The position numbers and the translations under genes were made by a program. A DNA stretch of 64,000 nucleotides from Phoronis australis (taxonomy: Eukaryota > Animalia > Phoronida): positions 1,131,974-1,195,973 of the forward strand of contig NMRA01000008.1 of the NCBI GenBank assembly GCA_002633005.1, in the 5' to 3' direction. The notes beneath the pieces were generated by a model, which ran no database searches, was not told where the DNA came from, and saw only the letters and a program-made list of their open reading frames with translations. Within the stretch, counting starts at the first letter, position 1; each line of letters begins with the position of its first letter. Shown here piece after piece: positions 1-64,000 of the stretch.

Positions 1-3000
1 AACCGTAAAATTGCAAATTCGAAAATGGCGTATGCATGCTTACGCATCGCCTGTGACCCTAGAACGCGACTCATTCGGTAACAATTCAAGATCGAAAGAG
101 CGTGGTAATATTTCTAAATTACAAACCCCTTCGATTAAGAATTCAACATTGACAGTGCCCATTTAATATGCCCCCCGAAAATTAGCCTCGTTGATACGAC
201 CAGGTGTTCCCTTAGACTCCCCTCTCCCGCTATCGATTCGGGTTCTGATGCATCACTCATTTCAGTGCCACACTGTTGGGTATTTCCGTCTATTACACTC
301 TCATTACACCAGAAATGTTCTCTTATTTTTCGAAGAAGGGCGTGGTGAAATAAGTGTCGAAGCAAAGCACTTAGTAATTATAATGTCATTACTGCCGTGG
401 TAAAAGCCCCTGTACTAGTCATAGTTTTAGGCATTAATCATACGAGGGACTGGGTCAAATGAACTGAACCCTCATTCGTAATTGGTCCTCAGGAACATTG
501 TCTCAAACCCCCTGGCCAGTACTCTTTTGGATATCCAAAAGAATTTGAAATAGAACGACTGCAGCCTAATTCAACTCCAGTTGCCGGGTAATGAGAGCAA
601 CTGTGCTGAATTTCGAATGCTAACTAGCTTTAACAAAAAACCTCGAAATGAGTTTCGCCCAACTACACTCATGTCACTCTTAGGAGTTGTGCTGGAACAC
701 TGTTTTTCCTTGAAAATAAACGAATGCCGCTCACAGACAGGTCATACTACAAACACCAAAAACCACGAAGGCGAAAGCTGCGTGAGGCTTCATGCATCTG
801 TTTTACGTATATATATATATATAACATGCCTGAGTTATCGAATTTAATATGGAGGTTTCCTTGAAATTTCCCAGTTTCGTGTTTGTCGCAAGGCTTGGCA
901 AACAAGTGCCTTTGCGAATAACAAACATTTTAAATGCGTTAGATGTTTACCCTTGACTCTCACAAGAAGAGCAAATACGATACCAAACAAGCCTCGTTCT
1001 CGATGCGATGGCCCACAAGTGTGTAAGACGACTGGCTGACATTACAAAAGCACCACCGTCAGGAATTACTCCCCGGGAGCTCTTCCATAGGTCGAAGGGG
1101 TATTTTCGGAAGAGAGACTCTCCCGGTGTATTCATTCGTGTGAACTCACCAAAACAAATTGCGACGCAGGACTCTTGCGAGGGAAGCTACTGTGATCACG
1201 TGCTTTATCTGTAAAGCGTGGTGATGACGTCGCGAAAACTTGCACGTTCTTGAGTTTTTGCAAGTTTTATGGAACGGGCAGTTGATCTCCATTGTGGAAA
1301 TTCCGCATCGTTACTTTTGCCAAAATAGAACAATTGTTCTCATTTAATATTCTAGAACTGTCAACTACACATGGACCTTTACAGCACAACTAAAAATCGA
1401 AGTGCATTTCAGCAGACCCGATTTCATTGTCGTTCGCTTTATGGCCTGTGGGCTTCAATAACAATTCATGGTGCTGACCAAAGGGCATTTTCAATAGGCA
1501 CGTTCAGATAATGTACTATGTCAAGGTGGATGACTTATTGATTTGATCTTTTTAACGATAAGAGATATAATTTGTTTTTCTTATCAAAATGCTTGTGTTT
1601 GAACGTGAATGCTATAAACTGACAACAAGCTGTGAGTACGGTTGGTCTTTAGTAAGACTGGGTTATTACCAAATAAGCTCGTGCAGTGACAATCTAATTG
1701 TACTGCCAGCAATTTTGACGCCGAAACCCATGCAAACTGTCGTTGACTTGCATAACGCTATCATAAAACGTCCATCATAGGCAAGGATTTGGGGCATGAG
1801 AACCCGGAATGAGAACACGCCCAGCATGGATTACCCTTTGTTAACCATGTGAAAAGGGCGTTGTTATTGTTGTAAACGGAAAATGAGCCGGCGATGTGTC
1901 ACTCTGTCTAGACGCGACTGTTGTTTTATGAAAAAATCATCTTCCTTCAATTATCTGTGTCTGACACACAGGAGGTCTCGATGATTTAGGAACATCCATC
2001 GCGGCCGACGTTCGCCTTGCATCTTCGTGAAACGAACTGGAGACTGGATAAACACACTTACCTTTTACTTTTTACTCAGAGTTAGGTAAAAAAATCTCCC
2101 CCGGCACCGCGACCGCTTACAACACTAGAGGCGTGAGTTGTTTTGTTTCAACAACACTAAACTAGTCGTTCTCTCTTTATCCCCTTGCGAGGTCGTTCTG
2201 AGAACTGGGGTACCCTGTTGAGACAGGACTCTTTGGGAAATTCATCTGTGACGAAAGCGAGGTTTGACCAAGCGCATTCTTCGGAGAAGGGACCCCAAAG
2301 CGGCAGTATCTCACTAAATACGTGAATGTAAACTTTTGTTTACCCAGGATGTTCTGCGTACAGCAAATGAGAACGTTTTATAAATTATGTTAGTATGTGG
2401 AAAATTCGGAAACAAAGATCAACTTCAAAATGCATTTTACTGAATTTTATTTTCGTTTTGCATACAGTTTGACAAATAAACGGTTTTCATTTGGGGTTCA
2501 CATCTTGTTTAAGATATGATATTACTGTGTTCACAGGAGGCATTACCTCGGGCACCTTGCTTACAACCTCTGAAACGCAAAACATCAACTTGTTGAACTC
2601 GGTTATTCAACATTCAAAATTGTATATTGAACCTTCTACGCCATAACATTATTTGCATCCCTTCAAAAATTATGGAAAGTATTGTGGTGTCAAAATGACA
2701 TCAATTTCGATAAGATTGGCCCACCCTTGCAAGATTGAGCTGCTTCATGTCCCTAATCTGTTTTGTTTGTACTTGGCTAATTTGCTCGTACATTGGAAGT
2801 CGGCCTATTTTACGCTTTTCGTGTTTAGGACGTAAGGAAGAGGGAATGCTCTTTTAACCTTTCTTTTCTGGATTTCAACACAAAGACTTTTAATTCTCAT
2901 CGGGAAGCGCCGCATTACGATCCACACATTCATTTAGTGATGTGAGTTGAATCGATGTTTTTTATTATGGATATCAAAGCTGTTCAGCGGGAAATGCAGT

Positions 3001-5870
3001 GAGTAAGTGCTTCACAAAGGCTCAGATTCTGAGACAAAGGTTATAATATACGTCACTAAAAAGACAACTGACAACGGCTAAGCCCGTTGAGTGGATCTTT
3101 AAGGCATAGACTGTCAAAATCCATGTAGTTAAACCTTCTAGCCATTAATGTAATTTGAGTAAACATATAGATATTAATGTCCCTGAAACAGGAGATGAGA
3201 GACCAGTGATGACTACGTGTTTGCCAGTCTGGTATAACCATCAGTCCACTCAACTTGATAGCTTTCGTCCCAAGCCAACGCAGCTTATCCAGTTGGCGGT
3301 TAATGACGGATGAATTCAGTCCTCGCATCCAACGTACTATTTTCGTTCACTGACATTCGCCACACCCTCGACAGCGCCCGCTAAAACAAAACATCTCAAG
3401 ATGTTTACCCGAAAGGTCACAAGCAAATGTCAGAGTGTCTGAAAGCCCTCTCGCCAAGATAAAGCTAGAATTTCTCTTGGTTTTAGAGCGAACGATAACA
3501 ATTGTTAATACTGTCAACCTGGAACACAACATGACTGTTATTGTGTGCGGATCATCCAATGTCGCCACGATTATAAGCTATGATCGAACGAGTGTTTCAG
3601 ACTGCGAGATGAGTTTCAAATTGAGTGTAATCAAAAAGAATGAATCCTGGTATTAGGCATTATTAAAAATGTGCTATTTCTACACGAAAGCGTATTCTCC
3701 AAGTGTATTAGAATACCCATGTTGTGTTATGCATTGATAATGAAAAGTGTAAAAATTCACTCCTGGATAATGTGATGGTAGGTTTGCGAACAGACTTTAT
3801 TTTAAATTTTCCTACTAGTTGCTTTATAGCTGACCGTGTTAACTTTTTTCTCAACGTAATAATAGCATACGCATGGGATTCACTGGCTGGGGATTCAATA
3901 TTTTTGTTCTGTACGGTACCTATTAGGAAAAAAAGTCGGTCGCCGTCCATCGCCATTTCAACTGAAAACCACACTGCTCTCAAGTGCCTAATGTACACGT
4001 CGTTGATTGTTTAACAATACCCTCCTTTGTTTGACGTTGCTTGTAGCTGTCTGTTTGCCCTTCCTTCAGTGTGCCGCGTCAGTGACGTGCTAACTCCTAA
4101 GCTCTTGTACCTAGTCTATCTCCTGAGGAATGTCGCCTCTCTGGCCCCATAGACGATTACAGAAAGGCTTGAGGGAATTGAGTGATTTAGTGATGACCTT
4201 TTTGTGGTACACAAATAGATTGGGTTTAGTGAAACACAGATTATCAAAAAGACGACCTGGGGGACTGTATGAAGTTTAAAATTATTGCTGAGCACATGGG
4301 TTGGCAGGGTTAGAATCACTATTATGAAATTTCATGTTCGCAGCCTATTCCAGGATCGTCATAGAGAGTTGGAAATTACCGGGATGAGCATGCCCCCGCC
4401 CTCCTTTGCTTTTTTCTGCCCTGTTTATCATGAACCAAAGCTTAATGAGTCGGTCCGGTCGACTTTAGACAACAATGACGTTAAGCAGTTCGAATGTAGA
4501 ACATTTTTGAGATCACTTGACCTAATTTCAAAGAGAGGTATGCAGCTTGAAGATTTCAAGTACCCGACACATCTACCTTATCGGTCGTTGGAGTTCACTC
4601 GACATTGGCCACGTTTGGAGTTTTTATTTTTTAGTCTGACTTAGCGTTCTTGCTCAAACTTTGCCTTATTCTAGTAGATTAGGGAGTAACATTTTCGACA
4701 GGTGATAACGTCATACGCGTGCATCCGATCCCTCTCGGACGGAGTTCTCGAAGATCCAAGCACCCCTTCGATCCGCCTTTGTGCTGTTGATTTGTGTAGT
4801 CGAAAATTAACCCTGGTTTTGTTTATGACGCCTTTTCTCGGCGCAACCATTTTAGTCTTCCTAACGATCAGGTGTAACCCCGCAATGGTTATCAACTGAA
4901 GTTTCTGAAATAAGCCGACAGCTGATTAGGATTGCTGGGCATGGCTTCCTCGTTAACTGGTGAATCTGCTGGGGAGTGAGGAAACCTACAAAACAAATGC
5001 AGCGGTTTTGTGGAATTGGCACAAGGAACGTTGGCTGTACTCAAGGCGTGTCTACGGAGTGAGAGGTGGTGGCGAGGTCAGCCATGTCGGGTCAGTCGGT
5101 ACACACATGTGGTGGGCTGAATGGTTTGATGTTATCGACTACGAAGGAAGGGTGAATCTGCCAATTGATGATAACTGCCGGTGGTGGTTATTTTGTGAAA
5201 CCTGAATGGGAATCCGATCGTCTGTTTCGTGGGATACTCGACCTAATTTGATATGGGGTGTGGCGTTTAGTGAAATGTGGACCTTAGCAACGTTTATCGG
5301 TGTCGAAAATTACCCCCGACCTTCCTCGGTCCAAAATACATCATACTGTATATCGTCTCAGAAATTCTATCCTGCGAGATGATTTGGGTGAAAAATGTAC
5401 AGCAGCATTGGGAACTGGCCACCGTGAGGGGCAGGGGTGAGGTGCACCTATGTCGTGAATAGCGATTGAATATCGTTTTTCAAAACTATCTTTCTCGATA
5501 TCATTTGCTAATGTGTATATTTTATTTGCGCTATGTGTTACTTTATATGGAATAAAACCTCTGTCAAAGCGCTCCCATGATTGCACGTCACAGCAACGTG
5601 TTCCAAAAGTAAATCGAGGCCAGTTGAAATTACGTTGGAAATGCATTTACATGACAGACAGGCCTTGTGTTGATGTTTTGACAGCAATACAGAGAGATAG
5701 TTTTACGGATATGATGTGTGCAATAAGCGGGGTAGTTACGACCAAATTCAAGGTTAAAGGTCACGCGCTACCAGCGCGCAAGTTCTCAAAATTATGAAGC
5801 ACCGTAGAAACAACCTGTACTAATAACACAGATCCGTGGTTATCTTGGAGAGACATTGTCCGTATCAATT

Positions 5871-7570
5871 ACTATTCCCTTGGCGCGTTTATGCGCCCAC
5901 ATATTTATATGTGGTCGCGTATTGCCGTCATCTCTGTCTGTCCGAGCGTAAGTCGTCCGGTGTCCGGCGTCCGCAGCTGTATCTCCTAAACCCCTCACAG
6001 GATCTTGATGAGATTTGGCAGATCTGTTCCTATGAAGCTGTCAACGGATGACGAAGAATTTCAGACCTCTCCGACTACCGGTGTGCCCCCTAATGGCAAT
6101 TTTATTTTTTACGCTTACCTCTGTATCTTCAGATGTCCTCAACGGATTTTCATAAAATTTGGAAGTTAGGCATCTATTACTGAGATGATGCCATCCTCCC
6201 ATTTTCGGACGGATTCAAGGTACTTTGCGCCACCTAGTGGCCAGTTTTACTGTTTTCGAGTCTGTTTTTTGGCGTCCGCCGTTCTATCAACCAAACCGCT
6301 CTAGGAATGATTTTGAAAATTAGCATATATGTTCTTACTGTGAAGAGGGCGACTGACGATGATTTTCCGACTACTTCGATAACTGTTGCGCCTCCTAGTG
6401 GCATTTTTGTTTGTTTTTGCGCCCATGGCTGTATCTCTTAACCTTTCACAGGATCTTAATGAGATTTGGCAAATGTGTTCCCATGAAGTTGACAACAGAT
6501 GACAACGAATTTCGGACCTCTTCGACTACTGGTGTGCCCCGTAGTGGCAATTTTAACTTTTTTACGCTTACCTCTGTAGGTTTGGAGGTCCTCAACGGAT
6601 TTTCATAAAATTTGGCAGTTAGACATCTATTAGTGAGATGATGCCATCCTCCCATTTTTGGACGGATTCGGGGTACTTTGCGCCACATAGTGGCCATTTT
6701 TACTGGTTTCGAGTCTGTTTTTTTGGCGTCCACCGTTCTGTCAACCAAACCGCTCTAGGTATGATTTTGAAAGTTGGCATATATGTATATACAGTGAAGA
6801 GGGCAGCTAACGATGATTTTCCGATGACTTGGAATACTATGGCGCCTCCTAGTGGCAGTTTTTTGTTTTTGCGCCCATGGCCGTATCTCCTAAATGCTCT
6901 ACAGGATCTTTATTGAATTTTGCTGGTGTATTTATATAAAGTTGACTACAGAGGATGACGACTTTCGGAAGGATCGGGCTACCGGTGTGCCCCCTAGTAG
7001 CAATTTTAGTTTTTTACGTTTACCTCTGTAACTTAAAGGATCGACAATGGATTTTCATAAAATTTGGCAGTTAGGCATCTGTTAGTGAGGTGACGCTATC
7101 ATCGCGGTTTTCGGTAAAATTCGGGGCATTTTGCGCCACCTTGCGGCCATTTTTACTGTTTTCGAGTCTTGGTGTTGTTATTTGACATCTGCCTTTCTGT
7201 CAATCAAACCACTCTAAGGATGGTTGTGGAAATTGGCATTTATGTTCCTAATGGGAAGAAGAAGTCTGACGATGATTTTCCGACGACTTTATCTACTTTG
7301 GTGCCTCTTTGTGGCGGTTATGTTTTTTGCGCTTATAGCCTCTTAGTGGCAATTTCATTTTTTCTTTTTCCTGTTTTCTCAGAAGTTCCTTAGACAGATT
7401 TTTATGAAATTTGGTAAATAGCTTTGATGACACATACAAGTTCTCAGATGGATTCGACATATTTTGTGCCATCTGGTTGCAAATTTTTATGTTCCAAATA
7501 AACACCCCTAGAAGCACAACGTTAGCGGTGCATTCGTGGGCGCATTTCAACGCTCCGCGTTGCTCTTGTT
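5871..7570 (+). mobile_element. Non-autonomous Helentron/HINE (DINE-1-like) element carrying an internal tandem array
   Basis: Subterminal inverted repeats ATGCGCCCAC (5891-5900) and GTGGGCGCAT (7536-7545); 5' palindrome CCACATA-TTTA-TATGTGG; GTCY-rich tract (~5935-5973); 3' hairpin CAACGC-TCC-GCGTTG (7548-7562) followed by CTCTTGTT; no coding capacity. Confidence 0.7.
5977..7500. repeat. ~452-bp tandem repeat, ~3.3 copies, built from shorter GCGCCNCCTAGTGG / AAATTTGG subunits
   Basis: Unit start (GCTGTATCTC...ACAGGATCTT) recurs near 5977, 6428 and 6880, and more degenerately near 7375. Confidence 0.85.
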
Positions 7571-9381
7571 ACTATTCATATGACAATGAAAAGTGATGTA
7601 AACGCCTCGGCAAAAGGCCTGCATCTTGGATTTACATTCCTTTTCATTGCGAAAACACAATGACCGATGTTCAGTAGCGAGTAGACCTTGGATAAAATCC
7701 CCCGGGAGAACGGTAACTAACACAGAAAAGGAATCTCCAATATAAAACCAGAGATCTGCATCACATCATAAGTGATTGCGTTCCTTTTAAAAACATGTAG
7801 TACTTTCTGTGAAACATTTTACGACTGCCTTGTGTTGTTTTGGAGAACATTTTCACTTTCGGATGCTCTGCAATACAAACGAGAAAATGTGTAACTCGGA
7901 AGTGTTTTGCTAGATTCTGGTTATTCTTTTAAGACAATTCGACGTTTTTGTGAACGTTAAGCGTGTTATTCGGAAAAAAAGTCTCGTCTATGATAGTGCT
8001 GTGTTACGATTCGTTTCGTGATGTTTTTAGTGAAACCAAAATTCAGGAGAATCCGGTGAAACATTGGTGGATTTGAGCACAGAAGGGCATTTCCCGGAAT
8101 GGATGCGCTGAAGAGGAGCGTTTCTCTAAAGAATCCCCGTAACACTACTTTGTTTTGAAGGCAATGCTTTCATCGAGGTTTTTGTAGTCACGGTGGGATT
8201 AACTTGGAACGGTTCGATTTTCTAGTGTCAATTCGAAGGTCGTCGCTCCTGTTTCACCCTAGGTGTATGCTAACGCCAACTTAAAATTCAACACAACCGA
8301 GTTTTGAACCCTGCTAGGACACGCTCCCAACAACCGGGCTCTCTGTCACGACTGCATTGGCCAAACCTAGCTCATAGGGGAAGGCAACAGTTTTTAGTGT
8401 CATTTATTATTAAATTACGATTTTCTAGTTATCGTACGGTAGATAAATTATCAAATCGAGTAAAGGCCCCGGGTTCTGATTGATTATGCAAGCGTCACTC
8501 CGGAAGTGACGTTCGTGGCCCGAGTCATTCCCCACCAGGTGCTCCATGTACGAAACTTCATTGTGGACATCGACACATGGTTTTAAAGGAGCGATAAACA
8601 ATGTTCTGGTGTGAAAAACAACTTGCTTCTCAGACGTACGTGGGCTTCCAAAGCAAGGTCATCGTGTTCTTGACCTCTTTCTACATATTTATATTATTCA
8701 AAACTTGTTTGTTGACAGAAAATGTGAGCTTACTGCAGCGTTATTTGGCTTTTTTACGTTAGAAGTGTGTGTCGTTATCGCTTATCTGTTGGTTAGAAAT
8801 GTACGTGAATGTTCTCTGTTTTCGTTGTTTGGTTTCATTCTGCAGTCCCGACTCCGTGGCAGATATTCCACGAACCTCTAACCGTAAACATGTCAACGAT
8901 TCGGACCTGGCCAGCTCCACTGCTCTCATTTCCCACTTTGTTCTCATTTTCTATGGACCTGGAAATTTGTGTTGGGAATTTGAAATTTCAATTCTGACAC
9001 CAAAGAATTATACTTCGCCGCGCATCATGTTGATATGTTTCTTTGCTTCTGTGGTGGCCTGGACGCCGGGCTTGGCAATAGACCCTGGGTAACTGTCAAT
9101 GGTAGCACGTCTCATGTATGAATACACTGGTGCTACTCTGCCAACATTTGAATGATTTGATGACATTTCAGATCTACCATGGCTCACTTTCTATTTAGTC
9201 TATGTTCAGCTTCCCAGAAAGCATGATTAAAGATCGGCAATTCCGGTGCAATATAAAACTGATGGTTCTGAGACCGTTCTCAGACTTCATGCTTGCCATG
9301 GGAGAATCGGTATAAAAGTCATCAATGTAATTTTTTTAATTTCTCTTCTACAGGTGCGTCTTTGTGGTGCTTTTTTCAACC

Positions 9382-9850
9382 ATGTGTAGTCGCCACGTGA
9401 TCAGATCACGTGACTACGTCTCAGTCAGCCAGCCTCCTCGGCCGCCAACATGGCGCGACGTCCAATCGCCGGATGGGCAGTCAAAAAAGCGAGACTTAAA
9501 GTTTACAGATATCTCTGTCGTACAGAAAGCTAGTTCTGATGGTGACACAAATAAAGATAAACAGGGAAAGCAGAAGCCGGATTGCAGACGTTATAAAAAA
9601 GCAAGCGTCCATCGCACGCGGAGCGAGACGCATCTTAACAGCAGCGATTTGCCAGACAACTACGAACTCACCACGAGTTTGGCTAAAACAAAACCACAGC
9701 TCTACACCAGGGAGTATGGACTACGAACCGAAAAGGCCATTAAAAATGCTCAAGTGTACTTATCTCAGAACATTAAGAAATGTACAAAGTGGTTGGAAGA
9801 TGTTCACGCTTGTGAACCATTGGAGGATGTTGAGATTAACAAATTTTCAG
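9382..9850 (+). CDS. Coding exon 1 of an uncharacterised ~235-aa protein (KCxxWL motif, weakly PRR18-like)
   Basis: Acceptor ttctcttctacAG before 9354; ATG at 9382 (MCSRHV...); open frame to donor CAG|GTAAGA after 9850 (phase 1). Confidence 0.7.
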
Positions 9851-10271
9851 GTAAGAACAATGCTGTCCAGGGCCCGGCATTTCATTTTCGAACTCAGACT
9901 TGACTCAGACTCAGGCTCGAAACCTAACCAATCACGCAACTTGATTAGAGAGCAAACTTGTAAATTTACTCGAAGCATGCGATTGGTCAATTTTCAAGTC
10001 TAGTTTCAAGTAGGCCTACGTGAGAGATTAGACCCTTGACCCTGGGCTGCGTTCCATAGACTGAAAAACTCGCGAAAACACAGCATCTCTCAAGTCTTCG
10101 TGAGTTATCGTCATGCATTAAAACCTAAGCACGTGATCACACTAGTGGGCATTGTTTTAGTTGTTACCTGTGCCGAGGACGTGTAACTTAGATCTTAATG
10201 CCTAGTGTTGTTGCAGCTAAATCAACTTTTCGAGCTAACAAATCATTGTGGGAATGGAGAGATCTGTGCCC

Positions 10272-10660
10272 GGTTGCATGAAGCAGTCCCAAATAGGGAT
10301 TCCACTGAGTTCCTTAAATCTACTGGTGTTAATGTGGACTTGTGAACACACCATTGTCCTTTCTTATGCTGTTTTAGTTTCAATACTAAGTCAAATTTTG
10401 GTTTTGATAAAAATCGAGAGTGAACTTGACGTTGAATTCTCAGTTATCGAAAATAAATCTTTTCATGCAACGCCTTTAACTTAAGGACTAACTCGCTATT
10501 TATTTTCATTGAATTCGGGGTTCAGTTTTTAGTTATGTTATTATTAAATGTCATTATAAAGATGAAATGATGGAAAAGATTACATCTGTGAGTAAAGAAA
10601 GACACAAATAAGATTTAGGGAACTTAGTTGAGCCCCTATTTAGGACTGTTTCATGCAACC
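10272..10660. mobile_element. MITE family A, copy 1
   Basis: Long imperfect terminal inverted repeats GGTTGCATGAAGCAGTCCCAAATAGGG / CCCTATTTAGGACTGTTTCATGCAACC; homologous copy at 18776-19182. Confidence 0.8.
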
Positions 10661-11471
10661 TCTAGCGTTGCAACGAATTTGGTCACAAACAATAAAATCA
10701 ACCAGTATTCCGAAGTTCAGGACCGACCTGCCGAAGCGTATTAAACTGATTTCGTAGTTGAAGAGCTTATTTCAGTGGCTCCTGTACTTGATTTCGTTGT
10801 TCGCATTGCCTACTTGTTTTGTTCGGAAAATAGATTTAGCGATAGGGAAAGTTGGTTGTATGTTTCCCCTATGTCCTATAAAATTCACATTTCAACGGAT
10901 ACCTTACAGACCATGAATCACGTAAATATACTCCCCCAAAAGAGACATTTGCATTAATCTCCGAACCTATTAATTAGCCAAGCGGTCGCACAATCCCACA
11001 CCAGCGAACACATACAGTCGTCCAGACTCAAATCACTTCAGCTGACGCTAAAATCAATCTTCCCAGCCAGTATTTGGCAGGGTTTTGCACGAACGTTGTT
11101 GCCGTCCCGTAGTTTGAAAAATGCATTTTGGGGTGTAGCCTAGTGTTTCTTCTGTAACGTGTGGTTAAGCACGGTCGCTCAAGATATAAAAAACTGACGT
11201 AAACGGGAAATTCTTCTGTATTTGTTCCTTCCGTCACAAGCAAAATATAGCGGAGTCGGACCGTTTTTACACATTGTACGGGAGAAACATTTATGTCTAA
11301 CAGTCCATACCACGATATTTTGTCCCCTCCATTATGCTATGGAAGTACCACAGAATCTATCTCTTGGTATGATTTTATGCAATAGAATTCCACTGTATTT
11401 TTGTGCACAGGGGGACCAAACGGTATGCCGTAAACGTCCAAACCAGAATTTTTTGAAATTATTTTTTGCAG

Positions 11472-11710
11472 GGGTCGACATCGACGTATCGGAAGATTAC
11501 CACTTTGCCAACAGCCATAAGGAAGAGGTTGACCAAACTTCTCACCAGATGTCTCTAACACAAGAAAATGTGATAAGACAACAGGGAGTGAATGACTCTC
11601 GAGTCGTAGTTCATCACATATTGGTGCATGAATACTCGGAAGCGCAAGACAACACCCAGTCCACGTCAGCAACACTCGCCGAGAGCGACGGTAGTAACCA
11701 AGTGACATAG
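11472..11710 (+). CDS. Coding exon 2 (terminal) of the same plus-strand gene
   Basis: Acceptor attttttgcAG; the phase-1 join reads in frame GVDIDVSEDYHF...SNQVT to TAG at 11710; AATAAA at 12400 and 12693 downstream. Confidence 0.7.
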
Positions 11711-11827
11711 CGGTACCCATGTGAACTAGAAGCGAGGCCGTGGACCTATTGCAAAAGATCCCTCCCTGGAAATTTGGAATGCTGTAATGGCTGCTGCAAA
11801 CTCGCATTCTCTCAAAACTAACTTGTT

Positions 11828-12032
11828 TAGACCATTTACGGATATAAAGCTGACCTCAATTTATACTTTCTCAGACTAGAGGTGATTTCTGGTCTGGTGG
11901 AGAACTAACTGACAGCGCATAGAATGACCCGCCGTGATAAGTGACCTGTGGTTTCAGTCGGTTCTCTCCAAGACCAGAAGTGAGTTGCATGTAAGTAAAT
12001 TGAGACCGGTTTTTGAACTGGTAAATGGTCTA
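11828..12032. mobile_element. Foldback MITE in the probable 3' UTR of the plus-strand gene
   Basis: Termini TAGACCATTTAC / GTAAATGGTCTA, plus inner arms (TTCTGGTCTGGTGGAGAAC / GTTCTCTCCAAGACCAGAA). Confidence 0.7.
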
Positions 12033-13836
12033 AATCACGTTTAGTTTCTTTTAGGGATGGCGTGTCTAAGCATCTTTAATCAACGGAATGACTCTTGGTT
12101 GTTGTTACATGACATTCAAATTGATGCGTCGATTGATTAAGAATTATTGGTGCCAGCATGGTTTGACAGTGTTTGTGACGCGTACATGTGCGTTGTTTTA
12201 TGATTACTCTCCCTGCTCCTCTCTAAAATTGCGTTTCAATTCGTGGACTGACTTGTGTATTACTCACGAACGCTGTCACATGCAAATAACCATGCTATTT
12301 TTGTACATCGTTCACTATTATCAATGATGAATTATTAAGTGATTATTTATGCCTAAATTAAATTTTATTTCGAAAATTTGTTGTTTTGTTCATACATGGA
12401 ATAAATTAGTGGGTAATGGCGGTGTCTCTTCAAGCGGTATTGCTTTTCCCCTCGACAGGCAAAACTTATCAACAATGTTATGGATCTTTTGACAAAACAG
12501 ATTTCAATTCTAGTTAAAGATTTTTTGTTTATGTTATTTAAAAACATTGAGTAACTTCATGACGCGTCCCTAAATTGTGTGTTCCCTCGTGTTATGGCGA
12601 ATTTTCACATCGTATTGAGAGACCAGTCTGTGAACAACAAATCATACCACCACTAGATTTTCAAAAATTTTAATTTGCACTTTAAAATGTGCAATAAATA
12701 TGGCGATCCACGGTATTTGTAGCTCCGTTACAAGAAAAAATATCGGGTAATCGAAAATCTGCGCTCAATTTGTTGGTCTAGTCGATTTTCCAATTTTTGT
12801 CCACTTTCGGTCAAAATAAGACAGTCTCTACCCTTTCGATAGAGTTAATTAGTGGAAATGAATTCGGCAGTACTACTTAAAATCCTGACGATCCGCATCA
12901 TGACGATTGTAGTTTTCACGGTGTGATGATTCCTAGCGAAAAGACGGCAGCGTTCATTACTCCTTGCGATGGGAAAAACCGTCAAAATGAGAGGCGCTCT
13001 CATTTACACGTGTCTCGTCACCAAAACCATTTTCTTTACCGCCTCAGTCGACAATAACCGTATCCAAGCACTTAACTTGTAATCGTTTCCGCCCGCCGAT
13101 TGTCTTTTTGTTTCCAAAGAGCAGATTAATTCTGCTACCTTCATAGTAGACGCCAAGCTTTAAGGAACACAGTGCCGTGAATAGTACAAAACGATCTGCC
13201 ACTCCTGGCCAAAAAATATTTGGTCTCCACAGTGTTGAAAACCTGCCAAAATAGTTGTAGTGAAGATGGTAAGTGTGCGCGGGTGCATACGGACAAGCCC
13301 GAAGCCTGTGTCAGCTGGATTCATTCAGTCCGCAGGAATCACTGCCACACGGTGGACAAGAGATGCTGCCATGCATTCATGCCAACTGAAAACACCAAGG
13401 ATACTATCCGACCTGCAATAACACAACTTTCGTCCGCTCCACCACCCCGGCCCCCTCCCCGACTTCCCTCGCGCGTTCTTTCGTTTACCCACGTGAGGTG
13501 AGCTGAGATATCACGAATTTCTCAAAGGCAAAAACACCCACCCTTTACGATACGATATCTGATACGGTAAAATAAGCACGGAGTTGGGAACGACCATCTC
13601 TAGACGACCTGTGAAACTTTCCTCGCGGTCTCACTCTCAGCGGCCAATAGTCCAGCCCATAGACGTACCTCATCAGCATGTCAGTTTCGATGGCCCAAAA
13701 AGACTCACTGACAGGAAGCCAAGATCACTATGTATCTTCCAAAATTTATTTTTAAAAATAAATCAACATCTTTCAATTAATAATCCACTTAACAATCAAC
13801 AAAGCTATAAAATTAAGTATTAACAACAGCCTCCCA

Positions 13837-13980
13837 TTCAGTAACGCTAGGACCTCGTTAAAAAGCAAGACTTCGCGATATTACGCGAGATATTTCCGTG
13901 TATTTTAAGTGAGAGCACGTGACTAAAACTAGATTTTAGCTAGGTCCTAGCGTAGGTCCTAGCGTTACTGAACGCACGCC
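13837..13980. mobile_element. MITE family B, copy 1
   Basis: Inverted repeats TTCAGTAACGCTAGGACCT (13837-13855) / AGGTCCTAGCGTTACTGAA (13954-13972); second copy at ~34958-35081. Confidence 0.8.
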
Positions 13981-15861
13981 AGGATTAATTTGTCTACTGC
14001 TAGGATATCAGCAAAATTACAAAATGATAGCACATACCAGGAACCATCACATAGCACACTTTCTTGTCTTTTTGAAAACTAGCGACTATTATTTAACCAA
14101 AATTATCACATTTCTTAATAAACAAACGCCTCTGTCAACTGAACCCACAGGAGCTGGTACGCTACCATACCCCAGTGGAGATTTTGGGGTAGCAAGCTGT
14201 TGATTCCAACATCAGCTGTTCTTAAATAAGTACTTGGTCAGAAGACTTAAAAGAAATCCAAGATGACAGAAGTGCAAATAAGCTGAATGAAGCAACAAGT
14301 AGAGAACAAATACTAACAAAACATACCAACAAACACCATCTTACCACAACAAACACCATATCACCACTTTGAAGAACAGGTGTTTTGGTTAAATTGAAAA
14401 CTTTCATTACAACAACAAAATCTTATACCAATTAAAATATTAATTAAATAAAAAATAAACGCCAATGAATATTAAACTTTAAAATCAGCTTTTTATAAAT
14501 AAAGATTATCACAGACAGTATGGTCACAAGGTATGGTCACAAGTAAATATCGGTACAGTGGATTAAATCTAAGTTAGGTAATATTTCTATTAGGACTTCA
14601 TACAATCAAGCAATTCAGACTCATTAACAAAGTTCTTACACCTTAATTAATATTCCAACAGTTTGTACATCTGAAAAATCTTCAAATACCTTTTACAGTG
14701 CATGTCCACTGAACAATAATATATAAAATTTATACAAAACAGAATAATTAAATTCCCATACTATCTGAAGTACAGTATAGTAGTAAACACAATGACTTAC
14801 CATCAAAGTTAAAGAGGAAAACCAAAGTTTTTTATGTTACCCTGAGTAAAATTGATGATCCCTAGACACCTTTTAAAGACATTTTCAGTTTAACTACTGC
14901 ACCCTTGATGAGTATGTGTACCAAATGATAGATGGAGGTGTAAGCGACCCAACAAAGGAACAGCATCTTGGTTCTTCATTCCCTTCCACCGAGAAAACAT
15001 GAATGACCTGTACAGACTGTTGAAAAGGGAGTAGGGCATTAGGTTTCTTTAATTTTAAGTAAATGCAGAACCAAGACGTGGGCCCTTTATTGGATCATTT
15101 ACGTCATTTTCTCTTATTTCATGGAAAGTAAATTAAATACACTCCAGTAGTGGAACACTGTATTTCCAAGATAGGCAGGAATTTGTATTTCCAATAAATG
15201 TAACATCAAAATCCAATTCTTTCCTTGTGAAGTATTAAGTCGAACACTGCTTAAAAACAACAGGAACAGCACCCTTTGCTGTATTTCACCACATGAAAAA
15301 CTGACAGAAATAGTGGCACAAAGGGCATTTCGAAATAAACTCTTCCAATTTGAGAGGCAAGACGACAAATGGCGCCTAGTGCCAACACCCCACAGATTTT
15401 ACCATGGGAGAGAAATGATAGAAAAGCTGTGAATTTATAATTGCATATTCACGCAACTCTCTTAAAATATCTTGATATACGCACTAGGAAATGGGCAAAA
15501 ACTGGCTCCTTTGTGTGGCTGGGACCAAAATCACCGAGAGCAGGCATGGCTGATGTATCTTTGACAAGTATTCACTTAGTCTAGCCAAAAATAATAAACC
15601 ACTTAACACGGAAGTGGGTCACCATCACCATCTTGTTGCATTACCTCGCATATGGAAAGCCATCAAATGTTTTCAGAGTCCAGATACGTTACAATACAGT
15701 GGGACAGACGAGGCTCTATTAAATCTTACATTTATAGGATAAGACATACACAAAACTAACCTTGGTTGTTATGTGGAGACAACAGGAATGATAATGGCCA
15801 TATTACATTTTTATCCCACAAATAATGCAACAACGAAACATCAATGAGTACATTTCAGACT

Positions 15862-16592
15862 CTATAGCCACCAGCAACCAAATATGCTGGGTTCACCTTT
15901 AATGTCCAGAAGAACTTCCTTGGGCAACATCTGCATGAAGGCTTTGGCTAGCTCGTCTGTTTTCATCCGCGTATAAACAATGGTCAAAATAAACTTGGGT
16001 GCGATGTGTTTCTCGCGACACATTTCAAGCATATTTGGCAGATGAGTTCTTATGACGGGAAATTGACGGAATTTTTCAATGAATTCAGGAAGGTTTGTCT
16101 TCCTCATGGCCGAGTAGCTGGCGTTGTCATCTTGTATACTAGAAAATCTGTAGTAGTGAGTGTGACTGCAGTAAAAATGTAACGGATTGTTCGACACATC
16201 ACTGTCGGCAGAACTCAGGCCCATCGGTGTAGACAGACGGTCGCTCGTCACATAAGAGGTGGCGCTTTTGTAGCCCGATGTTTCTGGCGTCTGAGACACA
16301 GATCGGTGAAAAAACTGTGGAGTCGACTTTCTGGAACCAGCAGCAGGCTCTGCATTTAGGACACCTTCCAAGCCAATTGGAACAGACGTACACCTGCGAC
16401 AGACCTCAGGCTCTGATTTATGACGCACCTTCAGCAGCTGACCTGTGTTCAACTCTGTCTGGTGGAAACTTGTGGCTGCACGAGGTCGTGACCTTACACT
16501 GCACGCCTGACAGGACTGTGGATTGTGATGCAACGCTTCTGCGTGTGCAATCAACGCTTGTTGATCACAGGAAGTGTGAGGCTCAGTTGGAG
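15862..16592 (-). CDS. MUN-protein gene terminal exon
   Basis: Acceptor ttgcAG, phase 1; ...HFYCSHTHYYRF...TRMKTDELAKAF...GCWWL-stop; AT-rich 3' UTR with a minus-strand AATAAA at 13745-13750. Confidence 0.85.
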
Positions 16593-19500
16593 CTGCAATT
16601 GACAAATGAATGTCCGTGAGTAAAAACTATCAACATTTGGACAATGGGAACTTCCTTATAGGTCGTCACACGAGAGAAGTCCTTACTCAGTTCACAACAA
16701 ATTTAACCCAACAGGCTAAAACTGTGTGGGGATCGAGTAAACGTTAGAGACATTTGGTTAGAATGAACACCATGGGCATTGTCGCATTCAGTGCGTTTTT
16801 GGCTGACGTCACCAAATTCCACCAGTCCACAGGTCATTTCACTGGATCGAATAAAGAGAATTACCTTGTTCTGTTCTTTGTAGTCGTCATGAAATCCAAA
16901 CTTAAGATTTGGAGTTCAAGCTCAAATTTATAGTCTTGACTTTCGGGATTATCAATTGCAAATCTGTATTTTGTTCCCACTTGTGTAAATAATAATGTTT
17001 AGTTGAAATATTGATTGATGATATTCTTTGCTTCAGACATGTGCATTGTAAATTTCAAAACATTTCTTTGCATTCAAAGTATAATGTATAATTAAATGTG
17101 AAAAAAACTCTCATGAAAATTTCACGTAATTAAACAACAGTCTAATATGTACTCGACATCAAAATCAAAGAATGAACTTATCTGAAGCCGATATTTACAA
17201 AACCAACTTGAGTTCGACTTGGAAACTGGCGCTCGAGCCCTCGTACACCACTTACACCATGCTTTTCGGGATCACACTTGTCAACAGATTTTAATGTTCA
17301 TGTTTAGTAAGTCATTGATTAATTCGTTCGGACTCTTTCCAAAACACTTTCCCATTTTCCACATATGGCTTCATACAAAACTTTTGGATCACTGTTGTCC
17401 CACCAACTGTCATGCGTGACTTCGTATAGTATGTCTTCGAAAAGTTGTGTAAGAACAGAAAATTTGTTTACTACACACTCAGATTAGTCATAAGCAAAAG
17501 TTGGACACTGTGTAGACAGATAGTTGGAAAACCATAACTATTGACAACGGGATGCGTTGAAATTCTGTATTGTGACTACACAAGACCTAAGAAATGAACT
17601 TATTAATAAGTGTCTACACCACACTTTAAAGGGACCAGCAAGCAAAATTATGTAACCAGTTTGATATATCTCTTGAAATCCAGGACAGAGGTTGGTGCAA
17701 ACAGACCTAATTCTAATTCACACCTCGTTCTTGCTGACTGCCTTTGACCATGCCCAACGTGTTCTCCAGAGACAAGGTTTGTATAGTGACCCCCCTACCT
17801 TCAGGTTCAGCACACACCATGAGATACAAACCTCCAACTTCAAGAGTATTGGCAACACCATGTGTTTTGTTGTTTGAGCAGTGAGTGGATGACAAGCCAG
17901 TGTCAGTGCTCAGTCGCTCAGGTAAGAAGGCCGAGTGAGGTCTAGCACACTCTGTCAAGTGAGGGTAAGAGAACTTCCTTTGATTACCTAGGAAACAAAA
18001 CAATTAGTCATATTCTAATAGGTCCAGTTCCCTTTCAATGATAATGGAAAGCACTACATACACCAGGTGGTACTACTGGCTATAATGTCCTAATGTGTGC
18101 ATATCCCAAAGCAGCCACGAAGCAATCTCAGAGACTTCAAATACTAGAACAAGAGTGCCACTATCATCAACTTGAATAAACTACTATCCAGTCATGCTAA
18201 GTGGGTAAAAATAAACACCATGACAGTTACAAATAAACGTATGTATGTTAGTCGAACTATACTTTTAGTGATTGGTGAAGATGTATTGATCGAAATGTTA
18301 ATGTGCTCAGGAATTCCAACCATCCCGGATAGTTGTCCTGGCAACTCGGGACGGTCTATCAAGATGAAATTGCACATTTGGGTACTCCCAAGAGACCCTT
18401 TCATATGAACACCCTTCCTATGAAAGGAATCACCTTTCTATTCTCAGTGGTGAGTTCAAAGAGGCACGATGAATGAATGCAAATTCCAGTGAACGCCACC
18501 TAGTGATTACTCTGGGAATTATGTGTGAAAAACAATAAAACGTACAAAAGAAATCATTTACACAAAAACTGCACTTTGCTTGAACATGACACAAACATTA
18601 CACACAAATTAGAGTTGAATGTTCGAAAAGATAATTCAGATGCCAAGCTGTCAATAAAAATGGGACCCAAAAAATTCAACACTCAAAATTTTGAAATTGT
18701 CTCAATCATGCTGCAAGGTTTCTCACCGGCACTTACATAATGCAAACACCTACTTTTACCGAGATCAGTGCCCTTTTGCATGAAACAGTCCAAAATAGGG
18801 ACTCTACTAAGTTCCCTAAATCTTGTGAAAACAGTGATCGCACTTTTTGATGCTGTTTTAGCTTCATTACTGAGTCAGTTTTTGGCTTTGATACAAATCG
18901 AGAGTGAACTCTACATTAAATTCTCAATATCAATGAAAATAAGAACTCAAGGTATCTTTTCCTGCAACACCCCCTAATTTAAGGACTAAGTCCCTAATTA
19001 TTATGACTGAATCAAGGGCTTGGTTTTTAGTTGACTTATTTGAAAATGTCTTAGTCAGAGAGGAACTCATAATAAAGATAAAATGATTTCAAAAATTTAC
19101 ATCTATGACTACAAAACGAAACACATACGCAACAGAATTAGTGAGCTTAGTCGAGTCCCTATTTGGGACTGTTTCATGCAACTAAACTCTAAAAGACCTG
19201 GAATTGTTTGCCATTAGGAAAGGTTAATTTACATATATAAACTTGTTTATGTTTAAATCTGTCATTTGCCACTGTATGTTGAAGGTAAGTTAGATGTTTA
19301 ATCACCTACCATCGTGACTATAGATGTCTTCATCAACTGACACCAGGAGGCCCTTGTCCAACATCGTCTGGGCTAGACCCTGAATGTAGTCTTTTGATTG
19401 GATGAAAGCAGGTGACATGTGACCTACAAAAAGAATACCAGATCCACCAGGGTGCGTCTAATTCGAGCTGAATGCAAACTCATCAAGCTGTGCTCATACA

Positions 19501-22500
19501 AGGCCAATGGGAACAAACTAGATAGTAGGGGAGATAATAATAAATACCTTTGTCTAGAAGAAAGTTGGACTAATTTCTTCATTTCATACATGACTCCCTC
19601 TGCCTGGGAATGAGTCACAACTCAGAAAACTAGCTTAAGGTTTACGTAGGACCTAAATGACTACTTAAACAACTATCTACAAGGAGGCTGCCCACACCAG
19701 ATGGTCCAATTTGAACAGGGACCGGGGGTTACAGCTCCCAGTAGTGTACGATCTGATTCTAGAACTAGGTCAACCAGACGCGGGAAATCCCGTCAGTGAA
19801 CAAGGCACTTAGAGAGATTGCAGAAACGTCCGACTCACCAGACTCTCATGATTTAGCCATTAAACAACTGTCTACAAATTCATAGATTTTAACTCAAAAA
19901 AGCAAATTTTCTAAAGCAGAAAGCCTCAAGAATTTGGTTTCTGGTTTTTTTATCAATAGAGAATTAATTTGAAAACGTGACCATGTATTATAGTAAATTT
20001 TGAAAAACAAATTCTTAGCAAAACAACGGTATCTATAACATGACCAAATTTTATTTGATATCAATGTTTAAGATAAAATCTCCAAAATGCTGTTATCATT
20101 TCCTTTCCTGTTATAGAACTTTTGATTTTTTCACGAAAATTATAAAACCCCCNGTTACCTAAGTAAAATTTCTGTTATTCGACTAAAATTTCTGTTACCT
20201 AAGTAAAATTTCTGTTATTCGACTAAAATTTCTGTTACCTAAGTAAAATTTCTGTTATTCGACTAAAATTTCTGTTACCTAAGTAAAATTTCTGTTATTC
20301 GACTAAAATTTCTGTTACCTAAGTAAAATTTCTGTTATTCGACTAAAATTTCTGTTACCTAAGTAAAATTTCTGTTATTCGACTAAAATTTCTGTTACCT
20401 AAGTAAAATTTCTGTTATTCGACTAAAATTTCTGTTACCTAAGTAAAATTTCTGTTATTCGACTAAAATTTCTGTTACCTAAGTAAAATTTCTGTTATTC
20501 GACTAAAATTTCTGTTACCTAAGTAAAATTTCTGTTATTCGACTAAAATTTCTGTTACCTAAGTAAAATTTCTGTTATTCGACTAAAATTTCTGTTACCT
20601 AAGTAAAATTTCTGTTATTCGACTAAAATTTCTGTTACCTAAGTAAAATTTCTGTTATTCGACTAAAATTTCTGTTACCTAAGTAAAATTTCTGTTATTC
20701 GACTAAAATTTCTGTTACCTAAGTAAAATTTCTGTTATTCGACTAAAATTTCTGTTACCTAAGTAAAATTTCTGTTATTCGACTAAAATTTCTGTTACCT
20801 AAGTAAAATTTCTGTTATTCGACTAAAATTTCTGTTACCTAAGTAAAATTTCTGTTATTCGACTAAAATTTCTGTTACCTAAGTAAAATTTCTGTTATTC
20901 GACTAAAATTTCTGTTACCTAAGTAAAATTTCTGTTATTCGACTAAAATTTCTGTTACCTAAGTAAAATTTCTGTTATTCGACTAAAATTTCTGTTACCT
21001 AAGTAAAATTTCTGTTATTCGACTAAAATTTCTGTTACCTAAGTAAAATTTCTGTTATTCGACTAAAATTTCTGTTACCTAAGTAAAATTTCTGTTATTC
21101 GACTAAAATTTCTGTTACCTAAGTAAAATTTCTGTTATTCGACTAAAATTTCTGTTACCTAAGTAAAATTTCTGTTATTCGACTAAAATTTCTGTTACCT
21201 AAGTAAAATTTCTGTTATTCGACTAAAATTTCTGTTACCTAAGTAAAATTTCTGTTATTCGACTAAAATTTCTGTTACCTAAGTAAAATTTCTGTTATTC
21301 GACTAAAATTTCTGTTACCTAAGTAAAATTTCTGTTATTCGACTAAAATTTCTGTTACCTAAGTAAAATTTCTGTTATTCGACTAAAATTTCTGTTACCT
21401 AAGTAAAATTTCTGTTATTCGACTAAAATTTCTGTTACCTAAGTAAAATTTCTGTTATTCGACTAAAATTTCTGTTACCTAAGTAAAATTTCTGTTATTC
21501 GACTAAAATTTCTGTTACCTAAGTAAAATTTCTGTTATTCGACTAAAATTTCTGTTACCTAAGTAAAATTTCTGTTATTCGACTAAAATTTCTGTTACCT
21601 AAGTAAAATTTCTGTTATTCGACTAAAATTTCTGTTACCTAAGTAAAATTTCTGTTATTCGACTAAAATTTCTGTTACCTAAGTAAAATTTCTGTTATTC
21701 GACTAAAATTTCTGTTACCTAAGTAAAATTTCTGTTATTCGACTAAAATTTCTGTTACCTAAGTAAAATTTCTGTTATTCGACTAAAATTTCTGTTACCT
21801 AAGTAAAATTTCTGTTATTCGACTAAAATTTCTGTTACCTAAGTAAAATTTCTGTTATTCGACTAAAATTTCTGTTACCTAAGTAAAATTTCTGTTATTC
21901 GACTAAAATTTCTGTTACCTAAGTAAAATTTCTGTTATTCGACTAAAATTTCTGTTACCTAAGTAAAATTTCTGTTATTCGACTAAAATTTCTGTTACCT
22001 AAGTAAAATTTCTGTTATTCGACTAAAATTTCTGTTACCTAAGTAAAATTTCTGTTATTCGACTAAAATTTCTGTTACCTAAGTAAAATTTCTGTTATTC
22101 GACTAAAATTTCTGTTACCTAAGTAAAATTTCTGTTATTCGACTAAAATTTCTGTTACCTAAGTAAAATTTCTGTTATTCGACTAAAATTTCTGTTACCT
22201 AAGTAAAATTTCTGTTATTCGACTAAAATTTCTGTTACCTAAGTAAAATTTCTGTTATTCGACTAAAATTTCTGTTACCTAAGTAAAATTTCTGTTATTC
22301 GACTAAAATTTCTGTTACCTAAGTAAAATTTCTGTTATTCGACTAAAATTTCTGTTACCTAAGTAAAATTTCTGTTGTTCGACTAAAATTTCTGTTACCT
22401 AAGTAAAATTTCTGTTGTTCGACTAAAATTTCTGTTACCTAAGTAAAATTTCTGTTGTTCGACTAAAATTTCTGTTACCTAAGTAAAATTTCTGTTATTC

Positions 22501-25500
22501 GACTAAAATTTCTGTAACCTTAGTAAAATTTCTGTTATTCGACTAAAATTTCTGTTACCTAAGTAAAATTTCTGTTGTTTGACTAAAATGAGTGTGGAAA
22601 GCTGTTCTCCAGCAAAATACTAAACAATTTACCGCAATGCAGTTGAGCATAATTTCAGCCTGAATTTCTGTATCTTTGCCACTTCTCTTGAGAAGGTCAA
22701 CTTCTTGCTCAAAGTTCTGTAACATAAGGCAATAAGACAATTTCAGCAAAATGTAACAGATATAATTTTGAAAGCAACTGATGCTTAACAGGACACAAAA
22801 GGATTATGTGACATTTCATTCAATGAAAAGAATCAAAGTTATAAAATCTAAAATAAGAAAGTTGGACATATTCAAAACATATACCCAGTAAACAGAAAAT
22901 TTTAAGTTTTCATTCGTAAGAAAACCACAAAGTCCAGTACAGTGACATCCAGGACTTTCTCGTGCAGGAAACGCTATCAAATTACACTCTCGTTGCCTGC
23001 TAGTAAACGGTAAACCAAGTAAATCATGCAGGTGATAAAATGGATTTAACTTATTGTAAATCTAAAGGATCAACGATCGTCAAAAGGACTAAAATTGACA
23101 GGCAAGTCTAATTCTATTTGACATTGTGGTTTTCAGGATATTTCCATTGACAAGCTTTCTCGGGCAACCAAAGATAATTTTTCAGTAAGCAAGTTACTGG
23201 GAAGGATTGCCAACCTATCGTTTGCGGCGTAAGTCAGTAGTGTCGATTGGTGGACCAACTAATGCAAATTAGAATTTCAAATTTATGCACTTCAGAAATG
23301 GAACAAATGTTAACTGTGAATGATTAGCAAAATAAAAGTAATTTGTTAAATTTTGTGCGAACAATCCCAGGAACCATATAGGAAATTACCCTTCAGTGGT
23401 CACCACTGTGCTATTCTGGTCCACTAGCATAGACTGCTCTTTTTGTGTGATGTTGAGTTACAGAACTTACTGGAAATCACACGCCCCAGATCAATTGCTA
23501 CATAAAAGTCAAACATAAAATTTACAAGATGTAACACCAGGCAATGGTTACCTCTATCATCAGGACCCAAAACTGTTCAAGGAAACATCTGAAGCTAGCT
23601 TGCGTCAGCCATTGTGAGGTGGCCCTCAAATGGCTGTTTAGGAAGTCAGTCAGTGGCTGAAGGCGCACTTCGATAGGAGTATTCCAGGGGATCTCCAAGT
23701 ACAACAACAAATTAAGGGCCTCACGTGCAAAGAGGTTCACCTGGGAAACAAAACATGCAAAAATTAAAGGTTACTTGAGACCCTAGAAAAAACATCCAAA
23801 TTTGGTTTACAATTTTCAACTGCATATTAACGAGAATTAAAATCAAAGACAAGTGGGTTTCACAGTTTTCCAAGGACACTTTCTGTCCGAATTTCTTCAC
23901 ATAATCAAACCAATTGCTTTCAACAAGAGAGAAAGACCATGTGACATGCATGAAGAAATAGGAATCTGAGATATTTGGGAGATTCTACATTGAAATTTCC
24001 AACAAAAGTCACCATCCACCCAGATACCAGTTTAACCTTAACATTATTGTAACCATAAATGATTCAACATGAAAGCTAAAAAATAAACCTCACTCAACAT
24101 TAAAAAGTTCATTCAAAACTTCTGTTACCTGGAATAATGATAGCTCACAAATAGTTCAAAAATAGTAATATGACAAATTTCCAATTCCTCATCATGACGT
24201 CTAATACTGTTAACAGCAAAAAATACTGGTAATAACTATTAGGGAGGCAAAGACTACACTGACGATGAATTCGGCTTCCGCTCAGCCATCATGACAGGGC
24301 ATTCTGGGTCATTTTGCAGGAATGCTTTTGTCTTTTACTGTAGGTGCAAATGTTTCACTCATGCCAGAACTCATTTTAGGCTTTGTCATCTCATGAAATG
24401 TTGCCCTTATGGTCATGATTCCCGTGGTAAATATCCGTCTCTCTGTTCTCACTTTGTCCTTGTTTGTGTTCACGCATCATAATTTTATGGCAGTGCTTCA
24501 CTTACTTAGCATACAATATGGCTAACAAGCTAAATTCCACTTTATCAATATTTCTCCCCAAAAATAAAGATGAAGAAATTTTTAGTCTATTACTATCATG
24601 GTTAACACTGCGCAGAAGTCATCAAACGTTTGGCAAATTTTCCATTATCTGTAGTAATGTAATCAGTTTTAATTTCAGAAATAAATCTGGTGGAAAATAA
24701 GTGGAAAATTACTCTAAGTGAAAAATACTTCATTCTGAGTACTAAGTAAATCAAATGAATGAATTCAGCTCTGGAGTCTTATACATAGCAGACGTCTTAC
24801 TTTGTACGCCAGTACTTTGAGTAATGACGTGACAGCCTGCCGTAGATGCTTCACACACCCTGCCAAGCCACCCAGTGCTTGTTGACCTACAGACATCTGG
24901 TGACCCTCAGACACAGGTGTGTTAATCCCTGCAAGATATGACCATAGAACCAAATGACACAGCATTGCAACCTGTCAAAGAATATGCCAATCCTTCAAGG
25001 TACCATTAAAAACCAAAACCAAAAGCAAATATTACTAACATCTAATCATGAACAGTATGGACTCATTTCACCTAAGAGGAAATAACTTATCATGACGAAA
25101 TGTAAACATCCTCAATATTTCTATACTTAAAACAAATAAAACAACCAAGTCAAACTCACAAAAGAGATTGTAAATCATACAGTAAAAATTCTCCATTTTC
25201 GACAGTAAAAATTCTCCAGTTTCGAACAGTGAAAAATCAATTGGTATTTAGTTCAAGATTAGAGCTTGTACCAAATTTTGAAAATAGGCTATATTAACCA
25301 TCCCCGAATTCAAGAATTACGATAAACATAAACGATCTTTCAATTCAATGTTACCCACTATGAGAACGCAGCATGAAAACGGGTCACCGAAAAGCATTAT
25401 TTGATGACTTTATGAAGTGCCAAAAGACTACTTTCAGACTCTGTTTATACAAAATAATAATATTCAACATTCGAGACATAAGGAATGTCAAAACTGCTGT

Positions 25501-28500
25501 CTCAACATTCAGAATAAAAAAGTTCAATACTCTCCTCTGAATAAAATAAAGTTGGACTTTGGCTTGAAGTTCGGTGTCCCAATTTCAGAAAGTGTCCCGA
25601 ACTGGAAGATTTTTACCGCAGTACATGTGCTGCTGAGGAAACCTCTTTTCAAAAGAGGTCAGGACTTTTTGATTTAGTATTCTACGGTCATTAAATATAG
25701 TTCTAAACAAATCCAAAAATTGATTCTCATCCATAGTGCTATTGCTTGGCTGCTTTTCCGTCACTCAGACAACTGATACGTGAGTGCACAATACACACAG
25801 CAAGACATGACGCAGAGGCAAATACATGCCCACAGGTACATCAATAACTGAGTCTTGCTGAAAACAGGGCGCTCCTTCACGGGATGGAAATGATGCCTGT
25901 GCCTAACTGAGAGGTTTTTTCAGGTGCGGGAAAACATTCTCCACCTCAACCCATCCCTCATTGATTCTGCCTCAACCACCTGTGTGAGTTACAAGTGATT
26001 CTAGCCTGGAGTGGAATTTTCTAATCACTTGAGGGGAATTTCAGGGTCTGATGGGTGATTTTTAAACATTTTTAAGAAGGGATTGGAGTTGATATTTGGC
26101 CACAAAATTGAGGCATTGAGGCCTCTGCAAACATGATTGTCTCAGACAAATAACAAATCTGTAATAGAAAATGCGATTTGGTCGTCATAAACATTTTTAG
26201 CATACGTTTTTGGGTTTGTAGTTAGAATTTTTTTCATTCGTCAATATGACACATACTCGACTGGTCTTATATGACGGAATCACAGAATCAGCCTATGGTG
26301 CCTTTGTAGCACATGACATCTGTTACAGATAGCTTTAGCTGGGCTCCTTTTCACACAAGCATTGTTCAACCACAATTTTTTCCAAAAAGTTACTATGGAA
26401 AATATAACAAAACTTGAAGCTCAGATAGTGCGAAGGAGCACTGTGCCATTCCGCAATCAATGGATATCTACGTAACTAAATAAATTGCAAACTTATGTTC
26501 TGTGACCAAATAAACACACACCAGACACATAGTGCACGATACGAGATTTTGGGTACAAGTTACCAATGGACTACCAAAACTAACCAACAGCTAGTTAGCT
26601 CAGATTACCTGGGGCAGGGGTAGTCTCTCTTGAACTTAAAGCATCCTCAATGATCTTGTTGACGTAATTAAGACAAACAACATCAGCCAGTTTCTGTTGC
26701 AATTGTGGAAGAATGTCAAGGAGACACGTAAGATTGTTTATCCTAGTGCACATCTGAAACAAAACAAAGTGACAGTTAATTGTCTTTTGTTCTTCTTCAA
26801 ATCGGATGCAAATTCATTGAATTTCAGAATATACTGAATCATTCACAAAGCTGAAAAATGAAGGTAAAATCTGACCAACTTACGACATCATACAGCGAAC
26901 AAAAACATATTTCATTTCACCATTCTTCCCTAAATGACAAATGGCACCGGAGTAATGAGGCTTTGATATTTTCGACTTCTCTGACAGAGTGACCATCAGT
27001 CAATGCTCTTAAAAATTGCGAGCATTCAAAACAAAGTTGAAACCCTTTGAAAAATGACAAAAACAATTATGGTAATAATTTTAGTCTGAAATTAGTGAGA
27101 TTTTACTTTAACTGTAAGTAAATATATGATAACGTACAGACCCACACCACTAAGATGCAAAATTTGTCAGACACATTCAACTTGTTTTTTCTTGTAATTT
27201 GGCCAACATACGCTAACTTGACTTGTGTCTAAGAACCAACATGAGACTCGTTCCTAACATGAGCTAAAAGGTTTGTACGAGCCCAAAGGCAAAAAATATA
27301 TTATAGATACAGTCAAATTCAAAAATATGTACAGTGGAGCCCACATCATACCGGATGTTAGAAAATCCTCGTTATTGTCATGGAATGTCAAAATATGAAA
27401 CATTTCCCATTAAACTAATGTCCTGACTTACAATCATATTCCCAGATATTGTCAATAAAAATCAGCAAAATTGATTCTCACCTGCTTAATAGCATGTGCT
27501 CCTTCGCGTTTCTGTCATGGACTAAAAATTAACCCAACTCATCCTTAATTCATTTGCCTTATCAATCTCGGCAATAGGGATAAAAATCACTTGTTTCCTT
27601 TTTACTCTGAGACTCTCCACTTAGCATGACTACAAATAACTACCCAGTTAAAATTCACCTAATGGAAGATCCCACTCATTATCATAATTTACGTCAAAAC
27701 TGCCGGTATGTCATTAAGTGGTCTCCATCATACCAATACGCCACCAATATGCACTAACGTAGCAAACTCAACTTTGGGTGCTTTAATTGATGAGATTTTC
27801 AATAATCTGCATATGTTATTATGTCAGGATATTTCATGTATGCCTTCAATTACCCGACCAGCACTCAATTACTCCTTCCCAAAAAGAAATTACTGTATTC
27901 ACTACTTCTGGATATCACCAGCTTCTATTCATCAGTTTTAAAACTTGATTGACATAAAGTCAATTAAGAGTTCTGAATTTCTCCTTATCCATTCACACTT
28001 GCCAAGCCTCCCAGTTTAGGCAGGAGTAGAGGGTATCATCTTATTATCACTTCATACCAACTCGCAGACAAATATTAATACATCACACAACGGTCCTGCA
28101 CATGCACTTGCTGAGTGAAGTCAACACACGGCGCTGTAGTGGAAGTTAAAGGGCTCCCTAATAAGGGTGTTTGAGGTATGCACTACCAACATGGGGGAAA
28201 TTTTGGTCTTGTAGTATCATTGGTCAGGATTTTGTATGTCTGATGCATTTCTCTACCCACTTTAAAGACAGCCATTGACTGTATAATGCAAAAGCTCTCA
28301 ATAATACCGTAATCTCATTCAGTAACCGTTTTTCATTTACTTCAGCCTGACAAAATATTTAAATTTCATAAACTTATTACTCATGCTAGGAAAATTCAGA
28401 AATCAAAATGATTCAGTTAGCTTAACAGCTAGTTTGATTCAAAATGTTACTTTGTTGAGAATGTGTTGTAGTTTCATATTCTCAAGCTGTAACAGCAATT

Positions 28501-31500
28501 ATGCCATCACGTCACCAATATAAACAAATAAATTACAGGGTTCTGACAAGAAGGTCCAAGCAAATAGTACCTATGTACATTTCATACTTACCCTCCAACT
28601 AAGGGGTGATTTCCTTCCAACTTAAAAAGGAATTAAGGGGCTACCCGTTGTAAAATGAAGCCACAAAATTTAGGAATGGTTATACGACCATATCAAAACT
28701 GATATTTAAACACTTTTTGACTAGCCAATGTAATGTTATGTACTTGGGGATGATAATTTTTTGTACCAGCATACAGAAAGGATTGAGACATATTTTGTGT
28801 ACCTGAGTAAAGCTTTGTTTTCATTTTTTATGGCAAAAAGATGCATGTGTCATAACTGTGATATTAAAGGTGATTTTAAATGAAAACACTACGAAACAAA
28901 TGCTAATATAGGCCATAATCCAATAACCCGATCACTGGTTCTCCCACTTGAATTATGAAATCAATCCTGTGAAGTGTATTTTGTACGATTAATTGAAATG
29001 AAATTGATGTACTAATGGAATGTGAATTTCTAAATTTGTATAACCCTCTTACAGCACAATTCAAGATGATCGGTTTCAAACCGCCAGTTACACAACACAA
29101 TTCAGAAATGGTAAAAAGGCAGAAGTTGTAAATAGCAAGGTGAGGTGCCCATGCTAAGGGTTGCAAATAGCAGGAGAAGCACCTGATGTTGAAAAAGAGA
29201 AAATGGTGCAAGTTTTTGCATATTTAGAGGCAGCTGTCGCTCCTCATGGCACTTGATGTTGCTGCAGAAATGGCAGCACCGTTATAACATAGAACTAAAT
29301 GGTAAAGAAAGTCTCTTGGCAATTCGTAGACATGAGAGAAAACGATCACCTGTACGTACGCTATTACATGAGCGCAAGTAACAGAATCACTTCTGCGTTG
29401 CCACAGCTATGTGTTTAGCCATATAATTGATACAAAATGAGATTGGGCACAAGTTGCACCACCTGGTAACAAAATTGACACCAGAGTGACATCTTGTTAC
29501 ATGTCAACTTCTGTTCACGCACATTTATGTAGTTACCATTTCCTTTTCAAATTGTGTTGTTCGAATGTAACTTTGTCATTCTTATTACTACTACTAATAC
29601 ATTCAGTGTCCCCACTGGTCACAAACTCTCAGTTCCAGTCAACAAACAAAAGACAAAAAGAACTTCTAAATGTTTATTGGCAAAGAGCATACTACAAGCA
29701 ACATCAATACAACACAAAAATCTTATAGAAAAATTTCAACTACGAAGACTTAACTACCAAATTATAAGATACTCAAAGCCATATAATGCACAACTGAAGC
29801 AAAACAACACAAGTATTTTGATCAACTTCCTAGGGAGGTGGTATTAAATAAATTAGTAGACAATTTTATTGACTACAAGTTTTTAATTAGTCTTAAACAA
29901 AACATTTCAATGTCTACATACATTACAATGCATTTTGTCTTAATTTATAGAAATTCATGCAGATATTAATGAATTACATAATTTTATACACTTCTAATAA
30001 ACCAGTATTTAGTTTTCATATAAGCAGGTATGAAGTGAAACAAAGGTCCACTTGTTCTTCCATCAACTAAATCAATCACATAACTGATGTTCTATTAACC
30101 CTATACTGATCATTCTATGATTACAAAACTATCAATTTCTTGCTAACCAGTATGTAAAATAAATGACTGATAAACAAATAAATACTTGAATGAAAAAAAA
30201 ACTTAATTGTTATATAAATTGAAACAAATAACAGAAGTACTAAATGCAACTAAAACGTTGCTACTTCACCAACCATGACTGATTAGAAGTAAAACAACCA
30301 GTAAATCAGCTCTGCAGCAAAAATGCATGCCAAAGACAATAAACCAGTGCTTCAATTCAACAGACATGATTTTACATTAGGACAAATAACTTTTGTCGGT
30401 TCTGGGGAATAAATGACATGCTAATCTATAATACGACGAGCAGGTAAAATTTTCTTACTGCGAACTATTTTGTTATGGACGATTCGAGCGTTTCCACGCT
30501 CACCTAAGGGTCTTCTACAACGAATGGATTACCAAAAATGTTTGTAGTAAGTGAATTTTACCACCTCAACATCATCACAAATTATCAAGAACCTACTTCA
30601 TTGAATCTATACAATGTCAGGTACATTTGCATTGCGTACAAGTCGCTTGACATTACACAACAGCACGTAAAAGCGTCTGATGTCACTTCCCCTTATGGCG
30701 TTGAGAGGGGTTATATATACATTTTCGTTGATCCAATGTCCTGAAAAATTGAAATATGATGTCAGATGCATCTGAAAACATATTCCTGTAAATCAATTTA
30801 ATATGTGATGCTTCAGTTCTCTGAGAAGACAATCTAAGCAGACTCTTGTTTGAAAATAATAATTTTAAACATCATTTTCTTGTTTTTTGGGCAGAAATCA
30901 ACCATAGTCATATTAATGACACAGCATGAAGCATGACAAACACTTACAGAAAAAAAATGGTTAACTTAGGACAAAGCATGACGGAAAATTTGAATTTCAG
31001 TCAGTTCAAATTTAAACAAATATTAACACAAAAGAATATTTTGCGTTGGAGTAATTTATGGGCTTGAAGAGAGCTGACACTTTGCTTGTGCTTTACTTGA
31101 GGATAAATAACTTGGTTATGGCCCAGCTGTTCATTTAGCCAAGAATGGCACCAATAAACTAATTACTGGTGGGCAGCTTCAAAAACCATGCGAGCACAAA
31201 CCAGAACCAAATAAGTTACATTATGTCCTTATCAAAGACGGTTGGTTATGTTGATTATTGAAAGAGATTACTTACTACTTGAAGACTTCAAGTCACACAA
31301 AACTGAGTAAATTTCAGCCAACAGTTCATCCATCTTTTGCGTCTGCTCTTCTGATACACAGACTGATGACAGCCTGTTAGTCTCAACTAAATGGGTGAAC
31401 GTGGCCAGGCAGTTGTAAAGGCGAACAACCTGAAATGGTCAGGACCATTAAGATTATTAAGTAGAGTACAGTACAAGTTTCAATCTCTCAGTAAACTCTG

Positions 31501-34500
31501 AAACCAGTTTTAAATTACATTGATAAAACAAGCACACTTTTAGTTATTACATATTTCATTCGTACCAAGACAACAACAGCATATAATTTACCATTCTTTC
31601 AAAAAATGTGTTCTTACCATTATTGCTGCAAGTTAATATATTCAGTGTTTTCTTTGTGATGTTAACGGTGAAATTTCAGTTGTGTTGAATGTCGCCACAA
31701 TTTAACAGCTAAACAAGCGTATGCATGTACCAACTAACCGTTGTTTTTCCAAGTCAAGCTAGGTTGGTCCCAAAAGGATTGGAAAATGTATGGAAAATGT
31801 GGAGACACAGGCATCTGTTTCAGGAAAAGTGACTTAAGACTCAAGTCAGAAATTTGGTCTTGCGCTCTATCTACATAAGTAATTCTAGCAATCGATTTGG
31901 CAACCTCAGACTGTTTGGCTGCCTAGGAAAATCTCAACTCGCCACGTATCAAAGTCAGACAATAATTCCCCCTATAGTCAATTCAAAGTTTGTGTTGACT
32001 TCCAAACAGTAAAATATTAAGAGTTTTCCTAGATTTATTACCTTTGGTTCACAATCATTCCGATTATTTTGTGAAATCAGTGCATTTTCCACCACGAACA
32101 CGTACTTAAATTACAACAGGAAGTAAACAAGACAGAGGTCGGAAATGTTTGGAGTGTGAGCGTAAGACTTGATTTCTGTCTGAAGTCTTAAGACAGTTTC
32201 ATGAAACTCCAGCATAAGCAGAAAATGTACGAATGCACAATTTAAACACACCCCCACGAGGATTTTTGAAAGAGCCCTCACCAGGACCTCTGGATCATTT
32301 TGCATATCTGATGGAAATGGTCAATAATTCCTCAATTTTCTATCCTTTAAAAGGAATGTAAAATATAATACAAGTTGATCAGTTGTCAACATAACCCTTT
32401 GTCAGACTTCTCTTATAGAAGACAAGCTGCTGATAAAACTAAAACCTTCGTTTTTAAACAAACTTTAAAAGCACATTGCTGAATAAGGGCACTGAGGGTG
32501 GCAATGTAAGTTTCAAAGAGAGCCCAACCAGTTTTTGGACATGGTAACTTTAGTAACTAGAGTGTATCGGCAAAAGCTTCAACAATTTAGTTTCCAACAT
32601 ATACCTTGTTATTGTTCAATTTGTATCATCAAAGTAAAACTGCACTATTGTAACAAATCTGAAATCTTGAAGGAACACAGAAATTTGTACCCAAAAACCT
32701 CAAACAGTGGTTATGCATGTTGTGGTATTCACCACAAATACTCAGTAAAACACTGGGTTCTCAACACTGTGTGAATGTGTCAGGAATAATTCACTTGAGG
32801 GCACATAATTCTTAAGCAAATAATACATTGGTTTGAGTTCCTAGACATGTTATTAATTTGAATTCTGCACATTACATTAACATTATTTAGAACTATCAAT
32901 AAGCAGTGACCATGACCAAGATCCACCCTGAAGCTAACTAAGCCTTAGCTTCAGGTCCTCAGTTCCAGAGGGACAACTTGTGCTGGATTTTGAGAGCGTT
33001 TGCTGCTTCGAAACAAGGCATTGGAATTGGCTATAAGTGGTATTAAGCAACTAGAGTGGCAACCACAAGGGGCGTGTGGATTGGGTGAAAACTGGGGGTG
33101 GGAGTGGTCAGATGACAAGTTCAGAGCCTACTTTAGGTAGGGCCTTCAATGTCTCATTTTTTTTGCTAAATATTGGCCCCATTACCCCCTAGAAATATTT
33201 CAAAATCGTGTAATTCCATGAATCAGGTGCCTTAAATAAAATTTTTCGGAAGTTAACTTAAAGAATGATTTAAATCACAGACTCGGGTTTTATCAACTGC
33301 AAAAAGCCTTACTTCACAGTCATGCCTTTCCAGTGTTTAAAACCTCGCCATGGAGAACAGAAGCAGAATTAGTTGATCACAACTGCAGGGTGATCATATA
33401 GTATTGAGGAAAGAGAGTCATTCATGAGATTCCTGGTACCATAACCTGACATTCTAACTACTGAGGGTAGTACACTTAATTCTAAGAAAAATCATATGGC
33501 CAGATTGGCTGTCTGCTCTGAGCACTGTGTAAGGGGACACTACCGTAACAAATGGAATGAAAAGACTTTCCCTTATCCTGAAGAAATTCTCCTCAGTGAG
33601 GATGTGCCCTGTTAGGCTACTGTTCCAGATACTGCTGACAAAAATGTGTTTATATATGAAACCTTAAATATGAAAAATTCAGTAGAGTCCTTTGGTTATA
33701 GCCTAATATCACATTTAGTGTCTGGTGTCAAAATGTGCTTGTGTTCATTTGTGTGTGCGGGTGTGTCAAATTGTCATACTCTCCTTCATTTGTATATGAT
33801 ATTAATATCAATAAACAATTGAAAAGGTAAGGCACATTCCAAATACAATGATACAAATTGACCATGTATTCCCCATCGTGGTGACTAAGTATAAACAACA
33901 GTTACCATCAAAATAGCTAGAATGACGCATGATTTATGGGGAAACTGTGTTTTGTGTGCTTATTATTGGCGTTTACTGAAGTTAGGGGCTGTCATGGCTG
34001 ATGAAGTTTCTGGTCCCAAAAATATAGACAGATATGGCAGCAGTGAAAACAAATATACTACACAAACCTTCTGCTCAGATGTGGCATTGCCATTTATAGT
34101 TTGAAGACATCTGCCAATAAAGCTGTGGATGTCATAGCCATGTCCGTCAGCAAATCGGCAGCTTAAGTCTGGAACCCCATAGCAGTCAGCCTGAAAACAT
34201 ATAAAGCATGCGTGAGTGCGAAGCTCTTTCACCAGTACGGACCATTAATTGTGTTTACCCAAGCACTTCTCAAGTTTTGCTCAAGGTTTTAACATGTGGA
34301 CTGTTAAAAGCACATGAAAAAAATCAGTTGCAATGAAATTAGTTACGGTTTAATTATTATTGTATTATGATTATTACTATTTCATTCATTTATTAAGTTT
34401 CAATATTGCAATACAAATACAGTTATTCAAAAGGCGAATCAATTTATTATGAGTGCGTATGAATATGCAGTTATAATTCAGTGTCTTAATGTAGCGACAC

Positions 34501-37500
34501 TAACACTTCGGTTGCACCATCTGTCGGTAACATCATATGACCTGTAACAATTTCAAATCCGCAGATTTCTGTCGCGGCTGGACTTGAAGCGGGGACTTCC
34601 TGCAATCTTTGAAAACGATCTGATCCACCGAGTAATCGGGACCACAGAGATTCTGCGCCAGACTTTCACTCAATGCAGACACAGATCTAAGAGCTAAGCC
34701 CATTACCATGAGCGAAAGTTACGTTACTGGCAATAACAACTAACTGTTCATGCCTTGACGGGAGCTATATGCTCAGTTAACGTTCATTCAAGGCACCCAG
34801 CTGAGCTAGTAACTTAATGGAGAGTAATTTGCAAATGCTTGAAAATAAGCTCTTATAATTTAGGGTTATGCACTGGTGCTGTGGAATGACTATCCCCACT
34901 GACTGATGGGCCAGTTGGGATACAGCCATGTGGTTATCAGTTTGAAGGGGGGCAAACCTAGGACCTCGCTAAAAAGCAAGACTTCGCGAGATTACATGAG
35001 ATATTGCCGTGTATTTTAAATAAGAACACGTGACTTTGACAAGTCCTAGCGTAGGTCCTAGTGTCTACTGAACGCACGCCCGCTCTCTTATTGTCTGCTT
35101 TCATCTGACAAGCTCATGTAATTCAGCAATTATGTTGTAAACAGTGCTGCTGACCCTAACTAATACTTAAAAATACTATTTGCAAACGACTTTAAACAAA
35201 TGTCATGAAGCAGATGTGTTATGTATGAAATACTTTCATCAAAAAAGTTCGAATGGAGAAAAATGGTTGACTTTCAGAGCAATTAGACTTAACTTTCACC
35301 TGTTGATTCCTTTAGGTGACTGTACCAACACAAAAGGCTTGCTTGACAAGTTTAATGGAGCGTGATTCTAGATTAGATTGTAATAGTAGGAATTTCTTCA
35401 CTTTTACACTCCAGGAGAATGGTATGTAATGGCATAGCAATGCAGAAAGAATAAAGTTATTGAGTCTTCCTTCAGGCCATTTGTTGGTTTTGAACTAATT
35501 TGAGAAATTTCACCAACATCACAAGTGTTCTATTCAGATGCCTACACAGTACAGCAACTTTTGGCCTTCTGTTCTTTGCTGTGTTTTCAAGGTAACGCAA
35601 TATGGCGCAAAAATACCACTGATGAGCGTACCATTTGACAAGGTTATGTTTAAGCGATTACGGTAAATTCTGTTTTCTTATGTGAAAAGTTGCAAGAGTA
35701 TTGCAGGAACTATATAGGCAGTTCAATACACTCAAAACAACAAAAGGTCATTCATGGAAGGATTTAAACACAACTTGTGTTACAAATCGCTACTATGTAA
35801 GATATAGCTAACAAATCTATACAGAAAATTGAAATAAGTTAACACTAAAATTTGTGTTCAACTTTCAGAGAACACAGGAGACAGTTGTAGTGAATGAAAA
35901 TAGGTTAGACACACTATACAATAAATACAGAGCTCAGTAGCGAGACATTCACTAATTTCCGCTTATCTGTTATTAACAAGCCAAAGTGTAAAAACACACG
36001 AAACAGGTAATCAAAGTGCACACAATAAAACGCTTTCTACTTACACTCCTGCGCTATAAAACGAGAAATAACACATTAATGAAAAAAGAATGCGATACGA
36101 TTGCCATTTCAAGTCTGCTTCTAGAATTTGGACAAGCTCTGACCTTGAGCAAAATAATTAATTTTCACTGTCCCAATTTGGAGAAGTTTTTCCATACTTA
36201 ATTGTGTAACCGGTAATTACTAGATTTGTGTCTAGATCATATTTTAGTATATTTTTCTTATATGGACAGCTGCATTTTTATATGGCATCCTGCAACAAAA
36301 CATATTCATTCATTCATACTTTTTAAGGTTAAACCTTTTGTCTTCGAATAGTAGCAAGATACTGGTGGAAACTGAAAAGCCGTTTTTCCCCATGAAAGCA
36401 CTTCATGATTTCAGACAGCATTAAAAGCGAATATATCCTAAAAAGAATTCCTTAATAAAATACTTACACAAGTTTAAGACAAAACAGTAATCCTGATTAT
36501 CTTATTGACGAAATAGAACTGGAAAACTAATTCTTAAATGTCAAAATTCATGATTTTGGATGGATCAGTGGCTTGTTTTCTACAATCCATAAATTTTCAC
36601 AAACAATTAACAATTTTTTTCTCTACGGAAGCTTGACAAAACTTTCAAACAAAAAGCACCCAACAATACTATATTTAGAAATAATTTTCTTGCTTGCCAT
36701 TTCACTAAGAGTCCCTCCCACAGGGTTATGCCCACCTGGCTAGGCCTGTCTGACCACAGATTTATTGGTCTTGACACATCAGCTTTGAACTGTGGTAAGC
36801 TTGCCCTAACATTGGTGGATGTGGGTTGATTACAACAATAAAAAACACCATTGTTTTGATTTATCTCCCTTACTCTTTCTGTTGTTAAAATATGAGTAAA
36901 AACAATCACAATAAAATTTTTTCTGCAGGTACAAATCACAGAGTGTTTATCAGTGCTTATGCGCACAGTTCTGAGCGTTCAGTACTGGGTATTCTCCACT
37001 TACTTAGCACAAAAATAATTGCCAAAATGGTCTTTTCCATTTTTTAAAGGCCCATTACTTTTTTGCAAATAATGGGAGATTTAGACTACAATCCATGCTT
37101 TTAATAGACTTGAACATTCTTCGTCTTTACTTTTGTGAAGAAATTCAATAAAACAGAATTTTACTAGTCGGTATGGTAAACAGTGAAGAACAACTGCAGC
37201 CTCCCAACCAAAGATACCCTTACTTGAAGAGGGATGAATTCAGAGCCTCGAAGAAATACAAATTCCTTCACGTTGTTCCGCAACAGCTCAGGATATAATC
37301 AAATGATTGTTAATAAAACCAAAGGTGAACTTTACTTACAACATCCTGTTTTAGTTGATTTACGTGGTGCTTAATTTCTGCTAACTTATTAGCTACTTTC
37401 TCGGACACATCTTCACTAGCGTCTCCAAACAGTCCTTCTGGGACCTGCCAACCGCGGCCGCATGGGTTGTGAAAAATGTCGTTAGAACGACGTGCTATAG

Positions 37501-40500
37501 GACTAGCCGAGACCAGTGTCAGCCACATGACGACCACGGCAACCACTGCAAATATTCAGTAAACAAGACTGTTTGACTTGTTGGACAGAATAATTTCAAT
37601 ATTCATACAATGGATTTGAAATGCAATGATGGTAGAAAAGTTAGGTGTCTGTTCAATTTTTCGTCTTCAATATTTTCATCTTTCACGTTGACATTTTGAA
37701 AATTTTATTGAAATTAAGTACTCAACATTTTCAAATTTATCATGTTAAAAGTCTTTGCCTACCATATTGTGGACAAGTAAAATTTAGCAAGTTTGTCAAA
37801 TTTCTGAACAAAAATAACGTTTGAGTCTCCTGCTAGTGCAGTTTTGTAGGCCATATTATTTGTAGCTACCGTAATAAACCTTTTTCACCAAATGCAGAAT
37901 TTTCAGCATATACATGAGGCCTTGAAAGTTCAACAACAGGATATTAACCAAAATTATAGATGAAGGTAATGTGCTGGCTTAAAATAAAACATATCGAAAG
38001 TTGCTTACTGCAAAATTAAGTGAGGAAACAGTAAAATGCTGGGCGTAACAATCATGAATTACTGATAGAGCAATCTTAGAGCATCTAACTTTGTAAGCAA
38101 GTATTAAATGAACAAAACACTGCACGTACCTCTCATCTTCATGTTGATAACCATTTCTATGATCAAGGTAATCTTCAAATCTTCCAAGGTTCAATTCGTT
38201 ATGAGAAATCATGATAGTTCGCGCCATTTTTATTCACTCGCAACAGAAATAGTGGGAAATCGGACCAACGCACACTGAGAGTGCCAGTCAGACTGAAATT
38301 CCCTCAGCTATTATGCAAGCACTCCCACTCACAAAGGTACACAATAGTCAGTGCTTATTTCATATTTTTAGCACTAATAATTTAATATTTCATCAAAAAC
38401 ATTACAGGACCATAGCTTAACTGTTAACGAGATAAAGAATGAGTTCTCATAACAAAATACAATAAAAGCAAAAATTAAAAAATGGTAGTTTAATCTGGAT
38501 TGAAAAGTATGTCTCATCATTTCTAAAATTAAGTTTCCCATATCAAGTAATATACATGAACATTTGGGGGGGCCTACACTGAACATGTATTTCCTGTAGG
38601 CGCGTTTTTCATTCATGAACTGCAACCCTTGGAATCCTTCAGATGACAGTGTTTCGAAGAAAAGCAAAATCCACTACATTACTAGTACTTTCATAGACAG
38701 CAGAGATTTTGGAGAAATTAAACCACAGCTTGGACAATAGGCACTACAAAGCAATTCTACACTATGGCATACAACTGATTGTTTACAACAGAGGCCACTA
38801 TTTACTCAGGATACAAAGAAGTTGACATAAATAGCTCCCATAACATTAACACAGTACTATGTGCATGTAATGACTGGGAGGTGAGTGAGGTTAGGACACA
38901 GGCAACACCTGAATGAGAACAAAGGAAGGAGTGTATAAACTGATTACAGTCTCAATAAACAAACACCTGAGGCATAGGTCCTGAAGCATGGGGATGAAAG
39001 TAATTCCCCAGCTTTGATTTCGGTAAAGTGCAAAGGCAAAGGGGTGACTTAATATAAATTTAAGTGATAAAGTTTATCTGAAACCTTTGGAATGGTTAAA
39101 GCTTCAGAAATCTTTTTAAATGCTTAAGAAATCTTTTTTGCAATGGTGTAAGTCACTGAAAGTTAATTTCTCAATGATAACTTTTAACTTTACCCATACT
39201 ATCAATGCCATTAATCGTAATTACGGTACATGTTCTTAACTTCATCTAAACATGTACAGAAATTTTTAAAATTTTAAAGTTTAGTCTTGTTATGTGCGAC
39301 TAAACGTCACCTTTCTTAAGTTAAACTCCTTGAATGTACAACTGAACAAACATGTTATTTGTGTTGTCACTAACTCAACGACAGTACTAATACAATCACT
39401 AGTTTGATAGTTCTCATAATTAGTATCGGTACTAATCTTAATATTGTTTACATTGACACACAGGTCTAATTTTAAGAGCTTCCCAATATTGAACTGTTAA
39501 AACAAAAATGCAAATCAAAAAACGATGGATTTGCGATAACAAATATTCAGACATGAATGTCAAGCAACTTAATTTGGATTATACCTGTTAACTCATATCC
39601 TCTAACTGTGCTGCATTAAAACTACACATAATATCTTTGGAAGAACAGCACAATTACTAATACATTAATCTTAACAACAAATTTACTGTGCATTCTGACT
39701 GCACCTTGCCTGACCATGCCAGCTTCTTTTTATTTCTGGATAACACGTTACCTTCAGAAGCTCAAAACAATTAAGTGATTTAACCAATTAACAGGCTTCG
39801 TTAAGATTTGCTAGACAAATTTCAGGGAATTTTTTGGCAAATCAGTTTTCATAAATTTTGGTTTAAAACATTCCAGCATGTTGGTAATTTAACAGGACTA
39901 ATGTGCTCAGTAAATTTATTTTTACACCAATTAGTTCATTATGAGAAGACTCAAATAAACCAACAAAAAATGGATATTAACTTTTGAAAATTGCTTTAAG
40001 TTTCACAGACTACCATCAGCTTTCCAAAAGTTTCCACAGGCGTCACACCCCTTCCTGCGAGTGACTTACCTGCACCTTCCCAGCATGTGACAAACGCTAC
40101 CTGCCCAGATTTTTCTAAGAAAAAAGCGACATGCAGCCACATGTAATATATTGGTGATGCACTGAATGTCGGTCACAGTATATTCATGTCACAGTATATT
40201 CATGCGTAAAACCTCATTCATACAATCTCCTTTGCAGGAAAATGGGGAATCCAAATATTGCTTTCAGCAAAGAAGACTTTTAGCAAAAGTGAATTGTTTC
40301 ACTTAAGCTAAGTCACAGCGATTCCTTAAGTTTCTGAAGCCATACGGTATGACAATTTACATTTCAAATGTAAATGTTAGTTATATCCATCAGTTGTTTG
40401 TGTCAGTGCTGAGATAAACATGGCAGGAATTAATTACAAAACTAACAAATTTCAGATAGCTAGCGAGGTATGAATTATAAGCAATGAGACCGGTAGAGGC

Positions 40501-43500
40501 ACAACAACATTGCGTAATGTCGCTTTCCAAACACCAACACTGCAACTCCTCTGTTTTGCAGAGTTTTAGTGAGTGGGAAAGCGACTCCAAGAATCAAACA
40601 GCCACAATATTAACTCCTTTCAAAATTAGTTGATTACTGAGAAGTTGCGCAACTCCTTAGAATGGGAAAGGTTGAATAAATTCACTTCCCATCAGACAAA
40701 TCGCTAGAGGCCGCCACATGCAACACACACACATTCAATCTTTCATGCAAATAAACTATGCCATCTGGTGGTCAATCTAAAAAAAACAAGTGGTAATTCT
40801 GATGTTGCTACCAGAGGGTAAATGGCAAGGAAAGTTACCCTGGAGTTTGAAGATGTCAAATTTTCAATAATGGGAAAGTAGCATAAACGAACATTTCAAA
40901 ATAACAAGAGCTGAACCAACAAATAACGTCCTGTACAAGAAGAACATTTTTAGTTGATTTGTAATATCAAAAAGATACAAAATTGTTCAGTTAAAAGCAC
41001 CTTGCTGCGAAAAATGGAATTTTACACCATAAAATTTCTCTTCAAATATGAATAATAAGAAAGTTTAACTATATTTTTGCCATGTATGAATTTTCCTGCA
41101 TAGCTGTCATCAAACAAGATATCAGATGGCAACTTTTGGGCAATAGCAGCAGCATACTATTAGTAGTATACAGAAAACAGAAAAACAGCAAGTTGAATTA
41201 TTGAGTTTATCCCAAATTGAAGAAATTTAACTGGATGATTTTAGAGCGCCTATTAAAGCAACATTTAACAGGCATGAACTAAATCTTTGTTACTGTAACC
41301 ATGGTAGCACATTGTAAAATGTTTTGCTGCCTAGCAATGCCAACTCTTGTTTATAGAACATGTTAGCCTCTTTCACACTTAAATGCAAATTGAAGTAGTC
41401 ACACAAATGGAAGTAATACTCTAAAGAGGCAATGTAATATTCACAATTCAGCTTTTGTTTTCTGTCAGTTTTTGCACCAATTGTTAGGGGCTCATAAAAC
41501 AACTCGAAAAGCAACGGGCAACGATTTGATTTTGACACTTTCCCGAACGAATATGTTGATCAAAATGATATTTCTAACACTGATAACAATATAGCAAAAA
41601 TACAGCAACAATGATAATAAATTAATGACATCATCAATAATAGTAATGGTAATAATAATAATGAGAATGATAATAGCAATAACAATAATGTCAGTTTTTA
41701 TGAAACTAAGTGATTGACAGTTTGTATTAAAAACTGTTGGCTTGCAAAAGCCAAAAATAGAAAACATGATAAACGGGAAAGGCGAAAGGAAAGTGGCCTA
41801 CACAATACAATACCCTCATTCAATACCTTTACTAACTGACATTCAACATTCTGTGTTTACTCACAGGCCACTGCACTGGACAATTCACTAACTCAGTATT
41901 GTCAGGAGAAACCTAACAGGTCATTGCACATTCATTAAAGGTATCAACAATAGGTAACATTAAAAGTAAGTTCATTTTCACAAGTGAGAGAAACTTGTTT
42001 AAAGGATTCCTGTGTATAGTATTAACTTGCTCTAGAACTTTTCAAAAATGCTAACCCAGGAATAATAACCATAATGGCCATTTTCACAAGAATATATTAA
42101 AGCCCTTTCCCAAACTGTTAATCACTCCAACTATCTAAGCTTCGATGCTAAGTGTGGTTAACCCTGAAGTTAAGTGTTAGTATTCCCATAAGCTCTGGAT
42201 TTAGTCAGAAAAGTAGCTCGGCGAAGTTATTGCGAGGTGACACTGATATAACCTTTTTTTTAAATGTTTAATTACGAAATCTTCAAAATACAATGAACAT
42301 ACATAACCCAGAAAGCGCCAAGAGGCATTAGATCTGGGTATAACCTTTGGTCGCATGCCTTGATGTTTTTCGTCCTTGTCATTAAAAATGGCAAGGACCT
42401 ATCCGTCTCCCCAAATGGAAACTAGAACATCAAATTCACATGGCAGCTCACAGTTGCCACGTGTGGATGATGACGATGCAGTAGATGACATACTAAAAAA
42501 ATAACTCTTGAGTAGGTGAACAGCAGATCTGAACAAGGACAGTATGACAGGAGCTTGTTTTCATACACCATATGTTCAGAGATTTTTTTTAATGTAAAGA
42601 ACCCAACAAATACATGGATAACTTGAAACAGAATGCTTCTACTGCCAAAATAAAACAAAATATTAACAAGTATTAACCAGTCACTGCCTACTGTTGGCAA
42701 ACGCAGGCAGTGACTCCTGTTGATAAATCCGATGGCATCGAAGTTAAGTGTTCCCATAGCACTGTTCCCTTCCGATTCCAGACTGACTAATCCCATAATT
42801 CAAACATGAGACTCCTTCCACATGGAATTTCTCATCAAGGTCAAATTCAAAGAGAAAGTATACAAATATGGCCCAATCCCGTGGGTTATATCAGGTCATA
42901 TGGACAGAGGAAGAGTAGCAATGTTCAAGGCCAAGGGGAGAGCAATATTGCTCTCCCGAGGTCCATATGACCTGATATGCCTGAGAAAATTCTCACTATA
43001 TATTTGTTTCATTACACGACCACTGATGCTTCTTTCCTTAGACTTTTGTCTTTTACCTTTTTCTTTTCTGCTTTGATATACTGACATCGTCTGCTTACTT
43101 TGTGGTCAGGGCTTATGATTTCTACAGCGTGTAATTGGTCAATGCACAAATAGCAACATCTGACCACTTAGCAGTATGAATGAAAAGTGATATTCGATGG
43201 ATACATTGGTCAATATTACGCAATACAGAATGCAATTGAGCCAATTAGAGAACAGAAGTACCAGTGGTTGGATAAGAAAAACAAAATGTCTTTCTTACCT
43301 GTTGATTGATAGGTTCAAAGCGGTCAGCCAGTAGTTCTGCACCGTTGTCATTGTACTGGAAGCAGTTTCTGTGCGGGACGCTCATGTGACGGCAACCCCA
43401 AATATTACCTTGTTGTTTTTGACGAGTTAAGTGCAATATTGCCTGCAAATACACAATGAAGAGTTATACCAGTGCACTCTGTCAAAGTTTTTAAGGTACC

Positions 43501-46500
43501 TTGACAATTTTGTTAGGAGACTGACTCCGTGACTTGCTCACAATTTACAGCATAGCACGTGGATTAGAATAGTTTTCCGTGATCAGGTGACACCAAAAGA
43601 GCCATATTCAGAGTACGCAAAATGCATATCTCATGAGATGTAAGCAAACCAACGCACACCCTGTGCACATGGTATGACTTTAGCCATGCCTGGCAGAAAC
43701 CATCAAACACTGTGGAAAGCGGTCACAGCAGGATTTCAATGGGTAGTGTGGCCAATGCATTATGAACTCAGGACGTGCACAAAATGGAACAACTGTTGAG
43801 AGCCAATTACATGTAGCCAATGCTGCATCGTTTGTGGACAACTTTAAGATACCATGACCCTGCAACACAGCTGAATTATACAGCTTCCTTAACATGAGAG
43901 CTTAAATAACTTGAAGAAAGAGAAAACAGTCACTGTGGCTGTTGATTTCAACATCTCCTTGTGATGAGTAAAATGAAATAGTGCATTTTATGAATATGTC
44001 AATCTCAATACGGCATGAAAATATGTTGCAAACATTTTAAGTCTGGTCAGCATGCCATCTCTTGGCCAACAGATGGCGTGCTGAACTTAAAATGCTTGCA
44101 ACAATATTGCATGCATGCAAATACAGAAGGTTGACTCACCACAAAGTTTTTCAGTAAAACACAGTAGTCGTAACTAATATGCTACCCACCGTCTGTGGAA
44201 CACAACTTGATTTACCTCACTTACCATATGACAATATAGATCTCAGCTGATAATTTCTGGGCTTAGGAATAAATGGAAGGTTTGCTGTTTTTATGTGCAA
44301 GCATCAACATGGCTGAAAACAAACTGGTTCCGTGACCGAATACTAGAAGAAGTAACCAGTCGGCACACAGGCACATCAGAAAGTGACTCTCTTCTATGCC
44401 ACGCTTTTGCGCACCAAGCAAAGGCAATACTGACTGAAAATACTAAATCTGAATACTGAGAGGTTACACTAAACTTACCTCCTCTCCCAGAAGCCTCAGT
44501 GCGTCTTCCTTCAACATGGCACAGATATCCATACACAACATGTTGTCGGCGTAGATACATAGCACCGAGTCCATAGTCTGCAGAAGGGGTAGAACGTTAA
44601 ATGAATTAAAAGCTTCAACCACATCACTCCTATAGCAGCACAATCTATACACCTCATATCAATCAGTTAGTGCACACCAGCTGATGTGTTGATATTCCCA
44701 ACTACACTTTGAGACAGCGCAATCAGGCAAACTGTAGAAACATTTGGTACAAGAAAGGAAGAATGATTTGACTTAATTTTATTTAGCACACAAAAGAGAA
44801 CAAACTAAAGCAGTTGACGCCTGTGGTAAACCTGGATACTAATTGTCTTTTCATACGTTTGTATGAGCAAGTGGACAGTACAACTTCAAAAGTTTAAAGA
44901 CCCTATGACAAAGCAAACTTCACTTTCTGTGTTCTCTATATCGCGAATTACAAAGAAAACTATATAAAGAGGACAGCAACTTGGATTCCACTTTTCTGAA
45001 ATTTTCTGATGTAGATAAACTTGTTTTTTAATCATTAATTTGTCGACGAAGCTTTCTGTTTTTGTTCAAGAAGCATTAACGTAAACTACTATGTAAACAG
45101 TGACTTGTAAATGAATGGTTTGTTTAAATTCAAGCACGTCACATTAATAAACAAAATTAATATACTGTTGCTACTACTTCCAGAGCTGCAAAATAACATT
45201 CATTCACGGGATGAAGCTACAAAGGAAACATCTGGCTATGCCTCAACACTGCATCGCTGAGCTTTGCTACCCTTACAATAACATTTTGAGGGCTACATCG
45301 ACAGGTCAAAAATACCGTAAGACAAGACTGAATTGGTTTCTTAAGTCGAAAATAACACTCATTAGTTAAATTACAACCGCAGCTTAACCACTGAAAACAA
45401 GAAGTGAAAACTTGGAAAATTAAATAGAAAACAATCCATACTCGTCAGTGCGCAAAGCGAGATGTCCCAAGGTAATAGTTATATTACCAAAACAGCATGC
45501 ACTAGTAATATACAAGGATGAGTTCCGCATGAGTTTCTTGCGAGTTTGGCAAGATCACATAAAACTTGACACACAAGTGATAAGTTAGTAGTGGTGAGTG
45601 AATGTGAACTAGCAAAATGGCCGCCAATAAACTGAATGGTTGGGAGACCGTAACGTTGAATTATGGGAGAAAAGTAACGATTTCCATCTCAAAACCCAAG
45701 ATTTTTCGCCACAAGTTTCTCATCAGTGCAACAATAAGTAGATATCAATAATACAATACCTGAATAACTTTAGAGTAAATGTCCCTTCTAGCCACAGCCA
45801 TATCATGAACGTCCCACTGCAGCAACACTGGTTGAGCAGCAGTACGAGTTGACCACTGACCACTTCTGTTCCCTGCGTGAGGGGAGGGGGTCTTAGGGGA
45901 CAACGTGCGACTCGACTGGGAACTTGGGCTTACAGATGCTTGTAACTGACCTTCAATACGGAGGTGATGAATACATTAAACATCAGTGACGGATTTAGGT
46001 GGGGGGGGGGGGCAAGGGGGCCATGGCACCCCTAAAATTCTCCCAGATACCATTTGGCAGTTCGGGGTGTGAATTGCTGAATAGCATATGTGCGTATCCA
46101 GGGGGGCTCGGGAGGCGAATGCACAATGCATAGGCCTTGAAACCTTGAACAAACCCCGCTTGGATTTTTTTTAGTAATAAGATCCGCAAACCCAAAAACT
46201 GGAGACCTCTGCATCCCTACATTTTAGGTTGGGTGTGCGCATGTGCCGAAATTCTAGTTATTCCTGTGCCATAGCCCACCTAACTCAAAATCCTGGATCC
46301 ATCCCTGAATATATCACACAAATTGGCTGTAGCTCCTTATTCCTAAACACTGTCACTATTTGGAATACAGTCCAGAGAAAGAACAATCAAGTCAAGGTCA
46401 AAGAAAGGTCAGATAAGTAAGTTTATATGACCGCACGCACTGTCATAAAACCTAACTTCCATAACACTTGATCCAACCCAATGCAGTTAATTTGTTACAA

Positions 46501-49500
46501 ATAAATAGAGAAGTTTAACGTGAAACAACGCATAACTACAAAATCAGAAAAAGGTTCAATAGCTCAGTCACTGCATGTTTCTCCCATTAGCATAGGAGGT
46601 AGGATTAAATCTTAATCACAAATAGACCTACACATGGTAAACACATTAATTTTTGATCTTGCAAAACACCAACAAGAGCCAGTAAACAGGTGGCGAGACT
46701 GTCTCATCCATGAGTCAGCTCACCTATGACTACTAAAACCGACAATGATTTTGTGAGTCCTTTCAAAAATAGTTTGGCAAATGTAAAAAATTTACGAGAA
46801 AGAGAAGCAGAAGTTATTATAAGCAGGAATGGTTGCTTGACATTGCTTTTGATGGCAGACATTACAAGATAATGACGTGCATTTTCATACAAAAATACTG
46901 CATCCGGATGCATCTGATCGGATCATTAAGTCAGATACTTTGCTAGTGTTGGCTTACCAAGTAAACGCATCAGGGACGCCTTCCACAGACACAAGATTCT
47001 CCCAAAAAGCGAGGCAACACAAAATCAGAGAGCGAGTAAAAGGCAAGTATTTTGTCAGTATGCTCAACAGCTTACAAGCGTATCCGAGCAATATGACAGC
47101 CACAAATTTGATTGGTCGGTGAGGTTGGAATGTTGAATTATGGGATAGAATTCATAGTGTACATTCCAGAAGCGATGATTTCTCAATGCAAGTGCTTCGC
47201 GAGAGTCTTAAATCAACAGGAAGCAGTCAATTCAAAAAGATGAACTAAGTACAACAGTAAGAAATTGCAATATTGCGTATGCATGTCAAATCCCGAAATT
47301 GGGTAATCAACAGATATATCTAGCTTAGATTCAGAGAAACAGTTTGAAATGTATTTACCAAGTTGTTTATCATTATCTTCCATCTTTGTTGGCTCAGGTA
47401 TAGCCTCAGGAGTAGGGCACAATGTTTTACACAAAGTCTCAGCGAACATAGTGAGCCTATGAATCAACACCAGCAGGTCAACAACGGAACTAGAGAATGA
47501 CGAGGACATCATCTCCGAGTCATTTCTTTGAGACGCGGGTGTCCACGATGACGACGAACGGATCGGAACTGGTGACGAATCGGATCGGACTGGGCTCCTG
47601 ACATTTTCAGAAGCCATGAGTTTACGTGCTGACGGTCTGGACGGTTGTACATACTGTGCCGCATGAGGTTCACCACCGTAGTTTCCTTTGCCAATGGTGG
47701 TTGTAAAGCCAACATGTGGTACGGCAGGAACATCTTGTATGAGAGGTGGACTATCCAGTACCTCTCTGCCATCTGAATCGGCACCACTAAGAAACGATCG
47801 ATGGTTCTGTGACGAGCAAGAGACTTGTCGTAACGGAGGGTAGCACCTCTTGTTGCCATCACGCTCATCACCAGATGGGTCAGACGGGTAATGTTCTGTG
47901 TCGCTAGAGTCGTCCTCACTCTCTAACACAGTCTCACCTTCACTCGCCATAACTGTCTCCTGTGGTGCTTCATTTTCCAGCATTTTTATTGACAATTCAG
48001 GATCTCTGACACATGAATCAACACTATTATTATGCAGCACCTTTTCAGATGTGTCCTCATTTCGATACGGTAGAGTTAGTCCATGGTCCAAATGCCTCAT
48101 GCAGGAGTCACTGACATCACCTTCACTGACGCTGTCAATCACATGCTTTGATGGGACAACTGATGTAGACACCTCTTGAACACCAGTTGTTACCTTTGCG
48201 CCAATACCCAGTGATGCTTGAGTTCCATTGCTCTGTGGAGTTTCGGAACCAAGTTGAGCGTCATCAGGCACCAACTGGTCCGGCACCATGTCACCACTGG
48301 TAACCAAGGACTCAGCATAGCTACTCTCAGTAACACAAACGCCTTCAGTAACACTTTTTTCCTGCACCAAAGTGATATCCAATTCTCCACTCTGGTCAAG
48401 ACAATCGGCTTCTACGTGTTTAGTACTCACATGTGAAGTCTTGCCTGCACCTGCACTTGCACCTACATCCTGCTGAGGGCCATCATGAACCAGCTGGTCA
48501 GGCGTCGAGTCACCAGGGGTAAACAAAGACTCGGAACAGCTAACCTCAGTGACACAACGGTCTTCTGTAATACTTTTTTCCTGAGACACACCAATATCCA
48601 ATTCTCTCTTCCGATCGTGACAATCGTCTTCTACAAGGCCAGCACCCTCAAGGGAGGTCTTGCCCGCACTAGCTCGTGTTGTTAGATACGGAACAATTTC
48701 CGTCCTAGCTTCATTGTAAATCAGCTGGTCATAACATTCTCTCGCATTCCTACCAGTTTGGTTCAGCTCATCGTAGGTTGTGAAAGAATTTCCGCCAAAG
48801 CTACGCAAGCGTCGATGTACAACTTGATGGCTGCGAGTGGCTTGCCTATTATCAAGCAATGGAGTCGACAGGCTGTGCACCATAGCACCTTTTCTGAAAA
48901 GCAGAACCTCTGCATTGCCAGGTGTTATTGGCCTAGGGATGAACTGCTTTAAAAACCCACCAACATCAATGCTACTAGTGGACATTTTAACAGAGGACAC
49001 GCTAAAGTTTGATACAGAGACATGCGACCTGTTTTTCTCACTGGCGCGCAAGTTACCTAGAAAACTCATAGATTTAGTAGAGTCAACGCGGTGCAGCGAT
49101 GCTTGGTGCTCTCTTATAGACGGAAGATGATTGCCTGAGCTACTTGGGGGACAGGATGAAACACGGCGGCGTAGAAACTCCACAGGGGTAATGTTCGTGT
49201 TAACTGCTCCGAATGCACTACTAGAGCCACTTGATAAATCATCGTCTACTAACCCTGCTTGGCTACTAGCCGATGACACTCTAGGGGATGGGACCGGGGT
49301 GAAGACCCCATCCTGTCCTGATGTCTGATTTCCGCTGGACTGCATTCCGCTATCGATAGGCTCAGGAAGAGCACAGGGGTTACTCCCACCATCGTAATGA
49401 ACTAGTGCTTCCACACGGATAACACAACCGTCCTCTGTTTCAGTAGATCCATAACTACGGACATCATCCTGTGTAGTACAAACATCATTACTGTCAACAG

Positions 49501-52500
49501 TCTGTAGCTGAGATATGTCTACATTCATCCTTCCTATCAAAGCAGAACTTGTCCCATCACCATCCTGAACACTGCTCACATCTAATACACCGGAGTCGTT
49601 GCTACTTCTACTCGCAGTACCTCTTGACTTCACTGCACTTGGGTTTTCCTGGAAACATAACATTTGCAAAAACACCTTTTGTCAATTACTTCAGTCAAGT
49701 TACAGCTTTTCAGCATTAAATTTGTGTTATTATGCATGAGGGTTACCGTAACCATAAATGAAATGTGAAAAAAGGAAGCGGGTTAGAAAAACAGACAATG
49801 ACATGGAACGCAACTATAGCTGAGGAATAATCAATTTTAAGTTTCTCCTAAAGTGAAACTACCAAACATTGCCGGAAACCACGCCAGCCACTGTTAATGC
49901 ATTGGAAAGTATGCACCAGAAGTGAGCAGTGAACCTTTTGATACTTGTACAATGACACGTGTTTGACTATGGCACCATCATTCTGGGAAATTCACTTTAA
50001 CAAGCTAAAATTCTCATTGAATGCAACTTGTGAAATTTCCACTTGAAGACAATCAGCTGAAAGCAATTATTCTCTGAAGAATTGTGACCAAGGCTTTTTA
50101 TTTCTGACCCATTAATGTACTTTAGAGCCACATTTTGCCATTTAGCTGGCTAAAACGAAAATCAAGTCGGGCCTTTTACTATCATAAATTGGTCTCGTAA
50201 TATACCTTACTGAGATAGGATTCCATTTCTGTTACCAACAAGAACTTCAAAACCATCAGTGACTCAAGATAATGCTTTTGAGTTTATTGGGCTTTGAAAA
50301 CAATAAAATTGCAGATTCAATGTGTGCATTGCCATATTATTCGATAATAATTCAAGATCATCCGAGTTTCATAACGTTTTAAACCTGAAAGCATTTCGGT
50401 TAAGAATTTCAACATGGACAGCTAAACAGGGGTGAAATGTAGCTTTAAGTGACTGTTCTACTGAATAGGATCAACTTGTTAGCCAATCGTCTTGGCATTG
50501 CTTTTGAGTACATAATTCAAAAGTTATTTATTAAGAAATTTGATCCTTGGTAACAGCGGTAGAATACTATCTACTTAATACTTTCCCAATAACATGTAGC
50601 CACTTGAAATGAAACTTGTGTCCCTGTTGAAAATATTTTATACACATGCAATAAGACAATAAAAGCACCCATTTTTGGTATTAACCAAAATCTGTAGTTT
50701 AGTAAAAAATATACCACATGAAGACCAATATACCCTGCAACCTTGGCATGTGTCTTACAAGAATGCCAAGGCAGAACTAAACACAAGAAACATAAAATCT
50801 GATTTTCTATTCAGTATAAGAATTAAAAGAGCCACATAATTTCCTCCACACCAACAGCTTAAAATGAAAATTACAAAATAGTCTGATTAAGTCTAAGCTG
50901 AAGTCAAGAATTGACCTTGTCAAAACAGCACTTGGTTTCTACAATCAAAAAAGGACTTTCAAGAAGAAATGGGTACTGATCAAATGGGCAGGTGACTTAT
51001 TGCCACCTGGCTGCACCAGGAGGTACTCGTTTTTCACAGCAGGTGGCATGGGAAACATTTTTGACTTTGTGCAAATGTTCATTTACTGTGTTTGAGATTA
51101 GACGTGATGCGTTTGTAGTAAATTTGCCTCCTGAACCTCTAGAGGTCACTAATATCCAGTCCCATGAGATCAGTCATCATGTTGTTACACAAAAGTTTCC
51201 CACAGAGACTAACAGCGATGAATATAAAGCAGCCAAATTACGAAAGCGTTGACCAATCTGATCAAAACTGACATTCTTTGACATTCTTTTTCACTTGATG
51301 TTATTCTGAATGATCTTTTTAGGAAGGGAAATCTTTCAGTATAATAGTATGGAACGTTTGTGGTCATATTCATTTTGTGTGGTTGAATAACTGGGTTAGT
51401 ATCTTTCTATTAGCCAGTAAATGTGTAGGAAATGTGGCTTTCAGTTAGATTAGATTAGATTAGTTGGGACCACTACCTTAGAGCTATGAGTACCACTGGC
51501 CACTAATGGGTTGAAGGCGGAGTGAACAGAAACATTCAACGAGGCTACGCTCCCTCCCATATGGCGAGAAGTGAGGAACGAATCGTACTCCACACCGAGC
51601 TTCTTGTCATTCAGAGCTGCTATCATGTCTGGGTGCAGGCGCAACGTTTCGAACTGAATCAACAAACTTGAGGTGAGAGGTAGAAAGAATTATAAGCCAT
51701 ATCTAGACAATCTTGAACACTGAAGTCTAAACCCTATTCACCAGTCTACACACTTAGCTAAATATCTAACAAACTATTAACTCAAGTATATGTTTTAGAA
51801 AGCGTGCAGATTTAGTTTTTTTTACCTTTTATCAATCTGCTAGTAACTTGATCCCATGGCCATGCCTTTTTGAACCTTCTGCTAACTGCACAGATGCTGG
51901 CCACAGGTGGCGTGCTGGGACATTTGCATGTCGGTTTAAGACTTATATATTTATGTATCAGTTATTTTGACAACAAATTTAAGCTTTGTAGTGCCAAAGC
52001 TAGTTTAAAGAATGGACACTATATAAGAACTATTTTCAAGAACATTACAACTAGAGTTCGAAATTGGGTTGAGGTATTCACCAAGCAGAGGCACATATCA
52101 AGACAATTAACTGGGTAACTAATTGGTACCAGACAATTTATGATAGTTTTAAAAAAATCTTACTGAAAATTGCCAAACTTTTAGAGCCAAATGTTCAGTA
52201 AATTGTTTACCGCTTGTTTCCTTCTTAATACCTTGCAATATCTGCAGCAGATTTTACAAAACAACTTTGATGTGATCTTTACGTCCTTAACTGCACTATA
52301 TTTACCTTTTCACAACCGACTGACTGAAGAACTAACTTCTGGAGGTGACTCTCCATCACATCCAGCCAGTTGAGACTTTTCTTAGCAAAATATGGTCGCC
52401 AAGTCTGTAAACTAATCAAAGCGCAAAAACATGTTTTCATTAACTTTAAGAAATAATAAACCCAGTTCAAACGATTTCAATCAGTCCTCATTCTGCCCAC

Positions 52501-55500
52501 ATCCTGTGCATCATTGGCGTCTCTCTTGCTTAACAGAAAGACGACTCCACTAATAAAAACATGTACACTGTGTCACAGAATGAATGCTATGGGAAAGACC
52601 ACCCACCAAGTACTTTTGTGACTCGACTAAAGCGTAGGTCACGCTTGCCAGTTTAACAGACTTAGTAAGCAGTTTTCAAATCTGCTACAAACTTTTGAGG
52701 GTAGACGAAAGTTACAGAATTTGTTTTGTTTAAAAGGGCTGGATGGGACAGTCATTGTTAATATCTATTGAAATGCCAAAACACAATTTAGTATCCCTTT
52801 ATCAAGGCAAAGATGCATGGTTTTGACAATTACAAAATACTTAACAACCATACGTATATTGCCTGTTGACATTTTCTATTCCAAGCTTACTGTGTGATTT
52901 TTAACAACCACTGTTACTGTACAATCACAGAGGCTGTTAAAACAAGCTGCTTCATAAAAGTATAGTTATGCACTAGAGTATACTTTACACCACCATGTAA
53001 CGCTTTATGCATTTAAGTGTATAATTATGTATTAATTTCCAAAAATAATATCTTCAGTACATTTAGTAAATTCTGTCAAAAACCATCAAGGAATTCATTA
53101 CAAAACCAGCCAAACATTTTGCTGCGAAAGCAACACCTTTTCAATAACAAATCATTTACTTATAACATATTTTTTATCAACAGCACTTTGGCAACAACTG
53201 ACTACCGGAAACATTATGACAAAATGAGAAAAGCTAAAAATCAAATCTTAATTTGACACTCACTCAGAGGAGATCCAATCTGTCCACTCCATGTCCAGCT
53301 GGTGCAATCTGTAAGCCAGGCTGACCATCAGTAAGTCTATCTCGTCGTGATGCTGAAACCAAATAAATCAGTACATGACAAATGTAATCAAAAAAATGTC
53401 ATTTCCTAGTCATGACGCTTATTTCTGCTACCATAGTGACTGATAACTATTATGGCAACAAAATGGCTTAGCCGCTCTCCTGTTAATTCCCCGACATTTT
53501 CGGTCATGAGGGAAGACCACTCTGACAAAGAATTTGTCAATGACTTCTGCCCAGCGGTGATGACTGGGAATTTTGAGTCATTTTGTCTGAATACTTTTGG
53601 CTTGTACTGTGCCTGTACACAGGTACTAGACTATAAGACCTTCCTCATTAATGCCCACAGGTTGGTGTCCGTACACAGGTACCAGACTATAAGACCTTCC
53701 TCATTGATGTCCACAGGTTGGTGTTCGTACACAGGTACTAGACTATAAGACCTTCCTCATTAATACCCACAGGTTGGTGTCCGTACACAGGTACTAACTA
53801 GACTATGAGACCTTCCTCATTAATACCCACAGGTTGGTGTTTTGGAAAGTCTCAACCGATAAGAAAGCTTACATTCCCATCTGGAATCAGTTTAGGACAC
53901 AATATGGCGGACAAGTGAAATTTATGTTTCGCCTCTATAGCCATTAAAGATATGCAACACCAACTACACTTTACCATAACTGAGTGCAGTTATCAATAAC
54001 TAGTTTGAAAAGTTTACTTCACCACTGAAACAGTTTGAAAATTTCCTAGAAACAGAAAATCTAATCTCCTTTAACACAATAATTCAAAAGTCTATGGTTT
54101 TACGTGTCTTGGTACATACTGTTTGCTCTGTTCTCTGCTCACACAATGCTATCACATCAGCCATCAAGTAGCCATAAAATGCCAATGCTGAAGAGCCGCT
54201 GATGTCAAAGTACCTGAAATGCGTGTTAAGCACAAATTAAAACCAGTGCAGGAAATGTTCAACTCTATGACTAGTGGATAAACATGCAACTTAAAGTGGC
54301 ATTAAACCTTGCATGTTTTCCGTTAAAAAACAAGTTTTGATTTAGACCAACTACTATTATGGAATTGGTCTTCAAATTGTCTTTGTCAAAATAGGTCCGC
54401 TTTCAGGGTTTGAAAGAAAACTGACAATTCATTGTTTCTTCAGATCAAGCTCATAAAATTTCAAGCCACAGCGCCACCTGAATTTTTATTAACTGTTACT
54501 TCCTGCCGAGCCCAGAGATCAATTCTGCACTGAGTAAGGAACACGGCAACACAAATTTTATGACGGTAAGTGGCCTAAATCAGAAAGCACGGGTTTAACA
54601 AGATAAACCTTAATCTGATCAATAATGACTGACATTCAGCTATCATTTTAACCTTCAAATTAGTGCATGAACTCAGATGGTTGTTTTGACAGACACTTAA
54701 ACAGCGTTGCCACAAATCAGCAGTCAAATTCATCAACAAAAAAGTCGTGTATTGTATCAAAACATATTTTCTGGGACACGATCGCAGACACGTGACCACT
54801 ACCACTGCCGACCTTCAGCCTTCCATAAAACATGCCAGGAGTTTTTAAAACATTTTGCAACATAAATAACTATTCCTGAGAAATGGGTGTCTCAAAAGTC
54901 ACAAGGTGGCACTAGTAAAGAAATCGGCCCCTTTCCAATATTTAAATATAGGTATATGTGAGAGAGTATGATTTTTTTCAGTCAACCATCGTTTAACTAA
55001 TGCCCCAAAATGAAATTTATGTTCTTCACTGGTCAAGATTGGTGAGCCCTACAAAAGCCAAGAACGTACCTTTCAAAGGTAGCCTGATAATTCTGTTTGT
55101 AGTCGGTCACTTCATCTCGAATGTTCATCAAAATTACATTAAGCTGAAAAGGTAAACATCATATGACGTTCACATATTGCATTAATACACTGCCACTTAA
55201 ACTCCTGTCCTCTGATTGGCTAAAACAGGATATGATAACGTCTGTTATTAGATGATGTTGACCAGCTAGCCGTGTGATATTCAAGCGATCTGGACAACAG
55301 AGGTCGCTACCTGCGAAGTGACCCATCAGGTCGTGTAAACAAAGTGAGCAGATTATGACAGTACATCAAAGCAAGAAAAAACATGCCGATCTAATAAGAG
55401 ACAAGGACGAAATAAGCATGTACAGTTGCTGTATAGCACATATAGACCAGTCCCTTGGCCTAGCACAACATTGCTCATCCTCAGTCCACATAAAAATTGA

Positions 55501-58500
55501 CATTGCCTTCAAGATCGGTCTATATTAATATAGCATCTATCCATTCAAATGTACATTTCACGTCATCTTAGAAAAAATGTGATACCAGTACAGGAACTAC
55601 GTTCTAATTTCTGATACACCAAGCCAGCATTACTAATTTCTACACCACAACACTATGGGTTGAGTAAAGTAGATTGACAGCTGAGTAAAGTAGATTGACA
55701 GCCACAGCAGCTATCTACCCCCAACACATACTTGACTAGTGTATAACAACTCACCAGTTTAGGAGACAGTTCAAAAGGGTCCATATTCAACTGGGAAGTA
55801 GCTATAAATTTATGCCTCTCGTAAGCAGTCTCAAAACTTCGCTCGACGTAGTAATGCAGCCATTCTGCAGTGGACTTCTGGGTCTTCTCCGTCAGATAAG
55901 ATTCAATCTCAAGGAGCGAAGACAGCAAGTGGATCAAGCATTCTAGAAAAACACAAAACAGCGAAGGTCCTTAATCATAAAAAAGGCATCGCTACCAGAA
56001 ATTCCTCAGAAGTTCAGCAAAAACAGTTGTCAAAATTTCACAGAATTTACCCGTCGCAAACACAATCGTTGACGAAGTGGAGCACTTAATCATCTCTCCA
56101 CCCGTCCACCCCAGCAGCAGGAGACACAATGTACCTAAACTGATGTTACCTGTAAGGTGTTGGTTTTTCCACTTTCTGAGAATTTCTCTACATTGGGTTG
56201 AGGTGGACGTCCCCGAATTCGACATTTGAGTCACAACACCATTAAGCAGACAATTTTTGCACAGCGTTGTTTGTCATTACCCTACATTTCAAAGTATGGC
56301 TACCTCGTTATAAAGAATTCAATTTTACCAAGAGTTGTTTTCATGATAGCTATACAGTACAAGCTGTACACCAAGCGAAAACTGCCGTGTGCCCCAGTTA
56401 GTTACCCATGGGTGCACAGCTCATCCCACACACGCTGTTACTCCAAATGCAGCCCTCTAACTACAGTATGCTTCGTGAGATCTCAGTTATCTTTATGGCT
56501 GGTTAAGTTCTAAGAATACAGATACTGCATGAGCATTGGAGAACACTCTCCCACACATGGCGTGTGGCTTTGGCTGTGCACCGCAAATATTATCCAACAC
56601 TGTACACTAGAAATCAATCGCAATGGGATCACACCGGGAGACACAGCCAATAGCACTTACTCAGAGCTTATACGTGATGTTACAACTGCTGCGCATAAAG
56701 TACGCACGACCGAAACTGCTGTGCGGCTACTATTAATAATTTTGACTGAGAAATCTAAATATATAAATTTCTAATCATCTCCACCATTGTGAGCTAAACA
56801 GGTGAAGAACTACCACAGCACAACTGCAAATAAATTGAAATGCATGGCTTAAGGCCACACGAAAAAAATGTCTAGCAACTGACAAAAAAGAGGAAATTTT
56901 TCCAGGTGATGTATCGTTTCACAAATAAATAGGCTAGTGTAATAAAAGTATAAATTTGTGAGTTGTGAAATTTAACTGAAATAAACGTTTTTGTTTGCAT
57001 TAACTTAAAATACAGATAAAAAGGAAACTAAATCCAACAAAAGGAAATTGAAACCAAAAAAGAGGAAATCCTGAGCGTGCAGAGATGATGTAAGTGGATG
57101 ATTGGAGTGATTCTTGTCCAACTGACACTCATGGTGGTCTCGACAAGTGTAATTATAGTCGCCATCAACTTACCAACGGCTTCGGCAGGCTTGTTTTCTG
57201 GATACAGTCGTTTCATTTTATTAAGAAAGTTACCCGTCTGGTCATGAAGCCAGGCTATTGTGTAGAGCAAGATGTCATACTGGAATAAAATTGCATGCAA
57301 TGGTAAACAGGAGGATATCATTCGGGAATGAACAGGTATATAGAGGTACACCATAGTATACAGTATTGTTATGGAATGAAATGGTATGCAGCGGTACACA
57401 ATGGTATACAATATTGTTAAGGTATACAGTGATACATAATGGTATCCAGTATTATGGAGGTGCAATATGGTACACAGTACTATGGAATGAAATGGTACAT
57501 TGTAGTATACAATCATATACAGTTGTTATGCAATGAAATGGTACGCATTGGTATACAACCATACACAGCAGAATAAGGAACTAGTATGCAAAGAACACGT
57601 AATACACTAAGATGTCATTATGGAATCACAACGGCACTAATTCCCTCAGTACTTCTCTTCATTGAAAGTGTCATGCAGATTGTCTAACATTCCATTACAC
57701 CAACTTCTATGGGAGCCATAGCCTCAAAACAAAACTCCTATAGTAGCCAACAGCTTAGATTTAGAACACCCAAATAGAACTACGGTAAAAATTCTTTAAT
57801 TTGGTACAAAAATGAAAAATTGCTAAAATTGCCACATTTATATTTTTCAGAGGCTTGCCATGTGTTTGCACATGCTCAAACTTTTACCAAATGTTGTTTG
57901 GTAATAGCAACACCATAAAAACCATGCTTAAAGCAAATTAAATTATATTTGTAGAGAAACTTGACGAAATGCAATTTCACCTATTGCGTCCTAAACTGAA
58001 AAAATTTTACCATTCATGATATTTGAAAATGCTCAAAGTCTTTGCCCACGCAATACTTACCTCTTGCTTTACCATTATGACTCTAGTTTTACTGCCTGGC
58101 AACAGAGCTCTAATACGAGTCAATGTCTCATAAACGTGTAGCACATATTTGGTGTCACTGTCATAGTGCTCGACTAGGTACTGGAGGTAGATTATCTGTT
58201 GATAGAGCTCGCCCTGAAAACAAAGTGCTTAAATGGGCAACTGTCGATGGAGACAGAGTGAACAGCTATTAGGACTTATCAAGCAAAAGAGACAATACGG
58301 CATCTCTACAGTATGTCTGTTCTATGAGCGAAGTTAGCACTTGGGTTAAATTATAGAAACAAACATTTAACATGATTAAAAATGTAAAGGTGTGACATGG
58401 AAAAAAAATAAATCACAGTTAACTTTGTTCCAACAAAATCAAAATTCAAAGACTTTCAATCACGTGTTTCTCCATATCTTACATTAAAAATTAAGAAAAA

Positions 58501-61500
58501 CACCATTCCTAATTCAAAAAGATCAAAATTTCCCTTTTCTTTCATACTGTGTACATAATAGAAGCTTCACCATATTTTTCTCCAATAAATGCCTGTAAAC
58601 CCCGAGCCAGACATAAAAGACTCCTTCACCTGACCTTATCACAAGGTCTTGGAGCCTCCTTTTGACAAAAAAAGACTCAACTTACGATTCCGTATCGGAG
58701 AGCGAACTCTTTCAGCAGTCTTTGAGAAGATAACGACAAGAATATAGCACCGTGAATGGAAGGTATATGGCCTGGTTGTCTACCTTCGTTATCATACCTG
58801 GGTAAAGGTGAATAAATTACACAGATGAAGTAACAACTAACGATGAAGAATATTGCAACATCACTCCTGGAGGAAACCACATGAATAAGATATCAGTCTG
58901 AAGAATTATTTTATGGCAGCCCAGCCAGCTAATTGATTTTGGCAAAAAATGTCTGGTTGGGTCAATATATCTTGGAGGACAACACAGACAAAATATCAGG
59001 ACTGCATTCCGCAGACCCAAAGAGCATGTGAACATAAGACTTCGTGAGATATCGACATGCATTACAAGCGAAGCACACAATCACATTAGCTTTACTTATA
59101 AAATTCTGGCGTCTACCAAACACAGCCTGAGTGGCTAACCTTTGTTAACAGCAAAACTGACTGGTAATAACTATTATGTCGACAAAATTTTTATTTATTT
59201 ACTGCGTTCCTGTTATTTCCCTAGTAAATCACGAGGGAAGGCTACTCTTACGATACATTTGGCTTCTGCTCATCATAATGGCAGGAAATTCTATGTTAGT
59301 TTGGCTGAATACTTTTGATGTGTGCCACTACACTTCAGTGTAATGTACACATTGCTTTTAACCTCGAGATACATTTACTCATTAAAACCAATTGTGACCT
59401 CACTGAAACAAGCACACTTGTGCGAGTCTACACCCACATACAATAGATTGCTCCAAGTGAGAATTGTACAATAATTCTTCACTTAGTTGGCACACAATAT
59501 GCCTGACAAGTGAGATGCTATTGCCAAATTTTTCACAAAACTAAAGGCTAAGAAAATTTTTGTCAATTACCAGCATTGTTTGTACTATGTAGATTTCTTA
59601 AAACAACATTTTGTAATAAGTTTCCATTATTTGTACCAAAGTAGTCGGCCTTTGAAAAATGGAAAAGAAAAACAAAATTGGCGATTATCATTGAATGAAG
59701 CAAGTGAAGACTTATCGTATAGTATATAAAACAAAGACAACCTCAAACAAAAATTAGTTTGTTTTATGACAGAAAATTCCTCCACATAAAAGCTTGCTGA
59801 ACCCAACACAGTCCGTTAAGTCTACTTCATACCTGAGTAGTGTATTCTGCAACAGTCTGTAATCCTCATGTTTACTTTGCAGGTCCATCACTTGACTACC
59901 ACTAGGTGGCGGTAGAGAGTGGCCCCAGACCTTACTGATTAGATCCATGATCTGGTGACGTTGACTCTGCTGCCAAAGGTCATAGCCATTACGGCTCTGA
60001 AATGTTAAAGATCCGACGCATACATCAATATGGCGCTGCTCTCATTTTTCAAATGCATTGTGCGGCAGTTGTCAGTTTGTAAACACAGTGACATCACAGA
60101 AAACTTGTGGACATGTGACCGGACTCATAATTTATATTTTAGAAAGTGAGATTTGACCTCAGCGTGACCAGAAAGCGTATTCTTTGAGAATCTGGTGCGC
60201 TTAAGACATGCCAACCTAAGTAATTTGTTCCACGCATATTCATGCTCTCTTTCAATTTCTCATTTTTCTTAAATGGTTGCTGTGTCATAATCACACACCA
60301 AAAAGCATTTTGAAGTGGACCCGTGCTTTCAATTCTGATGTATGCAAGCAGAATTTCACTAACGATTTTAAAAATAGGGAGTCCAAAAAATGGGCTTCTA
60401 AATTTCTCAGGGCACCAACGACAAATGATGTGTGACTGCATTTTAATTACTCCAAGTCAAATCGCTGTTACAATGTATCAATATGTTACTGTGGAAACAT
60501 GAGTTTGAAATAAAGTTTATTGCATCTTACATCATACCTCAAATAACTAGATTCATATTCTGGACAGACCAATGAGCCCCCAGAGCTACAGCGAGCAAGT
60601 GAAAAGAAACACCAATGCTTACTTCCTTCCTTTATTTGTTCCTCCAAATGCTAAAGAGTGAGTTAGAATGCTGTATAAGACGTCCTTGTTAGGATGTCTA
60701 AATTGTAGTCAGGGTGTCTATTTAGACACGAAGGATGTCTTCTACTGTAACAGTGTAGTAGCAACAGCCCTTATAATTTACTTATAGTTCAAAGCTGCTT
60801 TTAGAAAATAATCTATGTCATGTTGAATACAGTAATTTAGAAAAATATCTCGCCTAATCTAAATGTTACCATTCTTTTTTCGACTTCTAATGAAAAAAAG
60901 CAAAAAAGTCTCCGACTACAAGACCACATTGCCTCTACATGATACACTCATTAACATAATATATTTTTAAAGGAGCAATAAACTCATGTCCTCTGTCAAG
61001 AACCAACTTTTGATTTTTTGCCAAACAGTTACAAAACTGCTCTCATCTTGTTCCAACTCAGATTAGAAACGATTTCAAGACTTGTCTGAGAAGAACTGGC
61101 AGGCCAATAAGTTGCTTCTCGCCGTGGTTTAATGCTAACCAAAAACTGATATGGCCTCTAGGGGAATTCAAGAGTTCCCGCCTATTAATAGCAACCAATT
61201 TCAAGGCAAACTAAGGATAAGAACACCATGGCGCAGCTATGGAAAACCAAGCCCGCATGCGAAGAAAGTCTGTGTGTTTTTAACACCTGAACATAGCTTA
61301 TATATAGCCACTTAAAGTCTGTGTGTTTTTAACACCTGAACATAGCTTATATATAGCCACTTAAACATTTCGGTCTAAACAACGAGCATGATTTCCTGTG
61401 TAGCATCATTACACAAGTGACTGACTGGACTTCAAATTAATGAGGGGTATTCCACAAATGAGTAATGAACGAATTGCACGAGTACATGTCAACTAGTGTT

Positions 61501-63345
61501 GACAGTGGCCCTCCACTGATAAGCAGTGATTTACAATGTGATCAATGCATGTAGTCAACAGTGTAGAATAAGCCATTATCAGACATTCACAGTACAGAAC
61601 AGAGATAACCAACCTATCAAAATAAGCGGCTGTCCATAGTTCAAACACTGATAGTCAAGCACTGACTACATTATAAACAAGATCAGAGGTGAAACTAAAT
61701 GGTGCGTGACAATAAAAGTGTTTTCTGAATCCTCAATCAGGCCGGCAACCATTTGTCAGATTTTTATTTGCTCTCAAACAACAGAGAGATATAAGCCATC
61801 AATTTCCATTTTTACAAAAACCTCTCAAGTCTTCCTTTTTAAAGCTGATATCACTGTTGTGCGAAAGAAGATAAAAAATCTGAGACACGGTTCTTTTGGC
61901 CAAAGACCATAAAATAGGCATGAGAATTGATCTATACACCACGCAGAAGTCTTATGTTCAAACCCAAACGTCTAAAATCAAACGGACCAAAAATGGTTGA
62001 TAAAGACTTAACCCTGGAATTGAAATCACCCGATTCAGAAGTAAGCCTAGACAGGTCAACTAATCTTTATCTAACACCTATGATCTGCTGGCCACGAGAC
62101 AGCTGGGTTGTAAGAAGAGGGGGGTTAGTCAGGGGACACAGCGTTCCCCAATAAATTAATGCATTTGTAGCCTCAGGGGAAAAACCAAGGTTGCAAAAGA
62201 TTGGAGAATAGCGGAGTTTGCGACGAAAAGGGAGTGTGCTGGAGACACGGGGTGTATCTGATTTCGTGACTCTTGCTGATGGGCAGAAGACTGTATACGA
62301 ATATTGTGCTTACGAAAAATATTACCATGAAATTTGACGACTTTATGACTTTACTTGAAACTTTTGCTTCAAAGAGAAAATTAAACCACTTAGTGAATTG
62401 AAATTTGACCATAGACTTGACTCACATCAGTTCTTACCATGAAATTCTTTGGATTGTAAAATGGGTGTCGGTTATTTTCCAGTGCAGACAGTTGGTTGAC
62501 TAATTCCTCGACTAGAATCTAAAATGAGTAAGACAAGTTTCACACAACAGTTCCACAAACTACACACAACGATTTCAACTCTTACACCTTTCCAAAGAAA
62601 GTTTTCAAATTCAAAGCGCATTATGCTTTAAGCACATTTCTATTTCAATACTTTGTATCTCAGCAGAAACGTTAGTGTAGTTACACGAACATAATCTAAA
62701 ATACAAAATACAAAATACAATAAAGTAACTTTTCAGCTGATTAATAAAAATAATGCTCAAATCAGGGACGAATCCAGGATTTTGAGTTAGGGGGGTCAGG
62801 GAAGAGTATTAGCCACGATTTTGTCCGTCTGACATTCGCACCCCCGAACTGCCAAATGGGGGGCCATGGCCTCCTTGGGCCCCCTCTAAATCCGCCACTG
62901 CAAATAATGCATTAATAATTCTGTCAAGTATACAAAGCATGCTAATCTCATTGTAAATTACATAAACCCCAAAAAATCATACCAAATATTCAACCCAATG
63001 ATAAACAACTGCTAGAATTTAAAACATTTAAACATAGAAATAACAGACCTTTGAAAGTGACCTTTTTCCGTATATCTCCCTCAATTTCTTCTCCTGTAGT
63101 TGCATAACGTCTGTGGTGAGTCCATAGGCACACCTGAGATGTTCGCACAAGTTCTCCGGTTGTATTAGCGATGACGACTCATCGTTATCATTGACATCGA
63201 TTGGTACGCCTTCCAGAATGGGTTCGGAGATCTTGTGAGTGGTGAAAGTCTTCACTGTGGGGCTGAGGGGTGTGGTCGGTGGCTGAGGGGCACACAGTTG
63301 AGGGTACTGGGCACAAAGCAGAGCATGGCGCAGCACACTCAACTC
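15862..63345 (-). CDS. Large multi-exon Munc13/UNC-13-family (MUN-domain) protein gene, 5'-incomplete, atypical architecture
   Basis: 23 GT-AG exons: 63049-63345, 62438-62518, 59833-59996, 58686-58797, 58061-58213, 57174-57279, 55755-55942, 55070-55143, 54120-54213, 53264-53352, 52306-52411, 51477-51653, 47359-49648, 45760-45872, 44479-44577, 43299-43442, 26609-26753, 24801-24928, 23552-23740, 22633-22716, [phase break], 19310-19423, 17724-17987, 15862-16592. All joins are phase-compatible except across the N at 20153. MUN-type motifs: LLKEFALRYGI, SSSVVDLL, MCTRINN, LQPLTDFLNSHL...FRCFLEQFW, and the tail TRMKTDELAKAF. Confidence 0.8.
17724..17987 (-). CDS. MUN-protein gene exon (donor position uncertain)
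   Basis: Acceptor ttttgtttcctAG; NQRKFSYPHL...; several phase-1 donors are possible. Confidence 0.6.
18776..19182. mobile_element. MITE family A, copy 2
   Basis: TTGCATGAAACAGTCCAAAATAGGG ... CCCTATTTGGGACTGTTTCATGCAAC; colinear with 10272-10660. Confidence 0.8.
19310..19423 (-). CDS. MUN-protein gene exon (DEP-like helix)
   Basis: tttttgtAG; HMSPAFIQSKDYIQGLAQTMLDKGLLVSVDEDIYSHD; phase 1-1. Confidence 0.75.
19700..19835 (+). mobile_element. Degenerate Penelope-like retroelement 3' fragment
   Basis: Frameshifted LNRDRG-(Y/Q)LPVVYDLIL resembles the C-terminus of Penelope GIY-YIG ORFs; followed by a decayed hammerhead-like GTGAACAAGGCA...TGCAGAAACGTC. Confidence 0.45.
20154..22589. repeat. 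40-bp tandem minisatellite (~61 copies; dimer of two related 20-mers)
   Basis: Unit AAGTAAAATTTCTGTTATTC-GACTAAAATTTCTGTTACCT, invariant until ~22377; begins immediately after the N at 20153. Confidence 0.98.
22633..22716 (-). CDS. MUN-protein gene exon
   Basis: NFEQEVDLLKRSGKDTEIQAEIMLNCIA; phase 0-0. Confidence 0.8.
23552..23740 (-). CDS. MUN-protein gene exon (MHD2-like)
   Basis: VNLFAREAL...LQPLTDFLNSHL...FLEQFWVLMIE; phase 0-0. Confidence 0.88.
24208..24320. repeat. Dispersed repeat fragment (related copies at ~53440-53585 and ~59143-59295)
   Basis: TGTTAACAGCAAAA..CTGGTAATAACTATTA and GGCTTC(C/T)GCTCA blocks shared with the 59-kb copy; the 53-kb copy is more diverged. Confidence 0.6.
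24801..24928 (-). CDS. MUN-protein gene exon
   Basis: INTPVSEG...LLKVLAYK; phase 1-0. Confidence 0.8.
26609..26753 (-). CDS. MUN-protein gene exon following the 16.5-kb intron
   Basis: MCTRINNLTCLLDILPQLQQKL...; phase 0-1. Confidence 0.85.
30607..30740 (-). CDS. Nested cytokine-like gene exon 5 (CD loop, helix D, stop)
   Basis: aatttttcAG; HWINENVYITPLNAIRGSDIRRFYVLLCNVKRLVRNANVPDIV-TAG. Confidence 0.78.
30607..38142 (-). CDS. Nested secreted four-helix cytokine-like protein (Unpaired/IL-6-like candidate), 209 aa, 5 exons
   Basis: Exons 38130-38142, 37340-37545, 34068-34190, 31276-31429 and 30607-30740 total 630 nt, all GT-AG, phases 1,0,0,1, open from ATG to TAG. Signal peptide MKMRVVAVVVMWLTLVSA; FHNPCG motif; 8 Cys; four amphipathic helices. 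Confidence 0.8.
31276..31429 (-). CDS. Nested cytokine-like gene exon 4 (helices B and C)
   Basis: VVRLYNCLATFTHLVE...MDELLAEIYSVLCDLKSSS; tttcAG / GTAAGT; phase 0-1. Confidence 0.8.
34068..34190 (-). CDS. Nested cytokine-like gene exon 3 (long AB loop)
   Basis: ADCYGVPDLSC...GNATSEQK; ttttcAG / GTTTGT; phase 0-0. Confidence 0.8.
34490..34643 (-). mobile_element. tRNA-derived SINE-like fragment
   Basis: Minus strand begins GGTCCCGATTACTCGGTGG (A-box-like), with GCTTCAAGTCC (B-box-like) at tRNA-type spacing; no intact cloverleaf. Confidence 0.45.
34958..35081. mobile_element. MITE family B, copy 2 (left end truncated)
   Basis: TAGGACCTCGCTAAAAAGCAAGACTTCGCGA...AGGTCCTAG...CTGAACGCACGCC matches 13848-13980. 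Confidence 0.8.
37340..37545 (-). CDS. Nested cytokine-like gene exon 2 (signal peptide, NPCG, helix A)
   Basis: ttgcAG|TG GTT GCC...KQDV|GTAAGT. Confidence 0.85.
38130..38142 (-). CDS. Nested cytokine-like gene exon 1
   Basis: caacATG AAG ATG AGA G|GTACGT; an in-frame upstream ATG at 38154 is also possible. Confidence 0.7.
38225..38320 (-). promoter_or_regulatory. Putative promoter of the nested gene (TATA-like, NF-kB-like and C/EBP-like motifs)
   Basis: Minus-strand GAATAAAAA (~38227-38235) and GGGAATTTCA (38294-38303); plus-strand GGGAAATCGG (38254-38263) and TTATGCAA (38311-38318). Motif matches only. Confidence 0.35.
42888..42978. repeat. Inverted repeat core of a palindromic non-autonomous element
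   Basis: Perfect 18-bp arms ATATCAGGTCATATGGAC / GTCCATATGACCTGATAT; a similar arm structure lies at ~55440-55525. Confidence 0.6.
43299..43442 (-). CDS. MUN-protein gene exon preceding the 16.5-kb intron
   Basis: AILHL...RFEPINQQ; donor GTAAGA; phase 0-0. Confidence 0.85.
44479..44577 (-). CDS. MUN-protein gene exon
   Basis: TMDSVLCIYADNMLCMDIC...LLGEE; phase 0-0. Confidence 0.85.
45760..45872 (-). CDS. MUN-protein gene exon (an alternative acceptor near 45950 is possible)
   Basis: NRSGQW...RRDIYSKVIQ; phase 1-0. Confidence 0.7.
45984..46307. mobile_element. MITE family C, copy 1 (CAG(T/G)G..GGAT termini)
   Basis: CAGTGACGGATTTAG...AAAATCCTGGATCCATCCCTG; an inverted, internally shorter copy lies at 62763-62900. 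Confidence 0.75.
47359..49648 (-). CDS. MUN-protein gene giant exon (2,290 nt; Ser/Asp-rich insertion ending in SSSVVDLL)
   Basis: 820-aa ORF; acceptor tttccAG; donor G|GTAAAT (phase 1). Confidence 0.9.
51477..51653 (-). CDS. MUN-protein gene exon
   Basis: FETLRLHPD...THSSK; phase 0-0. Confidence 0.75.
52306..52411 (-). CDS. MUN-protein gene exon
   Basis: LQTWRPYFAKKSLNWLDVME...SVGCEK; phase 2-0. Confidence 0.8.
53264..53352 (-). CDS. MUN-protein gene exon
   Basis: HHDEIDLLMVSLAYRLHQLDMEW; phase 0-2. Confidence 0.8.
53615..53840. repeat. ~56-bp tandem repeat, 4 copies
   Basis: GTACACAGGTACTAGACTATAAGACCTTCCTCATTAATGCCCACAGGTTGGTGTCC repeated. Confidence 0.92.
54120..54213 (-). CDS. MUN-protein gene exon
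   Basis: YFDISGSSALAFYGYLMADVIALCEQ; phase 2-0. Confidence 0.8.
55070..55143 (-). CDS. MUN-protein gene exon
   Basis: LNVILMNIRDEVTDYKQNYQATFE; phase 0-2. Confidence 0.8.
55755..55942 (-). CDS. MUN-protein gene exon
   Basis: CLIHLLSSLLEIE...LSPKL; phase 1-0; donor GTGAGT. Confidence 0.85.
57174..57279 (-). CDS. MUN-protein gene exon
   Basis: YDILLYTIAW...RLYPENKPAEAV; phase 0-1. Confidence 0.85.
57320..57570. repeat. Degenerate ~45-bp tandem repeat
   Basis: Recurrent GGAATGAAATGGTA...GGTATACA...ATACAGTATTGTTAT units. Confidence 0.65.
58061..58213 (-). CDS. MUN-protein gene exon
   Basis: GELYQQIIYLQYLVEH...MVKQE; phase 0-0; donor GTAAGT. Confidence 0.85.
58686..58797 (-). CDS. MUN-protein gene exon
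   Basis: YDNEG...SQRLLKEFALRYGI; phase 2-0; donor GTAAGT. Confidence 0.85.
59833..59996 (-). CDS. MUN-protein gene exon
   Basis: SRNGYDLWQQSQRHQIMDLI...LLQNTLL; phase 0-2. Confidence 0.8.
61265..61362. repeat. Perfect 49-bp tandem duplication
   Basis: AAAGTCTGTGTGTTTTTAACACCTGAACATAGCTTATATATAGCCACTT twice. Confidence 0.92.
62438..62518 (-). CDS. MUN-protein gene exon
   Basis: ILVEELVNQLSALENNRHPFYNPKNFM; ttttAG / GTAAGA; phase 0-0. Confidence 0.8.
62763..62900. mobile_element. MITE family C, copy 2
   Basis: CAGGGACGAATCCAGGATTTTGAGTTAGG...CTAAATCCGCCACTG, flanked by CAAAT on both sides. Confidence 0.75.
63049..63345 (-). CDS. MUN-protein gene, first visible exon
   Basis: Acceptor ctctctttggttcctctccAG; ELSVLRHALL...RSLSK; donor GTCTGT; phase 0-0. 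Confidence 0.75.
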
Positions 63346-64000
63346 CTGGAGAGGAACCAAAGAGAGATTTGCAAGAGGCAATGGTACCTGATACTCCGCA
63401 ACTTTAACAACTAGTCTACAATCATTGCTATATGTGACAAATTCCATACTAGCCATCATTTTTGTCGAAAACTGAAGCGATTTTACCATGCTTAGTGGAT
63501 ATGTCAATTTCTCATATGGGACGTTTACTCATCCACAACTATAGCCAATGTGTCGTCAAATGACAAGTCACAGACAAACAAACACAATAACCAGATGACA
63601 GACACTATCAGTCATTGAGCTAGGTGAATAACTAGATGCCAAAAAATTACAAATCACAAGAACTACTTTCAGTGCTGGTGAAGCTGGGTCTGCAGGAAAG
63701 TAAGATGAAACAGCAAACAACAACTTACTAAGAGATGTGAAGCTAAATTTTACCACTGTATTATTCACAATATTCAAAAATAATTGCCAAATACCCTTTT
63801 TCATTTCGCAAATTAAGGCTTCTGTGTGACTCCCATGGTTTGTCAAAACATACAATGATAGTAAGGCACAGAACACAAAAATCAAAGCACTTATTGCGTG
63901 CTGTTTATGAAAGTCTTACGAAAAAACGAAGAAATGAAATTTCACTTATCCACCATATTGACATTGTGTCTGAATTATTGAGATTTTACAGTAATACCGA

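What the first reader, a model, noticed from the sequence alone, without database searches (positions are those of the whole stretch)
30607..38142. Hidden Unpaired/IL-6-like helical cytokine gene nested inside a Munc13-family gene intron
Seen: five small exons, only two of which appear in frame in the ORF track, splice with canonical sites into MKMRVVAVVVMWLTLVSA/SPIARRSNDIFHNPCGRGWQVPEGLFGDASEDVSEKVANKLAEIKHHVNQLKQDVADCYGVPDLSCRFADGHGYDIHSFIGRCLQTINGNATSEQKVVRLYNCLATFTHLVETNRLSSVCVSEEQTQKMDELLAEIYSVLCDLKSSSRHWINENVYITPLNAIRGSDIRRFYVLLCNVKRLVRNANVPDIV (209 aa). It has a signal peptide, 8 Cys, an N-glycosylation sequon (NAT), and four amphipathic segments with long AB, short BC and longer CD linkers. 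Knowledge: that spacing is the up-up-down-down pattern of long-chain class I cytokines; a tiny phase-1 first exon followed by phase-0 introns is the IL-6/growth-hormone gene layout; an N-terminal WxNPCG motif is recalled from insect Unpaired-type JAK/STAT ligands. Inference: this is a probably unannotated invertebrate JAK/STAT ligand.
Basis: partly seen in the sequence, partly recalled or inferred. Interest (0 to 1): 0.92.

Follow-up and report, generated by a model that had tools for sequence, protein, structure and literature searches.

The report
Hidden nested gene, likely invertebrate cytokine
Five small exons inside an intron of a larger gene join into an open 209-amino-acid frame that likely encodes a secreted interleukin-6-like signalling protein, a kind of immune messenger reported as missing in most invertebrates, but its full shape, its RNA and its family ties remain unconfirmed.

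Summary
The five exons are there: minus strand, all introns GT-AG, 630 nt, 209 aa plus stop, 8 Cys, one sequon. They lie in a 16,545-nt host intron confirmed by 18 RNA reads. Single-exon models give helices at 48-72, 116-134 and 141-164, fitting a long-chain class I cytokine with helix D inferred at 184-203.

Corrections: intron phases are 1,0,0,1, not the recalled 1,0,0,0; the recalled motif has Phe where Trp was expected; a fifth amphipathic segment exists; the host's Munc13 label was not confirmed by any tool.

Not shown: no nested junction was listed in three RNA runs, no homologue was found from single exons, and the spliced protein was never folded whole.

Verdict: real nested gene about 0.9; IL-6/Unpaired-type JAK/STAT ligand about 0.68. 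The scan reported similar genes before on other DNA (one annelid, three octopus notes), unchecked here.

The parts
38130..38142 (-). Exon 1 coding part (13 nt, ATG at 38142, phase-1 donor); alternative in-frame ATG at 38154
   Evidence: donor ranks 5 of 1097 GT sites in the host intron
37340..37545 (-). Exon 2: rest of the likely signal peptide (cut after residue 18 inferred), N-terminal arm with Cys33, predicted helix A (residues 48-72)
   Evidence: top exon candidate, 35.2 bits; single-exon model, mean pLDDT 67, helix A blocks 69-88
34068..34190 (-). Exon 3: inferred AB loop with Cys76, 84, 101, an amphipathic mini-segment (93-106) and the Asn108 sequon; 123 nt, phase 0/0
   Evidence: acceptor ranks 1 of 904 AG sites; second candidate, 25.5 bits
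31276..31429 (-). Exon 4: predicted helix B (116-134), 6-residue loop, helix C (141-164); Cys121, 138, 159; phase-1 donor
   Evidence: single-exon model, mean pLDDT 91; third candidate, 22.1 bits
30607..30740 (-). Exon 5 coding part: inferred CD loop and helix D (184-203, Cys194), stop TAG
   Evidence: acceptor ranks 20 of 904; of the 12 strongest of 242 downstream acceptors only this one and a weaker in-frame one 45 nt upstream open more than 18 codons; helix D moment 0.57
29865..30606 (-). Putative 3' UTR with 7 ATTTA pentamers and poly(A) signals near 29887 and 29870
   Evidence: 48 of 1000 shuffles and 1 of 86 window tiles reach 7; longer AU-rich motifs not enriched
38295..38318 (-). Adjacent C/EBP-like and NF-kB-like sites about 150-175 nt upstream of the ATG (putative inducible promoter)
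   Evidence: only such pair in 64 kb, 1 of 2000 shuffles; pattern chosen after seeing it, consensus recalled
26754..43298 (-). Host intron (16,545 nt, phase 0) that holds the whole nested gene on the same strand
   Evidence: joint 26753-43299, ends CT..AC, 18 reads
43299..43442 (-). Host exon upstream of the intron (144 nt)
26609..26753 (-). Host exon downstream of the intron (145 nt)

Best explanation
Five exons inside a 16.5-kb intron splice on paper into a 209-residue frame that likely encodes a secreted long-chain four-helix cytokine of the IL-6/LIF/Unpaired kind, which would signal through a Domeless/gp130-like receptor and JAK/STAT. Shown: the exons, the open frame and the host intron around them. 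Predicted from single exons: helices A, B and C. Inferred: its own promoter with C/EBP-like and NF-kB-like sites switches it on after infection or injury; an AU-rich 3' UTR keeps the message short-lived, so it is near silent at rest; the leader is cut after residue 18; the 191-residue (about 21.5 kDa) chain is glycosylated at Asn108, pairs up to four disulfides and folds up-up-down-down with a mini-helix in the AB loop; it dimerises a class I receptor and activates STAT.
For: Gene model. Nesting. Leader: two basic residues in 1-6, hydrophobic 5-16 (mean 0.89), Val/Ala at -3/-1, no second hydrophobic stretch (best 19-mer 0.2) (by inspection, no SignalP). Helices of 25, 19 and 24 residues with a 6-residue BC loop; amphipathic D segment; all 16 Pro/Gly lie outside the four helices (descriptive only, since helix ends depend on them). 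Count of amphipathic helix-prone 18-mers exceeds shuffles at two of three thresholds (67 and 57 of 2000). Five exons with one intron in the signal region and three in the domain, as described for IL-6 genes. Lack of sequence hits is usual for the family: BLAST failed even for lamprey IL-6 and for Unpaired outside Drosophila.
Against: No nested junction listed and depth near zero in three RNA runs of which 18-19% was read, against 18 host junction reads. No homologue from any exon. Intron 4 is phase 1, where IL-6/GH/G-CSF/EPO have phase 0 (recalled). Helix B has a low moment, and at threshold 0.40 the scan picks the AB mini-segment rather than helix B; at 0.45 the count is not above chance (503 of 2000). 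Eight Cys do not match IL-6's four. No receptor could be looked for (no genome held).
Confidence: 0.68

Rival explanations
1. A real nested gene for a secreted, disulfide-rich helical protein of another kind (five-helix interferon/class II-like cytokine, pheromone or lineage-specific hormone), not a class I JAK/STAT ligand.
Against: Interferon genes are described as phase 0-0-0-0 and restricted to chordates; this gene is 1,0,0,1. The stretch between helices C and D (165-183) has low moment and a Pro, so no crossover helix as in type I interferon (comparison recalled).
Confidence: 0.2
2. The exons belong to the host: exon 3 as an in-frame cassette, or exons 3-5 as an alternative 3' end that truncates the host protein.
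For: Same strand; host intron is phase 0 and exon 3 is 123 nt, phase 0/0.
Against: Exon 2, the strongest candidate, needs a phase-1 donor and starts with a signal-like stretch, so it cannot follow the phase-0 host exon in frame; the only joint listed across this intron skips all five exons (18 reads).
Confidence: 0.05
3. A silent relic or chance chain: a young pseudogene, or open frames picked from a long intron.
For: At most one or two fragments over the exon-bearing bins, no more than in intron-only bins; no homologue; exon 5 coding score negative.
Against: No stop or frameshift in 630 nt; three exons outrank all other candidates with compatible phases; exon GC 0.42-0.49 for exons 2-5 against about 0.35-0.38 around them; confident helical model for exon 4.
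Confidence: 0.07

Closest known systems
Vertebrate IL-6/gp130-family long-chain class I cytokines (IL-6, IL-11, LIF, CNTF, CLCF1) and G-CSF
   Same: 150-280 aa, leader, five exons with one intron in the leader and three in the domain; helix lengths and loop pattern (family pattern recalled).
   Different: Last intron phase 1; 8 Cys; about 29-residue N-terminal arm before helix A; nested in an intron; no Pfam or PDB hit from single exons.
Insect Unpaired (Drosophila Upd1-3) and Aedes Upd-like
   Same: Secreted, glycosylated, poorly conserved in sequence; Aedes Upd-like is infection-induced and activates JAK-STAT (bioRxiv 10.1101/2025.09.21.677592, passages).
   Different: No Unpaired profile match at E up to 10; Phe at the place of the recalled Trp; compact, without the disordered regions reported for Aedes Upd-like.
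Lancelet and lamprey interferons (class II helical cytokines)
   Same: About 200 aa, leader, five exons, found only by gene structure and fold.
   Different: Phases 0-0-0-0 and five helices there; 1,0,0,1 here.
Erythropoietin/thrombopoietin gene layout (recalled, no call)
   Same: 13-nt phase-1 first coding exon and five exons.
   Different: Phase of the last intron; no sequence link found.

Membership tests
IL-6-type long-chain class I cytokine | Length 150-280 aa | tested here: met
   209 aa, or 213 from the upstream ATG; criterion
IL-6-type long-chain class I cytokine | N-terminal signal peptide, no membrane anchor | tested here: met
   Charge and hydrophobicity pattern by script, helix 2-13 in the exon-2 model; no SignalP available
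IL-6-type long-chain class I cytokine | Four long helices, long AB, short BC, long CD | tested here: inconclusive
   A, B, C predicted from single exons; D from moment only; a fifth segment present; shuffle test 67, 57 and 503 of 2000
IL-6-type long-chain class I cytokine | Up-up-down-down bundle for the whole chain and structural match to IL-6 | not testable with these tools
   Only single-exon peptides were folded; the hairpin search cannot discriminate
IL-6-type long-chain class I cytokine | Five exons, one intron in the leader, three in the domain | tested here: met
   Introns after codons 4.3, 73, 114, 165.3; criterion
IL-6-type long-chain class I cytokine | Intron phases 1,0,0,0 (values recalled; the figure giving them is not held) | tested here: not met
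   1,0,0,1. Lowers IL-6 orthology; recalled family members such as LIF, CNTF and leptin have other layouts
IL-6 orthologue | Four conserved Cys in two disulfides | tested here: inconclusive
   8 Cys; no alignment to IL-6 could be made
IL-6-type long-chain class I cytokine | Binds a class I receptor and activates JAK/STAT | not testable with these tools
   No genome held; needs experiment
Unpaired family | Match to the Pfam Unpaired profile or to Upd-like sequences | tested here: inconclusive
   No hit from exon peptides of 41-68 aa; short pieces have low power
   Last four residues present, Trp replaced by Phe29; no paper documenting the motif seen
Interferon (class II) | Phases 0-0-0-0 | tested here: not met
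Independent nested gene | All exons inside one spliced host intron | tested here: met
Independent nested gene | Own spliced transcript | tested here: inconclusive
   No nested joint listed; listing needs 3 reads; 18-19% of each raw run read
Munc13/MUN-domain family (host) | MUN/MHD or C2 profile match | tested here: inconclusive
   No such hit among 20 window ORFs, 14 host exon peptides, 3 PDB searches, 1 homologue search; resemblance is recalled only

The most novel reading that the evidence does not exclude
A member of an ancient, undescribed invertebrate branch of IL-6/Unpaired-type cytokines, the missing ligand for the orphan Domeless/gp130-like receptors of non-arthropod invertebrates, hidden from annotation by intron nesting and near-zero resting expression, and already wired to a C/EBP plus NF-kB promoter and AU-rich 3' UTR like vertebrate inflammatory cytokines.
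Probability: 0.45. Interest if true: 0.85.

Novelty: new variant of a known kind. Interest (0 to 1): 0.62.

Why it matters
A 2026 survey of 18 animal groups found IL-6 only in vertebrates and no IL-6-like ligand in most invertebrates, although receptor, JAK and STAT are present from molluscs on (PMC13203501, abstract and passages). A 2025 paper says leptin and IL-6-family cytokines are not identified outside jawed vertebrates (PMC12284397, passages); a 2026 preprint extends IL-6 to lamprey and hagfish. A concrete gene model gives a ligand to clone and test, and would date cytokine-driven JAK/STAT immune signalling to early animals. It also shows how such genes escape annotation.

Full report
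Observation. Reading the minus strand gives five exons: 38142-38130, 37545-37340, 34190-34068, 31429-31276 and 30740-30607. Every intron starts GT and ends AG (584, 3149, 2638, 535 nt). The 630 nt translate to 209 residues and one terminal stop, with Cys at 33, 76, 84, 101, 121, 138, 159, 194 and a sequon at 108. An in-frame ATG at 38154 could add four residues; an in-frame stop at 38193 closes the frame upstream.

Nesting. Three RNA raw-read runs with the same species label (18-19% of each read) and one contig set were laid on 26000-45500. Eighteen reads (11, 2, 5) join 26753 to 43299, a 16,545-nt minus-strand intron; thirteen (6, 5, 2) join the next host intron. The five exons lie inside that intron, on the host's strand. 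Eighteen host exons were checked for AG/GT ends. The host's Munc13 label is plausible from recalled MUN-like motifs but got no hit.

More than chance. Splice matrices from 17 host exons and a codon-position model from those plus two long host exons were used to score all 2,727 open AG..GT frames of 60-300 nt in the intron. The next pick scores 18.7 and the best antisense pick 19.9. In eight other host introns the best picks were 27.4 and 18.4 (probably host exons I had not listed) and 16.1 or less. So exon 2 stands far clear, and exons 3 and 4 modestly; their compatible phases add weight. Exon 5 is weaker (coding -6.2 bits, still the best of its three frames). Exon 1's donor ranks 5 of 1,097; one phase-1 first-exon candidate of 141 has a stronger donor (40142-40070).

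Expression. No joint of the nested gene was listed (three reads needed), and depth in its exon bins is zero or a fragment or two, like intron-only bins. This neither shows nor excludes an inducible or tissue-restricted transcript. Sequence hints at inducibility: a C/EBP-like site at 38318 sits 15 nt from an NF-kB-like site at 38303, the only such pair in 64 kb (1 of 2,000 shuffles; chosen after seeing it; alone, the kB-like site appears in 64 and the C/EBP-like site in 708 of 2,000). The putative 3' UTR has 7 ATTTA (48 of 1,000 shuffles, 1 of 86 tiles), while longer AU-rich motifs are not enriched (465 and 278 of 1,000).

Protein. The leader has two basic residues, a hydrophobic core and Val/Ala at -3/-1 for a cut after residue 18; no other hydrophobic stretch follows. 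Single-sequence models of two exons give a leader helix and helix A at 48-72 (mean pLDDT 67), and a hairpin of 116-134 and 141-164 with a 6-residue loop (pLDDT 91). Residues 184-203 are strongly amphipathic (0.57) and are taken as helix D; exons 3 and 5 were not modelled. That gives an AB stretch of about 40, BC of 6 and CD of about 19 residues, the long-chain class I pattern (recalled). Against: a fifth amphipathic segment at 93-106 (0.59), read here as an AB-loop mini-helix; a low moment for helix B (0.15); a shuffle test that passes at two thresholds (67 and 57 of 2,000) and fails at the third (503). The whole chain was not folded, so the topology is untested. Searches with the hairpin alone are uninformative.

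Relatives. None found from single exons, and no paralogue in the window. Power is low: queries were 41-68 residues, and even a host exon found nothing. BLAST also failed for lamprey IL-6 (10.64898/2026.04.02.716188, section 5 read) and for Unpaired beyond Drosophila (PMC5385356, passages).

Mechanism, most likely (0.68). Shown: exons, frame, host intron. Predicted: helices A-C. Inferred: stress- or infection-induced transcription from its own promoter, a short-lived mRNA, secretion, glycosylation and disulfides, an up-up-down-down bundle, binding to a Domeless/gp130-like receptor and JAK/STAT activation, as for Aedes Upd-like (10.1101/2025.09.21.677592, passages). Rivals: another secreted helical protein (0.2), silent relic or chance (0.07), host alternative exons (0.05).

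Comparison. It meets two of the four screening criteria used for jawless-fish IL-6 (length, leader) and the exon count and leader intron; the two structural criteria are open. It is not filed as an IL-6 orthologue or an Unpaired member. Interferons are disfavoured by phases (0-0-0-0) and reported range (10.64898/2026.05.30.728932, abstract, section 5 and passages; 10.64898/2026.08.17.745176, abstract only), though IFNL2/3 do carry a short phase-1 first exon (PMC2654155, passages). PMC12162339 (passages) places IL-12-type receptors before molluscs and reports the helical subunits in vertebrates.

Earlier notes. The scan holds one annelid intron-nested case and three octopus cases with like readings. 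No look-alike stretch was found by sequence or place, so I could not tie this gene to them; they are leads only.

Verdict. A well-supported hidden gene model, with a probable but unproven cytokine identity. New variant of a known kind; interest 0.62.

Noticed in passing
window 40049-40652: Rival first exon 40142-40070 (73 nt, phase 1, strongest donor upstream of exon 2) near a STAT-like palindrome (40113-40121), a kB-like site (40244) and two C/EBP-like palindromes (40510-40517, 40645-40652); possible distal promoter or enhancer.
   Followed up: partly
window 20154-22560: About 2.4 kb satellite with 20/40-nt period inside a host intron.
   Followed up: no
window 34958-35080 and 13847-13980: SINE-like repeat in intron 2 of the nested gene, with a second copy at 81% identity; it draws most RNA reads laid on the region, with loose ends.
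   Followed up: partly
window 47359-49648: Host gene carries a single exon of about 2.3 kb, Ser/Asp/Glu-rich, within the presumed MUN region; no family hit.
   Followed up: partly
window 15862-16626: Probable last host exon ends in a segment of about 90 residues that looks helical; no family hit.
   Followed up: partly
window 51494-51653 and 45760-45915: Probable further host exons picked by the exon model (27.4 and 18.4 bits).
   Followed up: no
window 30753-30784: 32-nt imperfect palindrome just upstream of the exon 5 acceptor.
   Followed up: no
window 9340-9903 and 11198-11710: Two long plus-strand ORFs (187 and 170 aa), likely a neighbouring gene converging on the host; the first had no Pfam hit, the second was not scanned.
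   Followed up: no
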